DNA from: Nitrosopumilus sp.
GTDB taxonomy: Archaea; Thermoproteota; Nitrososphaeria; Nitrososphaerales; Nitrosopumilaceae
Assembly (NCBI GenBank): GCA_965205215.1
Contig: OZ242041.1
Coordinates: 1,216,001-1,280,000 of the forward strand
DNA length: 64,000 nt
Direction: 5' to 3'
Part shown: one piece after another, positions 1 to 64,000 of the stretch
Layout: every line of letters starts with the position of its first letter
Position numbering within the stretch: the stretch's first letter is position 1
Position numbers and translations under genes: made by a program
Notes under the pieces: generated by a model
The model's input: the letters and a program-made list of their open reading frames with translations, nothing else
What the model was told of the DNA's origin: nothing
Databases searched by the model: none

Positions 1-2
1 GC

Positions 3-3000
3 GTGGCCGTCTTTGAGAGGGGCGGCGACACCTACGCGATAGTCGCCGCGGCCGTCGACGACGGCGTCCAGGTGATAGACGTCACAGACCCGAACCGGCC
101 CGCGGCGGCCGGCAGCATCCCGGACGGCCCCGAACTGGAGCTTGACGGCGCCTCCGGCGTGGCCGTCTTTGAGAGGGGCGGCAGCACCTACGCGATAGTC
201 GCCGCGTACGGCGACGACGGCGTCCAGGTGATAGACGTCACAGACCCGAACCGGCCCGCGGCGGCCGGCAGCATCTCGGAGAGCCGCCACCACCACCTCT
301 ATCATCCGACAGACGTGGCCGTCTTTGAGAGGGGCGGCAGCACCTACGCGATCGTCGCGGCTTACTACGACGACGGCGTCCAGGTGATAAACGTCACCGA
401 TCCCTACAACCCGGCCGCCGCCGGTAAGCAGGGATACGACGACAGCAGCCTTGACGGCCTGTCCGGCGTCACCGCCTTTGAGGACGGCGGCCGGACCTAC
501 GCGATCATCACGCAGACCCTGCGCGACGGCATCCGGATAGTGGACGTCACCAACCCGTCAGGGCCGGTCCTCCGGAATGTCATCTACGACAACGAGATTC
601 TCAGGCTCAACGGCGCCAGCGACGCGGCCACCTTCAGGGCGGGCGGCAGCACCTACGCGATAGTCGCGGCCAGCTATGATGACGGGGCCCAGATCATACC
701 CGTGGCCGTGACTGCCGCGGCGCGGGCGCCGCCGACCATTGCACTCAACGGGGCCTCGCCCGACAGGATAGAGGCCGGCTCGGCCTACGCCGACGCCGGC
801 GCCTCCTGCACCGACGATATCGACGGCGACCTCACCGACCTGGTGCAGGCCATATCAGACGTCAATGCCGCCGTCCCCGGCAACTATACGGTCACCTATT
901 CGTGCTCCGACTCGGTAGGCAGCACGGCGACGGCCGTCCGGGAGGTTGTGGTGGAGGACACCCGGCCGCCCACCCTCCTGTCGGCCGCCTACGTCATATA
1001 TGACGGCACCCTCCAGATGAACTTCAGCGAGCCGCTCAGCCCGGCGGTCCACTGGGATCGCCTGCACGTCCGCGATACGGGAGGGTCGTCCGGCGGCGTC
1101 ACCCTGGATGGCGCCCCCGGGTCGGTCCACGGCGCCACGCTGACAGCGACGCTTTCGGCCTCCCAGATGGGCGCCGTCGGCAACCTGACTGCGCCGCAGC
1201 TTGACATCGGCCGGGGCGCCGTCGCCGACCTGTATGGGAACGGCATCGCCGCGGCGCCCGACAGGGCCATTGCACTGCACGATCGCAACCTGCCCCCGAC
1301 CGTCGAGGCCGGCCCCGACCAGACCGTCTACGGGGGGCAGGACGCCGCCCTGAACGGTACGGCCTCGGACCCCGACGGCGATTCGATGACCTACCTGTGG
1401 ACCCACGACCGGCCAGACCTGGGCATAACCCTGGCCGACCCGGCCGCCCCGTCCACCACCTTTGCCGCCCCCCAGGTTGGCTCCAACGCCACCGTCACCT
1501 TTACGCTGGCCGCCACCGATGCCCACAACGCCACCTCCACAGACCGGGTCACCGTCACCGTCGCCCGCCTCAACGGCCTGCCGACCGTCGAGGCCGGCCC
1601 CGACCAGAACGCCTACATGGGACAGGCCGTCGCCCTGACCGGGACTGCCTCGGACCCCGACGGCGATTCGATGACCTACCTGTGGACCCACGACCGGCCC
1701 GACCTGGCGATCACCCTGGCCAACGCCACCTCCACATCTGCCACCCTCACCGCCCACCGGGTCCCCTCGGACACCACCATATCCGTCACGCTGACCGCCC
1801 ACGACGGCGCCGCGTCCTCCTCCGACTCACTGAACGTCACCATACGCTACGTCAACACCACCGTCGTCTGGACGCCGGATCAGGCGCCCGGCCGCTACGG
1901 CATAAGCAGGATTGCCCTGACCGGCACCACGCCCGGAACCATCCAGGCCACCTGGGACGAGCCCACCCGGGAGCCCTTCAAATACCGGATATCCTGGGCC
2001 AAGGTGGACGAGCCCTACAGGAGCTATACGGCCCCGTCGGGCAACGCCTTCCCCACCACCACATCCCACACGATTACCGGCCTGGAGGAGGGGCATACCT
2101 ACAAGGTGAATATGCGCGCCGACTACAACGGCTACGCCGGACCCTGGAGCGGCGACATCATCGTGGCCGTCGCGGGATCCGCCGCCAACAGCCCCCCGAC
2201 CGTCGAGGCCGGCCCCGACCAGACCGTGACCGGGGGGCAGAACGCCACCCTGGCCGGGACCGCCTCTGACCCGGACGGCGATTCTATGACCTACCTGTGG
2301 ACCCACGACCGGCCAGGCCTGGGCATAACCCTGGCCGACCCGGCCGCCCCGTACACCACCTTTGCCGCCCCCCAGGTTGCCTCCAACGCCACCGTCACCT
2401 TCACGCTGGCCGCCACCGATGCCCACAACGCCACCGCCTCGGACACGACCACCGTCACCATAATGCCCGGGACACCTGAGCCTGTCGAGGCGCACGTGAT
2501 CAAGGCGCCCGACGCGCCCCAAAACCTCAGGGCCACCCCCGCCCACGACTCGGTGATCCTGGCCTGGGATCCGCCGGATGACGACTCGATCACCGGGTAC
2601 AGGGTCCTCTCGACAAGCCCGGCAAACCAGTCCCGCATGTCCGTGCTTGTGGCCCAGACCAACGGCACCGAGGCCTCCTATACCGTCACGGATCTCCGGC
2701 CGTCCACCGCCTACGTCTTCGGCGTGGCGGCCGTCAACGAGCACGGCGAGTCCGGCCCCTCCGAGCCTGTCATCGTCTACACCGCCGCGCCCGCACACAC
2801 CCACTTTGTCACCACCTGGGGGACGGCCGGGGCCAACGAGAGCATAACGATTCCGGTGGGCGGAGTCGCCGGCACATACACGGTCGACTGGGGCGACGGG
2901 ACCGTCTCGGCCAACGTCACGGGGAACCAGGTGCACGCGTACGGCACCCCCGGAACCCATACGGTCAGGATATACGGCGATTTTACCAGGATACACCTCA

Positions 3001-6000
3001 ACGAACTTTACCCCAACGTTGGCAAGCTGCAGTCGATAGAGCAGTGGGGCGACATCAGATGGGAGTCGATGAGCGGCGCGTTCGAGGGGGCGTCCAACAT
3101 GGTCTATCGCGCGACCGATGCCCCCGACCTCTCCGGCGTTACCGACACGTCCTGGATGTTCCGCGGCGCCACCTCCTTCGACGGCGACCTCTCCGCCTGG
3201 GACGTCTCCTCGGTGACCAACATGTACTATATGTTCCACGGCGCCACCTCCTTCAACGGCAACGTATCGACCTGGGACGTCTCCTCGGTGACCGACGCGG
3301 CCCACATGTTCTCCAGAGCCCACTCCTTCAACGCCGACATATCGGCCTGGAACGTCTCCTCGGTGACCGACATGCACGGCATGTTCTCCCAGGCCACCTC
3401 CTTCAACGGCGACATATCGGCCTGGAACGTCTCCTCGGTGACCGACACGCACTCGATGTTCCCCTTCGCCACCTCCTTCAACGGCAACATATCTGCCTGG
3501 GACGTCTCCTCGGTGACCGACATGAGAAACATGTTCTCCTATTCCACCTCCTTCAACGGCGACATATCTGCCTGGGACGTCTCCTCGGTGACCGACATGT
3601 CCTACATGTTCAACGAAGCCTCCTCCTTTGACGGCGACATATCGGCCTGGGACGTCTCCTCGGTGGCCGACATGTCCAGCATGTTCTCGGACGCCGACCG
3701 CTTCAACGGCAACATATCGGCCTGGGACGTCTCCTCGGTGACCGACATGTACAGGATGCTCGATGGCGCCTCCTCCTTCAACGGCGACATATCGGCCTGG
3801 AACGTCTCCTCGGTGGCCGACATGCGGCAGATGTTCTCCGGAGCCACCTCCTTTGACGGCGACATATCGGCCTGGGACGTCTCCTCGGTGACCGACATGT
3901 CCTACATGTTCTATGGCACCACTTCCTTCAACGGCGACATATCGGCCTGGGACGTCTCCTCGGTGGCCGACATGCGGCAGATGTTCGACGGCGCAGACGC
4001 CTTTGATCAAAACCTGGGAAACTGGTACATGGTGCTTGACGATCTGCAGGTTGACGGCGCCGACGGGTCGGTCGGGGTGATATCCGCACAAAACGCATTC
4101 CTTGCAACCCAGGGGCCGGTGTACGGGATGGGCCCGGGCGGGGACTCGGACTCCTTTGAGATAGTCAACGGCTCCACCCTGAGGCTCAAGGCGCCCCTGG
4201 GTGACAACCCGGCAAGAAGCTCGTATGCGGTGACCGTAACATCCGCCGGCGGCTTCGGCACCGGCAACTCCCGCACGTTCGAGATCGCGGCCGCAGAAGG
4301 CTACAACGCCCCGCCGGTCGTCGAGGCCGGGGCCGACCAGACCGTCCGGGAAGGCGACACGGTGACCCTCTCCGGAACGGCCTCCGATGACGACAGAGAC
4401 GGCACCGACACCCTGACCTACCTGTGGTCCCACGACTCGAGCCTGGACATAGCCTTCGCCAACTCGACGGCGCCCTACACCACCCTTACCGCCCCGGAGG
4501 TCCCCTCCGACACCACCGTCACCATAACGCTGACTGCCGACGACGGCACCCACGCCTCCTCGGACACGCTGGCCCTGACCGTCACCGACACCGCCCCCGT
4601 CTCCGACGCCCTGCAGCCCTCCGCCTTTGTCACCACCTGGCAGACGACCGCCGCCAACGAGCCGATAACCATCCCGGTGGGAGGCGCCGCCGGCACATAC
4701 ACGGTGGACTGGGGAGACGGCACCGTCTCCGCCGATGTAACCGGCGACCAGACCCACACGTACCATGCCGCCGGGACATACACGGTCAGCATATCCGGGG
4801 ACTTTGCAAGAATCCATCTCAACGGGGACGCCAACGCCGCGAAACTGCGGTCCATAGACCAGTGGGGCGCCGCGGAGTGGGAGTCGATGGAGCTTGCGTT
4901 CAAGGGAGCGTCGTCGATGGTGTACCGCGCCACCGACTCGCCCGACCTGTCAGGTGTCACCAGCATGCGCCACATGTTCCACGGCGCCTCCTCCTTTGAC
5001 GGCGACCTCTCCTCCTGGGACGTCTCGTCCGTCACCAACATGATCGGGGCGTTCCGGGACGCGGCCACCTTTGACGGAGACATATCCTCCTGGGACGTCT
5101 CGGGCGCCAACGACATGCGCCGCATGTTCCACGGCGCCTCCTCCTTCAACCAGGACCTCTCCTCCTGGGACGTCTCGGGCGCCATCGCCATGACCGGGAT
5201 GTTCTATGGCGCCTCCTCCTTCAACGGGGACGTATCCTCCTGGGACGTCTCGTCCGTCACCGACACGCGCTACATGTTCCGGGACGCGGCCTCCTTCAAC
5301 CAGGACCTCTCCTCCTGGGACGTCTCGTCCGTCGCCACCATGGTTGACATGTTCTACGGCGCCTCCTCCTTTGACGGCGACATATCCTCCTGGGACGTCT
5401 CGTCCGTCGCCACCATGGCGGGCATGTTCTACGGCGCCTCCTCCTTTGACGGCGACATATCCTCCTGGGACGTCTCGTCCGTCGCCAGCACGGCCGACAT
5501 GTTCCGCGGCGCCTCCTCCTTCAACGGCGACCTCTCCTCCTGGGACGTCTCGGGCGCCACCGACATGGGCGACATGTTCCGCCAGGCAGGCAGCTTTGCC
5601 CGGAACCTGGGCAGCTGGTACATCACCCTGGATGACACCGCCATATCGTCGGCCGGCGAGACCCTGGCCATATCGGCGCAGAACGCCTACTTGGACGGCC
5701 AGAACCCGGACTACTCGGTCGCCGACGCCCGCTTCGCGGTGGCAGGCGGGGCCCTGGCCATCAACCCCGGCCAGGCCCCGCAGCCGGGCTCCTACAACGT
5801 CACCATCGCCTCCGCCGGCGGCTTCGGCACGGGCAACTCCAGGGTGGTGGAGATAACAGTGGACCTGGGGCAGGCCGTCCGCCCCCCCGAGGCGGTCGAG
5901 CCCGCCGCCAACCAGACCGGCCAGGACGACCCGCCGGCCAACCGCCCCCCGGCCGTCCAGGCCGGCCCCGACCTGACCGCCGCCGAGGGCTCCACCGTCA

Positions 6001-6845
6001 CCCTGTCCGGAACGGCCTCCGACCCCGACGGCGACGCCCTGTCCTACCTTTGGGCCCACGACTCCCAGACGCCCATCAGCCTAGACGGCCCCGCCACGCT
6101 CTCCCCGTCGTTCACCGCCCCGCAGGTCTCCTCCAACACCACAATCACCATAACGCTGACCGCCACCGACGCCCGCAACGCCACCGCGACCGACTCGCTG
6201 ACGGTCACCGTCACCGACGCCCCGCAGCCCGGTTCCACGCCGCCGGACGCCCCGCAGAACCTCCAGGCCGCCTCCACCACCAACACCACCATAACCCTGA
6301 CCTGGGACCCCGCCGGCGACGACTCGATCACCGGGTACAAGATACTCTCCAGGACGCCCCACACCCAGACCGAGCTCTCCGTACTGGTCGATGACACCGG
6401 CTCGTCGGACGCCTCCTACGTGGCAGAGGGTCTCGACCCCGATACCGTCTACGTCTTCCGCGTGATAGCCGTCAACGAGCACGGCGAGTCGGACCGCTCC
6501 AACTTCGTCAGGCTCTCCACCAACGTCACCGACGCCCCGCAGCCCGACTCAACGCCGCCGGACGCCCCGCAGAACCTCCAGGCCGCCTCCACCACCAACA
6601 CCACCATAACCCTGACCTGGGACCCCGCCGGCGACGACTCGATCACCGGGTACAAGATACTCTCCAGGACGCCCCACACCCAGACCGAGCTCTCCGTACT
6701 GGTCGATGACACCGGCTCGTCGGACGCCTCCTACGTGGCAGAGGGTCTCGACCCCGATACCGTCTACGTCTTCCGCGTGATAGCCGTCAACGAGCACGGC
6801 GAGTCGGACCGCTCCAACTTCGTCAGGCTCTCCACCCTGCCGTAG
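3..6845 (+). CDS. Giant modular surface protein (5'-truncated): LVIVD-like propeller repeats, DUF5011-like Ig, PKD-like domains, FN3, two DUF285/BspA-like repeat blocks
   Basis: 2280-aa open frame from the window edge. It contains repeats 'DDGVQVIDVTDP', 'PTVEAGPDQ..L.GTASDPDGD.MTYLW', 'FNGDISAWDVSSVTDM..MF' and FN3 'PDAPQNL..LTWD..Y.FRV.AVN'. Confidence 0.92.
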   Translation: MAVFERGGDTYAIVAAAVDDGVQVIDVTDPNRPAAAGSIPDGPELELDGASGVAVFERGGSTYAIVAAYGDDGVQVIDVTDPNRPAAAGSISESRHHHLYHPTDVAVFERGGSTYAIVAAYYDDGVQVINVTDPYNPAAAGKQGYDDSSLDGLSGVTAFEDGGRTYAIITQTLRDGIRIVDVTNPSGPVLRNVIYDNEILRLNGASDAATFRAGGSTYAIVAASYDDGAQIIPVAVTAAARAPPTIALNGASPDRIEAGSAYADAGASCTDDIDGDLTDLVQAISDVNAAVPGNYTVTYSCSDSVGSTATAVREVVVEDTRPPTLLSAAYVIYDGTLQMNFSEPLSPAVHWDRLHVRDTGGSSGGVTLDGAPGSVHGATLTATLSASQMGAVGNLTAPQLDIGRGAVADLYGNGIAAAPDRAIALHDRNLPPTVEAGPDQTVYGGQDAALNGTASDPDGDSMTYLWTHDRPDLGITLADPAAPSTTFAAPQVGSNATVTFTLAATDAHNATSTDRVTVTVARLNGLPTVEAGPDQNAYMGQAVALTGTASDPDGDSMTYLWTHDRPDLAITLANATSTSATLTAHRVPSDTTISVTLTAHDGAASSSDSLNVTIRYVNTTVVWTPDQAPGRYGISRIALTGTTPGTIQATWDEPTREPFKYRISWAKVDEPYRSYTAPSGNAFPTTTSHTITGLEEGHTYKVNMRADYNGYAGPWSGDIIVAVAGSAANSPPTVEAGPDQTVTGGQNATLAGTASDPDGDSMTYLWTHDRPGLGITLADPAAPYTTFAAPQVASNATVTFTLAATDAHNATASDTTTVTIMPGTPEPVEAHVIKAPDAPQNLRATPAHDSVILAWDPPDDDSITGYRVLSTSPANQSRMSVLVAQTNGTEASYTVTDLRPSTAYVFGVAAVNEHGESGPSEPVIVYTAAPAHTHFVTTWGTAGANESITIPVGGVAGTYTVDWGDGTVSANVTGNQVHAYGTPGTHTVRIYGDFTRIHLNELYPNVGKLQSIEQWGDIRWESMSGAFEGASNMVYRATDAPDLSGVTDTSWMFRGATSFDGDLSAWDVSSVTNMYYMFHGATSFNGNVSTWDVSSVTDAAHMFSRAHSFNADISAWNVSSVTDMHGMFSQATSFNGDISAWNVSSVTDTHSMFPFATSFNGNISAWDVSSVTDMRNMFSYSTSFNGDISAWDVSSVTDMSYMFNEASSFDGDISAWDVSSVADMSSMFSDADRFNGNISAWDVSSVTDMYRMLDGASSFNGDISAWNVSSVADMRQMFSGATSFDGDISAWDVSSVTDMSYMFYGTTSFNGDISAWDVSSVADMRQMFDGADAFDQNLGNWYMVLDDLQVDGADGSVGVISAQNAFLATQGPVYGMGPGGDSDSFEIVNGSTLRLKAPLGDNPARSSYAVTVTSAGGFGTGNSRTFEIAAAEGYNAPPVVEAGADQTVREGDTVTLSGTASDDDRDGTDTLTYLWSHDSSLDIAFANSTAPYTTLTAPEVPSDTTVTITLTADDGTHASSDTLALTVTDTAPVSDALQPSAFVTTWQTTAANEPITIPVGGAAGTYTVDWGDGTVSADVTGDQTHTYHAAGTYTVSISGDFARIHLNGDANAAKLRSIDQWGAAEWESMELAFKGASSMVYRATDSPDLSGVTSMRHMFHGASSFDGDLSSWDVSSVTNMIGAFRDAATFDGDISSWDVSGANDMRRMFHGASSFNQDLSSWDVSGAIAMTGMFYGASSFNGDVSSWDVSSVTDTRYMFRDAASFNQDLSSWDVSSVATMVDMFYGASSFDGDISSWDVSSVATMAGMFYGASSFDGDISSWDVSSVASTADMFRGASSFNGDLSSWDVSGATDMGDMFRQAGSFARNLGSWYITLDDTAISSAGETLAISAQNAYLDGQNPDYSVADARFAVAGGALAINPGQAPQPGSYNVTIASAGGFGTGNSRVVEITVDLGQAVRPPEAVEPAANQTGQDDPPANRPPAVQAGPDLTAAEGSTVTLSGTASDPDGDALSYLWAHDSQTPISLDGPATLSPSFTAPQVSSNTTITITLTATDARNATATDSLTVTVTDAPQPGSTPPDAPQNLQAASTTNTTITLTWDPAGDDSITGYKILSRTPHTQTELSVLVDDTGSSDASYVAEGLDPDTVYVFRVIAVNEHGESDRSNFVRLSTNVTDAPQPDSTPPDAPQNLQAASTTNTTITLTWDPAGDDSITGYKILSRTPHTQTELSVLVDDTGSSDASYVAEGLDPDTVYVFRVIAVNEHGESDRSNFVRLSTLP
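3120..4020 (+). repeat. DUF285 75-bp (25-aa) tandem repeat block 1
   Basis: Recurring ttcaacggcgacatatcggcctgggacgtctcctcggtgaccgacatg at a 75-bp period; boundaries approximate. Confidence 0.9.
4940..5610 (+). repeat. DUF285 75-bp tandem repeat block 2
   Basis: Recurring tcctcctgggacgtctcg...atgttc at a 75-bp period; boundaries approximate. Confidence 0.9.
6210..6836 (+). repeat. Near-identical 315-bp tandem duplication of the C-terminal FN3 domain
   Basis: gtcaccgacgccccgcagccc starts at 6210 and 6525, and the downstream sequence is essentially identical to ...ctctccacc. Confidence 0.95.
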
Positions 6846-7140
6846 GGGGGTTCTAGCGCGTTAGTGGCGGGCGGCGACGGCGACGGCGGTGGTGGTGGTG
6901 CGCCCGGTGCCGGGATCACTCTGCGGTGGACACGGCAACGCGACGGCAGGAACAAACTGCGGCAGTTAACCGGACGGAATCATAGAGCCTGTTGATTCTT
7001 TCCGGGCAAGTGCGTCGCCGGTGGGGCATGCCTGTATCGCGGCCGGGGTACGCGGACGCGCCGGCCTTGCACATGATGGCCTGCCGCCGGGGCGCGGATG
7101 ACGGCGTCCGGCCGGCGTCCTGAAAAGCGCGGACGCGCGG

Positions 7141-8733
7141 TCACGTCGCCGCGCCACCGCCACCGCCACCGCCACCGCCACCGCCACCGCCACCACTACC
7201 GCCACCACCCCGCACGTCCTGCAGCCCGCGCGCGACCCTGTCCGGCGCGCCCATGCCGCCGCTTGCCATGACGATCCGGAACATGTCCGCCATGTCTGCC
7301 GCCATCTTCCTGAACGCGTCCTGCACCTCCTGCGCCCCGCGGGAAACGGACTGATCGTCACTGCCGCCTCCCGGGAGCCCGTCCCGGCCAAACGCCGCCC
7401 CGTTTCCGGGCCGGGGGAGGACCGAAACCGAGTCCAGATATTTCTCAAAGCCGCTGAACACGTTGATCCTCCACGACGCCTTGGCGTACTCTGCGCGCAG
7501 CGTCTCTGGGTACAGCACGGCCTGCTTTTCGTACGAGTCGCGCGGGGCGTGCCCCAGCACGTGGTCTGCCGCGTACGGCGCGCACCCAGAGGCCAGCAGC
7601 GTGCTCTTCAGCAGGTCGCGCACCTCGTGCGAGCGCATCATGTACGTGTGCGGGGCGATCTTCTTCTGTATGCCGGCGTTGGCGGCCGCCGCGGAGAACT
7701 TTGAGGACACCCAGACGGGGCTGACCGGGGTGCCGCGCTGCGTTACGAACAGCGGCTCGTCCGCGCCGTGTTTTTTCCCGTATGTGGACTCCTTCCACGC
7801 CAGGCAGTCCCGCAGGTGGGTTACGGCGTCCCTGTCTATGAACGTGGTGTATGGCATGCCGGTCTTGACGCGGACCAGCCTGACCGGCACCGGGCACCGG
7901 TCCAGATCCCACGAGGAGCGGTCCTCCGTCCCAAAGTGCTTTACCATCTGCGGGTACGCCTCAAAGTTGAACCTGTCTGCCATGGTGCTCGAGTCAAGCC
8001 CCGCCTGGAACTTTGCCATCATCACGGCGCGCGCCGTGACGTCCATCCCGCCTGTCGTCATCACCTTGTAAAAGTCCATGAGGCTCATGCCGGAGTCGAT
8101 TGTAACGCCGCCATCGCCATCGCCGCCGCCGTTATGGCGCCTCCTGCCGATTTTTACGTCGACCGGCACGTCGTGCGCGGCAAAGTACGACTTTACGGCG
8201 GCGCACTTGAGCCTGGTCGTGTTTGCAGAGTAGCCTGCTCCGGCCAGCTCCGCCACGTACTGCCTGACTGCGCGGCGCGCGGCCTGCGCGCCGTTTGCCT
8301 CGCAAAATTTGAGCAGCTCCTCCACGTCTGAGAACGACCTGCCGCCTGCGCCCCCAGCCGGGAACTCGGCTCCGGGCAGCCACCTGTTGAACGCCCCGAG
8401 CTCTTCTGCGTACGTCTGCCTGGTGCCTCCCCTCTTCCTCCTCGCTCCGCCGACGTTCTTCAGCCTGGACGAGCCCAGCTGGCCAAGCCAGAACCTGGCG
8501 CTCTCTAGCTCCAGTATGCGGCAGCCGGGCTTTGCCTCCTGCAGTATGCCGCGGGAGCAGGCCCACTCGACGGCGCGCCCGGCCGCCCGGCCGCCCCCGG
8601 TCCCGGCCGCCACCCGGCCCGCCTCGACGTATCCGGCCGCCGGCAGCGATTCCAATATCGGTATGATGTCGCGTTCCGCCTCGTCCAGTTCCTTCCTGCC
8701 TGCGGTGCGCAGCACCTCGTAGTAGAGCACCAT
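7141..8733 (-). CDS. Tyrosine recombinase, paralog A
   Basis: SAM-like N-domain, then RVKTG, HEVR (HxxR), LGH and DSY catalytic-type motifs. A GGTGA SD precedes the ATG; the tail is Gly-rich. Confidence 0.88.
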   Translation of the reverse strand: MVLYYEVLRTAGRKELDEAERDIIPILESLPAAGYVEAGRVAAGTGGGRAAGRAVEWACSRGILQEAKPGCRILELESARFWLGQLGSSRLKNVGGARRKRGGTRQTYAEELGAFNRWLPGAEFPAGGAGGRSFSDVEELLKFCEANGAQAARRAVRQYVAELAGAGYSANTTRLKCAAVKSYFAAHDVPVDVKIGRRRHNGGGDGDGGVTIDSGMSLMDFYKVMTTGGMDVTARAVMMAKFQAGLDSSTMADRFNFEAYPQMVKHFGTEDRSSWDLDRCPVPVRLVRVKTGMPYTTFIDRDAVTHLRDCLAWKESTYGKKHGADEPLFVTQRGTPVSPVWVSSKFSAAAANAGIQKKIAPHTYMMRSHEVRDLLKSTLLASGCAPYAADHVLGHAPRDSYEKQAVLYPETLRAEYAKASWRINVFSGFEKYLDSVSVLPRPGNGAAFGRDGLPGGGSDDQSVSRGAQEVQDAFRKMAADMADMFRIVMASGGMGAPDRVARGLQDVRGGGGSGGGGGGGGGGGGGGAAT

Positions 8734-8749
8734 GGTTTGTCACCTGACT

Positions 8750-8851
8750 TTAGTATGTGATGCTCCTTACAGACGCCGCGGATCCGCCGGAATCCCTCTT
8801 CCCCCCGATACGGACGGTGCCAAACGGCGGGCAGACGCAAATGAAAAGCAT
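8750..8851 (-). CDS. Putative 33-aa upstream ORF / conserved leader of recombinase A
   Basis: MLFICVCPPFGTVRIGGKRDSGGSAASVRSITY*; same length and position as the ORF before paralog B. Confidence 0.35.
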   Translation of the reverse strand: MLFICVCPPFGTVRIGGKRDSGGSAASVRSITY

Positions 8852-8871
8852 GGGATACCTAGCGCTTTTGC

Positions 8872-8892
8872 TCTATTAACCCTGTTTCCCAA
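8872..8892 (-). promoter_or_regulatory. Putative BRE/TATA for the recombinase A unit
   Basis: Minus strand gggaaacagggttaatag, about 25 nt upstream of the ATG at 8851; conserved before paralog B. Confidence 0.5.
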
Positions 8893-9328
8893 TCCTGCTT
8901 TTCCCGCCAAGATCGCGAAGAGTTGGGAACGCGGCGCGCCCGGGCGGCAAGGCCTGCTGATCGTATGGCGTCTGACGCCAGTGACATTCAAGGGGCGGGA
9001 GGAAGGGCGGCAGGGCGCGGGATCACTGCGGGCGCGCGTTCACGGGCCGCGCGCCGGTGGCGCACCGCGGTACGAGTCGCGTGCATGGTGGATGCGGGCC
9101 GCGCGCCATCGGGAGGCGGCAGGCACCACGGGGGGTACGGGAGGCGGCAGGCACCACGGGGGCGGGCGCAAGGGTGGGCCTCCCCGCGCCGTCACCTCCC
9201 CGCGCCCCGCCGAACACGCGCGCCGCCCCGTCTGGCACGTCCAGATCCCTGCCTGCCGGGAAGATCTGGAAGATGCGCATAGTGTTCTCCATCATCCTCT
9301 CGAACATGGCCCGCATGTCCTGCTGGCA

Positions 9329-10786
9329 TTACTGCTGCTCGTGGTGGTGGTGGTGATGGTGGTGTTGATGGTGGTGTTGATGGTGGTGTTGCAGCTGCTG
9401 CGCCCCCTGCGCCGCCCCGTCCGGCCCCCTGCGCCGCCCCGTCCGGCCCCCGCCCCCGCGCCCCCCGGGCCGGAACGCCTCCGAGTCCAGATACCTCTCA
9501 ATGCTGCTGAACACGTTGATCCTCCACGACGCCTTGGCGTACTCTGCGCGCAGCGTCTCGGGGTACAGCTCGGACTGCTTCTCGTACGAGTCGCGCGGGG
9601 AGTGGCCCAGCACGTGGTCTGCCGCGTACGGCGCGCACCCCGAGGCCAGCAGCGTGCTCTTCAGCAGGTCGCGCACCTCGTGCGAGCGCATCCTGTAGGT
9701 GTGCGGGGAGGCCCTCCTCTGTATGCCGGCGCTTGCCGCGGCCCTGGAGAACCTTTCGGATATCCAGCCCGGCCCGACCGGAGCCCCCCGCCGGGTGACA
9801 AACAGCGGCCCTGCCCCGTCGTGCCTCTTCCCCCCGCGCGCGTGCTCACTCGACGCCAGGTAGTCCCGCAGGAGGGACACCGCGTCCCTGTCTATGAACG
9901 TGGTGTACCGCATGCCCGTCTTGACGCGGACCAGCTTGATGGGGACGGGGCACCGGTCCAGGTCCCACGCGGAGCGGTCCTCCGTCCCAAAGTGCTTTAC
10001 TATCTGGGGGTACGCCTCGAAGTTGAACCTGTCTGCCATGGTGCTGGCGTCCAGCCCGGCCTGGAACTTTGCCATCATCACGGCGCGCGCCGTGACGTCC
10101 ATCCTCCCGGACACCATCACCTTGTAAAAGTCCATGAGGCTCATCCCGGGGTCGGCTGCGGCGCCGCGGCCGCCGCCGTTGTCGCCGCCGCGGCGCCTCC
10201 TGCCGACCTTCACGTCGACCCTCACGTCGTGCGCGGCAAAGTACGACTTTACGGCGGCGCACCTGAGCATGGTCGTGTTCGCGGAATAGCCGGATCCTGC
10301 CAGCTCCGCCACGTACCGCCTGACTGCGCGGCGCGCGGCCTGCGCGCCGTTTGCCTCGCAGAATTTCAACAGTTCCTCCACGTCCGAGAACGCTGCACCC
10401 GCCTCGCCCCCCGCCGGGAGCCTGGCATCCGGCAGCCACCTGTTGAACGCCTCGAGCTCCTCCGCGTACGTCTGCCTGGTGCCACCCCTCCTCCTCCTTG
10501 CGCCGCCGGTGTTCTTCAGCCTGGACGTGCCCAGCTGGCCCAGCCAGAACCTGACGCTCTCCAGCTCCAGCACGCGGCAGTCCGGATTTGCCCCTTGGAT
10601 TATCCCGCGGGAGCAGGCCCATTTTATGGCGCGCTCCACGGCGCGCCGGTCCCCGCCCCCGGCCGCCAGCCGGCCCGCCTCGACGTATCCGGCCGCCGGC
10701 AGCAGTTCCAATATTGGCGCGATGTCGCGCCCCGCCTCTTCCAGTTCCTTGCTGTCTGCGGGGCGCAGCACCTCGTAGTAAGGCAC
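9329..10786 (-). CDS. Tyrosine recombinase, paralog B (poly-His tail; in-frame TAA, homologous tail continues to 9023)
   Basis: Highly similar to 7141..8733 with the same motifs. GTG start, because ACG sits where paralog A has ATG. Confidence 0.88.
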   Translation of the reverse strand: MPYYEVLRPADSKELEEAGRDIAPILELLPAAGYVEAGRLAAGGGDRRAVERAIKWACSRGIIQGANPDCRVLELESVRFWLGQLGTSRLKNTGGARRRRGGTRQTYAEELEAFNRWLPDARLPAGGEAGAAFSDVEELLKFCEANGAQAARRAVRRYVAELAGSGYSANTTMLRCAAVKSYFAAHDVRVDVKVGRRRRGGDNGGGRGAAADPGMSLMDFYKVMVSGRMDVTARAVMMAKFQAGLDASTMADRFNFEAYPQIVKHFGTEDRSAWDLDRCPVPIKLVRVKTGMRYTTFIDRDAVSLLRDYLASSEHARGGKRHDGAGPLFVTRRGAPVGPGWISERFSRAAASAGIQRRASPHTYRMRSHEVRDLLKSTLLASGCAPYAADHVLGHSPRDSYEKQSELYPETLRAEYAKASWRINVFSSIERYLDSEAFRPGGRGGGGRTGRRRGPDGAAQGAQQLQHHHQHHHQHHHHHHHHEQQ

Positions 10787-10806
10787 CGTGTTCAGTCACC
10801 CTTTCT

Positions 10807-10908
10807 TTAGTATGTGGTGCCCCCTGCGGGCGCCGCGGATCGGCCGGAATCCTCCACCCACCCGAAGTGGACTGTGCCGAGCGGCGGGGGGACGCGCATG
10901 AGAAGCAT
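10807..10908 (-). CDS. Putative 33-aa upstream ORF / conserved leader of recombinase B
   Basis: MLLMRVPPPLGTVHFGWVEDSGRSAAPAGGTTY*; 17/33 identical to 8750..8851 with no indels. Confidence 0.35.
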   Translation of the reverse strand: MLLMRVPPPLGTVHFGWVEDSGRSAAPAGGTTY

Positions 10909-10928
10909 GAGATAATTAGCGCTCCTGC

Positions 10929-10949
10929 CCTATTAACCCTGTTTCCAAA
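10929..10949 (-). promoter_or_regulatory. Putative BRE/TATA for the recombinase B unit
   Basis: Minus strand ttggaaacagggttaatag, the same motif as at about 8872-8892. Confidence 0.5.
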
Positions 10950-11647
10950 TCCGGCGCCCCGCCCTTCCCCGCAGTCGCGCCGCCGCCTCCGCCGCCTGTG
11001 CGCCCCTTGCGCGCTGCGGCGGCCCCCGCGTACCGGACGCCGCCCCCCCCGACCCGTGCGGCGGCCGCCAGCCGGGATCCGCGCGTGCCCGCCGCGGGCC
11101 TGCCGATCTCCTCCGCGGCAGCGCTCCTCCGCGGCACGGCGCAGCAGGCGCCTTCGCCGGCCGGCATCCCCGCCGCCGGCGCGTCAGGGCTTCGCCGGCC
11201 GTCGGACGCCGGCCCCGGCCCCGCGCCCCCCGATGCCGCAGCCGGTCTGCGCAGGCAGCCCGCGCCGCCCCCCGGCGCGGGCGCCAGAAGCGGCGCGGGC
11301 GCCGTCAGGGCCCCCGGCCGCCATGTGTGGCGCGCGCCGGGGGCCGAGGCGCGGGGGCGAGATCGGACGGCCGCCAAAGCCGGGCGGCGACGGCCGCGAC
11401 GGCGGGTTCTCACGGCCGGTGTATGCAGGATGGCATTATGGCGGCGGCCTCCAGACCGCTCCCCCCCCCGGTCCGGAATGGGGCGGCGCCGGCATCTGGC
11501 CCGATAGGCATTTAGCCAGATCTGGCCAAGGGGATCGCGGGTTGCTACCCATTCTGCAATCCCCGGCCGCCACCTATCCCTTTGACGTGTGGGTGGCGGC
11601 CGTGCCCGGCTTCCGAACCCGCGACAGGGCCAAATTTTACACTATTT

Positions 11648-11675
11648 TGCCGGCATAAGGATCATTATACCGCAT
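11648..11675. promoter_or_regulatory. dif/lox-like recombination site L (11-6-11)
   Basis: TGCCGGCATAA-GGATCA-TTATACCGCAT. Confidence 0.7.
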
Positions 11676-11700
11676 AGTTACAGGGTCACGTCCCACAAGG

Positions 11701-11718
11701 CTTATTTAAGATTTTCAA
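11701..11718. promoter_or_regulatory. TATA-like box inside the putative invertible segment
   Basis: cttatttaagattttcaa; the minus strand reads gaaaat-CTTAAATA (BRE+TATA-like). Confidence 0.5.
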
Positions 11719-11795
11719 TGGCGGATTTTTCCCGCGCGTTATGCCGGCAAGTTTTCCGGCATAACGATCCGAATATTTGCAAAAATGCCGAAAAC

Positions 11796-11823
11796 TTCCG
11801 GCATAATGATCCTTATGCAGGCA
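11796..11823. promoter_or_regulatory. dif/lox-like recombination site R, inverted relative to L
   Basis: TTCCGGCATAA-TGATCC-TTATGCAGGCA; the spacer is the exact reverse complement of the site L spacer. Confidence 0.7.
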
Positions 11824-12007
11824 ATGTACGGCGCACAAGGCGTCTAGACGTGGGGGAGGGGACGCCCTGTGCGCCGCGGATCCCGCACTGCGGGACGCCC
11901 GGGTTCCAGACGGCCGCCCCTTCGGGGGCCGCAGGCGCCGCGCCCGCGGCGGCCTCCCCGGGGGGGGGGGGCGGCGTCCGGCCCCTGGATCGGTAGGTGC
12001 GCCTGAT

Positions 12008-15000
12008 ATGGGTAGGCGGCGGTTCGCGCAAACCCTGTGCCTTGCGGCCATACTTGCATTGGCGGCCGCGGCCCTCGCGGCGCCGGAGGGGCTCGCGGAG
12101 CCCGCCCTTGCGCAGGCCCTGCTTGACAACCCCGTGGCCGCCGGCAGTATTGCGGACACCGGCGATATCCTGCTTCGCGAAGCAACAAAAATTACCACCT
12201 TCGAGGTGGACGGCACCGTCTACGCGATAGTCACCATAACGTCAGAGACCTCGCATGCCGGCATCCAGATACTCAACCTCTCAAATCCCGCCGCCCCGAC
12301 CGCGGCAGGCAACCTGTCAGACACCGCGGACCTCCTGCTTACTTTCTCGCATGACGCGGCCGTCTTTACGGTCTCCGGCAACACGTACGCCGCAGTGACC
12401 TCGCCCGGAGACGGCGGCGTCCAGATGCTCCAGCTGGCAGACTCCGGCGGGCTGCTTGCAAACCCGACGGCCGCCGGAAATATTGAAGACGGCGGCGGGC
12501 GCCTGCTCGGCAACGCGAAAGACATATCCCTCTTTGAGGTCTCCGGCGCCACGTACGCGGCAGTGGCCGGAGGCGCCCGTTTCGGAGACAACGGCGTCCA
12601 GATGCTAAAGCTTACGAGTGACACGGGGACCCTGCTTGCAAACCCCAGGGACGCCGGAAAGATTGCAGACAACAACTCCCTCCTGCTTGAAGGCGCCGAC
12701 GGCATCGCCACCTTTGAGGTCTCCGACGCCATATACGCCGCGGTCGCCGCAGGCCGCGACGACGGCGTCCAGATGCTAAAGCTTACAAACGACGCGGGGA
12801 CCGCCCTGCTTTCAAGCCCCGAGGACGCCGGAAAGATTGCAGACGGCGGCTCCCTCCTGCTTGACGGCGCCGATGGCATCGCCACCTTTGAGGTCTCCGG
12901 CGCCATATACGCCGCGGTCGCCGCAAGTGGCGACAACGGCGTCCAGATGCTAAAGCTTACAAACGACGCGGGGACCGCCCTGCTTGCAAACCCCACGGAC
13001 GCCGGAAACATTGAAGACGGCGGCTCCCTCCTGCTCGACAACCCTGATGACATCACCATCCTCACGGCGTCCGGCACCATATACGCCGCGGTCACCGCAA
13101 GTGGCGACAACGGCGTCCAGATGCTAAAGCTTGCAAACTCCAGCGGGCTGCTTGCAAACCCGGAGGACGCGGGAAAGATTGAAGACGACGGCGATACCCT
13201 GCTTGAAAGTCCGACCGGAATCGCAACATTCGAGGATTCCGGAACAACGTACGCCGCGGTCGCCGCACTCTTCGAAGACGGCGTCCAGATACTGCAGCTC
13301 ACCGCCGCCGGCACCCCCGCCGACAACACCGCGCCGACTGTGGACGCGGGGGCGGCCCAGACCGTAAGCGAGGGCGATATGGTGACGCTGACGGGCACCG
13401 CCACGGACCCCGACGATAGCGACGTTCTGACGTACGCGTGGACGGTGAGCCCCGCAACCCCCGCCATTACCATAAACGACGACGACGCCCTCTCGACCAC
13501 GTTCACGGCCCCCGAGGTCACAACGGACACCGACTTTGTATTCACGCTTACCGTAAACGACGGCACCGTGGACGTATCGGACACCGTTACGGTCACCGTA
13601 AGCAACGTGAACCGCGCGCCCATAGCGGACGCCGGGGGCGACCTCATAGTCGCGCAGGGCGTCACCGTAATGCTTGACGGCACCGGCTCGTACGATCCGG
13701 ACGGCGGCGTCCTCGACTACACCTGGCTCTCGATCGGGAATGTCGTCACGCTCACGGGCGGCAACACCGCGACCCCGACGTTCACGGCCCCCTCCTCTAC
13801 TGCAACATTCATCATCGCCCTTGTCGTCAACGACGGGGAACACAATGACCGGGACGAAATCACGGTAACCGTCCCCGCGCTGCCGGTATCGGACGCCGGC
13901 TCGGACGTCCCCGCGCTTGCAGGCGACACCGTTGCGCTCAACGGCACCGGCTCGACGGGCACCGCCCTCACGTACTTTTGGAACCAGACGGCCGGCCCCG
14001 ACGTAACGCTCGACTTTATAGACGTCCGGCCGGTGGGCTGGATTGGGGACACCGAGCCTGACGGGCTCCTGCTCCACAATCCGCTCGGCGTCGCGGCATT
14101 CGAGCACGGCGGAACGCCGTATGTGGTCGCGGCCGCAAACGTCGACAACGCCGTCCAGGTAATCGACATGTCCGACCCCGCAAGCCCGGCGGCCGTAGGC
14201 AACCTTACTGACGGCGACAGCCGCGAGCTCAGCGGCCCCCGCGGCATCGACATATTCGAGCACGGCGGCACCATATACGCCGCGGTCACCGCCGAACGTG
14301 ACGACGGCGTCGAGATAGTCAGTTTGGCCGACCCCGCAAACCCGGCGGGGGTGGGCCGCCTCACCAACGATAACAACCGCGAGCTCAACGGCCCCCGCGG
14401 CATCGACATATTCGAGCTCGGCGGCACCGCGTATGCGGCGGTGGCCGGGCGTGACGACGACGGCGTCCAGATAATCAGCCTGGCCGACCCCGCAAACCCG
14501 GCTGCGGCGGGCAAGATTGGCAGGGGCGCCAACGTCCAACTTGACAACCCCGAGGACGTCGCCGTATTCGGACACTCCGGCGCCACGTATGCGGCGGTCA
14601 CCGCGACCAACGACGACACCGTCCTGATACTGAAACTGACGGACGGCTCGGGGCAGCTGCTTGCAGACCCCGTAGTGGCAGGCCTGCTCGAAGACAACTC
14701 CACCCTGGCGTTAGAAGACCCCCGCAACATCGACATATTCGAGGCAGGCGGCACCGCGTACGCCGCGGTCGCCTCATCCTCAGACCACGGCGTCCAGATA
14801 ATCAGCCTGGCGGACCCCGCAAACCCGGCTGCGGCGGGCAAGATCGTAGCCTCTGACGGCTCTGGCCTTCATCTTGGGACTGCCTATGGCATCGACATAT
14901 TCGAGGTCAACGGGGCGCCGTACGCCGCGGTCACCGCACAGGCCGGTCTTGGTAACGTCGAGATAATCGATTTGTCCGACCCCGCAAACCCCGAGCGCGT

Positions 15001-18000
15001 GGGCGACTTTCACAGCAACGCCACCTTCCAATTACCCAATACGAACGGCGTCGCCGCCTTCGAGGTCGGCACCAAGACCTACGCGGCGGTCACCTCGGCC
15101 GATTTCGTCGACATTCCCCTCAACGGCATCCGGGTCCTCGAGCTGGCCGACCGCGCCGCCCCCAGATTCACGGCGCCCGCCGCCCCCGCCACCCTCGAGT
15201 TCGACCTCGCCGTAACGGACGCGGCGTCCCAGGCCGACACCGACTCCGTGACGGTCGCCGTCCGCGACCCGTTTGTCACCACCTGGAACACCACTGCCGC
15301 CAACCAGGCCATAAAGATCGACGTCGGCACCTCCACCGCCCCCTACGACGTCGACTGGGGCGACGGCTCCGCGCAGACGGGCGTCACGGGCGACCAGACC
15401 CACACGTATGGGGAGGCGGGCATCCACACGGTCTCCATCACCGGCGGCCTCGAGCAGTTCAGGCTCGGCGACACGGACAGGGCCAACAGGGAGCGCCTCG
15501 CCTCCATAGAGCAGTGGGGCGACGTCGGGTGGACCGGCATGCGGGACGCGTTCCGGGGGGCGTCGAACATGGCATACAACGCCGCCGACTCGCCGGACCT
15601 CTCCGGCGTCACCGACATGGGCGGCATGTTCCGCGAGGCCACCGCGTTCAACGGCGACATATCCGGCTGGGACACCTCCGGCATAACCGACATGTCCGAC
15701 GCGTTCAACGGCGCCCGCTCCTTCAACCGGACCCTCAGCGACTGGAACACCTCGTCCGTCACCGACATGGGCAACATGTTCAACGGCGCCCACGCGTTCA
15801 ACGGCGACATATCCGGCTGGGACACCTCCCGCGTCACCGACATGGGCGGCATGTTCAACGGCGCCATAGCATTCAACCGGGACATCAACACCGTGACCGA
15901 CACGGCCACCGGCGAAACCCGGTGGGACACCTCGTCCGTCACCGACATGGGCCGCATGTTCAGCGGCGCCGCCGCCTTCAACGGCAACGTATCAGCCTGG
16001 GACACCTCGTCCGTCACCGACATGAACCGCATGTTCTTCTCGGCCCAGGCGTTCGACCAGGACATCGGCGCGTGGGACGTCTCGGCCGCCACCGACATGG
16101 ACCGCATGCTCACCGGCGCCACCGCCTTCTCCCAGAACCTCGGAAAGTGGTACGTCACGCTGGACACGGACGCCCCCCGGGTGTCGGATACGGACAGGGT
16201 GGCGGGCACCATATCGGCCCAGAACTCCGTGCTTGACGGCCACTCCCCCTCGTACGCCGCCGCGGCGGAGGGCGACTCGGCAAAGTTCGAGGTGACGGCG
16301 GCCAAGGTCCTCAGGCTGAAGGACGGCCAGACGGTCACGCCGGACACGACGCTCGAGGTTACGGTAACGGTCAACGGCACGGGCGTCCTTGGGACGGGCA
16401 ACAGCGTGACGGTACCGGTCGCCGCCGCGGCCTCCGCAAACACCGCGCCTACCGTCAACGCGGGTACGGACCGGGCGGTGAACGAGCGCACCGTCGTGAC
16501 GCTGGCGGGCACCGCCACGGACCCCGATACGGGCGACAGCCTGACGTACGCGTGGACGGTGAGCCCCGCATCCCCCGCAATCACGATAACCAACAGCGAC
16601 GCGCTCAGCGCCAGCTTTACGGCCCCCGAGGTGACATCGGACACCGACTTTGTATTCACGCTTACGGTAAACGACGGGACCGTGGACGCAACGGACACCG
16701 TCACAATCACCGTAAGCAACGTCAACCGCGCGCCTACGGCGGACGCCGGGGCCGACCAGGCGGTCAACGAGAGGGAGGCCGTGACGTTTGATGGCAGGGG
16801 CTCGTCTGACCCGGACGGCGACGACCTCACGTATTCTTGGAGCCAGACTGCCGGCAGCCCCACCGCATCGCCCACGTCCACCGACGGCCCAATACTCGCG
16901 TTTGTCGCCCCCGAGGTGTCATCGGACGCCGTCCTCACCTTTACGCTTACCGTATCCGACGGCGGCTCCCTGTCAGGCACGGACACGGTCAACGTAACCA
17001 TAAGGAACGTCAACCTCCCGCCTACGGCGGATGCCGGCGCGGACCAGGCCGCAGACGAGAACACCGTCGTGACGCTTGACGGCTCCGGCTCGTCGGACCC
17101 CGACGGCGACCGCCTCTTGTATTCGTGGAAGCAGACTGCGGGCAGCCCCACCGTGTCGCTCTCAAGCAACACCGCGCAGAGCCCCACGTTCACGGCCCCG
17201 GCGGTCAACGCCGAGACGGCCCTCACCTTCAGGCTTGCCGTAAGCGACGGGACGGCGGACGTCGACACCGACACCGTCGTGGTAACGGTGCGGGACGTGT
17301 CCGACCTGACGGTAAGCGCGGGCGCGGACCGGGATGTAGACGAGGGTGACACGGTCACGCTGGCCGCGACGGTATCAAACGCCACGCTGCGGGTCACCTT
17401 TGAGTGGACCACAGATTCGAGCATCGCCATATCGGACGACGACACCAGGAGCGCCTCGTTTACGGCGCCAATGGTCGACTCGGACACCGACTATACCTTT
17501 ACCGTCACGGCCACCGACGGCAACAAGACGGCGACCGACTCCGTTGTCATAACCGTGCTAGACGTCCCCCTGGCGGTCGACGCGGGTGAGGACCGGACCG
17601 CAGACGAGGGCTCTACGGTGGACCTTGCGGGGACGGTGGAGGGCGCCTCCCTGCAGGTTTCCTTTGCGTGGACCACAGATTCGGGCATTGCACTGTCGGG
17701 CAGCGGCACCCGGAGCGCCTCGTTCACCGCCCCCATGGTCGACGCCGACACGCAGTACACCTTTACGCTCACGGCCACCGACGGCGCCGAGACCGCGTCC
17801 GATACCGTCACGATAACCGTCGCCGACTCGCTGCCGCTCGAGGCGGACGCGGGGAGAGACCGCACCGTCCGCGGGGGCGACTCCGTCACCCTTACGGGGA
17901 CCGTGCGCAACGCCGCGTCCTCCAGCCCCACATACTCGTGGACCCAGACGGCGGGCACCCCCGCAGTATCCCTGAGCGGCAGCTCCACCCCCGCCGCCAC

Positions 18001-19966
18001 GTTCACGGCGCCCGACGACTCGGCCACCCTCACATTCAGGTTTGCGGCCACCTCCGGCCCCGCCACCGCGGCTGACGACGTCACCATAACGGTCGTCGCG
18101 CGCGAGATGGTGGTCGCCGACGCGGGGCCCGACCAGTCAGTCGACCCGGGCGACGCCGTACATCTTGACGGCACCCGGTCGGCGGGCGAGGCCCCCCTGG
18201 CGTACTCGTGGACCCAGACTGCGGGGCCCGTCGTGCTCATAACCGCCGCGGGCACGGCCTCCCCCTCGTTTGAGGCCCCCGACTTCCGCGCGTCGCTCAC
18301 ATTCGAGCTGACCGTAACCGACGCGGACGGCGGCACGGACACGGACACCGTTACGGTAACGGTCCGCAACATCGTACCCGTCGCGCACGCCGGGTACGAC
18401 CGGAACGTCGGCGAGGAGATGACCGGGACGCTTGTCGGCTCGAGATCGTACGACCCGGACGGCGACCCCCTCACGTATTCCTGGACCCAGACTGCCGGCA
18501 GCCCCGCCCTGGCCCTCTCCGATTACAGCGCGGCGAACCCGACGTTTGCCGCCCCCCGGGTCTCGGCGGACACCCCGTTCACCTTCCGGCTTACCGTATC
18601 CGACGGGCTGGCCTCGGACACTGACACAGTCGTAATAACGGTAAGGGACGACAACGTGAACCGCACCCCCGACGCGCGCTCGGGGCCGCACCAGACGGTC
18701 CGCGAGGGCGAGACCGTATACCTTGACGGCGCCGGCTCGTCGGACCACGATACCGGCGACGTGCTGCGGTACTCGTGGGAGCAGACGGCGGGAAGCCCCG
18801 AGGTTGCGCTCTCCGACCACACCGCGGCGAGCCCGACGTTCGTCGCGCCCCAGGTCGGCTCGTACACGGAGCTCACGTTCACGCTTACCGTATCCGACGG
18901 GCTGGCCACCGACACGGACACCACGACCATAAGGATACTCGACGTGCCCCGCAACAGCCCGCCGGCCGCGGACGCGGGTGCGGACCAGACGGTCACGGAG
19001 GGCGACACGGTCCGCATGTACGCCACGCGCTCGTCTGACCCGGACGACGGCGACTACCTCAGGTATTCGTGGAGCCAGACTGCCGGCCCCGCAGTCGCCC
19101 TGTCGAGCACCGGCTCGTCGTGGCCCACGTTCACGGCGCCCGACGTGCTGTCGGACACCGCCGTCACATTCGAGCTTACCGCGACCGACAGGAGGGGGGC
19201 CACGGACACGGACACCGTTACCATAACCATACTGGACGTACCCGAGACGGACGCCGACCCGATCCTCACCATCGTGCATGAGCGCGCAAGCGTCAAATCG
19301 GGCGACCACTCCACCAGCTACAAGTCCGACGCCCGCTGCTGGGACCTCGAGGACGGGGACATCTCCAACCTTGTAACCACGTCCGTGGCGTTCCACCCAA
19401 ACGGCAGGGCTACCATATCCTACGAGTGCACCGACAGCGACGGCAACCGCGACACGACCGTGCGCATAGTCGCGGTGTCCGGCTCGGCCCCGCCCGCGCT
19501 GTACCTGAACGGGCTTCCCCTGGTGGAGGTCGCGCAGGGCTCCTCATATGTGGACGCGGGCGCCACCTGCGTTGACCCCGAGGAGGGCGACATCAGCGGC
19601 AGGGTCAGGGCCTCGGGTACGGTCGACACCTCCCGCGCGGGCACCTACACCGTGTTCTACTCGTGCTATGACGGCGACGGCAACGGCGACACCGGCGTCC
19701 GGATAGTGATTGTACAGCCCGCGGGCGCCGACCTGGCCCCGAGGCTGACGGTGCCCGGCGACGTCACCGTTGCGGTGGGCGGCTCGTTCACGCCGCCCGC
19801 GGCCACCTGCACCGACGCCGAGGACGGGGACATCACCCACAAGGTAGGGGTCGACGACTCCGCGGTCGACACCTCCACGCCCGGCAGGTACACCGTATTC
19901 TACACCTGCGCCGACTCGGCCGACAACTTTGTCTCCGGCTCCCTGTACGTCAGCGTCAACCCGTAG
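12008..19966 (+). CDS. Giant secreted modular surface protein / adhesin (LVIVD-like propellers, many PKD-like domains, DUF285 block, C-terminal DUF5011-like Ig domains)
   Basis: 2652 aa with signal peptide MGRRRFAQTLCLAAILALAAAALA, AGGTG SD upstream, and the same repeat classes as 3..6845. Confidence 0.93.
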   Translation: MGRRRFAQTLCLAAILALAAAALAAPEGLAEPALAQALLDNPVAAGSIADTGDILLREATKITTFEVDGTVYAIVTITSETSHAGIQILNLSNPAAPTAAGNLSDTADLLLTFSHDAAVFTVSGNTYAAVTSPGDGGVQMLQLADSGGLLANPTAAGNIEDGGGRLLGNAKDISLFEVSGATYAAVAGGARFGDNGVQMLKLTSDTGTLLANPRDAGKIADNNSLLLEGADGIATFEVSDAIYAAVAAGRDDGVQMLKLTNDAGTALLSSPEDAGKIADGGSLLLDGADGIATFEVSGAIYAAVAASGDNGVQMLKLTNDAGTALLANPTDAGNIEDGGSLLLDNPDDITILTASGTIYAAVTASGDNGVQMLKLANSSGLLANPEDAGKIEDDGDTLLESPTGIATFEDSGTTYAAVAALFEDGVQILQLTAAGTPADNTAPTVDAGAAQTVSEGDMVTLTGTATDPDDSDVLTYAWTVSPATPAITINDDDALSTTFTAPEVTTDTDFVFTLTVNDGTVDVSDTVTVTVSNVNRAPIADAGGDLIVAQGVTVMLDGTGSYDPDGGVLDYTWLSIGNVVTLTGGNTATPTFTAPSSTATFIIALVVNDGEHNDRDEITVTVPALPVSDAGSDVPALAGDTVALNGTGSTGTALTYFWNQTAGPDVTLDFIDVRPVGWIGDTEPDGLLLHNPLGVAAFEHGGTPYVVAAANVDNAVQVIDMSDPASPAAVGNLTDGDSRELSGPRGIDIFEHGGTIYAAVTAERDDGVEIVSLADPANPAGVGRLTNDNNRELNGPRGIDIFELGGTAYAAVAGRDDDGVQIISLADPANPAAAGKIGRGANVQLDNPEDVAVFGHSGATYAAVTATNDDTVLILKLTDGSGQLLADPVVAGLLEDNSTLALEDPRNIDIFEAGGTAYAAVASSSDHGVQIISLADPANPAAAGKIVASDGSGLHLGTAYGIDIFEVNGAPYAAVTAQAGLGNVEIIDLSDPANPERVGDFHSNATFQLPNTNGVAAFEVGTKTYAAVTSADFVDIPLNGIRVLELADRAAPRFTAPAAPATLEFDLAVTDAASQADTDSVTVAVRDPFVTTWNTTAANQAIKIDVGTSTAPYDVDWGDGSAQTGVTGDQTHTYGEAGIHTVSITGGLEQFRLGDTDRANRERLASIEQWGDVGWTGMRDAFRGASNMAYNAADSPDLSGVTDMGGMFREATAFNGDISGWDTSGITDMSDAFNGARSFNRTLSDWNTSSVTDMGNMFNGAHAFNGDISGWDTSRVTDMGGMFNGAIAFNRDINTVTDTATGETRWDTSSVTDMGRMFSGAAAFNGNVSAWDTSSVTDMNRMFFSAQAFDQDIGAWDVSAATDMDRMLTGATAFSQNLGKWYVTLDTDAPRVSDTDRVAGTISAQNSVLDGHSPSYAAAAEGDSAKFEVTAAKVLRLKDGQTVTPDTTLEVTVTVNGTGVLGTGNSVTVPVAAAASANTAPTVNAGTDRAVNERTVVTLAGTATDPDTGDSLTYAWTVSPASPAITITNSDALSASFTAPEVTSDTDFVFTLTVNDGTVDATDTVTITVSNVNRAPTADAGADQAVNEREAVTFDGRGSSDPDGDDLTYSWSQTAGSPTASPTSTDGPILAFVAPEVSSDAVLTFTLTVSDGGSLSGTDTVNVTIRNVNLPPTADAGADQAADENTVVTLDGSGSSDPDGDRLLYSWKQTAGSPTVSLSSNTAQSPTFTAPAVNAETALTFRLAVSDGTADVDTDTVVVTVRDVSDLTVSAGADRDVDEGDTVTLAATVSNATLRVTFEWTTDSSIAISDDDTRSASFTAPMVDSDTDYTFTVTATDGNKTATDSVVITVLDVPLAVDAGEDRTADEGSTVDLAGTVEGASLQVSFAWTTDSGIALSGSGTRSASFTAPMVDADTQYTFTLTATDGAETASDTVTITVADSLPLEADAGRDRTVRGGDSVTLTGTVRNAASSSPTYSWTQTAGTPAVSLSGSSTPAATFTAPDDSATLTFRFAATSGPATAADDVTITVVAREMVVADAGPDQSVDPGDAVHLDGTRSAGEAPLAYSWTQTAGPVVLITAAGTASPSFEAPDFRASLTFELTVTDADGGTDTDTVTVTVRNIVPVAHAGYDRNVGEEMTGTLVGSRSYDPDGDPLTYSWTQTAGSPALALSDYSAANPTFAAPRVSADTPFTFRLTVSDGLASDTDTVVITVRDDNVNRTPDARSGPHQTVREGETVYLDGAGSSDHDTGDVLRYSWEQTAGSPEVALSDHTAASPTFVAPQVGSYTELTFTLTVSDGLATDTDTTTIRILDVPRNSPPAADAGADQTVTEGDTVRMYATRSSDPDDGDYLRYSWSQTAGPAVALSSTGSSWPTFTAPDVLSDTAVTFELTATDRRGATDTDTVTITILDVPETDADPILTIVHERASVKSGDHSTSYKSDARCWDLEDGDISNLVTTSVAFHPNGRATISYECTDSDGNRDTTVRIVAVSGSAPPALYLNGLPLVEVAQGSSYVDAGATCVDPEEGDISGRVRASGTVDTSRAGTYTVFYSCYDGDGNGDTGVRIVIVQPAGADLAPRLTVPGDVTVAVGGSFTPPAATCTDAEDGDITHKVGVDDSAVDTSTPGRYTVFYTCADSADNFVSGSLYVSVNP

Positions 19967-20239
19967 GTCCGGTTGCCGCCGCCGCTGCTGCTGCTGTTGA
20001 TACGGCGCCAGAGTCCGGCCTTTTGCAGGCCCGCCATCCCCGGACGCGGACTATCCGCGCGGAACACGGGGAGTCTGCGCACCTGACGGCCGGACGGTTG
20101 GAATTGTAACGTTTCGGCCGACAGGCGGCCCGGACCTGTTTCGCGCCCGCCCCTGAATGATTTGGGTGAAGACGGGGCGGGCGCTGACAGGGATCCCAGC
20201 TGTCATGCGCGAGGGTGTCCGTGCCCGTGCCCCCACCTC

Positions 20240-20375
20240 TGCCTGACGCCTGCCAGAGTCGACAGAGTCGACAGAGTCGACAACTTTGTCGACACCCGTG
20301 CCTGACGCCTGCCAGAGTCGACAGAGTCGACAAAGTCGACAAAGTCGACAAAGTCGACAACTTTGTCGACACCCG
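20240..20375. repeat. Two blocks of 9-bp repeats containing 10 GTCGAC palindromes
   Basis: GTCGAC at 20258, 20267, 20276, 20288, 20317, 20326, 20335, 20344, 20353 and 20365. Each block starts with tgcctgacgcctgccaga and ends with an inverted unit. Confidence 0.95.
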
Positions 20376-20502
20376 CGCCTGCAATCTTGCAGTCCGTAGT
20401 CTGGAAGATGAAGATTCGTCACGGGTAAAGGGTATCGGGTTCTTGATCAAGGACACTGCATGCGACATAACTAGGACGCTGTTTCGTCAAAGAACAGAAA
20501 AG

Positions 20503-20527
20503 TGGACCGGGTGGGGTTCAGATCCAC
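20503..20527 (-). other. Distal att site (degenerate tRNA-Val 3' end)
   Basis: tggaccgggtggggttcagatccac vs tggaccgggtgggattcggacccac. Confidence 0.85.
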
Positions 20528-20703
20528 AGTGGATCTTAATCCCTTTCATAACGGCAGAAAGCGAACTGGGACGCTTACAATATCCCTACTCTCCTTTTTT
20601 TCTAAACGAATTATTGCATATTCTGTAGGCATAGTTTGAAACCACTTCGGTCGTCTTACGAGAATCAACCGCTTATGGTTTTCTGACATTGTCTAACGTT
20701 AAA

Positions 20704-21441
20704 TTAGATTAGTTTTGTATGTCGAATTTTTTCAATCAAGTTAACCAGCATCTCACCCTGATTGGATCTTTTAAAGTCCACGTAAGTTGCCCTAGTTTGT
20801 ATGTTCGAGGGTATCTCCGTACCTTCTTCGACGATCAAAATGGTCGGTTTTCCAGTAGCCTGTCCTATCTCATCAATAACATTCTGGGCGGACTGGAATT
20901 TTGCATTTTTAGTTTCGGTGTCTTTTGTGAGCATGGCAAGAAGCGCGTTGGATTCGTCTATCATTCTGCTGATTTGTACACCTGGTGGCAGATCCGGCTT
21001 GCCTCTCTCGGAGGCGGACACGACCGTAAAGCCCATGGCTTTCATGAACCTACTGACAAGACTGTACAGGTCGTCATTCTCCGGCCGCATGGAATAGCTG
21101 ATAAAGACGGTAAATCCTTTCAGCGAGAACGGGGGGAGGCCTTCTTTCAATGGTACGACTGTACGTAGCTCACCTTCAATCAATCTGTAGCGGTATTCTC
21201 CGCTGATACCTACATCACTATAGATGACAAAGAGTCCTGATTTCCCTTCAATATTTTTGATATTTTTCAGTCCAACGATTTCCGATCCAAACGGCTTAAT
21301 CACTTGCACGTCGGTTTCATGTACAACGCCACCGTTTGAGTCATAAAACTTGATGGAATACTTTCGTTGTTCGTCTGACATGTTTGTCATGAAGATTTCA
21401 CTACCTTCCCATAATATGTCGTATTGACCGGTAAGATACAT
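20704..21441 (-). CDS. TIR-domain protein with a beta-rich N-terminal domain
   Basis: TVFISYS...MIDESNALLAMLT...NVIDEIG...PTILIVE...YVDF matches the TIR pattern, including the catalytic-position Glu. Confidence 0.78.
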   Translation of the reverse strand: MYLTGQYDILWEGSEIFMTNMSDEQRKYSIKFYDSNGGVVHETDVQVIKPFGSEIVGLKNIKNIEGKSGLFVIYSDVGISGEYRYRLIEGELRTVVPLKEGLPPFSLKGFTVFISYSMRPENDDLYSLVSRFMKAMGFTVVSASERGKPDLPPGVQISRMIDESNALLAMLTKDTETKNAKFQSAQNVIDEIGQATGKPTILIVEEGTEIPSNIQTRATYVDFKRSNQGEMLVNLIEKIRHTKLI

Positions 21442-21693
21442 AACATATCAATAGTTGACTGGTATTTATTACGCGCGACGGCAGGTCTTGCAAAATGGGA
21501 TCAGTCACCTCAGACAGCTGGCTGGCATGGCGTTTTTACTATCGAACGCCAAGCAGTATTGACTCGTCACGGTATGGACAGTGACAAGTATGTAAAATGC
21601 CGCAAGATAGACGCGTCCCAATCTCTCCCGTAATATGAGAAAGAGCCCTTCATCTATTCCGTATACGTCGATTACGCATAAACTCTAACCTAC

Positions 21694-21725
21694 AAGATCT
21701 TCATATGTCGATATATGAAGATCTT
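21694..21725. other. Perfect 13-6-13 inverted repeat
   Basis: AAGATCTTCATAT-gtcgat-ATATGAAGATCTT. Confidence 0.85.
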
Positions 21726-21768
21726 TTCGTTGAATTACATTGTATGATTCTGTACTTTTTGCACATTC

Positions 21769-22533
21769 TCAACTGCTGGCGTCGCTGTACGCTTCTGCCT
21801 TCCCTTCGCAAGATAGGCGCAAGACGGTGGAACCGTCGCAGTCGGGCATCTCCCTGCTGTCTTCCCCCATCTTGGCCGAGATGCGGAACCTTCCAGAGAT
21901 GGCCATGGCCCCCTCTTCCTCGTATGGGGCGGGGCCTACCGTGGAGCCGTCTTCTGCGAGGCGGAGCGACAGGGTCATGCGATCCTGCTCTACTTCCTTG
22001 GCTTGGCGGTGGATGCTGTCGATTCTAAACCCGTCCCGCATGCGTCCGAACAGGGGGGTCATGATCTCATCCTTCAGTTCCCTTATGTGCCATGGTAGGC
22101 TGCACACCTCTGCCGCCTTGTCCTGGTCATATCCTGCTCCTTCTGGATCCGCATCCAATCGAACTATCCTGCTCTCTTCCGGGATTATTGTGGAGTCGGT
22201 ATAGTATATCTTGTACATCCGGCCCGGGCTGCGGACAAAGACCTTGCCGTCCTTGATTGCATCCTTCCCTGTACGAGATATGGAGTACTTGCCGTCGTAT
22301 GCTTCTATCAACTCCTCTTTTTCGCAAATCTCAAGGATCTTTTTACTCACCGGCTCCATTCCCGGAAAGAGCTCAGAGGAGAGTGACTCTGCACTGGCTC
22401 TGCCCCGCATGTCCCTTACGTGCAGCAGTACCGGCAGAATGTACCGGTGCGTGGGTATGGATATCTCAGCGTATACTATGTAGCATTCCAGCTTGATCTC
22501 TGCATCCGTCTCCATTCTGTTCATAGCCTTCAA
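21769..22533 (-). CDS. Hypothetical protein (possible winged helix), coupled to the helicase
   Basis: 254-aa ORF overlapping the helicase stop; wHTH-like segment 'ILEICEKEELIEAYDGKYSISRTG'. Confidence 0.7.
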   Translation of the reverse strand: MKAMNRMETDAEIKLECYIVYAEISIPTHRYILPVLLHVRDMRGRASAESLSSELFPGMEPVSKKILEICEKEELIEAYDGKYSISRTGKDAIKDGKVFVRSPGRMYKIYYTDSTIIPEESRIVRLDADPEGAGYDQDKAAEVCSLPWHIRELKDEIMTPLFGRMRDGFRIDSIHRQAKEVEQDRMTLSLRLAEDGSTVGPAPYEEEGAMAISGRFRISAKMGEDSREMPDCDGSTVLRLSCEGKAEAYSDASS

Positions 22534-24977
22534 CCCCCATGTACAGGCGTGTTCTTGGCAAGTGCGCCCATCAACGATCTTGAGCGGATCATGGCGCTTC
22601 TGTCCCCCACAATCACGTTCTGGTACCGCGCCCTTGTTATCGCGACGTTGATACGGTTGGGATTTTCAAGAAAGAGCGTGGGGTGGTTGTTTGCGATGCT
22701 CAGGAACACCAGGTCAGCCTCGTGCCCTTGAAAAGAGTCCAGCGTGCGGCATTGGATTGTCACGATCTCCCTATCGCCGTCCCGCAGCGCAAATTCGTAT
22801 CCACTCTTGGGCTGCGCGATCCTTTTGATGTGGGACAGTATGGTCTGCTGCTGCCTTGTGTAAAACGCCAGTATGGCCACCTCCCACGGCAGGCCGTGAT
22901 CTGGCTTGGCGATGCCCGCAAACGTGTGGAATTTTACCAGTTCGTCCACTATGCGTTCGGCCTCGGCCTCGGATCTGTTCTGGGCAGCACCCCTGACGTC
23001 GATCCAGATTGACCTCTTTTCGAATTCGTCGTACTGCCACTCCCGTTCGGATCCCACGGCCTCTGGGGTCTCAAGTGCCCGCCCTTCGTACACGTGCGCC
23101 CGGGGAAACTCTGCTATCTCGGGGTGCATCCGGTACTGTCGTTGTAAGAGCACGTGCCGCTTTGCAAAGTCTTCTTCCGGGATGCCCTCTGTCATGATCG
23201 TGTCCTCCCTTGCCCCATAGCCGTACTGGAGCAGCTGCAGAATGGACGGGAGTGCAATCTTTTTGACGTCTTCCAGCCTGAGGCGCACGGCCTTGTCGTC
23301 TGCCGGCATGAGCCTCTCGATCTCCTGGCTGACCCGGTGCCCCGAATCATCCTCGTGTCCGGACAGCGATATGATACGCCACGCCATCTGCGCCCCCCAC
23401 GTAAGGTCCTTGTCCGGCCCGTTCCGCGGGAGACGGACCCTTGGCTTTTTCTGGTTTAGTTTGTCACGTATCTCGTCGTATCCCCTGATTATGACACGCC
23501 CGGAGTTGGCGTCTTGGAAGAAGCCGCTGCCAGCTTTTGATATGGAGTCTGCCGTTCCAACCACGATTCCCTTCCATGCATGCCCCGGCGGCCTGTCGTC
23601 GGCATCGTGCAGGGCGACCCCGTGCTTGTCGCACTGGCGCCTGTATGCGTCTTTCACAGGCTGATCCTCCACGACCGCTATGATGCGTCGGTCTCCACTG
23701 GAGGCCAGAAACGCGTCGAGGCACGCCTGGCCCTCCTCGCGCCCGATGCATGCGTTGACATGCAGGCCAAATTCTTCCTGGCTTGTGTGGGGGGCAAGCT
23801 GTTTGGTATCCCCCACTATTATCCAGCGCTTGGCGTGCAGAGCCGGAACCAGAAATTCCTGAAACGTGGTCTTGGAGGCCTCGTCGAGTATCATGACGTC
23901 GAACATGTCTGTGCTGCGATCTCTGATGTCAGGGTGCTGGAGTATGCCCATGGTTGTCCCACACACGAGGTTTGCGCAATCTCGCGCCATGCTTCCTATG
24001 GTGTCGTCGTGCTGGATCTGCTCGTACAGGGCTCTTTGCGCCTCGTTTTTGTCAGGAATATTATCAAGATGATTGGATATTTTTTCCTGCATTGTGTTTA
24101 CGCACGTGTCGTACAGGTACCCACGCACGAGATCGGAGATCTTCTCCGAGTCGCCTATCCTCAGCGGTATGATGTTGGAGTCGGTAGGCTTCTTTGTGTA
24201 CTGGTCTGTGATCTTTTCCAGTAGGTTGTCCACCGCTATGTGAGTCGACGCGCAAAACAGTACGCGTTTTCCCCGGCGTACAAGCTGGTAAACCAGCTCG
24301 CAAAGTGCGGTGGTTTTGCCAGAGCCTGGCGGTCCTTCCAAAAATCCAAAGTCCGGAGTGGCGAGGGCCTTTTTCACGAATTTCTTCTGTTGGTCAGAGC
24401 CATCGCGTCCGTCCAAGACAAACCACTTGTTTACGCGCTGCTCCTCCACGTCTTTCAGCGCCACTCGATCCCTGTCGTAAAAGATCTTTAACAAGGCGGA
24501 ACTCTCCGGCCGTGGCTTATGTAGCAGGGACTCTATGGCCCTCTTCTGGGCTATCATCGTGTGTGTGTTGTGGTAGACTCTCAGCTTTTCGGTTCTTGGT
24601 TTGCGCGCTAGCTGCCACCTTCCGTCAATGTCACGTTCAATGATGCTGATTTTTGACTCGTCGTTCTGATCTCTGTCCATGTCCTCGTATACATGCTTTA
24701 CATGATCTTCGCTCATAACGTGTCGCCGGTCTTCATCGCTCATCTTGCCTGGTTTGATCCATACAGGTTTGTCATGCCGTGTTTTTTGCCCGGAATTGAT
24801 CCCGTGCGGTGACTCGTACGTATAATCAAATATTATGGGATTTTCCCGATAGTACTTTGTTATGAGTTTGAGGTACTGCAGGTATGGCTGCAATCTCTCT
24901 TTCACCTGCTTTTTGTTGTAGCTGGAGTCCTCGTCTTCCATGACCTCCTTGTAGAGATCAGAGGTTGTGTATGGCAT
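22530..24977 (-). CDS. SF1 Upf1/DNA2-like helicase
   Basis: GPPGSGKT, STHIAVDN, ILDEAS, VGDTKQL, QYRMHPEI, DSFQGHE, NVAITRAR. Confidence 0.92.
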   Translation of the reverse strand: MPYTTSDLYKEVMEDEDSSYNKKQVKERLQPYLQYLKLITKYYRENPIIFDYTYESPHGINSGQKTRHDKPVWIKPGKMSDEDRRHVMSEDHVKHVYEDMDRDQNDESKISIIERDIDGRWQLARKPRTEKLRVYHNTHTMIAQKRAIESLLHKPRPESSALLKIFYDRDRVALKDVEEQRVNKWFVLDGRDGSDQQKKFVKKALATPDFGFLEGPPGSGKTTALCELVYQLVRRGKRVLFCASTHIAVDNLLEKITDQYTKKPTDSNIIPLRIGDSEKISDLVRGYLYDTCVNTMQEKISNHLDNIPDKNEAQRALYEQIQHDDTIGSMARDCANLVCGTTMGILQHPDIRDRSTDMFDVMILDEASKTTFQEFLVPALHAKRWIIVGDTKQLAPHTSQEEFGLHVNACIGREEGQACLDAFLASSGDRRIIAVVEDQPVKDAYRRQCDKHGVALHDADDRPPGHAWKGIVVGTADSISKAGSGFFQDANSGRVIIRGYDEIRDKLNQKKPRVRLPRNGPDKDLTWGAQMAWRIISLSGHEDDSGHRVSQEIERLMPADDKAVRLRLEDVKKIALPSILQLLQYGYGAREDTIMTEGIPEEDFAKRHVLLQRQYRMHPEIAEFPRAHVYEGRALETPEAVGSEREWQYDEFEKRSIWIDVRGAAQNRSEAEAERIVDELVKFHTFAGIAKPDHGLPWEVAILAFYTRQQQTILSHIKRIAQPKSGYEFALRDGDREIVTIQCRTLDSFQGHEADLVFLSIANNHPTLFLENPNRINVAITRARYQNVIVGDRSAMIRSRSLMGALAKNTPVHGG

Positions 24978-25261
24978 GCGTCTTCATTCCCTTGTACTAT
25001 CCTACAGGCATTCATGTTGGAACTTTATAAAGAATCTGGCAGTTTCAATATTTGGAAAAGTACTAACCGCTGTTGGGCAATCCAGAGCAGATCAGATTCA
25101 TCATAAAGAATGATACGATCAGTGACGAGACTATTCTGATCTGATGCACATAACCACTTGACAAGGACATCCCAAAAGCCGACTAACCAAGTTTGCAAGC
25201 GGATCGGAGAACGACAAGCTTAAATCAAAGATTCTATTACAAGGAATTTGACGGTGATCCA

Positions 25262-25543
25262 ATGATAAAAAAGAAAAGTTACGGAACATCTTCAGAAAAA
25301 AAGCTAGAAGAAAAATCACGACAAGTACTTAAAACATGTACTATTACTAAAATTGACCCCACACGATACCAAATAACGTCACAATCAGATAAGAACAAAT
25401 GCTATACGGTCAGATTTGTGAATACGTGGCAGTGCTCGTGCAAATACCATACTAGTGGCCATGGTGACTGCAAGCATATCATGGCCGTTCAAACTATCAA
25501 AAGAATGGGTGACATGGGATTTGGTGGGATAACAACGTCATAA
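25262..25543 (+). CDS. SWIM zinc-finger protein, probably the N-terminal remnant of a transposase
   Basis: WQCSCKYHTSGHGDCKH (CxC-xn-CxH); no DDE domain follows. Confidence 0.6.
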   Translation: MIKKKSYGTSSEKKLEEKSRQVLKTCTITKIDPTRYQITSQSDKNKCYTVRFVNTWQCSCKYHTSGHGDCKHIMAVQTIKRMGDMGFGGITTS

Positions 25544-25725
25544 TATGAAAGAATATGATGTAAAGTAACTATACCTGTTCAAGTCGCACTTGAATTTATC
25601 ATCGGATGTACATGTCATGTTTATTTGTGATTGCAGATTTGTTGCCTCGTTGCCTGATGCCGAATCGTAGTTGAACCACGGCATCATGTACTGCGCAGTA
25701 CGGTGGTTCAAAGTTGAGGTGGGTG

Positions 25726-25802
25726 CGGACTCGGTGTAATCCGAATCCACAGTGAACCCTAATTCCTTTCATAACTGCAGAAAGCGAACCTAGGCGCTTA
25801 CA
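25726..25802. repeat. Second, internal copy of the island end (att-like plus 52 bp flank)
   Basis: 25751-25802 matches 20528-20579 at 43/52 and is preceded by a 17/25 match to the tRNA-Val 3' end. Confidence 0.8.
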
Positions 25803-25892
25803 GGCTCTTGCCACATTTTTATCAAAAAAGTTACGTTGGATTTTGCAAGTGTAGGTTTTGAGGTTGCTATGGTTTTCCCATAGAACATGGGG

Positions 25893-25977
25893 CGCGGAGG
25901 GGGGGATTCGAACCCCCGCACGCTGACGGCGCCCTCATTCATCGGATGAGCGCCCTACCAGACTAGGCAACCTCCGC
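25893..25977 (-). tRNA. tRNA-like gene: Ser/Leu-type body, atypical anticodon loop CCGATGA
   Basis: Acceptor GCGGAGG/CCTCCGC with G73, D-arm GCC-TAGTCTGGTAG-GGC, stem CTCAT/ATGAG, long variable arm, T-arm GGGGG-TTCGAAT-CCCCC. Confidence 0.7.
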
Positions 25978-26354
25978 AACACTTTTACATATGCTGTACC
26001 ATACTAGTTTTACGGTTCCTGAATGGATGAGTGCTGACGGCGCCCTCGGGTTCCGTTTCTTCATTATGTGATTTGATCGCTATCCTGTGACGTTGTCTGA
26101 TACCATGCCCTTGCAGTGATCCGATGTGATGATCTCATCTACAGTCAGAGGCCTACAGACTACACTTGTGTGTTTCTAGTCCTGATTTCTTAGGCTTCTC
26201 ACTCTGGCCCAAACTCCTCTGTTGGCTGTAATGTGAACTTATCCGATTCCATACCGACTGTTTGCGTATTGGTCTGTAGAACCGGTAGGGTTACCATAGT
26301 TGGCGAGAAACACTTCTGGCTAGATGACTGATATACTTAAGTTGGTTTGAATCA

Positions 26355-29300
26355 ATGGGTGGATCAAGCGGCATGGAGACATCCCTCGGAAAGTTCCAGA
26401 AGTTGTTGCGCGAGATGTTCCAGTTTGACTGCGCCGATCTGGACTTTGGCATCTATCGCATCATGAACCACAAGCGTGATGCCATTGAGAAATTCATACA
26501 GAAGACACTGCCAGAAAGGATTGCCACCGCGCTGGATGACGAATACGAGCAGAAGGCTAGGGCATCGGCAGCCTTGGATGAGATGGCGCAGCGCGTCAAA
26601 AATACGCTCGGGCCGAAAGCCGTAGGACCCGATATGGAGCTGGCCAAAGTCTACTCCGATACTACGATCGGCCGCGAATACCTGAAGGTCAAAGCACGGG
26701 CGGCTGACATGGGTGACCGCGCCGCTGTCGAAGCTGACATCTACATGAAATTGCATGATTTTTTCAGCCGTTACTATCAGGAGGGTGACTTTATATCCAA
26801 ACGCCGCATTTCCGGAAGCCGATACCGTTATGCCGTACCGTATAATGGTGAGGAGGTCTACTTCCACTGGGCCAACAGCGACCAGTACTACGTCAAGACC
26901 GTCGAACATTTTCACGACTACGACTGGCGGGCTCCTGACGGTTCGACTGTCAGGTTCGAGCTTCGGAAAGCCGACGTGGAGCACAACAACATCAAGGGAG
27001 ACAGGCGGTTCTTTCTGCCGATGATCGGCAAGATGCGGTGTGATGGGACAACCAAAAAGGTTGTTGTTCCTTTCGAGTACCGGCCCCTCACGCCTCACGA
27101 AGAGCAAGAATACGGCAAGAGGGGACAGCAGGACAAGATTGTTTCTGCCGCCGCTGAAGCAATTTTGAACAAAGTAAACGCGCTGTCGCCGAACCTTTCT
27201 GTTGCGCTCTGCGGGGGGGGGGGGGGGGTGGAATCACAGCGACAAAGATTCTGTGTCCACTGAAGTACCATCTGAAGCAGTACGTGCAGCGTAATTCATC
27301 CGATTTTTTCATCCACAAGGATCTGAAGGGATTTTTGTCGCGCGAGTTGGATTCTTACCTGAAAAACGAAGTGCTGGACTTGGACGAGATGGAACGCGCG
27401 GGCGAGCAGAGGGCCGAGGGATGGTTCCAGACGATGCGATTGATCAAGTCCGTGGGCAACAGCATCATTGACTTCTTGTCGCAGATCGAGAACTTCCAGA
27501 AGATGCTCTGGGAAAAGCGAAAGTTCGTCACCGGGACCCATTATTGCATCTCGGTGGGAAGCATACCCGCCCGATTCCATCAGACGATTGCCGGAAACGA
27601 GGCGCAGTGGTCCGAATGGCAAGATCTGTTCGGAGTTGGCAAAGACAAGGCGGGTCTCTTCAACGGAGATCAGGATGTGATGGGCAGACGCATTACCTTG
27701 TTGCAAACACATCCCACGCTAATGATTGACACCCAGCACTTTGACCGAGAGTTTACGGATGAACTGCTGGCAGTCTTCGACAATCTGGACGGGATGACGG
27801 ATGGGCTGCTCGTTCACAGCGAAAACTGGCAGGCGCTTAACCTGTTGACGGAGACGTATTCGGAAGACGTAAAGTGCATTTACATCGATCCCCCGTACAA
27901 CACCGACGCATCTGCTATTCTCTACAAGAACGGATACAAGGATTCCTCTTGGCTCTCCCTGATGGAAAACAGGCTTTCGATCTCCTTGAGAGTCTTGGAG
28001 GAAGACGGCATCCTGTGCTCTGCCATAGATGACGTGGAATATTCGAACCTCAACAAACTGCTGAAGAGTGTGTTCGGACACGGATCGAGCCTGGGAAATG
28101 CGGTAGTTCGGAGTGCCCCCTCCGGCCGCTCCACCCCTACGGGCTTCTCCTCGGCGCATGAATACGCCCTGTTTTTCGGCAAGACACATGAGGCAAAAGC
28201 AGGAAAGCTCCACCGATCGCAAAGACAGATAGACCGTTACAAGGAGGAGGATGAGGAGGGGCGCTTTGAGTGGGTTCCTTTCCGCAAGCATGGCGGGGCA
28301 GCCGCGTATAGAGAAAAGCGCCCACGAATGTTTTATCCAATATTTGTTGATGGCAATGGAAACGTGCGCATACCGGCCGCAACTTGGTTCGATGCCAAAG
28401 ACGAATGGCGTGTTGACGACGGTCAGAGGAAGGGTGAGACTACAGTCTGGCCTATCAACAGCGCCGGCGAGGAAAGAAGGTGGAAATGGGGGATGGATAC
28501 GGCGCGAGAAAAGCTATCGGATCTGCGCGCCAAAGCGAACAAACTGGGTAAGACGGACATCTACATGAAATCCCGTATGAAGCAGGGCACTCTGCCGAGG
28601 ACGTGGTGGGATGACAAAAAATATTCCGTGGCAGAGCATGGTACGGCGTTGCTGGCCAAGCTCTTTGGAGATGTGCGAAGCTTCTCTTTCCCCAAGTCCG
28701 ACAAGCTGATCGAAGACTGCCTCTTGGCCTCTGGTTGTGACAGTGAATCGCGTGTCTTGGACTACTTCGCCGGTTCCGGCACTACAGGCCACGCCGTCAT
28801 CAACCTGAACCGGGAAGACGGGGGCCGGCGCAAGTTTATCCTAGTGGAGATGGGCGAGTATTTCGAAACCGTTCTGCTGCCGCGCATCAAGAAGGTGGTA
28901 TATGCATCCGAATGGAAGGAGGGCAAGCCCCTGCGCATGACTAGGCCCAAGGAAGCGAAGCGGGGCCCCCGCATCATCAAATACATGCGCTTGGAATCCT
29001 ACGAGGACGCGCTGGACAACATAGAGTTCGGCCGCGTAATGGGAAAGCAGGCGCAGGTGGACAGGTTCGACGACTATTTGATTAAATACATGCTCACCTG
29101 GGAGAGCAAGGGAAGCAGCACCCTATTGAACGTGGAGGGACTGGCCACTCCCTTCAGCTACACGCTCCGTTTGCATGTTGATGGGGAGACTAGGGCCCAT
29201 GCCGTAGATATTCCAGAAACGTTCAACTACCTGCTGGGGCTGAACGTTCGCTCACGCCGGACGTATGACGACAGTGGCAGACGCTACCTGGCCTACCGTG

Positions 29301-29521
29301 GCGAGATCAACGGCATCTTGGGCAGGACTGTTGCCATCGTCTGGCGGGAAACGGCCGATTGGAAGCAGGGTGACTTTGAGCGTGACAAGGCATTCGTGGC
29401 GGAGCAGAAAATGATCGCGGAGGCGGACGAGATCTACGTCAACGGAGATTCTCTCATTCCAGGAGTAAAACCGGTGGAAAAACTGTTCCGGGCGCGGATG
29501 TTTGCCGGGACGGACGGATGA
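26355..29521 (+). pseudogene. mod: Type III R-M methyltransferase (Mod), frameshifted at a G16 tract (ORFs 26355..27263 and 27284..29521)
   Basis: N-terminus DLDFGIYRIMN; C-part DPPYN and DYFAGSGTT. The frame break coincides with G16 at 27213-27228. Confidence 0.88.
27213..27228 (+). repeat. G16 homopolymer in mod
   Basis: Counted directly; G14 or G17 restores the frame. Confidence 0.9.
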
Positions 29522-29533
29522 ACGGAGCGGATC

Positions 29534-32500
29534 ATGACCAACGTTCGTCATGTCCGGCAGGACGCGTCAAATCGTGGCCGTTTGGAAAATCGTCTGGTGC
29601 TTTTAGGCTGGTTACACAGCCAGCTCGAGTACGGGTCTACCGCCGAGCTGTTGCGAGACATCAAGGAGGCCGAAGAGGGTTTTGCCTCCGACGGACACAG
29701 CTACGCCTATTCCAGACTGACCTCACGTGTACTGCCCGAAAGAATCAGGGTAAAACTGACAGAATACGACGCGAACATCCGGGCACATCTGAATGCCATA
29801 AACGCCGGCCGTCGCGAACCTTTCACCCTGAAATATTTTCAGTACTTGGCCGTGCTGTACGCCGAAATCTTTCTGGACCACTACTTCAATCACCGCCTCA
29901 CGCTACTGACATCCTTGAATGGGTGGGTTGACCGGTGCAACGAGCAAATTCTGCCCGGCGGGCGCGCATACGAGAAGTTTCGGGAAACCAACCTGAGTAA
30001 GCTCGCTTTTTGGATGGCCACCGGCAGCGGCAAGACATTGGTAATGCATCTCAACTACCTGCAATTCATGCACTACAACAGCGAGCCGCTGGACAACATA
30101 CTGCTGGTCACGCCCAACGAAGGGCTGAGCAACCAGCACATGCGCGAGCTGCGCGACTCCGGCATACCTGCGGCTCGCTTTGACTTGCGCAATGACCGCC
30201 TAGGGATAGGACTCGACTCGGTTAAGGTAATTGAGATTACCAAGCTTGCATCCGAAAAGCGCGGTGAAGGGGCAAGCGTCACAGTTGACGCGTTTGAGGG
30301 AACCAACCTGATTCTCGTGGACGAGGGGCATAAGGGATCCGGCGGGCAGGCATGGCGGAGCGTACGCGACGCTCTGGGCGCGACCGGTTTCACCTTCGAG
30401 TACAGCGCCACCTTCGGGCAGGCATTGACGGCCGCAAAAGACGACGAACTGGTTGAGGAGTATGGGAAGGCCATAGCATTTGACTACCACTACCGCCACT
30501 TTTACGACGACGGGTATGGTAAAGACTTCCATATCATCAATCTGAGAGAGGAGCCGGCCGGGGGCCAGACCGACACACTGCTGCTGGCCAACCTGCTATC
30601 CTTCTATGAGCAGCACCTCATATTTGCGGAACATGGAGAGGAGCTGCGGCCCTACAACGTGGAAAAGCCGCTGTGGGTGTTCGTAGGCAGCAGTGTCCAG
30701 CCCAAACCAACCAAGCGGATGCGCAGTGACATTCTGACTGTCGTACACTTCCTGCACCGCCTGCTGGCCGACAGGAGATGGGCCACAGAAACCATCGGTC
30801 GTCTGCTTGAGGGCAGGTCCGGCTTGGAGGACAACGGCGGGAATGACATCTTTCTTGACAAGTTTCGTTACCTGCGCAACAGCCAAGTCAATACAGCATC
30901 TACATACACAGACATTCTGAAGAGAGTGTTGCATGCAGACTCTCCTGGAGGGCTTCACTTGTACGACATACGAGGCGGCGACGGCGAATTGGGTCTCAAG
31001 GCAGCCGGCTCACAACACTACTTTGGGCTGATCAACATAGGCGATGACAACCAATTCAAAAAACAGGTCGAATCGGACAGCGCGGGCATCGTCATAGAGC
31101 AGGATCCTCTCACGCCGTCGCTGTTCGATGACATCAACAACCCCGACACGAACGTCGAGATACTGATCGGCGCCAAGAAGTTCGCGGAGGGTTGGAACTC
31201 ATGGCGCGTCTCCGCCATGGGGCTGCTCAATATCGGAACAAGTGAGGGCTCCCAGATAATACAGCTGTTCGGGCGAGGTGTTAGGCTGCGCGGTTTGGAC
31301 ATGAGTCTGAAGCGCAGCTCTGCGCTAACCGACATTCGTCCTCCTCCCACTCCGTACATCCGGGAGTTGGAGGTGCTCAACATATTCGCGCTGCGCGCCA
31401 ACTACATGCACCAATTCCGCAAGGATCTGGAGGCAGAAGGCGCCGCCGTTCACGGGACGGTGGAGATTAATCTGCCCATACGTCCAAACCGCGAGCTTCT
31501 GGGGCACGGCTTGGTCGTTCCGCGCCTGTGTGAAGGCGCAAGCTTCTTGGACAACGCCCTGGTTCTCGGCATAGACGCTGGGGTAGACGTCAAGGTGAAC
31601 CTGTCACCCAAGATTGACCTGATAACCAGCGGCGTGGACGGGGTGATGAAAACGTCAGTCATACCGTCCGACTACAAGCGCATCCCTGATGACATCTTGG
31701 ATCTGGTCGACATGTCGGACATCTATGCCGAGCTGTTGGAATACAAGAAGATATCTGGATGGCACAACATGATCGTGCGCCCTGATGCGCCGGAGATGAT
31801 ATTGAGGACGGGCAAGTATCAAATAGCCGCGGACGACTCTGTGCTGCGCCCCGCCTCCTTCGACGATGTGCGGCATCTGCAGAAGGCCGCGGCAATCGTA
31901 GTTACAAAGTACGCAGATCGGTTTTATCGCATACTGAAAGAGCGATGGGCGCGCAATAGGATGTCCTATCAGGCCCTAGATAAGGGTGACTACAATTTCC
32001 AAGATTATACTGTCGAGATTCCATCTGACAAAGAAGGTCTAGTTTCGGCCGTGTGTAACCTAGTTGAGGAGGGTGACAGGATCCACAGGGAGGAAAACGA
32101 CACCCTCCCGAATGTCCACTTCGACCGGCATCTGTACCAACCTCTTCTGCTGGCTCGCGAAAATGATGTCAGGATTTACCCGCCCGGGCTGACGGAAGGC
32201 GAGGCAAGGTTTGTCCGACACCTACGGGAGTACTGCGCGGACAAAAAGGACACCGTATTGGCCGGCAAAGAGGTATTCTTGTTGCGGAATCTCGGTCGGG
32301 GCAAGGGTGTGGGCTTCTTCCAGACCTACGGCTTTTACCCTGACTTTATACTGTGGGTCAAGTCAGGCAATGTGCAGAGAATAGTGTTCGTCGAGCCGCA
32401 CGGTATGCGCCAAGAAGATGCGCCGGATCATAGCGAAAAGGTGCAGCTCCACCGCACTATACGGGAACTGGCAGGTGAGATTGGACGCAGGCCTGGTATG

Positions 32501-32677
32501 GCGGATGTTACGTTGGACGCGTATATAGTGTCGGAGACTGCATTTGAAGATGTGGCTAAACGGTACGGTGGTGATTGGAATCGGCGGCGATTCGTGGATG
32601 AGTGTCATATCTTGTTTCCGGAACGCGGCATCGATTATGATTATCTGAAAGAGATCATTTGTGAAAATGACATGTAG
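29534..32677 (+). CDS. res: Type III R-M restriction subunit (Res)
   Basis: MATGSGKT, VDEGH, YSATF, EGWNS, QLFGRGVR, C-terminal YPDFILW..FVEPH; directly follows mod. Confidence 0.9.
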   Translation: MTNVRHVRQDASNRGRLENRLVLLGWLHSQLEYGSTAELLRDIKEAEEGFASDGHSYAYSRLTSRVLPERIRVKLTEYDANIRAHLNAINAGRREPFTLKYFQYLAVLYAEIFLDHYFNHRLTLLTSLNGWVDRCNEQILPGGRAYEKFRETNLSKLAFWMATGSGKTLVMHLNYLQFMHYNSEPLDNILLVTPNEGLSNQHMRELRDSGIPAARFDLRNDRLGIGLDSVKVIEITKLASEKRGEGASVTVDAFEGTNLILVDEGHKGSGGQAWRSVRDALGATGFTFEYSATFGQALTAAKDDELVEEYGKAIAFDYHYRHFYDDGYGKDFHIINLREEPAGGQTDTLLLANLLSFYEQHLIFAEHGEELRPYNVEKPLWVFVGSSVQPKPTKRMRSDILTVVHFLHRLLADRRWATETIGRLLEGRSGLEDNGGNDIFLDKFRYLRNSQVNTASTYTDILKRVLHADSPGGLHLYDIRGGDGELGLKAAGSQHYFGLINIGDDNQFKKQVESDSAGIVIEQDPLTPSLFDDINNPDTNVEILIGAKKFAEGWNSWRVSAMGLLNIGTSEGSQIIQLFGRGVRLRGLDMSLKRSSALTDIRPPPTPYIRELEVLNIFALRANYMHQFRKDLEAEGAAVHGTVEINLPIRPNRELLGHGLVVPRLCEGASFLDNALVLGIDAGVDVKVNLSPKIDLITSGVDGVMKTSVIPSDYKRIPDDILDLVDMSDIYAELLEYKKISGWHNMIVRPDAPEMILRTGKYQIAADDSVLRPASFDDVRHLQKAAAIVVTKYADRFYRILKERWARNRMSYQALDKGDYNFQDYTVEIPSDKEGLVSAVCNLVEEGDRIHREENDTLPNVHFDRHLYQPLLLARENDVRIYPPGLTEGEARFVRHLREYCADKKDTVLAGKEVFLLRNLGRGKGVGFFQTYGFYPDFILWVKSGNVQRIVFVEPHGMRQEDAPDHSEKVQLHRTIRELAGEIGRRPGMADVTLDAYIVSETAFEDVAKRYGGDWNRRRFVDECHILFPERGIDYDYLKEIICENDM

Positions 32678-32812
32678 CTTTGCATGTAATAAAACGAATA
32701 AATTAATTTGCACAAGTTCATGATCTTCTCCGAGGTTGAGAGCCGTCTACGACCACAGATTCTGTATGTTGTGAGGTGTTGGCCTGTTACCGTGATTATA
32801 CAAAAAGATATA

Positions 32813-35800
32813 ATGTCACCACAGCGTAATGTGCGCATGCATAAACACCTTACTGTCCGTATGGCATGGCATGACAACAACTGGGATGGCAAAGTGTGTC
32901 AGAACCCCGAAGAAAACATCTATTGCGTTGGAAGACACTCCCTACTCTCTGAGAGGTTGAGCCGGAGACGCATACTGTCAACAGAATCTACAAACGCTGG
33001 AAAGTGTCTTGACAAGTTGGGGGATTATATTCCGCCCTGTTTTTGGACCTCAAACGCGTTTTCTAATAAATCTGTCAATGTGCGACACGATCATCCATTT
33101 CTAAAGTATGAGAAAACCCATCAAGTACGAGAAAAACTCTCGAGCTATTCTGTATTTACGTGGCCGTTTAAGCTGTCGTTTAGCAACTCACAAGCGGACG
33201 GAAATTATCCTCCTGATCTTGAAGATCGTATTGATAGATTCATGTCAAAATTCACACCCCGAGAATCAATTGTCTTTTTTTATCTAAACTACGACAATCC
33301 AATCTCTGCAGACGAAAACAAGTACGTCCTTGTAGGATGCTCCACTTTAGCTGGCATGAAAAAGAGTGGGCATTTTGACTTTGGTTCAGAGCTATCAAAG
33401 ATCCGCAAAGGCCCCGGTATGAAGAATTTTCCCACCCTTAACTGGGCTCTCAATGTCTCTTACAACTTTGAGGATGAAGGAATCCTGCTCCCATACAAAG
33501 AGTACCTAGACCACATTAAGGATAATCCCGACGACAAGTACAAGCTCGATGAGATGCGAATCGTGATAGACGAGGAGGGGATGATTCCAAACTTCAAATA
33601 TGTGGCAATAGACATGGACGACGACTCCTGCATATACCTGCTGACAAAGATGAGGAACTCACTCTCTAAGATCAAAAATCATGACATACTTGATCCTGCA
33701 CGTACACAAAAATACATGCGCGTGATTGAAACTCTGCTTGAAAGAACATGGAAGCTTCGCGGAACGCACCCGGGTCTTGGAAACGTCTTGGATGTTGCAA
33801 TGCAACTAAACGAAGAGGATTATGGAACCGGTGATGAGATAGTAAGACTTGTCGCGCATCATAATGATGCAAAGCACGTCATGCCGGAGATCTTTTCTAT
33901 ACTATCTGGAGATTCCGAAATCCCAGATTATCTAGATGGATACTGCGGAAACCTAATGGAAGAAGCTAAGTCACAACGCATGAAGTGGGGGCTAGGACTC
34001 TTGCAAAAACTCTCGCTCTTTTCCCTGACTCACGGGCAGATCATAAATATACTAGAGGAAACCCCTAGTTGCCTTGGCCAGATCACGGAGATCAACAAGA
34101 TAGAATCTAACCCATACCTACTCTGCGAAGAGTATAATCCTACGGAACAAACTCACACGGACGACGGTGTATCTTCTTGGGACAAAAAAATCGGAACATT
34201 TGTGATTGATGTGGGCATGTTTCCAGATCCGAAATTTCTCAGAAGAAACTCCAAGCTGCAAAATCTGAGGCCTGATTCTCCGGAGAGATTACGTGCCATA
34301 ATCATAGATCATCTAAAATCTCTAGAAGGGAGAGGAGACTGTTACTCTTCACTTACTGAGATTGTAAAACACATACAACAGCATCCACTCTTCTACAAGG
34401 AAAAGATTGCGGTTTCAGCAAATGATGTGGTTTCCAATACGGGGGAATATACAGAACATTTTTGCAAAAGACTGCATATTTCCAATGGAATAGACGGTGC
34501 CCACTATGTCTACCTATTGGAGATATACCAAGCCGAACGCGAGATTGAAAAGTTTATCCGAACCCTGCTTGAACGCCCAAATTATGACACGGACAATGAC
34601 ATACAAGGCGCGAATAGGGACATAAATGAAAGCGCAAAAATACTGAAAACAAAGATACACAATTTTCCAGTGGACGAATTTATGTCGGAGCGGAAGCAGC
34701 TCTTTGAGGGAGCTGTTTCAAAATCACTTTATGTGATATCTGGTAGGCCTGGATCAGGAAAGACACGTGCCTTAAAGACGGTCATAGATACGCTGCGGAA
34801 CAAAGGGGAGAAGTTAATGTTGCTTGCCCCCACTGGCAAGGCATCGTTGAGGCTCAAAGAGGCTACCGGACATGATTCCATGACAATTGACAGGCTGATC
34901 AACCAATATGGCTACCGCTGCATGCTTGATGATCTCAGGAACACCACATGTGAGTCACAAAAAACTCTCGATGTAGAGAATATAATAATAGACGAGTCGT
35001 CCATGGTTGACCTTACAAAGCTTACTGTGTTGTTTAGAATGCTCACATCTAAGTCTAGAATTGCCGCAAAGAGGATGATATTTGTAGGGGACGAGAATCA
35101 GCTTCCGCCCATCGGATACGGAAGACCGTTCTATGACTTGATCATAATGATGAAGAGCAGTCCGAGATACAGGGATGCTAACATGATATGGTTGTCTGCC
35201 AACTGCAGGCAGAGATTTGACAGTACAGTTACGGACGTGGCAGAGATATTTCAACGTGATAACAAAAACTACGAGGAGATCTTACCCCGAATAGAAATGG
35301 GCAAATTTTCCTCATCGGGGTTCAAAGTTAGAATATGGGAAAATAAAACAAAGCTTTATTCCATGCTTGATAAAGAGATATCTAGGGTGGCAAAGGAGGT
35401 ACAGGGCGCTGACACCCTTCCGGTCGAGATGGACAAGCAGCTTAACCTGTTACTCGGACTGACGGAATCCGGTCATGCTACAGGGCAAAAACCTGATACT
35501 ATGGAATTGGATAGATTTCAAATACTGAGCCCGTACAATGGAGAATATTTTGGAACACTTGGACTTAACGAATACATTGGAAAGCAGTACAGGAAGAATC
35601 GACACCCTGCAGAATCAAGTATATGGGGAAAGACAATCCCGTTTTTACATTCTGATAAGATCATTTGTATTAAAAATCAATACAGTTATGGATATGGAAG
35701 AAAAATGATGCTCTCCAATGGCTCGATCGGAGTAGTAAACATAGTATATGATAAATACCCAAAGCGTATTTTCTTGTTTCCAGATAGCCAAGAACCTTTG

Positions 35801-36517
35801 ATAAAATTACCGGGTAATTTAGACCATTATGATCTCGCATATGCAATAACCGTGCACAAGTCACAGGGAAGTGAATTTAGCCATACATTCATAGTGATCC
35901 CAGAGAAAAGGGCCATTCTTTCAAGAGAGCTTGTCTATACAGCTTTGACGCGCTCTACGGGCAAAGTTACATTGTTCTTACAGAATGTGGGAGATGTCAG
36001 AAATAATACACGCGCAGCCAATGCAGGAATTCTTGAATATGCCAGAAGTCGCTCAGATATACAACCCAGACTGACATCAATTTTCGAGGCGCCCGAAGAT
36101 CGAAGGAACATGTACCAACCAGAGAAAGGAACATTTGTAAGATCAAAGGCTGAGTACATTATATTTACAGAACTGAGAAAACGGGAAGCAAAATTTGAGT
36201 ATGAACGACCCTGTGATCTTGAGTTGGAAGATGGGAGGAAGATCCCGTTCAAACCTGACTTTACCATATGGACGAAGGATGGAAGAGAATACTATCTTGA
36301 GCATCTGGGAATGTTAGATCGAAAAGATTATGCAGACTGCTGGAGGCGCAGACGGAAATGCTACGAACGGACAGGTTTGGCAGACATGCTAATTACCACA
36401 GATGATCGCAATGGAATAGATGCAGAGAACATAGGCCGGATACTTAACGATCTGGAATCTGGCAGGTTGGAGGCTACTATGGAACCTTCTCTTCATCACT
36501 ATGTGTTGCAAGGATAG
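32813..36517 (+). CDS. RecD-like SF1 helicase with a C-terminal PD-(D/E)xK-like nuclease domain
   Basis: GRPGSGKT, APTGKAS, IDESSM, VGDENQL, AYAITVHKSQGSEF, YTALTR; C-terminus RSKAE..FKPDFTI..YLEHLG. Start chosen at the first plausible ATG. Confidence 0.85.
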   Translation: MSPQRNVRMHKHLTVRMAWHDNNWDGKVCQNPEENIYCVGRHSLLSERLSRRRILSTESTNAGKCLDKLGDYIPPCFWTSNAFSNKSVNVRHDHPFLKYEKTHQVREKLSSYSVFTWPFKLSFSNSQADGNYPPDLEDRIDRFMSKFTPRESIVFFYLNYDNPISADENKYVLVGCSTLAGMKKSGHFDFGSELSKIRKGPGMKNFPTLNWALNVSYNFEDEGILLPYKEYLDHIKDNPDDKYKLDEMRIVIDEEGMIPNFKYVAIDMDDDSCIYLLTKMRNSLSKIKNHDILDPARTQKYMRVIETLLERTWKLRGTHPGLGNVLDVAMQLNEEDYGTGDEIVRLVAHHNDAKHVMPEIFSILSGDSEIPDYLDGYCGNLMEEAKSQRMKWGLGLLQKLSLFSLTHGQIINILEETPSCLGQITEINKIESNPYLLCEEYNPTEQTHTDDGVSSWDKKIGTFVIDVGMFPDPKFLRRNSKLQNLRPDSPERLRAIIIDHLKSLEGRGDCYSSLTEIVKHIQQHPLFYKEKIAVSANDVVSNTGEYTEHFCKRLHISNGIDGAHYVYLLEIYQAEREIEKFIRTLLERPNYDTDNDIQGANRDINESAKILKTKIHNFPVDEFMSERKQLFEGAVSKSLYVISGRPGSGKTRALKTVIDTLRNKGEKLMLLAPTGKASLRLKEATGHDSMTIDRLINQYGYRCMLDDLRNTTCESQKTLDVENIIIDESSMVDLTKLTVLFRMLTSKSRIAAKRMIFVGDENQLPPIGYGRPFYDLIIMMKSSPRYRDANMIWLSANCRQRFDSTVTDVAEIFQRDNKNYEEILPRIEMGKFSSSGFKVRIWENKTKLYSMLDKEISRVAKEVQGADTLPVEMDKQLNLLLGLTESGHATGQKPDTMELDRFQILSPYNGEYFGTLGLNEYIGKQYRKNRHPAESSIWGKTIPFLHSDKIICIKNQYSYGYGRKMMLSNGSIGVVNIVYDKYPKRIFLFPDSQEPLIKLPGNLDHYDLAYAITVHKSQGSEFSHTFIVIPEKRAILSRELVYTALTRSTGKVTLFLQNVGDVRNNTRAANAGILEYARSRSDIQPRLTSIFEAPEDRRNMYQPEKGTFVRSKAEYIIFTELRKREAKFEYERPCDLELEDGRKIPFKPDFTIWTKDGREYYLEHLGMLDRKDYADCWRRRRKCYERTGLADMLITTDDRNGIDAENIGRILNDLESGRLEATMEPSLHHYVLQG

Positions 36518-36629
36518 AAGTACGTCAAATTCATGTCCAAATTCAGAGATCAGATGTATTGAGCGCAATTTAAAAAACGTATTTGCTCAAGTTATAGCGA
36601 CGTTCATAAATTTATGAGCGTCGCTGTAG

Positions 36630-41688
<5,059 letters not shown>

Positions 41689-41730
41689 TGACTTCTCATC
41701 ATATGTCCTGTTTTTCTATATTTCTCTTCT

Positions 41731-42078
41731 CTAACTTGGTGATCCCTGCCTGTGTCTACTGTGTTGGTTCTGATGCCTGTGCGCTGCTGTTGTTCTACCG
41801 TGTGTCTTTTTGGACTGCCACTTTGAGATCCTGCTGTTTAGCCTGCTGATCTCTTCTGTACTATACTGCTTGTGCAGATCCGGCGGCAATAGCAAGAGCA
41901 GTTCGTCAATGGACTTGTCATAGTGGTTTGACCTCTCCCATGCATACTCCAGCGCCCGTACCACGTTGTCTGCTTTTACCTTGCCTGGATCGCTTTTGGG
42001 GCCTATGTATATGGAGCTCTTGCCGGCCTGAAAGTACAGGTACTCGTTTCCCTTTAAGATCTTCACATTCAATGCCAT
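41731..42078 (-). CDS. Small protein divergent from the integrase (possible DNA-binding/directionality factor)
   Basis: MALNVKILKGNEYLYFQAGKSSIYIGP resembles beta-sheet DNA-binding N-termini of archaeal integrases (from memory). Confidence 0.6.
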   Translation of the reverse strand: MALNVKILKGNEYLYFQAGKSSIYIGPKSDPGKVKADNVVRALEYAWERSNHYDKSIDELLLLLPPDLHKQYSTEEISRLNSRISKWQSKKTHGRTTAAHRHQNQHSRHRQGSPS

Positions 42079-42319
42079 TCTGATGTTATCCGATTGTATG
42101 TTATCTTTTTTATACATTTCTGTCATAGTTAGACTGTTTTACGTTAACTATAAATAGGAAGTTAACGTATATTATTCTAACATGGATCCAAACATGGTGT
42201 CGCTGGATGAGTACTGCCAGAATGCGGTTGCTCGCAGTGATGGTGCCTGCACTTCGCACAATGATAAAATACGTGTGGATTGCTGTACATACAGTGAAGT
42301 CACCGAAAGGTTGACCGAT

Positions 42320-43591
42320 ATGGGAAACAACAAGACGCACACAACACAGAACACTGCCAACAAAAAACGAAGCAAGCGAACATCAAGAAAGGACAAGTTG
42401 CTTGTACATCCTGAAATCAGGAGATGGCATGCAAACTTGGCGCGCGGATCCGTGCTCACGGCCGACGTAAGAATCAGGCGTCTGGACGCGTTCTGCGAGA
42501 TGCATGACATGAGTCCAATGCAGCTTGCGGATCTAGGCATGAAGGACCTGAGGTCTGCGACCAACCTACTGGAGGATCACATCACGTGGATGGAGGACAA
42601 GAACTATTCGCCTGGCTACATAGAGGACTATGTCAAGGCCGTAAAGTCTTGGCTCTCGCACTTTGACGTGCAGGTACGCCGCAAGCTCAAGATAAGGAAT
42701 CCTGACTTTGCGCCCACGCTGCAGAACGAGAGGGTGCCAGACGCAGGGGAGATGTCAGAGCTTTTCTCCAGGGCGCCCCTGCGTTCGTCCGCGATGATAT
42801 CGCTGATGGCAAAGTCCGGCATCCGTCCGGAGGTCATGGGGAACCACGACGGCACGGACGGCTTGAGAATGCGCGACCTGCCAGACGTGGTGATACACCA
42901 GGGGGTGGCAAAATGCATCCGCACGCCAAACCAGATCGTCGTAAGGAGGACGCTCTCAAAGACGCGGCACCAGTATTTCACGTTCCTGACCACATCGGGA
43001 ACTGACAAGCTGCTGGCATACCTGAACGACCGGCTTGCGGCAGGCGAGCCCTTGCACGGGGATTCTGCGGTAATTGCGCCGGACCACAAGTACAAGACGA
43101 ACCGGAGCTCAAACCGCGGCAAGCAGTTCCTGCCCACCACGCAGATAAGCAGGGAGATTCGCAGGACGTTTCGGCCCCGGTTTTCATGGAGGCCCTACAT
43201 ATTGCGGGCGTACTTTGATACCGAGCTGCTGGTCGCAGAGTCCAAGGGGAAGATGGCACACGACTTCCGGGTGTTCTTTATGGGACACAAGGGGTCGATG
43301 GAGTCCAAGTATACCACAAACAAGGGCGTGCTGCCCGAGATACTGCTGCACGAGATGCGCGAATCCTTTGCACGGTCCGAAGAGTTACTTGACCTCGAGG
43401 CCGGTACCAAGAGGGACGGCGTTCTGGAGCAGAAGGAGGAAATGCACCACCTGATACGAAACGCGACGCCGGTACAGCTGGACCTGATGCTAGAGGCGCT
43501 CCATCATGTGATGGTGGGCGCCGGCAATATGACAGGTCCGGCAGCCGTAACAGCGGCAACGACGACAACGGCAACTGCAATGGCCAGCTAG
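42320..43591 (+). CDS. Tyrosine integrase of the island
   Basis: SGIRP (R), LSKT (K), PYILR, FMGH, KYT (Y); adjacent to the tRNA. The frame is open from 42182, so the start is uncertain. Confidence 0.92.
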   Translation: MGNNKTHTTQNTANKKRSKRTSRKDKLLVHPEIRRWHANLARGSVLTADVRIRRLDAFCEMHDMSPMQLADLGMKDLRSATNLLEDHITWMEDKNYSPGYIEDYVKAVKSWLSHFDVQVRRKLKIRNPDFAPTLQNERVPDAGEMSELFSRAPLRSSAMISLMAKSGIRPEVMGNHDGTDGLRMRDLPDVVIHQGVAKCIRTPNQIVVRRTLSKTRHQYFTFLTTSGTDKLLAYLNDRLAAGEPLHGDSAVIAPDHKYKTNRSSNRGKQFLPTTQISREIRRTFRPRFSWRPYILRAYFDTELLVAESKGKMAHDFRVFFMGHKGSMESKYTTNKGVLPEILLHEMRESFARSEELLDLEAGTKRDGVLEQKEEMHHLIRNATPVQLDLMLEALHHVMVGAGNMTGPAAVTAATTTTATAMAS

Positions 43592-43787
43592 TCATACCCT
43601 GTGCAGACATAGAACGGATGCTATCGCAGGGCTGCCGGTTCGTTGCAAGCCTGCCTGACGGGCGGATCATAGTCGAGCGGCCCACCGCGGCCGCATCCTC
43701 GACGGCGGCTACCGCGGACACTCCTGCGGCAACAACAACACCCTCCGCACAACAACGCGCAGCCGGGATTAAGATCCAGAGTGGGAA

Positions 43788-43878
43788 TGGACCGGGTGGG
43801 ATTCGGACCCACGACCTTTGCGGGCTGTGCCTTACGCAGTGTGAGTGCGTCATCCAAACCAGGCTAGACGACCGGTCC
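43788..43878 (-). tRNA. tRNA-Val(CAC) with a 16-nt BHB intron at position 44/45 (43817..43832)
   Basis: GGACCGG/CCGGTCC-A, anticodon arm ACGCA-CTCACAC-TGCGT. BHB helix TGCG/CGCA with bulges TAA and AAG; splicing restores AGGTC. Confidence 0.9.
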
Positions 43879-44065
43879 GTCCTGACTGGACAATGAGCTG
43901 CTTTTTTGTCTTTTGCTAGCCCGTTGGGTACTTGCAACTCCTGCATGCTCATGAACTGGGCCGCAGTCACTCCGTTGCCGGTGCATGCTGGAGCGAGTCA
44001 CGCGTCACGTGCCAACCCGCCGTCGCATTTTGAACGTTTTTAAACGCAATGTACTCGATTGCTGT

Positions 44066-46141
44066 ATGACCATGCCGTTGCGGCATCCTTCCCTCGTACT
44101 GATCTCAGCCGTGGCGCTGATCGCGGCAATGGCAGTTGCCGTGCCGCAGGACGCCTCGGCAGAGACGTTGGGGGCATACGTGGACAGTGTGACGTTCACA
44201 AAGCAGGATCCGGCCGCGGCCGTAGGCAACCTGATAGCCGGGGACATCGACATGTACTATCTCTCCATATCCAAGGCCGAGTCCCAGGCGGTGCGCGATG
44301 CCGGACACAGGGTGTTTCAATCCACGGGCGGCACGGTCTACTCCATATACGTGAACCCTACAACCGACACAGCAAACGGCTTCAACCCTTTCTCGCTGCA
44401 AGAGGCCAGGTATGCGATAAACTACCTGGTGGACAGGGGCGACATAATAGACAACGTCCTGCCCAGCTCGGGCACCGAACTCTTCTCTGCCATAACCCCG
44501 GGGCATCCGGACTACGACCTGGTGCAAGACGTACTGGCACCTCTCGGACTGCGGTACGACCCTGCGGAGGCCGACCGCCTCTTTGAGGCAGCCCTTGTTC
44601 CGGCGGGCGCCTCGAAGGGTTCAGACGGCAGGTGGACCTACGGCGGGCAGCCCATAGAGATAACGGTGTTTGTCAGAAGCGACGACGCGGTGCGCAAGTC
44701 GATAGGAGATAAACTTGTGGCGGATCTTGGCAGGGCGGGCTTTGCAGCGAAGCCGGTATACGGGGATCTGTTCGACGCATTCCGCGTCGTGTACGACTCC
44801 AACCCCGCGGATCAGGCGTGGCACCTGTACACGGAGGCTTGGAACGGATTCGGGACTGTCAAATACGACAATTCCAGACTCGCGTCATACTATGCCCCTT
44901 GGACTGAAAGACTTCCGGGCGGTCTGGAGGACGGCCTGTGGAACTATGAGCACGCGGAGCTTGACAGGCTGACCCAGTCTCTTTACAATATGGAGTATAA
45001 CTCGCAGGACGAGAGGGCGTCCCTGGTAGAGGACGCGGCCCGTCTTGCCGTCCAAGAGTCCGTCCGGGTCTTTCTTGTCTCCGAGCACCAGTCGTACGCG
45101 GTAAGGGACGGAGTCACGGGCGTGGTAAACGCCCCGGGTTCCGGAATTGCAAACAGGTTCACGCCGATCAACGCGCAGCTGCCGGGCGGCGACACCGGCC
45201 TCGACATCGGCGTGCGCCATGTGGCGCAGAGCTCTTGGAATACTGTCGGAGGGTTGTCTGACTCGTACAGCACTGACGTGTGGCATATCCTGAGCGACCC
45301 GGGGGCGGTGCGCAACCCGCACACCGCGGACCTGATACCTGCAAGGAACGTCTATACCTCCGTGGAGACTGCGGGGCCTGACGGCGTGCTTGCGATACCG
45401 CCGGGTGCGGTGACTTGGGACGCGGATGATCGCGAGTGGGTCGGCCTGCCTTCGGGCAAGGGCGCCGCCAGCAAGGTTACTATAGATCTGCGCTTCTCAG
45501 AGTGGCACCACGGCCAGCCGATGGACATGAACGACATATTTTACGCCGTATATCTCCAGTTTGAGCACGGCCTGCTGGTGGACGACGACCCGCGCATTCC
45601 AGTGGGGCTGAGGGTGCCGGACGCGGGCCGGGACACGGTCGAGGTGTATCTGGATTATTGGCATTTTGACGAGGCCGAGATTGCCGCCGTCGCAACCACG
45701 TGGAGCACGCTGCCCTGGGAGGTATACGCCGCCATGGAGCAGGCGGTTCGCAACAACCAGACCCATTGGGACGGGGACGCGGCGCTTGCGCGTGGTGTGA
45801 GCTGGCTTGACATGCTTGACGCCTCCGACACCGCCCTGATAAGAAGCCACTTGGTCGCGCTCAGGGATACTGGCCACGCCAGCCATGTGCCTGACTTTCT
45901 GCCCCCGGGTGCGACGACCGCGTACGTAGACGGGCGGTACGACGCGGCCATATCGTGGATAGACGCCCGGGGACACCTGGCGGTGAGCAACGGGCCGTTC
46001 TATCTTGACTCCTACTCGGCAGGTTCGGACGGCGCCATTGTGGAGATGACGGTGAAAAAGTACGACGACCCGTCGTACCCGTTTGCAGCGGGCCACTGGA
46101 ACGCGTTTACAATCGACTCTTCGCAGCGGATCTGCCGCTGA
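44066..46141 (+). CDS. ABC transporter substrate-binding protein, family 5 (peptide/nickel type)
   Basis: Signal peptide; FNPFSLQEARYAINYLVDR, WHHGQPMDMND, SNGPFYL; TATA at about 44037. Confidence 0.85.
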   Translation: MTMPLRHPSLVLISAVALIAAMAVAVPQDASAETLGAYVDSVTFTKQDPAAAVGNLIAGDIDMYYLSISKAESQAVRDAGHRVFQSTGGTVYSIYVNPTTDTANGFNPFSLQEARYAINYLVDRGDIIDNVLPSSGTELFSAITPGHPDYDLVQDVLAPLGLRYDPAEADRLFEAALVPAGASKGSDGRWTYGGQPIEITVFVRSDDAVRKSIGDKLVADLGRAGFAAKPVYGDLFDAFRVVYDSNPADQAWHLYTEAWNGFGTVKYDNSRLASYYAPWTERLPGGLEDGLWNYEHAELDRLTQSLYNMEYNSQDERASLVEDAARLAVQESVRVFLVSEHQSYAVRDGVTGVVNAPGSGIANRFTPINAQLPGGDTGLDIGVRHVAQSSWNTVGGLSDSYSTDVWHILSDPGAVRNPHTADLIPARNVYTSVETAGPDGVLAIPPGAVTWDADDREWVGLPSGKGAASKVTIDLRFSEWHHGQPMDMNDIFYAVYLQFEHGLLVDDDPRIPVGLRVPDAGRDTVEVYLDYWHFDEAEIAAVATTWSTLPWEVYAAMEQAVRNNQTHWDGDAALARGVSWLDMLDASDTALIRSHLVALRDTGHASHVPDFLPPGATTAYVDGRYDAAISWIDARGHLAVSNGPFYLDSYSAGSDGAIVEMTVKKYDDPSYPFAAGHWNAFTIDSSQRICR

Positions 46142-46268
46142 CTATGGTAAGCCCGCGCCCCCTCCAGTCCTTCTGAATTCCACCCGCGCGGGGCCGCGCG
46201 CAGTCTTGCGGTGTATCCTTGCAGGGTCTGCGGCAGCGGGCGCATGCTTTTGGCATGCGGACGCCGCG

Positions 46269-46436
46269 CTACTTCTTGATGCCCAGGTTGCGGTTCTTGA
46301 GCCGCAGGTACGGGTTGCGGCACTTGCGGCACCTGGTCGCGCCTATGTCGTTGCGGCAGCCGCAGTTGAAGCATATCTTCATGACCAGGCGCGCCTGCTG
46401 GGCTATGCGCTTTTTCTCCGGGTCTGTAATGGGCAT
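46269..46436 (-). CDS. rpl40e: 50S ribosomal protein L40e
   Basis: Hand-translated MPITDPEKKRIAQQARLVMKICFNCGCRNDIGATRCRKCRNPYLRLKNRNLGIKK (too short for the ORF track). Confidence 0.95.
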   Translation of the reverse strand: MPITDPEKKRIAQQARLVMKICFNCGCRNDIGATRCRKCRNPYLRLKNRNLGIKK

Positions 46437-46466
46437 CACTGAATCGCCTCGGTTGCTCCTTTTATT

Positions 46467-47444
46467 CTAATCGCCGCTGCCTGCTGTGTTTGGACCGCTG
46501 CTGCTGCCGCCACCACTGCCACCAACGCCGCTGCCGTTCTCCATCTTTTTGGCAAGCAGGACCGGCACCTCGGCGGGCCTCTTTGCAACCGGGATGTTTG
46601 CCTTGTTGAACATGGATATCTTTGACTCCGCGGAGCCGTACGTGCCCATCACGATTGCGCCCGCGTGCCCCATGCGCTTCTCCTTGGGGGCCGCCCGTCC
46701 TGCGATGTACGCGACCGTGGGCTTTGCAAACCCCGTGTCCATTATGCGCTGCGCCAGCATCTCCTCGGAGTCGCCGCCTATCTCGCCTACCACCACCATG
46801 CCGTCTATGTCCGGCACGTCCCTGACCATCTCAAACGCGTCGATCAGCCTGGTCCCGTTCACTGGATCCCCGCCTATTCCTATGGTGATTGCCTGCCCGA
46901 ACCCCGCGCTGCTCAGCGCGTCGGATATCTCGTACAGCAGGGTGCCGCTCTTTGAGAGTACCGCTATCTTGCCGGGCTTGAACGGCGTGGGGGGCATTAT
47001 GCCTATCTTTATGATCCCGGGTATCATTATTCCCGGCGTGTTGGGGCCTATGATCCTGGCGTCCCTTTTCTGCGCCATGTCCAGCGCGCTCATGGTGTCG
47101 CGTATCGGTATGTGCTCCGGTATCGCGACCAGCAGCTCGATTCCGGCCTCGAGCGCCTCCTTTGCGGCGCCCAGAAAGAACTTTGCCGGGACGAACACGG
47201 CAGATATCCTGGCGCCCGTCGCCTCCACTGCCTCGGACATCGTGTTGTATATGGGTATGGCATCATCAAACCTCTGTCCTCCCTTGCCGGGGGTTACGCC
47301 TGCCACTATGTTGGTCCCGTATGAAATCATGTTTCTCGTGTGCAGCGAGCCGTACGCCCCGGTTATCCCCTGCACTATGACGCCCTTTTTGTTGTGGTCC
47401 GCGTCACCCGGGTTTCCCCTCAGCACCTCGAATATGTCCTTCAA
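46467..47444 (-). CDS. sucD: Succinyl-CoA synthetase alpha subunit
   Basis: QGITG, GVTPGKGG, IGPNTPG, GEIGG, RMGHAGA. Confidence 0.96.
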   Translation of the reverse strand: MKDIFEVLRGNPGDADHNKKGVIVQGITGAYGSLHTRNMISYGTNIVAGVTPGKGGQRFDDAIPIYNTMSEAVEATGARISAVFVPAKFFLGAAKEALEAGIELLVAIPEHIPIRDTMSALDMAQKRDARIIGPNTPGIMIPGIIKIGIMPPTPFKPGKIAVLSKSGTLLYEISDALSSAGFGQAITIGIGGDPVNGTRLIDAFEMVRDVPDIDGMVVVGEIGGDSEEMLAQRIMDTGFAKPTVAYIAGRAAPKEKRMGHAGAIVMGTYGSAESKISMFNKANIPVAKRPAEVPVLLAKKMENGSGVGGSGGGSSSGPNTAGSGD

Positions 47445-48550
47445 CTCTTCTTGCCCCCAAGAACGGCCGCGTTTATGGCGCCCTCTACAGAGTCGAACAT
47501 CTCTGTCCTTGAGTCCCTCAGCATCTCCTTGGCCTTGTCGGACTCGGTCCCCTTCAGCCTGGCGTATACCGGCATGTCTATCAGGCCTGACTCGTACGCC
47601 TTCAGGAAGGCCTCGGCCACCACCGTCGTCTTGACTATGCCCCCGTACAGGTTCACAAGTATGCTCCTGACGCCCCTTATGCGGCTTATCAGCGTGAGGG
47701 CCTCGTATACCGACTCGGTGGTGGCGCCCCCGCCCACGTCAAGAAAGCACGCCGGCTTGCCGCCGCTGTCTGACAGCATGTCAAACGTGGACATTACCAG
47801 CCCCGCGCCGTTTCCCACTACCGCGATGTCGCCGTCTAGCTCTACAAGCGAGAACCCGCTCTTCTCGGCCCTTTCCTCTATCTCTGACTTTTCCTGGTAC
47901 TTTGCCAGTTCGGGGTGGCGGAAGTTGGAGTTGTCGTCTGTCACGAACTTGCCGTCGAGCGCTATTATGGAGTCGCCGGGAGTGATTGCCAGCGGATTTA
48001 TCTCCGCGAGCTCGGCCTCCTTCTCTATGGTCAGCCTCGAGAGCTTGACCAGGGTGTCTGCAAAGCCGTCTGCCAGCCTCCCGTCAAGGCCGATCTGGCC
48101 CGCGACCTCCAGGGCGGTCTCGCGCGACACGTCGCCCATACCGACCTCCCTTATGGTCTGGCTCTTTACCGACTCGATCTCGACTCCGCCCTCAGACGAC
48201 GCTATTATCGTGTAACACCTCTTTGAGCGGTTCAGGAACAGCGACACGTACAGCTCCTTTTTGATGTCGGCCATCTTCTCAAGGAGTACGGCCCTTGCCT
48301 TCTCGCCTTTTATCACCAGGTTCATGACCTGTGGGTATCTTATCTCAAACTCGTCTGGGTTGTTGCAGGACTGGACGCCGCCGGCCTTGCCCCTTCCTCC
48401 GACTGGCACCTGTATCTTTATCACAAACGGGTACCCGAGCTCCCCGGCGTGCTCCCTGGCCTCCTCGATGCTGGTAGACGACCTGCCGTCAAGAAGCCTT
48501 ATGCCGTACTCCCTGAACAGCTCCTTTGCCTGGTATTCCAAGAGGCGCAT
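47441..48550 (-). CDS. sucC: Succinyl-CoA synthetase beta subunit
   Basis: MRLLEYQAKELF, GGRGKAGGV, EINPL, NGAGL, FLDVGGG. Confidence 0.96.
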   Translation of the reverse strand: MRLLEYQAKELFREYGIRLLDGRSSTSIEEAREHAGELGYPFVIKIQVPVGGRGKAGGVQSCNNPDEFEIRYPQVMNLVIKGEKARAVLLEKMADIKKELYVSLFLNRSKRCYTIIASSEGGVEIESVKSQTIREVGMGDVSRETALEVAGQIGLDGRLADGFADTLVKLSRLTIEKEAELAEINPLAITPGDSIIALDGKFVTDDNSNFRHPELAKYQEKSEIEERAEKSGFSLVELDGDIAVVGNGAGLVMSTFDMLSDSGGKPACFLDVGGGATTESVYEALTLISRIRGVRSILVNLYGGIVKTTVVAEAFLKAYESGLIDMPVYARLKGTESDKAKEMLRDSRTEMFDSVEGAINAAVLGGKKS

Positions 48551-48657
48551 GTCTGTACCGGTTTGGCGCCGTAATTTAACGACTGTGACTTGCGGTTCCC
48601 GCCGCGGTAGCCAAAACGCCTGCCGCGGCCCTCCTGCCGCCTGCCTGCCGCCCCCTG

Positions 48658-49017
48658 TCAGCCCGGTGCCCCTTCGTCTTCTTCCTGTATCCCGAGCTGC
48701 TCCTCGAGCCTGCTTGTTACGTCCGCGAACCTGTCCTTGCTCTGGCCAAGAAGCACCTGCGGGTACTCGACTATTGAGTGCACCACTTGGCGCCGGAAGC
48801 TCGGCACCAGCATCCCCCCCGACGTGACTATTTGCTCTATGACAAAGCCCGCGGTAAGCGTGCACACGATCTCCTCGTAGCATCCGTCCTCCTCCTCCAG
48901 CGTCTGCCTGTACAGTATTATGGCCCTGTCAGTCTTTGATGCGATGTCCGAGCCCATCATGAGCAGATTCTGCAGGCGCTGGACCTGCCACGCGTCAAGG
49001 CTTACCTGCTTTACCAT
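48658..49017 (-). CDS. Hypothetical protein
   Basis: 119-aa ORF with normal composition and a TATA-like element upstream. Confidence 0.7.
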   Translation of the reverse strand: MVKQVSLDAWQVQRLQNLLMMGSDIASKTDRAIILYRQTLEEEDGCYEEIVCTLTAGFVIEQIVTSGGMLVPSFRRQVVHSIVEYPQVLLGQSKDRFADVTSRLEEQLGIQEEDEGAPG

Positions 49018-49237
49018 GAATTACATTGTGTGGTTTTGTATTTAACCGTGAACAGGGACTGCGTGCGTGGGTTCTGTCGCACGTGCGCCGGCACGTACCT
49101 GCGTAAAGTTTGCAGCGGGCCGCCGTTTTCCAAATGCGCGGGGTGGCCGGCGCGGATTGCCTAGATTTGCGGCGCAGTCTTTTTACACATAATTGCAACA
49201 AAATCTGGCAAACCGCCGCGGCGCGGCCGCTGCCCGG

Positions 49238-49915
49238 TCACGCCATGTCGAGCGCGCGCGAGTGCTTTCTCGTGTGCGGCCTCTCGCCGGAATACTTGCG
49301 CCTCATGTGTCCGGACGGCCTGCCGTACAGGAGCTCCAGAAACCACGACTCGTGCTCTATCTCCTCGGCCAGTATATCCTTTGCAATGTCGTACGTGGCC
49401 GGGTCCTTGCCGAGCGTCATGTTACATATGTTGTTCCAGTTGACTATGGCCCCCTGCTCCGCCTTGAGGCACTTTTCGAGTATCGCCTTGTGGTCAGTCG
49501 GGTCAGGCGGCAGCTTTAGAAAGTCGCACCCCGAGATGCGTATGAACTCCGTCGCGTCGTTGGGCAGTGATCCCCCTAGCTGGTATATGCGCTCTATGCA
49601 CGACTCAAAGTGGCTCAGATCCTCCAGCCTTGCGTCCTCTATTATCCCCTTTAGCCCCTCGCCCTCCATTCCGGTGCAGTGCGCCCTGAGGTTGGTAAAG
49701 TAGTAGTACGCGGTGAACTCGACGGCGGCGTTGCGCACAAGCTCGCTTATCAGCGCGTCGACGTCAAGGCCGTTCTTCTCAAGTACGGTGATCCCGATTA
49801 CGCCGGGTGACTTTTTCTGCCTGGAGGCGGCCGAACCGCTCTTCTTTCTCTTTGCTGCTCCCGGCTTTGCAGCGCGACCCGTCCCTGCCATGTTGTTGTG
49901 CACCGATATTCCCAT
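49238..49915 (-). CDS. Dps-like (DPSL) ferritin-family protein
   Basis: EFTAYYYFT, EDARLEDLSHFE, EEIEHESWF, GRPSGH. Confidence 0.92.
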   Translation of the reverse strand: MGISVHNNMAGTGRAAKPGAAKRKKSGSAASRQKKSPGVIGITVLEKNGLDVDALISELVRNAAVEFTAYYYFTNLRAHCTGMEGEGLKGIIEDARLEDLSHFESCIERIYQLGGSLPNDATEFIRISGCDFLKLPPDPTDHKAILEKCLKAEQGAIVNWNNICNMTLGKDPATYDIAKDILAEEIEHESWFLELLYGRPSGHMRRKYSGERPHTRKHSRALDMA

Positions 49916-49920
49916 AAAAG

Positions 49921-52900
49921 CTATTCTACGGACACCCTGATCTCCTGGCCGTCTATGTCCTCGTCCTTGTAGGCGCCGCAGGTCTCTTCAAAGTTTACCC
50001 CGCGCACCCTGACTAGGAACGCGAGCTCACCGGCCCTCTCCTCTAGCATCTCTTTCTGCTCTGCAGTCAGCCCCAGTATCGATGCGCGCTCCAGCATGTC
50101 TGTGGGATTGTAACCCCTCTCCTTTCTGAGCGACTGCAGCCTCCTTGCGACGTCCTTTACGAGCCCCTTTGCAGTCATCTCCCTGTTCCTTGACGTGGTC
50201 AGAAATACGGCGCAGCTGTCGGTGCCGGCGCCCCTCGAGGCAGTCGCGTACCCCTCGGCCGCGTCGTATCCTATCGCAACGTCATTGCCGTCAAGGCTTA
50301 TTGTAACTCCGTCTTCGACGCGTATGTCGTGGGAGCCGCGGCGGCGCAGCGACTCGGCAATCTCCTTTGGGCTCGTCTCTCCGAACTTTTTTACCAGATC
50401 CGGCATGTGCCTTTTGGCCTTTGGGCCCGCGCTCTTGCCGTTGAGCTCTGCCGTTATTGTAATGGGCATGCCGATCTCCTCGAGTTCCAGGGCCAGCCTT
50501 GCGGCCGACTCGCCTGACGCGCCGCCACTGCCACCGTCGCCTGTACTGTCTCCCGCACCGATGCCACCGTCGCCGCCCATGTGCTCTGCCTCCATAATTG
50601 AGAGCCTCTCGACGTTGATCTGCTCTTGGAGCATCGGGGCAAGCGGCTCGAGCCTTGACTTTTGTCCCGCGCGCACGCATATGACCGCCTCGTCAAGGGG
50701 CCACCTTCCCTTCAACTTCTTGGACATGCGGGCCGCGCCGCATGCCGATATCGCGCCTGTCATCATGTCAAATGACTCTTCAAGCGCGGAATCCTCCATG
50801 CCGGCATCGCGCTTGGGCCATGCCGCGAGCAGTATGCTTTTGCCCACTGCGCCGCCGCCTGCATCGCCGGAGCCAAATGCGGACTGCCACAGGTATTCCG
50901 TGACAAACGGGCACAGCGGGTGCATCATCACGTCAAGCGCCCTGAGCACGTGGCACAGCACCGCGTATATGGCCAGCCTTCTGTCCCTGTTGCCGCCGTC
51001 CTCGTTCCATATCTCGGCCCTTGTCATCCTCACGTACGTCTGGCTGAACGCGTTGACGATATAGTCGTCTAGCGCCCTGGCCGCCTCGTGGAACCTGCAC
51101 CTCTCGTTTTTCTCCGTCACGTTGGATATTAGCCCCTGCAGCCTTGAGAGCAGCCACCTCTCCGGCTTCCTTAGCAGGTCCTGGCCGTCCGCCCACTGTA
51201 TAGTGTGCGCCGATTCGTCGAACCCGTCGTATCGGCTGTTCTGCGCAAAGTACAGGTGCAGGTTGTATAGCGTGCTGATGGTCTGGTGCGGCCTGGCGTT
51301 CATCTCCTGTATGCTAAAGCTCAGGGGCTCTATCGGCGAGGCCTTCCACATGCAGTACAGGCGGATCATGTCGGCCGGGTGGTCCTCGAGCAGCTTTCTG
51401 CCCTCCAGGACGTTCCCCTTACTCTTGCTCATCTTTTGGCCGTTCTCGTCAAGCACGTGCCCCTGGAACAGGAACGCCCTGAACGGGGCCTCGGGCTCCC
51501 CCCTGAGTATGACGTTCTCAAGGAGCAGCGTGTAGGCCCATCCCCGGGTCTGGTCAATACCCTCTGTCAGGAACGGGGCCGGCACGTCGCTGTGGTACGT
51601 GTAGTCGTCAAGCGACGACCATGGGGCCGAGCCGCTGTTGTGCCACGTGTCAAGCACAAAGTCCTCCCTTGTCGTGTTCACGCCGCTGCAGCTGCTGCAC
51701 CTCACCTTTACGTTGTCAATCCAGGGCCTGTGCAGCTCAAAGTCAACCCCATCGGGAAGGTACACCGAGTTGTTCACTATCTCGGATCTGGAATAGAGCC
51801 ACGTGGACTCCCAGCAGTCGTTGCACTTCCACACGGGCAGCGGGCATCCCCATATGCGCTCCCTTGATATGCACCAGGGGTGCCTGTCGTTTATTATGCC
51901 AAGGAACCTGTTTCTTGGCTGCTCAAAAAAGTACTCGACCTCCTCGGCGGCCCGCGTGGCGTTGCCCCCTATCGCGCCGGTGTCGTAAAAATACCCCCTG
52001 CGCGCAAGCCATACTAGCGCGTGCCCGGAGCGCCAGCAGTGCGGATAGCTGTGCTTTATCCGGCCAATCCTTACCAGGGCGCCGCGCGCCCTCAGCTCCT
52101 CCACTATCGCGCGGTCCGTATCCCTGACGGGCACGCCGGCATACCTGTCGCCGGCCTCCCAGGTGAACCGCACCTGGTCGTCAATGGGGCAGAAGACCTC
52201 GACGCCCCGCTTGGCGGCCACCTTGATGTCTTCCTCGCCGTTTGCGGGAGCTATGTGCACGAGGCCGCTTCCGGCATTGACGTCGACGAACTCCTCGGCC
52301 ACGACCTTGTGGTACTTGTCCGGGTGTTTTTTGAGCATTGCGTCAAGCCCCGGTACGGTGTCGCGCAGGGGGTGCTTGTAGCCGAGGCCGTCCAGGCTGG
52401 AGCCCTTTGCGACCTTTATGATCTCGTGTGACTCTGCCTTTATCTCCGATAGGAACCCGTCCAGCCGGGTCTTGCCCACTACCCATACCCTGCCGTCGCC
52501 GCCGTCGCCGCCATCGTTGCCACCGTCGGGATCCTGCTTGACCCTGACGTACGCGTACTCCTCGTCGGGGTGGACGCCGACCATCGCGTCGGTCAGCAGC
52601 GTAAAAGGCATGGTGGTCCACACTACCAGATGGACGCGGCCGTCCTCGCCGCCGCCTGCCTCCCCTTCCAGTTCTACTGTATAGTACAGCGAGGGGTCCA
52701 CCACCTCCTTGTATCCCTGCCCGACCTCGGCGTGGCTCAGCGACGTCTGGCAGCTCGGGCAGTATGCGATTACGGTATAGTCCTCCCTTATGACGCCGGA
52801 TTCCTTTGCGCTTTTCAGTACCTTCCACTCGCGCTCTATGAACTTGTCATCAAAGGTGCGATACGCCTTGTCGTGATCAAGCGAGATGCCAAGCTGCCTG

Positions 52901-53304
52901 TCCGCCTCCTCCCACTCCGTGGTGTTCTTTGCGACTATCTTTTTGCACTCCGCCACGATACGCTCTATTCCAAACCTCTCGATTGCCTCTGCCTTGCCAC
53001 CAGTCACCCCGAGCTCCTTTTCTGCCTGCAGCTCGATTGGCAGCCCCTGCGTGTCCCATCCGGCGTTGAACTCTACATACGCGCCGCGCAGCGTGCTGAA
53101 CCTGTACCACAGGTCCTTGATTATCCTGCCCCTCAGGTGCCCCACATGCGGCGGGCCGTTCATGGTGGGAGGCCCCTCTATGAACCTGGCCCTTTCTCTG
53201 TCCTTGACGGACTCGAGCAGATCCGACGCGACGTCAGTCTCGGCCAGATATCCCCTCACGCGCAATTCTATGCGCTTGGCATCGAATTTCTGAGATAACT
53301 CCAT
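49921..53304 (-). CDS. ileS: Isoleucyl-tRNA synthetase
   Basis: EGPPTMNG.PHVGH, WTTMPFTL, WCISRER, EGIDQTRGW, KMSKS. Confidence 0.96.
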   Translation of the reverse strand: MELSQKFDAKRIELRVRGYLAETDVASDLLESVKDRERARFIEGPPTMNGPPHVGHLRGRIIKDLWYRFSTLRGAYVEFNAGWDTQGLPIELQAEKELGVTGGKAEAIERFGIERIVAECKKIVAKNTTEWEEADRQLGISLDHDKAYRTFDDKFIEREWKVLKSAKESGVIREDYTVIAYCPSCQTSLSHAEVGQGYKEVVDPSLYYTVELEGEAGGGEDGRVHLVVWTTMPFTLLTDAMVGVHPDEEYAYVRVKQDPDGGNDGGDGGDGRVWVVGKTRLDGFLSEIKAESHEIIKVAKGSSLDGLGYKHPLRDTVPGLDAMLKKHPDKYHKVVAEEFVDVNAGSGLVHIAPANGEEDIKVAAKRGVEVFCPIDDQVRFTWEAGDRYAGVPVRDTDRAIVEELRARGALVRIGRIKHSYPHCWRSGHALVWLARRGYFYDTGAIGGNATRAAEEVEYFFEQPRNRFLGIINDRHPWCISRERIWGCPLPVWKCNDCWESTWLYSRSEIVNNSVYLPDGVDFELHRPWIDNVKVRCSSCSGVNTTREDFVLDTWHNSGSAPWSSLDDYTYHSDVPAPFLTEGIDQTRGWAYTLLLENVILRGEPEAPFRAFLFQGHVLDENGQKMSKSKGNVLEGRKLLEDHPADMIRLYCMWKASPIEPLSFSIQEMNARPHQTISTLYNLHLYFAQNSRYDGFDESAHTIQWADGQDLLRKPERWLLSRLQGLISNVTEKNERCRFHEAARALDDYIVNAFSQTYVRMTRAEIWNEDGGNRDRRLAIYAVLCHVLRALDVMMHPLCPFVTEYLWQSAFGSGDAGGGAVGKSILLAAWPKRDAGMEDSALEESFDMMTGAISACGAARMSKKLKGRWPLDEAVICVRAGQKSRLEPLAPMLQEQINVERLSIMEAEHMGGDGGIGAGDSTGDGGSGGASGESAARLALELEEIGMPITITAELNGKSAGPKAKRHMPDLVKKFGETSPKEIAESLRRRGSHDIRVEDGVTISLDGNDVAIGYDAAEGYATASRGAGTDSCAVFLTTSRNREMTAKGLVKDVARRLQSLRKERGYNPTDMLERASILGLTAEQKEMLEERAGELAFLVRVRGVNFEETCGAYKDEDIDGQEIRVSVE

Positions 53305-53533
53305 TGTGGCCCTTGGCTGTGGCATCTGCGCGCGGCATTATAAAGCTAGGATCAGGGCCGCCCTGCGCGATGGCGTGCTTGGGGGCAGGAGCAGTTGCAC
53401 CGCGCGCGGCGGGGTTTGGCATGGGCCGGTTCCGGCACGCGCACGCTTTGCCGCCACATGTGGCATGTCGAAGGTGGGCCGTACGTGTCCAATCTTTTAA
53501 TTACGTTCGTACCCTGCCGTCACTACGACCCGA

Positions 53534-55000
53534 ATGAAGTTTCTCCTGGTGGGCGGGGGCGGACGCGAGGCCTCCTTTGCGCTAAACCTTGCAGGCGCGG
53601 CGACAGAGATGCAGAGTTCTCCCGGCGGCAGTCTGGACGCGCCCCTCGTGTACGCCGTCACGCCCCACGAGAACCCGCTCATCGCAGACTGTACGAGGCG
53701 GTCCGGCGGTGATTACACGATTGGCAACCCCAGCGACCCGGATACCGTGCTGGAGTATGCCCGCCTGCACTCTGTAGACTATGCGTTTGTAAACGCCGAC
53801 GAGCCGCTTGCCAACGGGGTGGTGGATGCCCTCGTACGCGAAGGCTTCAAGGCGGTGGGCGGCACCAAGTCCGCCACCCGCATAGAGTGGGACAAGGTAT
53901 ACGCAATGGAGATGATGAACCGGCTCTGCCCCGAGCATACCCCACTTTACAGGATCGTACGGGACGAGCGACAGCTTGTCGATGCGATATCCGAGTTTGA
54001 ATCCCGCGGCATGCACCTCGTGGTAAAGCCGCAGGGGCTGACGGGGGGCAAGGGAGTTAAGGTGATGCCGGAGCACCTGGCGTCATACGAGGAGTGCGCC
54101 AGGTATGCATCAGAGCTGCTTGGCGCGCACGGCGGCCGGCAGCAGGTGCTGCTAGTCGAGAAGCTGGACGGGCTTGAGTTTACCATAATGGGACTCACTG
54201 ACGGGATGCATCTTGTGATGTCCCCCGCCACATACGACTATCCGTACCGGCTCGAGGGCGACAGGGGGCCCGGGACGGGTGGCATGGGCTGCTTTTCTGA
54301 CTGCGTCACGCTCCCGTTTCTGTCCGATTCGGATCTGGAGGACTGCCAGACTATAATGCAGAGAGTGATAGACGACATGCGCGCGCGAGGCCTCGGGTTT
54401 ACCGGCGTGCTCAACGGCGGATTCTTCAAGACCGCGGACGGAATCAGGTTCATGGAGTTCAACAGTCGGTTCGGGGATCCGGAGTGCCTCAACATAATGT
54501 CCGTACTGGAGACGCCACTGTCCGAGGTGCTGGTGCGCATGTGGGAAGGCACGCTGTCCGGGGGCACGGTGTCTTTTGCAAACAAGGCGAGCGTCTGCAA
54601 GTATCTGGTTGCAAGGGAGTACCCCTCTGCGAGCCCTGATGCCTCCTGCTTTGAGGTGGACGACGACTCGGTGGGCAGGCTGGGCGTTACGGCATACTAT
54701 GCGTCCTGCGTGCGCGCCGTCGATGGCGGTGGCGGTAGCGATGCCCATGATCACACCGGCGATGACGGCGCGTCAGGCGCTGGCCATACGTACAACAAAT
54801 ACCGCACGCTCAAAAAGTCCCGGGTGGTGGCATTTTGCGCCGCGTCGGACACCGTGCAGGGGGCCTCTGACAGGGTCAACGAGGCAATCGACACGTGCGT
54901 CAGGGCCGGGGGGCTAGAATACAGGCGCGACATAGGCTCCGCCCAGAGCCTGGACGCCATGGATGCGCGCGCAAGGGATCTTGGAGCCTTGCGTACCTGA
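53534..55000 (+). CDS. purD: Phosphoribosylamine-glycine ligase
   Basis: VGGGGRE, GLTGGKGV, GPGTGGMG, EFNSRFGDPE, YRRDIG. Confidence 0.93.
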   Translation: MKFLLVGGGGREASFALNLAGAATEMQSSPGGSLDAPLVYAVTPHENPLIADCTRRSGGDYTIGNPSDPDTVLEYARLHSVDYAFVNADEPLANGVVDALVREGFKAVGGTKSATRIEWDKVYAMEMMNRLCPEHTPLYRIVRDERQLVDAISEFESRGMHLVVKPQGLTGGKGVKVMPEHLASYEECARYASELLGAHGGRQQVLLVEKLDGLEFTIMGLTDGMHLVMSPATYDYPYRLEGDRGPGTGGMGCFSDCVTLPFLSDSDLEDCQTIMQRVIDDMRARGLGFTGVLNGGFFKTADGIRFMEFNSRFGDPECLNIMSVLETPLSEVLVRMWEGTLSGGTVSFANKASVCKYLVAREYPSASPDASCFEVDDDSVGRLGVTAYYASCVRAVDGGGGSDAHDHTGDDGASGAGHTYNKYRTLKKSRVVAFCAASDTVQGASDRVNEAIDTCVRAGGLEYRRDIGSAQSLDAMDARARDLGALRT

Positions 55001-55011
55001 TGCCAGCTCGC

Positions 55012-55023
55012 TCTTTTTTTTTT
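55012..55023 (+). terminator. Oligo-T terminator after purD
   Basis: T-run just after the stop codon, between convergent genes. Confidence 0.5.
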
Positions 55024-55067
55024 GAGACGCGCGCGCAGAGCCCGGATCATCTGGTGTGTGCCGCGCG

Positions 55068-55682
55068 TTATTTCTTGCCGTCCACGTATCTTGTCTTTTT
55101 CTCGGTTATTATCATGTCCACCCTTGCGTCGTGCGGGTCGGCCGGGATCCTTTTTGTGACCTGCTTTTCAAAGAGTATTGCGCATACCGTCGTCGCGGCC
55201 CCCCTGCGCCTTTCAAGATACCTGTCATAGTATCCGCGCCCGTAGCCGAGCCTGTGCCCGTCGGCTGACGCGGCTATGGAGGGCACTATGACCATGTCAA
55301 GCCCGCGCTGCGGGGCCTCCGCGCACGGGCCCGCCGGCTCCATTATCATGCTGTACCTGCGGCCCCACTCGAGTTTCGACGCGTCGCGGACGCGGCAAAA
55401 CTCCATCGCCTCGTCGTCCGTCACCCTTGGCAAGTAGAGCTCCTTGCCTCCTGACATAATCTCTGACATTATCCCTCGCGTGGGCACCTCGCTGCCTATT
55501 GGGTGGTACGCGCCCACGGTCAGGGCCTCTGAAAACTCCCTGCACGAGAGCAGCCTGCGCAGTACGCGCCCCGCGGCAATCTCCGCGTACTCGGCCGACG
55601 TGGCGTCCCTCCTCTCAAGCAGGAGCTTGCGGAGCCTGCTCTTCTCTGCCTGCACGCGCTCAGAGCTCAATTCCGTTTGCAC
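55068..55682 (-). CDS. 5-formyltetrahydrofolate cyclo-ligase
   Basis: RLGYGRGYYDRYL, PHDARVDMIITE. Confidence 0.93.
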   Translation of the reverse strand: MQTELSSERVQAEKSRLRKLLLERRDATSAEYAEIAAGRVLRRLLSCREFSEALTVGAYHPIGSEVPTRGIMSEIMSGGKELYLPRVTDDEAMEFCRVRDASKLEWGRRYSMIMEPAGPCAEAPQRGLDMVIVPSIAASADGHRLGYGRGYYDRYLERRRGAATTVCAILFEKQVTKRIPADPHDARVDMIITEKKTRYVDGKK

Positions 55683-56523
55683 CCGCCGCCGCGGCCGTGG
55701 TGTTCTTTAGCAGCATCGCAACTGTCATGGGCCCGACCCCGCCGGGCACCGGCGTCGCGTGGGAGGCCTTTGATGCCACCTTCTCATAGTCCGCGTCGCC
55801 TGCAAGCTTTCCGTTGTGCCGGGTGATTGCCACGTCTATCACGACGCACCCGTCGCTAATCATGTCCGGCGTCAGCTCGAACCTGCTCCTGTCGCCGACT
55901 GCCGTGATCACCACGTCTGCCATGCCGCTGAACCTGGCGATGTCTTTAGTCTTTGAGTGGCACGTGATTACAGTCGCGTCCCTGCCAAGAAGTAGCTGGT
56001 ACAGGGGCTTGCCGACGAGGCCGCTCCTGTTTATTATCGCGACCGTCTTTCCCGCGAGATCTATCTTGAAGTGGTCAAGCATGTACATAACCGCAAGCGG
56101 GGTGCACGGCACGTGTCCAGCCTGCCCCGCCGCGAGGCGGCCCATGTTGGATATGCCGAGCCCGTCGACGTCTTTTTCCGGCGATATCCTCGATATCGCC
56201 TCTGACGCGTCCAAGTGTCCTGGCAGGGGGAGCTGGAGCAGTATCCCGTGCACCCGGGCGTCCGAGTTCAGTTTCTCGATGAGCGCGTTGAGCTCGTCCT
56301 GTCCGACGCCGGCCCCGAGCCTGTGGTCTATTGCGTTGATCCCGACCTCTGCGCACGCCTCGTGCTTTTTCTTGACGTACGTGGCCGAGGCCTGGTCGTC
56401 TCCGACCAGTATGGTCGCAAGGCACGCCTCGACCCCTTCGCGTTGGAGCCGGAGCACGGATCCCTTGACGTCCGCCTTTACCGCGTCTGCCAGCTCGACC
56501 CCGTTGATTCTGACGCAGGCCAT
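55660..56523 (-). CDS. folD: Methylenetetrahydrofolate dehydrogenase/cyclohydrolase
   Basis: GILLQLPLP, KDVDG, PCTP, TPVPGGVGPMT. Confidence 0.96.
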   Translation of the reverse strand: MACVRINGVELADAVKADVKGSVLRLQREGVEACLATILVGDDQASATYVKKKHEACAEVGINAIDHRLGAGVGQDELNALIEKLNSDARVHGILLQLPLPGHLDASEAISRISPEKDVDGLGISNMGRLAAGQAGHVPCTPLAVMYMLDHFKIDLAGKTVAIINRSGLVGKPLYQLLLGRDATVITCHSKTKDIARFSGMADVVITAVGDRSRFELTPDMISDGCVVIDVAITRHNGKLAGDADYEKVASKASHATPVPGGVGPMTVAMLLKNTTAAAAGANGIEL

Positions 56524-56644
56524 GCGGTGGTGCGCGCCCGCGAGGGTATTAAATCCCATGCATGACAGGCGCCGCGACGCACGGGCCGGGCGCCGCCCTC
56601 CCGATCACCCTCATGTTAAAATCAGAGGCCCCTGCACTCCGGCC

Positions 56645-57649
56645 ATGCCGCCGAGTATACGAATGACTGCAAACGGCATCGTGTGCCGGGACGGATCGCA
56701 GGAGGTCTGGCTCGACCCAAAGGCGCCCGTTCCCGGGGCGGTAAACTTTGTGTCGCACGCGCACACCGACCACCTGCCGGCGGCCCGAAACGGGCGCGGT
56801 GGCGACCGCTGCACGCTGCTGGCATCCCGGCAGACGCACGCGATAGCCGCCGTGCGCGGGTTTCAGCTGGACGATCATTCCGAGCACGCCGACGGCTTTG
56901 AGATGGTCGACAGCGGCCACATCCTGGGATCAAAGGGGCTCCTGTTCGGCGAGACGTTCTATACGGGCGACGTCTGCACCCGCGACAGGGGGTTTCTGAG
57001 GGGGGCCAAGGTGCCCCGGTGCAAGACGCTGATTACGGAGTGCACGTTCGGGCTGCCGGAGTTCGAGTTTCCCCCCGTCCAAGACGTAACGGAGCGCGTA
57101 AACCGCCTCATATCCGAGATGTACGAGCGGAGCGTCCCGGTCGTACTGATGGGGTACCAGCTTGGCAAGGCCCAGACCCTGACCCGCCTGTTCGGGCACT
57201 GGATGCCTCTTTACTTTCATGACTCCGTGCTTGAGATGAACTCGCTGCACGGGCAGCTCGGCGTAAGCCTTGCCGGCGGCATCGGGCATACGGAGGCCGA
57301 GTCCAGAGGCCTGCTTGAGAGGAGGCCGTGGCTGATGATATCGCCAATGCTCTCCGAAAAGACCCGGTTCGTCCGGGATCTAAAGTCGAGGTACGGGGCC
57401 GTTACGATCGGATTCAGCGGGTGGGCAAAGTCCCCGCGGTTTGCGTTTGGCAGGAGGGCCGACTATTCTATACCGATGAGCGACCACTGCGACTACTCCG
57501 AACTGCTCCGGATGGTGCGGCAGTCGGGGGCGGAGACTGTGTATACGACGCACGGATTTGAAGAGGAGTTTGCGCGGGACTTGCAAAAGAAGCTTGGAAT
57601 CGACGCCGTGCCGCTGACTGCCGCGGGGGCCGGCGGTCCGGCGCACTGA
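56645..57649 (+). CDS. MBL-fold / beta-CASP exonuclease
   Basis: SHAHTDH, SGHILGS, YTGD, ECTFG, MSDHCD, THG. Confidence 0.88.
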   Translation: MPPSIRMTANGIVCRDGSQEVWLDPKAPVPGAVNFVSHAHTDHLPAARNGRGGDRCTLLASRQTHAIAAVRGFQLDDHSEHADGFEMVDSGHILGSKGLLFGETFYTGDVCTRDRGFLRGAKVPRCKTLITECTFGLPEFEFPPVQDVTERVNRLISEMYERSVPVVLMGYQLGKAQTLTRLFGHWMPLYFHDSVLEMNSLHGQLGVSLAGGIGHTEAESRGLLERRPWLMISPMLSEKTRFVRDLKSRYGAVTIGFSGWAKSPRFAFGRRADYSIPMSDHCDYSELLRMVRQSGAETVYTTHGFEEEFARDLQKKLGIDAVPLTAAGAGGPAH

Positions 57650-57839
57650 CGGCCCTGCGCTTGCTGCCACACCCTGAGTTTGGCATTACATGGCAGACCA
57701 GACTGTTTGGGGGGAGGGGGGGGGGGAAAGAGAGGAGGTCCAAGCGCACAGATCCATACGGTGCTATTGTCCGGCCTGATACTCGTTCAGTCGCCCCCTT
57801 TGTCTCGGCTCACTGCAGACTCATTGATCGGGCCCTGAA

Positions 57840-59354
57840 CTAGGTTAAAAGCAGAAACATTGACGCGGGGATAATCACATAATCCTGTTTCACCTCCAGA
57901 TCTGATTTTGAAATGACGAGTCCGCTCTTGGTCTTGGTTTTGCCAAGAAAACTGACCAGCCCGGTTATCTCCTTGTGATTAATCCTGTTTCTGTATTTTA
58001 CTTCAATGGGGACCTCTATCCTGCCTCCGTCGTACAGAACAAAGTCTACCTCCTTATTTCTTTCATCTTTCCAGTAGAAGACGTGATTGCAATAGTCAAA
58101 GGTCTGCTTCTTCCTGCTTAGTAAAAAAGCCCACCGAATCAAGTGATCTGCAATTATGCCCTCTGCAATCCTACTCTGGTGGTCTTCCTTCTCAACGTAG
58201 TCTAGGCTGGCCTCGAAGCTGTCCTTTGTACTCATTAGGCCGTTGAATATGTGGAAGAAATAGGGGTCATGAAAATAGAATTTCCTGTCTTTTTGAATCA
58301 TCGGTATTCGCTTGTCAGTGCCATACAGGTGGATAATTGACAAAACAAACAGGTCTTTTAGTGTGTGTGCATAATCGAGGGCAGTGTTCGGGCTGCCTAG
58401 GGCTGCCTCTCTAGAAAGGCCGCTCCAGGATATGTGGCTGCCTTGGCTTTTAATCACTGCCCCGCAAAATTGTTTCAGCATGGTCTCATTTTTTCGAAGC
58501 TCGTTCCATTGGCCGGTCACACTTTCCAGATGCCTCGTATACAAGCCTTCATCAATGGTGGCCGTCTTGATCTTTTCATCTATTACTCCGGGCGTTCCTC
58601 CGGTTAGCATATACTCGCGTAAAATACCGTTTAACTCATCCTGATATGGATGAAGATCGTCCAAGATTTCGTCTATCTCTAGATTTAATAATTTCATAAA
58701 TACTGCTTCCCTGTGCGAGAATGAAAGAAGCTTGTCTTTGCAAATTATCTTCCTGATGTCATCATTTATCAACGGTGCATATTCTGAAAACTTCATCGGA
58801 AGTAGAATTTTGTCATAATTATCCTTGACTTTGCCCCTGCGGCCCGGCAGCTTCTCCGTAGCGTTTCTTATGTCGACTGCGTGCGATCCCGTGACCATGA
58901 CGGTACAATTTCTTAACTTGTTGCTGTCGACCAGCCATTTGATCCCCCTCTGCCAGTCCCGCACTGATGAGACTTCGTCTAAAAACAAATAACGGCGCTT
59001 GCCGTTATACTGTCTGGCGCTGATTCTGAGATAAGTCTCGACAATGTCGACCACGTCCTGCGGCGTGTTCGCCAAATCTAGCGAATAGTACAGAATGTTC
59101 CACGGGGAGACACCCTCTCCCAAAAACTCCTTTATCTGTAATTTGACGAGCGTTGTTTTGCCTACCTGCCTTGGGCCGCGAAGTGAATACACCACTGTAT
59201 TGGAGGGCTCAAACTTATAGTCAATCTCGTACTTGAGCCTGGGGACGTACCTTATCGCTGAGCCTTCCCATTCTTTGATTTTTTGATCGTCCAGTATGCT
59301 TGCCTTGTCTTTCCACCAGGGATTCAAATCTCGTACTGCGCTTTCGTAAACCAT
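57840..59354 (-). CDS. AAA+ ATPase, COG1373/DUF4143 type, with a C-terminal nuclease-like domain
   Basis: GPRQVGKT, LDEV, TGS, GGTP, KFYFHD, EVDFV..IEVK; lower GC than neighbouring genes. Confidence 0.9.
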   Translation of the reverse strand: MVYESAVRDLNPWWKDKASILDDQKIKEWEGSAIRYVPRLKYEIDYKFEPSNTVVYSLRGPRQVGKTTLVKLQIKEFLGEGVSPWNILYYSLDLANTPQDVVDIVETYLRISARQYNGKRRYLFLDEVSSVRDWQRGIKWLVDSNKLRNCTVMVTGSHAVDIRNATEKLPGRRGKVKDNYDKILLPMKFSEYAPLINDDIRKIICKDKLLSFSHREAVFMKLLNLEIDEILDDLHPYQDELNGILREYMLTGGTPGVIDEKIKTATIDEGLYTRHLESVTGQWNELRKNETMLKQFCGAVIKSQGSHISWSGLSREAALGSPNTALDYAHTLKDLFVLSIIHLYGTDKRIPMIQKDRKFYFHDPYFFHIFNGLMSTKDSFEASLDYVEKEDHQSRIAEGIIADHLIRWAFLLSRKKQTFDYCNHVFYWKDERNKEVDFVLYDGGRIEVPIEVKYRNRINHKEITGLVSFLGKTKTKSGLVISKSDLEVKQDYVIIPASMFLLLT

Positions 59355-59362
59355 GTCTGATC

Positions 59363-59451
59363 TTACTGAACGATTCTTTATATATATTATTGAATTTACT
59401 GAACGTTTCTTTATATATATTATTGAATTTACTGAACGTTTCTTTATATAT
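59363..59451. repeat. 33-bp tandem repeat (about 2.7 copies), each containing a TATA box
   Basis: ttactgaacgWttctttatatatattattgaat at 59363, 59396 and 59429. Confidence 0.93.
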
Positions 59452-59497
59452 TCTGCTCGATCCCCTGAACAGTCATTCTAAGTTGGCGCGGACCCCT

Positions 59498-59866
59498 TCA
59501 AACTAGGTGCTGGTTGTTCTTGCCTGCCTGCATGCCGCTGTCCGTCATTGCCGCCGCCGCAGCCATCGTAACGCCTGAAGCGCTTGCCTTCTCCCCCTCG
59601 TTTCTCGAGAACCCTGCCCGCATTCCGCGCCTATTTGTAAATTTGCTGCACGTGCAGCCGTCTGATAGGCATATCCCGGTGTTTCGAAGATGGTCGTGCG
59701 AAAAGTGGCCGCACCCCTCCGTCGTGCATATGCGCCTTTGCGCCTCTCTCTGTACTACGAGCTGTGCTATGGTGTTTGCCTTTGCCTTGTCGTATCCCCT
59801 CCTGTCCATGTAATAGTGGACTATTTTGCCGTACAGCACGTCTGGATTGAATTCTTTTTCAATCAT
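59498..59866 (-). CDS. Small hypothetical protein with a Cys/His cluster
   Basis: C..EGCGHFSHDH...C...CTC. Confidence 0.7.
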   Translation of the reverse strand: MIEKEFNPDVLYGKIVHYYMDRRGYDKAKANTIAQLVVQREAQRRICTTEGCGHFSHDHLRNTGICLSDGCTCSKFTNRRGMRAGFSRNEGEKASASGVTMAAAAAMTDSGMQAGKNNQHLV

Positions 59867-61016
59867 ATCTGTAATACGGCTTTATCGTATTAAAACAGGA
59901 CGTACCGCGCCGCCCGGTTCGTGTATTTACTAGAGTGCCGCCCACTGAAAATTTCGCCTCATGCGCGGCGGTACAGGAATTTGCAGATGTCTGGCCTGGT
60001 TGAGTGCGCCCCGGAGCATTCTGGCATCGCGTGCGTCAGGCCCACCGGAATCCGCGCCTTGCGGAGATTGGGTCAGACGGCGCGCCCTGCGCAGGCCCCG
60101 GGATGTGCGGCCCCTGCGGGCGTCTGCCAAGGCCGCGGCCGCTGCATGCATGGTGCGGGACGCGGAGTATTCCGGTGCAGGGGAACGCTGCAGTCTCTGT
60201 CGCCAGATCCGCCTTCTGTTGCCGGCTGGCGTACCCCGCGTCCCAACCTACTCCTTGCAGAGTTCGAATCGAAAGTAACTCGAACTCAACCAGCAGTTAA
60301 ATCTCACTTTCCCCTGAACCTGCATGTTGACAGGCGTGAATCCGGATGGCAAAGTTTGAATCATAACCGTTCAAGACGCGTCGGCCCCGCCGTAACCGAG
60401 CCTGCCGCAGCCTGCCGCGGCAGGTGATGTCCGGACTGTGGGCAACCTGCACTCCGCGCGCTGTCTTGAACCCGCGACTCCTGCGAGTCTGGCATGATGG
60501 CACCTTGCTGTGGCGTTGTGTTCGCGACTCTTTTGCCCCAACCAGGCCCTCCGCAATCCGTGTCAGAAGCTTGCAACCGCTCGTCGTGCCATGTGGACAT
60601 CTCTGGCACTGTTCGGTTATTGTACTATATGACCTTATATTATGACTATCGCGCTTTGGCAACATGACATGCGCCCCGTTTTCAGGCAGACAGGGTGCGT
60701 GCGATGCTCGTGCTTATGGTCATTATCGGGGGGGGGGGGAGAGGGGTACTCGCGTCGCTTCCTGTTGCCGCACCGGTAGAGGCGGCCGTTGTCACACATG
60801 CCTCCAGAGCTGTGCTGGTGGGGGAGTGCGCGTCAGGCGATCCGGCCCTGATCAAGGCGCAGCTCGACCGGCAGGCTGAGGGCCATTCCATGAGGGATGT
60901 CGGCGGCGATCTAGATGTCTGTGTCACTCACTTCACGACATCGTCAGTAGTAGCCCGTGAGCTGCAGGTAACCCGCGGCGAACAGAAGAGAAATCCAGAT
61001 CGGGGGGGATGGTGAC

Positions 61017-62111
61017 TTGTCGGACGTGGAATTCTGGACTTGGCTCGCATCCGAACCCGCAAGAATCGCAGACTTCGCTCGGCGTGCCGAGGCGCAGGGC
61101 TGGGACGGCGTCGGGGCGGGGGACTCCCAGAGCCGGACGGGAGACCCCTACGTACGCCTCGCGTTCGCAGCCGCCGTAACCGACACGCTTGGTCTTGCCA
61201 CTTCCGTGACGAACCCCGTCACCCGTCACGCCTCGGTGACCGCCACCGCGGCATTTACGATCCAGCGCCTCTCGCGGGGCCGTATGGTCGTCGGCATTGG
61301 CCGCGGCGACAGTGCCCTTGCGCACCTTGGCCGCGCGCCGGCTCGTCTGAAGTGGTTTGAGGCCTATCTTGGACAGCTCCAGACCTACCTTTCTGGCGGT
61401 GAGGTAGGTTTTGACGAATCCAACATACCCGACGAGGTGGCGCCCCTGGTGGACCGGCTCAGTCTCGCGAAAGCGCCCGAGGCCAGCTCCATCCGCTGGG
61501 CCGGAGATGAACCGGACGAGCCGAAGGTGCCGGTCGAAGTCGCTGCAACAGGGCCTCGCGTCATCGGCATCGCCGCCCGGCAGGCCGACAGGATCATGCT
61601 AGCCGTTGGCGCCGACCCCAGGCGCATTGCTTGGGGCATCTCGGCTGCGCGCGAGGCGGCTCGCCTCGCCGATCGGGATGTCGACAGCCTCGGGTTTGGC
61701 GCTCACGTCAATGTAATCTGCGCCGACGATCCAGCCGTGGCCCGCAAGCTTGGTTGCTCCTCCGTAGGGTTGTTCGCTCGCTTCTCCGCAATGTACGGCG
61801 AAGCGGCAGGTCCGGCCGACGACTCGCAAGTCGAGGTCTTTCGTCGGTTGCACGACCGCTACGACATGAACGAGCACGGCCGGCAGGCCGGGCAGCAGGT
61901 CACGGCCCTCACAGACGATTTTATAGATAGATACGCGATTGTCGGATCTCCGGAGTATTGCGCCGACAGGTTGACCGAGCTCTGGAAACTCGGAGTGACG
62001 AAGTTTGCTATAGTCGGCCCGAATTTTATCACGTCAACCCATGAGACCGAAGCGGCCGCGGCGCGGTTTACAGACGAGGTGCTGCCTCTTCTGCGGCAAT
62101 GTTATTGTTAG
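61017..62111 (+). CDS. LLM-class (luciferase-like) flavin/F420-dependent oxidoreductase
   Basis: AEAQGWDG, DSQ..DPY, VTNPVTRH, GIGRGDS, AATGPR. Confidence 0.9.
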   Translation: MSDVEFWTWLASEPARIADFARRAEAQGWDGVGAGDSQSRTGDPYVRLAFAAAVTDTLGLATSVTNPVTRHASVTATAAFTIQRLSRGRMVVGIGRGDSALAHLGRAPARLKWFEAYLGQLQTYLSGGEVGFDESNIPDEVAPLVDRLSLAKAPEASSIRWAGDEPDEPKVPVEVAATGPRVIGIAARQADRIMLAVGADPRRIAWGISAAREAARLADRDVDSLGFGAHVNVICADDPAVARKLGCSSVGLFARFSAMYGEAAGPADDSQVEVFRRLHDRYDMNEHGRQAGQQVTALTDDFIDRYAIVGSPEYCADRLTELWKLGVTKFAIVGPNFITSTHETEAAAARFTDEVLPLLRQCYC

Positions 62112-62272
62112 TGAGCTGTCGGCGGTGTCGTTGGGGGGGGGGGGGAGGAGGAAGAAGGAGAGGAGAAAAAAGTAAACGTCCAGTTTGCCACAGGCGCGTG
62201 GGAACGGCCACGATTATCGTTTACATTCACCGGACAGGCCTGCGGATCCGGCCGGATTAGAATTACTGCGAC

Positions 62273-63754
62273 TCAAGTCAGTACGACTCCTATGTCCATC
62301 AGATTTGTGTGCGTGGGTCCCGTCCTGATGAGCGACGGCGGCATGGCCCCGCCGCTCTCGCTTCTTTTGCGCCGACCAAAGAACCCCCCCGAGTCGCTGT
62401 TCCTTATCGCGTCGTTTATCAGTCCGATGTCTACGCTCTCGTTTTCTGCAATGGCCCCTGCGTTTATGGAGTTGCCGTCGATTCCGTCCGTGCCCGCCGA
62501 CGCGATTACCAGCCTTCTCCCCCTTCTCCTCTTCCTGTCCTGCCCCGCGGCGCCGCGCATCCTCTGGCTCTTTTTGAGGAGCCTGAGCACCATCTCCTGG
62601 TTCCTGCCGCCTATGCCGCGCCCGAGTACCTTGATCGTGGCCTCCCCCCCGAATATGACGCACCTGCGCCCGTCAGGCGGTATCTCGCCATAAACTGCGT
62701 CTGCGGCCTCTTTGATGTCGCCAAACACCTGGAGCGGTGTGGAATCAGACGGCCCGTACCCGAGCCTTTTGGCGGCCGCGACCATCGCCTCCAGGCAGTC
62801 CCTATTTCTTGCAATCACATAGTTTCCCATCATGCGGCCCGTGCCGGAACCGGCGGACTCTGCGGGGCCGTCACGTCGCTCCCGGGCCCCTTTGCAGAGG
62901 TGGTCGATGACTGCCTTGTCTGCCTTTTTTGACAGCCCGTACCTGGCAATCACTCCAAGCGCCGCCTCGTACCTGTCGTGCCGCCTGCCGTCCTCGCCGC
63001 CTGCGGCCTCTCCCAGGTACGTGGGGCCTGACGCTATGCTTGCAACGTCGTCGCCCTCGACGTCTGACATTATCAGGCTCACTGCGTCGCACCTGAGTTG
63101 CCCCGCCAGCCTCCCGCCCTTTACGCCGGAGAGGGCGCTTCTCACGGTGTTGATCTCGCGTATCGGCGCGCCGCACCTGAGCAGCAGGTTGGTCATGTGC
63201 ACCTTTTGGCCCAGCGTGATTCCGTCGGGAAGTGCAAGCAGTGACGATCCCCCGCCCGATATCAGGAATATCACGAGATCGCCGCGCCTCCTTGCGCGCA
63301 GAAACTTGATGGACTCCTTTGCGGCCCTGACGCTCGTCTTGTCCGGCACCGGGTGGCCCGCGTTGAATATCCGGAACTTTCTGCCCCTTATGGCGGACTT
63401 GGACCCCCTTGGAATCGTTATGACGCCGCCGGACAGCCTGTCCTGCAGTATGCCGTTTGCGGCCCTGGTCATAGAGTCCGCCGCCTTGCCAAACGCCACC
63501 GTGTATACGCCGCTATAGTCGTCTAGGCGCACGGTCGCGCCGGTGCCGGGCGTGCATATCCTGTCCTCCTTTACGTATCTTGGTATGAATATGGCCGGAT
63601 CCGCCGCGGCCAGCCCCGCCTCCAGAATGGAGATGCAGTCCCTCCGCCTGTCGCTTTCTGCGATTATCTCCTCCCTGCTCGATATGGATATGGTGGCGGT
63701 GGTGGTGTCACCGACGTTGCTGCTGCCATTGTGGTTGTCGCCCCCGGACTGCAA
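62273..63754 (-). CDS. Glycerate kinase type 2 (MOFRL); start uncertain
   Basis: AFGKAA, AGHPVP, ISGGGSSL, KGGRL, SDVEGD, GGRNQE, GTDGIDG, TNLMD. Confidence 0.9.
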   Translation of the reverse strand: MQSGGDNHNGSSNVGDTTTATISISSREEIIAESDRRRDCISILEAGLAAADPAIFIPRYVKEDRICTPGTGATVRLDDYSGVYTVAFGKAADSMTRAANGILQDRLSGGVITIPRGSKSAIRGRKFRIFNAGHPVPDKTSVRAAKESIKFLRARRRGDLVIFLISGGGSSLLALPDGITLGQKVHMTNLLLRCGAPIREINTVRSALSGVKGGRLAGQLRCDAVSLIMSDVEGDDVASIASGPTYLGEAAGGEDGRRHDRYEAALGVIARYGLSKKADKAVIDHLCKGARERRDGPAESAGSGTGRMMGNYVIARNRDCLEAMVAAAKRLGYGPSDSTPLQVFGDIKEAADAVYGEIPPDGRRCVIFGGEATIKVLGRGIGGRNQEMVLRLLKKSQRMRGAAGQDRKRRRGRRLVIASAGTDGIDGNSINAGAIAENESVDIGLINDAIRNSDSGGFFGRRKRSESGGAMPPSLIRTGPTHTNLMDIGVVLT

Positions 63755-63785
63755 GATATAATAATGAACCACATCTCGGCCATTT

Positions 63786-64000
63786 ATGCACACCGTGCGC
63801 ATCCCGAAGATCATCAACTTTGGCAAGGACGCCCTGTCTCAGACCGAGTATCCTAGAAACGCGCTCATAGTCACCACGGTCCCGCCGGAGCTGTCCGACA
63901 AGTGGACCTCCAAGATGGGAATAAAGGACTTTATGCTGTACGACAAGGTGACGCCGGAGCCGTCGATTGAGGACGTCAATGCCGTGATATCGCAGTTCAA
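63786..64000 (+). CDS. Iron-containing alcohol dehydrogenase, 3'-truncated; probably the malonic semialdehyde reductase of the 3HP/4HB cycle
   Basis: Hand-translated MHTVRIPKIINFGKDALSQTEYPRNALIVTTVPPELSDKW...VTPEPSIEDV; similarity to the Nitrosopumilus enzyme is recalled from memory. Confidence 0.8.
   Translation, partial: MHTVRIPKIINFGKDALSQTEYPRNALIVTTVPPELSDKWTSKMGIKDFMLYDKVTPEPSIEDVNAVISQF

Follow-up and report, generated by a model that had tools for sequence, protein, structure and literature searches.

Bacteria classically vary their surface by programmed DNA inversion, a process that is almost unexplored in Archaea. The question addressed here is whether a short segment in a 64,000-nucleotide stretch of a Nitrosopumilus sp. 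genome (hereafter the window), placed with its flanking sites L and R between two intact tandem tyrosine-recombinase genes (rec1 and rec2) and the gene of a 2652-aa surface protein, could serve as such a switch, and whether it stands alone. The features concerned are collected in Table 1.

Table 1. Features of the locus, in window positions (G000, source genome).
Feature	Position	Strand	Basis or content
rec1, 530-aa tyrosine recombinase, poly-Gly tail	7141-8733	-	Pfam, catalytic positions
Conserved leader/promoter region upstream of rec1	8734-8942	-	Common to the upstream regions of rec2 and of a paralog at G000:84212-84430
rec2, 485-aa tyrosine recombinase, His/Gln-rich tail	9329-10786	-	Pfam, NCBIfam, Foldseek
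Conserved leader/promoter region upstream of rec2	10787-10973	-	81% mean column identity when aligned with the rec1 upstream region
Core site L	11648-11675	+	11-6-11, TGCCGGCATAA-GGATCA-TTATACCGCAT, spacer GGATCA
Predicted invertible segment, ~142 bp	11665-11806	none	Inferred from site geometry, strand exchange in the spacers assumed
TATA/BRE-like box	11701-11720	either	TATA-like CTTATTTAAG at 11701-11710
Internal extra half-site	11739-11747	-	Reversed, TTATGCCGG / CCGGCATAA; arm sequence copied exactly
Third site-like unit M	11754-11781	+	TTCCGGCATAA-CGATCC-GAATATTTGCA, direct relative to R, 79-89% identity
Core site R	11796-11823	+	11-6-11, TTCCGGCATAA-TGATCC-TTATGCAGGCA, spacer TGATCC
GC-rich leader	11824-12007	+	G12 tract 11960-11971; SD-like GGTAGGTG 11992-11999; homologous to leaders of two paralogous loci
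2652-aa surface protein gene	12008-19966	+	ATG at 12008; signal-peptide-like N-terminus

The Site Pair and Its Paralogs

An initial annotation of this DNA had described L and R as 11-6-11 sites with reverse-complementary spacers, and both the sequence and a repeat search of the locus confirm it: the two sites form a 26-nt inverted repeat, 92% complementary, with arms separated by 126 nt, their spacers are exact reverse complements, and their inner arm ends read ..ATAA/TTAT... The unit from L to R spans 176 bp.

That annotation had also proposed a single fim-like locus, which proves too narrow, as the source genome (2.1 Mb) holds a multi-locus family of five such elements. Every one of them precedes a giant surface gene or gene array at a distance of 120-430 bp, and three of them lack a neighbouring recombinase gene. 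Their ten core sites, arranged as five inverted pairs next to surface genes, fall into three types. Three elements (type I) carry the spacers GGATCA/TGATCC and lie 118-128 kb apart in direct order; the two others, the single-copy types II and III, carry TGCCCA/TGGGCA, and in one of these ..ATAA is changed to ..ACAA on all four arms. Region 11627-11950 is present in three genomic copies, the window's included. All five elements share a single architecture and are collinear once oriented to the adjacent giant gene, with homology between copies extending past the repeats to include the leader and the signal peptide; the flank to the left of L is AT-rich (CCAAATTTTACACTATTTTG), and its CTATTTTG part is kept throughout, with one change in type III. 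A genome scan for pairs of internally palindromic 11-6-11 sites required a separation of 90-260 bp, spacers that are reverse complements of each other but not palindromes, and a minimum of 20/28 matches; it returned five pairs in 2.1 Mb, versus 0, 0, 1, 0, and 0 in five block-shuffled genomes.

The earlier inventory of sites at the locus was correct for L and R and overlooked both unit M and the half-site at 11739-11747. Unit M, whose 11754-11770 part is a direct copy of the left half and spacer, occurs in all three type I copies and in neither type II nor type III, and a simple two-site inversion model gives it no role. The half-site keeps a fixed element position in types I and II and covaries with each element's own arms. 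T-runs (GGATTTTTCC, CATTTTTGC) are found on both strands of the segment.

Giant multi-domain proteins of 2000-5000 aa, as well as whole arrays, are the putative targets across the elements, and one element (G000:61.7k) is placed between two divergent arrays. The protein of the window has Pfam matches to K319L-like PKD (12 stretches), DUF285, PKD, Bact_surface_Ig-like, and Big_9, along with a sub-threshold match to LVIVD (19.4 bits against a cut-off of 20.2).

Spacer Covariation and Conservation

Among the three site types of the source genome, which were detected without any spacer criterion, spacer L is the exact reverse complement of spacer R at 18/18 positions, as against 47/66 matching positions in the arms. 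When five elements of other genomes are added to give eight independent site families, which carry seven distinct spacer sequences, the spacers show 0 mismatches in 48 positions and the arms 53 in 176; the same pairs were recovered by an inverted-repeat scan with neither a spacer nor a palindrome rule. The spacing of L and R is quantised at 147-149 bp (five elements), 167-169 bp (four), and 188 bp (one), in steps of about two helical turns. Because the spacers stay reverse-complementary in every family while spacer sequence and arms change, this pattern marks L and R as predicted partners in recombination, arranged for inversion, rather than as operators. The inversion-type arrangement put forward by the initial annotation is strengthened accordingly, complementarity being kept in five paralogous elements and in five from other genomes.

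That annotation had further suggested searching related genomes for site pairs beside recombinase homologs and surface genes, and such modules do exist in three other Nitrosopumilaceae genomes. Recombinases at least 52% identical to rec2 were located at eight loci, six of which have an inverted pair within 1.5 kb; of the remaining two, one is interrupted by a contig end and one simply has none, while L055, counted among the six, has decayed and carries 5-nt spacers that are not complementary. A divergent recombinase gene and surface gene flank the pair in five cases, namely the window, G000:1973k, G145 (L033), G065 (L035, where the product is a 2831-aa DUF285 protein), and OZ250186 (L056). The recombinase family has several copies and is unevenly spread among relatives, occurring in 26 of the 200 other family genomes, and no orthologous element alignable enough to reveal an evolutionary flip was found in related species.

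The Adjacent Recombinases

By active site, profile, and fold, rec1 and rec2 (79% identical over 435 aa) belong to the tyrosine recombinase superfamily, and recombinase activity is predicted. Phage_int_SAM_1 (PF02899) matches both above cut-off (25.4 bits for rec1, 29.3 for rec2), and Phage_integrase (PF00589), with a cut-off of 27.1 bits, is matched above it by rec2 (28.1) and below it by rec1 (22.0). In a 17-sequence alignment, both retain the catalytic Arg, Lys, His-x-x-Arg, His, and Tyr positions, with R287, K289, H369, and R372 invariant and H395 and Y401 at least 90% conserved; the motifs VRVKTG, SHEVRDLL, and LGHxPRDSYEKQ are common to the two proteins. The usual His-to-Tyr distance in tyrosine recombinases is about nine residues; here the Tyr lies 6 residues past the His and a second conserved Tyr 13 past it, which gives two candidate nucleophiles. 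The upstream region of rec1 includes GGTTAATAG and an AGGTGA Shine-Dalgarno-like motif.

Membership in XerA, XerC, or XerD was rejected, as scores for rec1 and rec2 fall far under the equivalog cut-offs: XerA_Arch, the best NCBIfam match of rec2, gives 40.6 and 39.5 bits against 220, XerC 34.1 and 39.2 against 335, and XerD 27.3 and 29.3 against 330. Likewise, FimB/FimE-type invertase membership was rejected, the tyrosine-type DNA invertase model NF007370 scoring 15.8 bits on rec1 against a cut-off of 221 and giving no match on rec2 at E up to 1. The AF2 model of rec2 is mediocre (mean pLDDT 60, C-terminal third poorly modelled) and has XerA (5hxy, E 7e-7) as its best Foldseek match, with lambda Int, XerD, XerH, and Cre also among the best. 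With Xer as nearest family and nearest fold, these proteins of about 500 aa constitute a divergent Xer-like clade.

Promoter-Like Box and Segment Orientation

On the minus strand, a genome-trained position weight matrix (PWM) gives the TATA/BRE-like box 14.4 bits and predicts a TSS at ~11680; on the plus strand it gives the box 10.4 bits and predicts a TSS at ~11741. The minus-strand score is the best in the region and above the 99.99th percentile of random genome positions; no match of at least 6.5 bits lies between R and the ATG. For the AT-rich flank to the left of L, the plus strand reaches 6.9 bits, with a TSS predicted at ~11671, and the minus strand 9.6 bits. All five elements contain a box of this kind (8.6-14.4 bits), and each segment carries the sole strong one upstream of its gene. 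The earlier claim that the better strand points away from the surface gene is right for the window and fails as a rule: by a matrix whose strand call was correct in 76% of cross-validated cases, the box points preferentially away from the gene in type I, toward it in type III, and equally or toward it in type II. The OFF state that the initial annotation suggested for this assembly depends on that direction and is accordingly a tentative reading. The Shine-Dalgarno sequence noted before the surface gene was borne out (GGTAGGTG, 8 nt upstream of the ATG).

Strand-change joints were absent from the assembled Logan contigs of four runs over 10700-12500, contigs that break at paralogous repeats and lose rare variants. 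No contig showed the opposite orientation, and the five elements of the assembly all have one orientation relative to their genes.

Proposed Mechanism and Rival Explanations

The source genome combines short segments flanked by inverted repeats with site-specific recombinase genes, one of the features by which invertons are recognised, and the locus family is a well-supported candidate for a multi-locus archaeal inverton system. The preferred reading, to which we assign a probability of roughly 0.6, is that the 176-bp unit belongs to a family of site-specific inversion switches controlling surface genes. The recombinases (rec1, rec2, and paralogs) would bind both 28-bp core sites, each consisting of two 11-bp arms round a 6-bp overlap; L would synapse with R, and strands would be exchanged inside the overlaps. 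Exchange between reverse-complementary overlaps is predicted to invert the ~142-bp segment that they enclose. As that segment contributes the one strong TATA/BRE-like box ahead of the gene, its orientation would direct transcription either into the surface gene or away toward the divergent recombinase genes, and five switches of three site types may together yield combinatorial phase variation of the cell surface. A larger reading, which we regard as tentative and somewhat doubtful, is a genome-wide archaeal phase-variation network, wherein a new Xer-derived clade of invertases, with three recombinase/site specificities, flips five promoter segments controlling giant adhesin genes and arrays of up to ~27 kb each, the G000:61.7k element toggles two divergent arrays, and in divergent modules one promoter alternately drives adhesin or recombinase as a self-regulating switch.

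Several alternatives accommodate part of the same evidence. The clustering of L, the half-site, M, and R round the TATA-like box with helical phasing, together with the single orientation of all five elements and the lack of a flipped form in contigs, would suit sites that are operators only. The palindromic sites and extra half-sites would then be bound by the recombinase-like proteins, or by some other factor, and the promoter would be repressed or looped with no rearrangement. Operators, however, need no exact complementarity between L and R spacers amid drifting arms, a relation present in 8/8 intact families with 7 spacers, and the neighbouring proteins retain a complete tyrosine-recombinase active site, which makes this explanation unlikely. 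It is also rather improbable that the segment inverts as a leader, with one orientation terminating or destabilising a transcript from a fixed outside promoter, for example CCAAATTTTACACTATTTTG to the left of L. The cwpV switch of Clostridioides difficile provides the precedent, and the conserved CTATTTTG of that AT-rich flank (6.9 bits on the plus strand, 9.6 on the minus) and the T-runs speak for it; nevertheless, the outside box, at 6.9 bits, is well under the inside box (10.4-14.4 bits), and with T-runs in both orientations an orientation-specific terminator is not evident.

Identical L and R spacers in the three type I elements could in principle allow recombination between loci in place of local inversion. 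Promoters or gene heads would thereby pass from one surface-gene locus to another, or large parts of the chromosome would be inverted. In the two runs covering most of the stretch, moreover, the sole contig over 11676-11719 agrees with the G000:1109k paralog at its five letters and is about 1.5-2 times as deep as the flanks, a hint of inner-segment exchange or homogenisation in other samples. Yet recombination between direct repeats would remove more than 100 kb including housekeeping genes, and the single-copy types II and III still keep the paired inverted design; this course of events is very unlikely. Finally, the multi-copy, ~176-bp units with terminal inverted repeats, accompanied by a multi-copy and patchy recombinase family, might be miniature mobile elements or integrase attachment-site relics with no regulatory role. 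This is the case for which we see the slimmest chance: every copy is found ahead of a giant surface gene, identically placed and oriented, homology between copies continues beyond the repeats to cover leader and signal peptide, the types are too diverged for recent transposition although their architecture is kept, no target-site duplication is visible, and attachment sites would be expected as direct repeats, far apart.

Comparison with Known Systems

In E. coli fimS, the adjacent paralogous FimB and FimE act at a promoter segment between inverted repeats, with an adhesin gene downstream. The present locus is similar in its two adjacent paralogous tyrosine recombinases, short inverted-repeat segment with a promoter-like box, and adhesin-like gene; it differs in its archaeal host, in recombinases of ~500 aa with an extra N-terminal domain, in 28-bp dif-like cores in place of 9-bp repeats, in having five target loci and three site types, and in recombinase genes that are divergent from the target gene rather than co-directional. 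With Xer/dif (XerA, XerC/D), it shares the 11-6-11 geometry and the ..ATAA/TTAT.. inner ends, and XerA is its nearest relative by profile (~40 bits) and fold. Nonetheless, dif is a single site at the terminus, in direct repeat in dimers, and is used for resolution, whereas here ten core sites form five inverted pairs by surface genes and the predicted outcome is inversion.

Mollicutes (Mycoplasma penetrans mpl, Mycoplasma agalactiae vpma/Xer1) possess multi-locus or shared invertible switches at surface-protein genes, with Xer-related tyrosine recombinases as invertases. Common ground lies in the several surface genes with their own short segments and in the Xer-related recombinases; the domain of life and the recombinase clade are different, as are the targets of 2000-5000 aa with whole arrays and the three site specificities with proposed matching recombinase paralogs. 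The mba inversions of Ureaplasma offer a further Mollicutes comparison (PMC3047005).

The locus brings together features seldom available in combination: a defined site grammar, several target loci, a cognate clade of recombinases, and natural specificity variants that lend themselves to mutual comparison. The proteins concerned are giant, adhesin-like, and encoded in Nitrosopumilaceae genomes of high GC content. Should the proposed switching be real, it would be relevant to surface variation of symbiotic ammonia-oxidising archaea in the face of a host or viruses, and it would supply small orthogonal recombinase/site pairs from archaea.

In the accessible part of a 2021 review of archaeal tyrosine recombinases, phase variation appears only as a general function of these enzymes, with bacterial work cited. 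The initial annotation's statement that no archaeal equivalent had been described was nearly right, although twelve putative archaeal invertons had already been reported from long reads in 42 Euryarchaeota and Crenarchaeota data sets (bioRxiv 10.1101/2023.03.11.532203). Those twelve are read-supported and proposed as phase variation, and the accessible text of that report names neither recombinase, site structure, nor target class (bioRxiv 10.1101/2023.03.11.532203). Like them, the elements described here are short inverted-repeat-flanked segments in archaeal chromosomes; unlike them, they belong to Nitrosopumilaceae, come with a defined recombinase family and site grammar, and are known from assembled sequence. 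If the network reading were true, they would represent the first mechanistically defined programmed inversion system for archaeal surface variation, in host-associated ammonia oxidisers.

Paired Sites with Complementary Spacers

Paired sites built of 11-nt arms around 6-nt spacers fall into eight independent families, three of them in the Nitrosopumilus genome (G000, a single contig of 2,098,239 bp with 60% G+C, in which the window is G000:C1:1216001-1280000) and five in other genomes. Across the eight families, which carry seven different spacer sequences, the spacers of sites L and R show 0/48 mismatches to perfect reverse complementarity, and the arms mismatch at 53/176 positions. For the three G000 types, discovered without any spacer criterion, matches are found at 18/18 spacer versus 47/66 arm positions. 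Strand exchange by tyrosine recombinases requires an identical overlap between partner sites, and inversion results where the overlaps are asymmetric and oppositely oriented. Complementary spacers therefore mark recombination sites, whereas an operator would have no such need for identity. Moreover, the site spacing takes values of 147-149, 167-169, and 188 bp, in steps of about two helical turns, and an internal half-site covaries with the arms, features that fit a protein-DNA machine synapsing two sites over a very short loop. The sites are judged likely to be targets of recombinases; a probability of roughly 0.6 is given to the further claim that the segment of ~142 bp enclosed by the two spacers actively inverts as a switch for the adjoining surface gene.

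At the window locus, sites L and R were recovered on re-reading letter for letter as in the initial annotation, and a repeat search of the window returned them as inverted copies of 26 nt with 92% complementarity, 126 nt apart. The two tandem recombinases claimed in that annotation (rec1 and rec2) were borne out by domain matches and are paralogs (79% identity across 435 aa); a third site-like unit, M, and a reversed half-site had been missed. A second giant gene, similar to the 2652-aa surface gene, ends at 6845. The leader homopolymer tracts (Table) are themselves candidates for slipped-strand variation. Between rec2 and L (10916-11640), G+C reaches 75-86%, and an ORF in this stretch, whose tail, ..GAPDLETGLIGQER, resembles the one at the C-terminus of P0002, a recombinase homolog, may be the leftover of a third tandem recombinase gene. 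Directly after the giant gene, G+C falls from ~67% to 38-50% (window 20400-41700); this stretch is a defence-type island.

Table. Features of the window, of G000, and of related genomes (window positions unless prefixed G000).
Feature	Position	Strand	Description
rec1	7141-8733	minus	Phage_int_SAM_1, Phage_integrase matches
rec2	9329-10786	minus	Phage_int_SAM_1, Phage_integrase matches
ORF	10916-11413	minus	tail resembling that of P0002
C9 tract	11461-11469		in GC-rich spacer upstream of L
Site L	11648-11675
Half-site	11739-11747		reversed, exact
Unit M	11754-11781		direct relative to R; left arm and spacer repeat those of R
Site R	11796-11823
G12 tract	11960-11971		37 nt upstream of giant gene's ATG
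Giant surface gene	12008-19966		2652 aa; PKD, DUF285, Ig-like, Big_9 domains; LVIVD match sub-threshold
TIR protein	20704-21441		CAP12/Pycsar-type
Helicase	22530-24977		SF1
Methylase + Res pair	27284-32677		type III-like
Helicase	32708-36517		PIF1/UvrD-like
Restriction-modification enzyme	37453-41688		Type ISP
recA	G000:84430		82% identity to rec1
recB	G000:602008		39% identity
recE	G000:1973850		65% identity
418-aa open frame	G000:C1:1129569-1129991	minus	33 bits to N-terminal half of XerA model
Giant-gene islands	G000:C1 28.9-82, 982-996, 1110-1125, 1213-1236, 1931-1973 kb		ORFs of 1700-5200 aa; high GC
G145, L033 = L064			AGAGCA/TGCTCT; 169 bp spacing; surface gene and recombinase, divergent
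G065, L035 = L059			AGGACA/TGTCCT; 168 bp spacing; recombinase and 2831-aa DUF285 protein
OZ250186, L056			TGGCTA/TAGCCA; 167 bp spacing; giant PKD protein and recombinase
OZ250186, L054			AATGTA/TACATT; 188 bp spacing; pair downstream of recombinase, before 751-aa beta-propeller protein
Langseth MAG, L057			TTAAGA/TCTTAA; 167 bp spacing; recombinase on one side

Five Elements in the Genome

The pattern CCGGCATAANGATC occurs exactly 9 times in G000, with 8/9 occurrences in three clusters (981.7k, 1109.7k, and the window), the type I elements with spacers GGATCA/TGATCC. These regions are homologous across 320-590 bp (88% and 79% identity), the homology reaching into the leader and signal peptide of the giant ORFs downstream (4590 aa at 981.7k, 2791 + 1944 aa at 1109.7k, and 2652 aa in the window). 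Strings of the form ATAA-N6-TTAT number only 21 in G000, of which six lie in the type I elements and two more constitute a fourth pair (61691/61840; spacers TGCCCA and TGGGCA) between two divergent giant-gene arrays. With a profile made from these four elements, a fifth was found at 1973306-1973481, flanked by a giant gene array on one side and by recE, a recombinase paralog, on the other; all four of its arms end in ACAA/TTGT rather than ATAA/TTAT, and it shares the spacers TGCCCA and TGGGCA with the fourth pair. Once oriented by the adjacent giant gene, the five elements are collinear (5/5), in the order CTATTTTG flank, core L, AT-rich box (~15-25 nt past core L), CCCGCGCG block, half-site, and core R; type III departs from this order's sequences in having CTATTGTG for the flank and TTTGCGCG for the block. 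A strict structural scan of G000 returned exactly these five elements, compared with 0, 0, 1, 0, and 0 in five shuffled genomes. The giant surface-protein ORFs of G000 are grouped in five islands (Table), and in the 1946-1973 kb array consecutive frames abut (1956593/1956594, 1967351/1967352); these may be operons or a single larger gene broken by stops.

Recombinases and Related Modules

Five recombinase paralogs (rec1, rec2, recA, recE, and recB) were identified in G000 by tblastn, and these five alone match PF00589 there. The family is ~500 aa long with conserved catalytic positions in its alignment; its best named relatives, XerA, XerC, and XerD, score ~40 bits, far under their cut-offs, and the FimB/E-type invertase model scores below the Xer models. 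An AF2 model of mediocre quality, with a mean pLDDT of 60, has XerA 5hxy as its top fold match, and the sole name given to any homolog in the sources is 'tyrosine-type recombinase/integrase'. The C-terminal tail of rec1 (7141-7230) holds a run of ~25 glycines and that of rec2 (9329-9400) a stretch rich in His and Gln, HHHQHHHQHHHHHHHH; in homologs the corresponding tail is rich in Gln. Canonical XerA was not found in G000. The 418-aa open frame, which the PF00589 profile does not match, may be another divergent recombinase-like gene.

Homologs occur in 26/200 other genomes of the family, a few of which hold several copies. Two homologs encoded in tandem on one ENA contig, P0001 and P0002, share 77% and 66% identity with rec2. 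A search of relatives for a site pair together with a recombinase and a surface gene, as proposed in the initial annotation, located the module in five places around homologs of at least 52% identity (Table). The first scans for these pairs required complementary spacers; in a repeat scan for plain inverted repeats, free of any spacer or palindrome rule, pairs were present at 6/8 loci with a recombinase sharing at least 52% identity with rec2, the other two being L053, truncated by a contig end, and L058, which has no pair. The sixth pair, at L055, is decayed, has 5-nt non-complementary spacers, and lacks a surface gene, so the spacer relation is not automatic. Two sets of candidates were rejected as module members: recB, which adjoins a 2481-aa gene yet lacks an inverted pair, and the homologs of two further genomes, G132 and G028 (35-40% identity), with neither a dif-like pair nor an adjoining giant gene. 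As judged by sequence, the putative recombinase-site-surface gene module is restricted to the closer recombinase clade.

The Promoter-Like Box and Its Orientation

Throughout G000, the frequency of AT-rich boxes has a sharp maximum 30-34 nt before start codons, and ATG tends to be preceded by C at -1, a pattern indicating that many of its mRNAs are leaderless. Long leaders bearing SD-like motifs set the giant genes and the recombinase genes apart, which fits leadered mRNAs, and the earlier reading of an SD before the surface gene stands. With an oriented BRE/TATA matrix trained on 380 G000 ATG genes with such boxes, the top match of the entire upstream region in the window falls inside the segment, and no match of at least 6.5 bits lies between R and the ATG. 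For this copy, the initial annotation was also correct that the better BRE points away from the surface gene: the minus strand scores 14.4 bits (predicted start near 11680, reading across L toward rec2) and the plus strand 10.4 bits (predicted start near 11741), a 4-bit difference that cross-validation yields in 21% of true-strand versus 3% of wrong-strand cases. In the aligned type III box the gene-ward strand is better (10.6 versus 8.6 bits), and in type II the strands are equal (12.6 versus 11.9 bits).

Whether both orientations occur was approached through sequencing runs and relatives. The assembled Logan contigs of four public runs (X1-X4) contain no strand-change joints over 10700-12500; nevertheless, these contigs stop where paralogs branch (e.g., 11659, 11675), so missing joints do not prove the flipped form absent. 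In X1 and X2, 11676-11719 is covered by a single contig, at ~1.5-2 times flank depth, which has the five variant letters of the 1109k paralog (G000:1109757-1109780), and the window's own variant is missing from the contigs of both. Consequently, either samples vary in the inner segment at this locus or copies exchange it, and the variant could reflect strain variation or exchange among element copies. Element DNA had matches in 0/200 other family genomes, and the G065 element in 0/9 further genomes of the genus to which G065 belongs, except for 25 nt inside the G145 recombinase gene; these relatives hold no orthologous element pair able to reveal an evolutionary flip. Forward and reverse-complement alignments of inner segments between genomes scored 12-27 both ways and are uninformative. 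In G145 the AT-rich box lies at the end of the segment near the gene, and in every G000 element at the end away from it; a reading of this as two states was considered but set aside, given that the segments are unalignable and G065 misfits. An orientation-neutral site motif matched 75 stretches of JGI metagenome contigs once each, with 0 showing element homology past the motif and 0 a recombinase match; these matches were attributed to chance, the element itself not being found in those contigs.

Comparison with Known Systems

Putative archaeal invertons have been described from reads in Euryarchaeota and Crenarchaeota (bioRxiv 10.1101/2023.03.11.532203), and a review, in at least part of its text, names phase variation only as a general tyrosine recombinase function, citing bacterial work (PMC8371274). 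A literature search on phase variation, invertons, or recombinases in Thaumarchaeota and Nitrosopumilus, exclusive of supplements such as the archaeal inverton list, found nothing on the subject. The candidate G000 switch would work like a bacterial invertible-promoter switch, for which the nearest comparisons are fimS with FimB/FimE, the multi-locus mpl promoters of Mycoplasma penetrans, and the vpma inversions driven by Xer1. By profile score, the G000 recombinases belong to neither the FimB/E nor the Xer equivalog families, and their putative sites, albeit dif-like, would serve a different use from that of dif.
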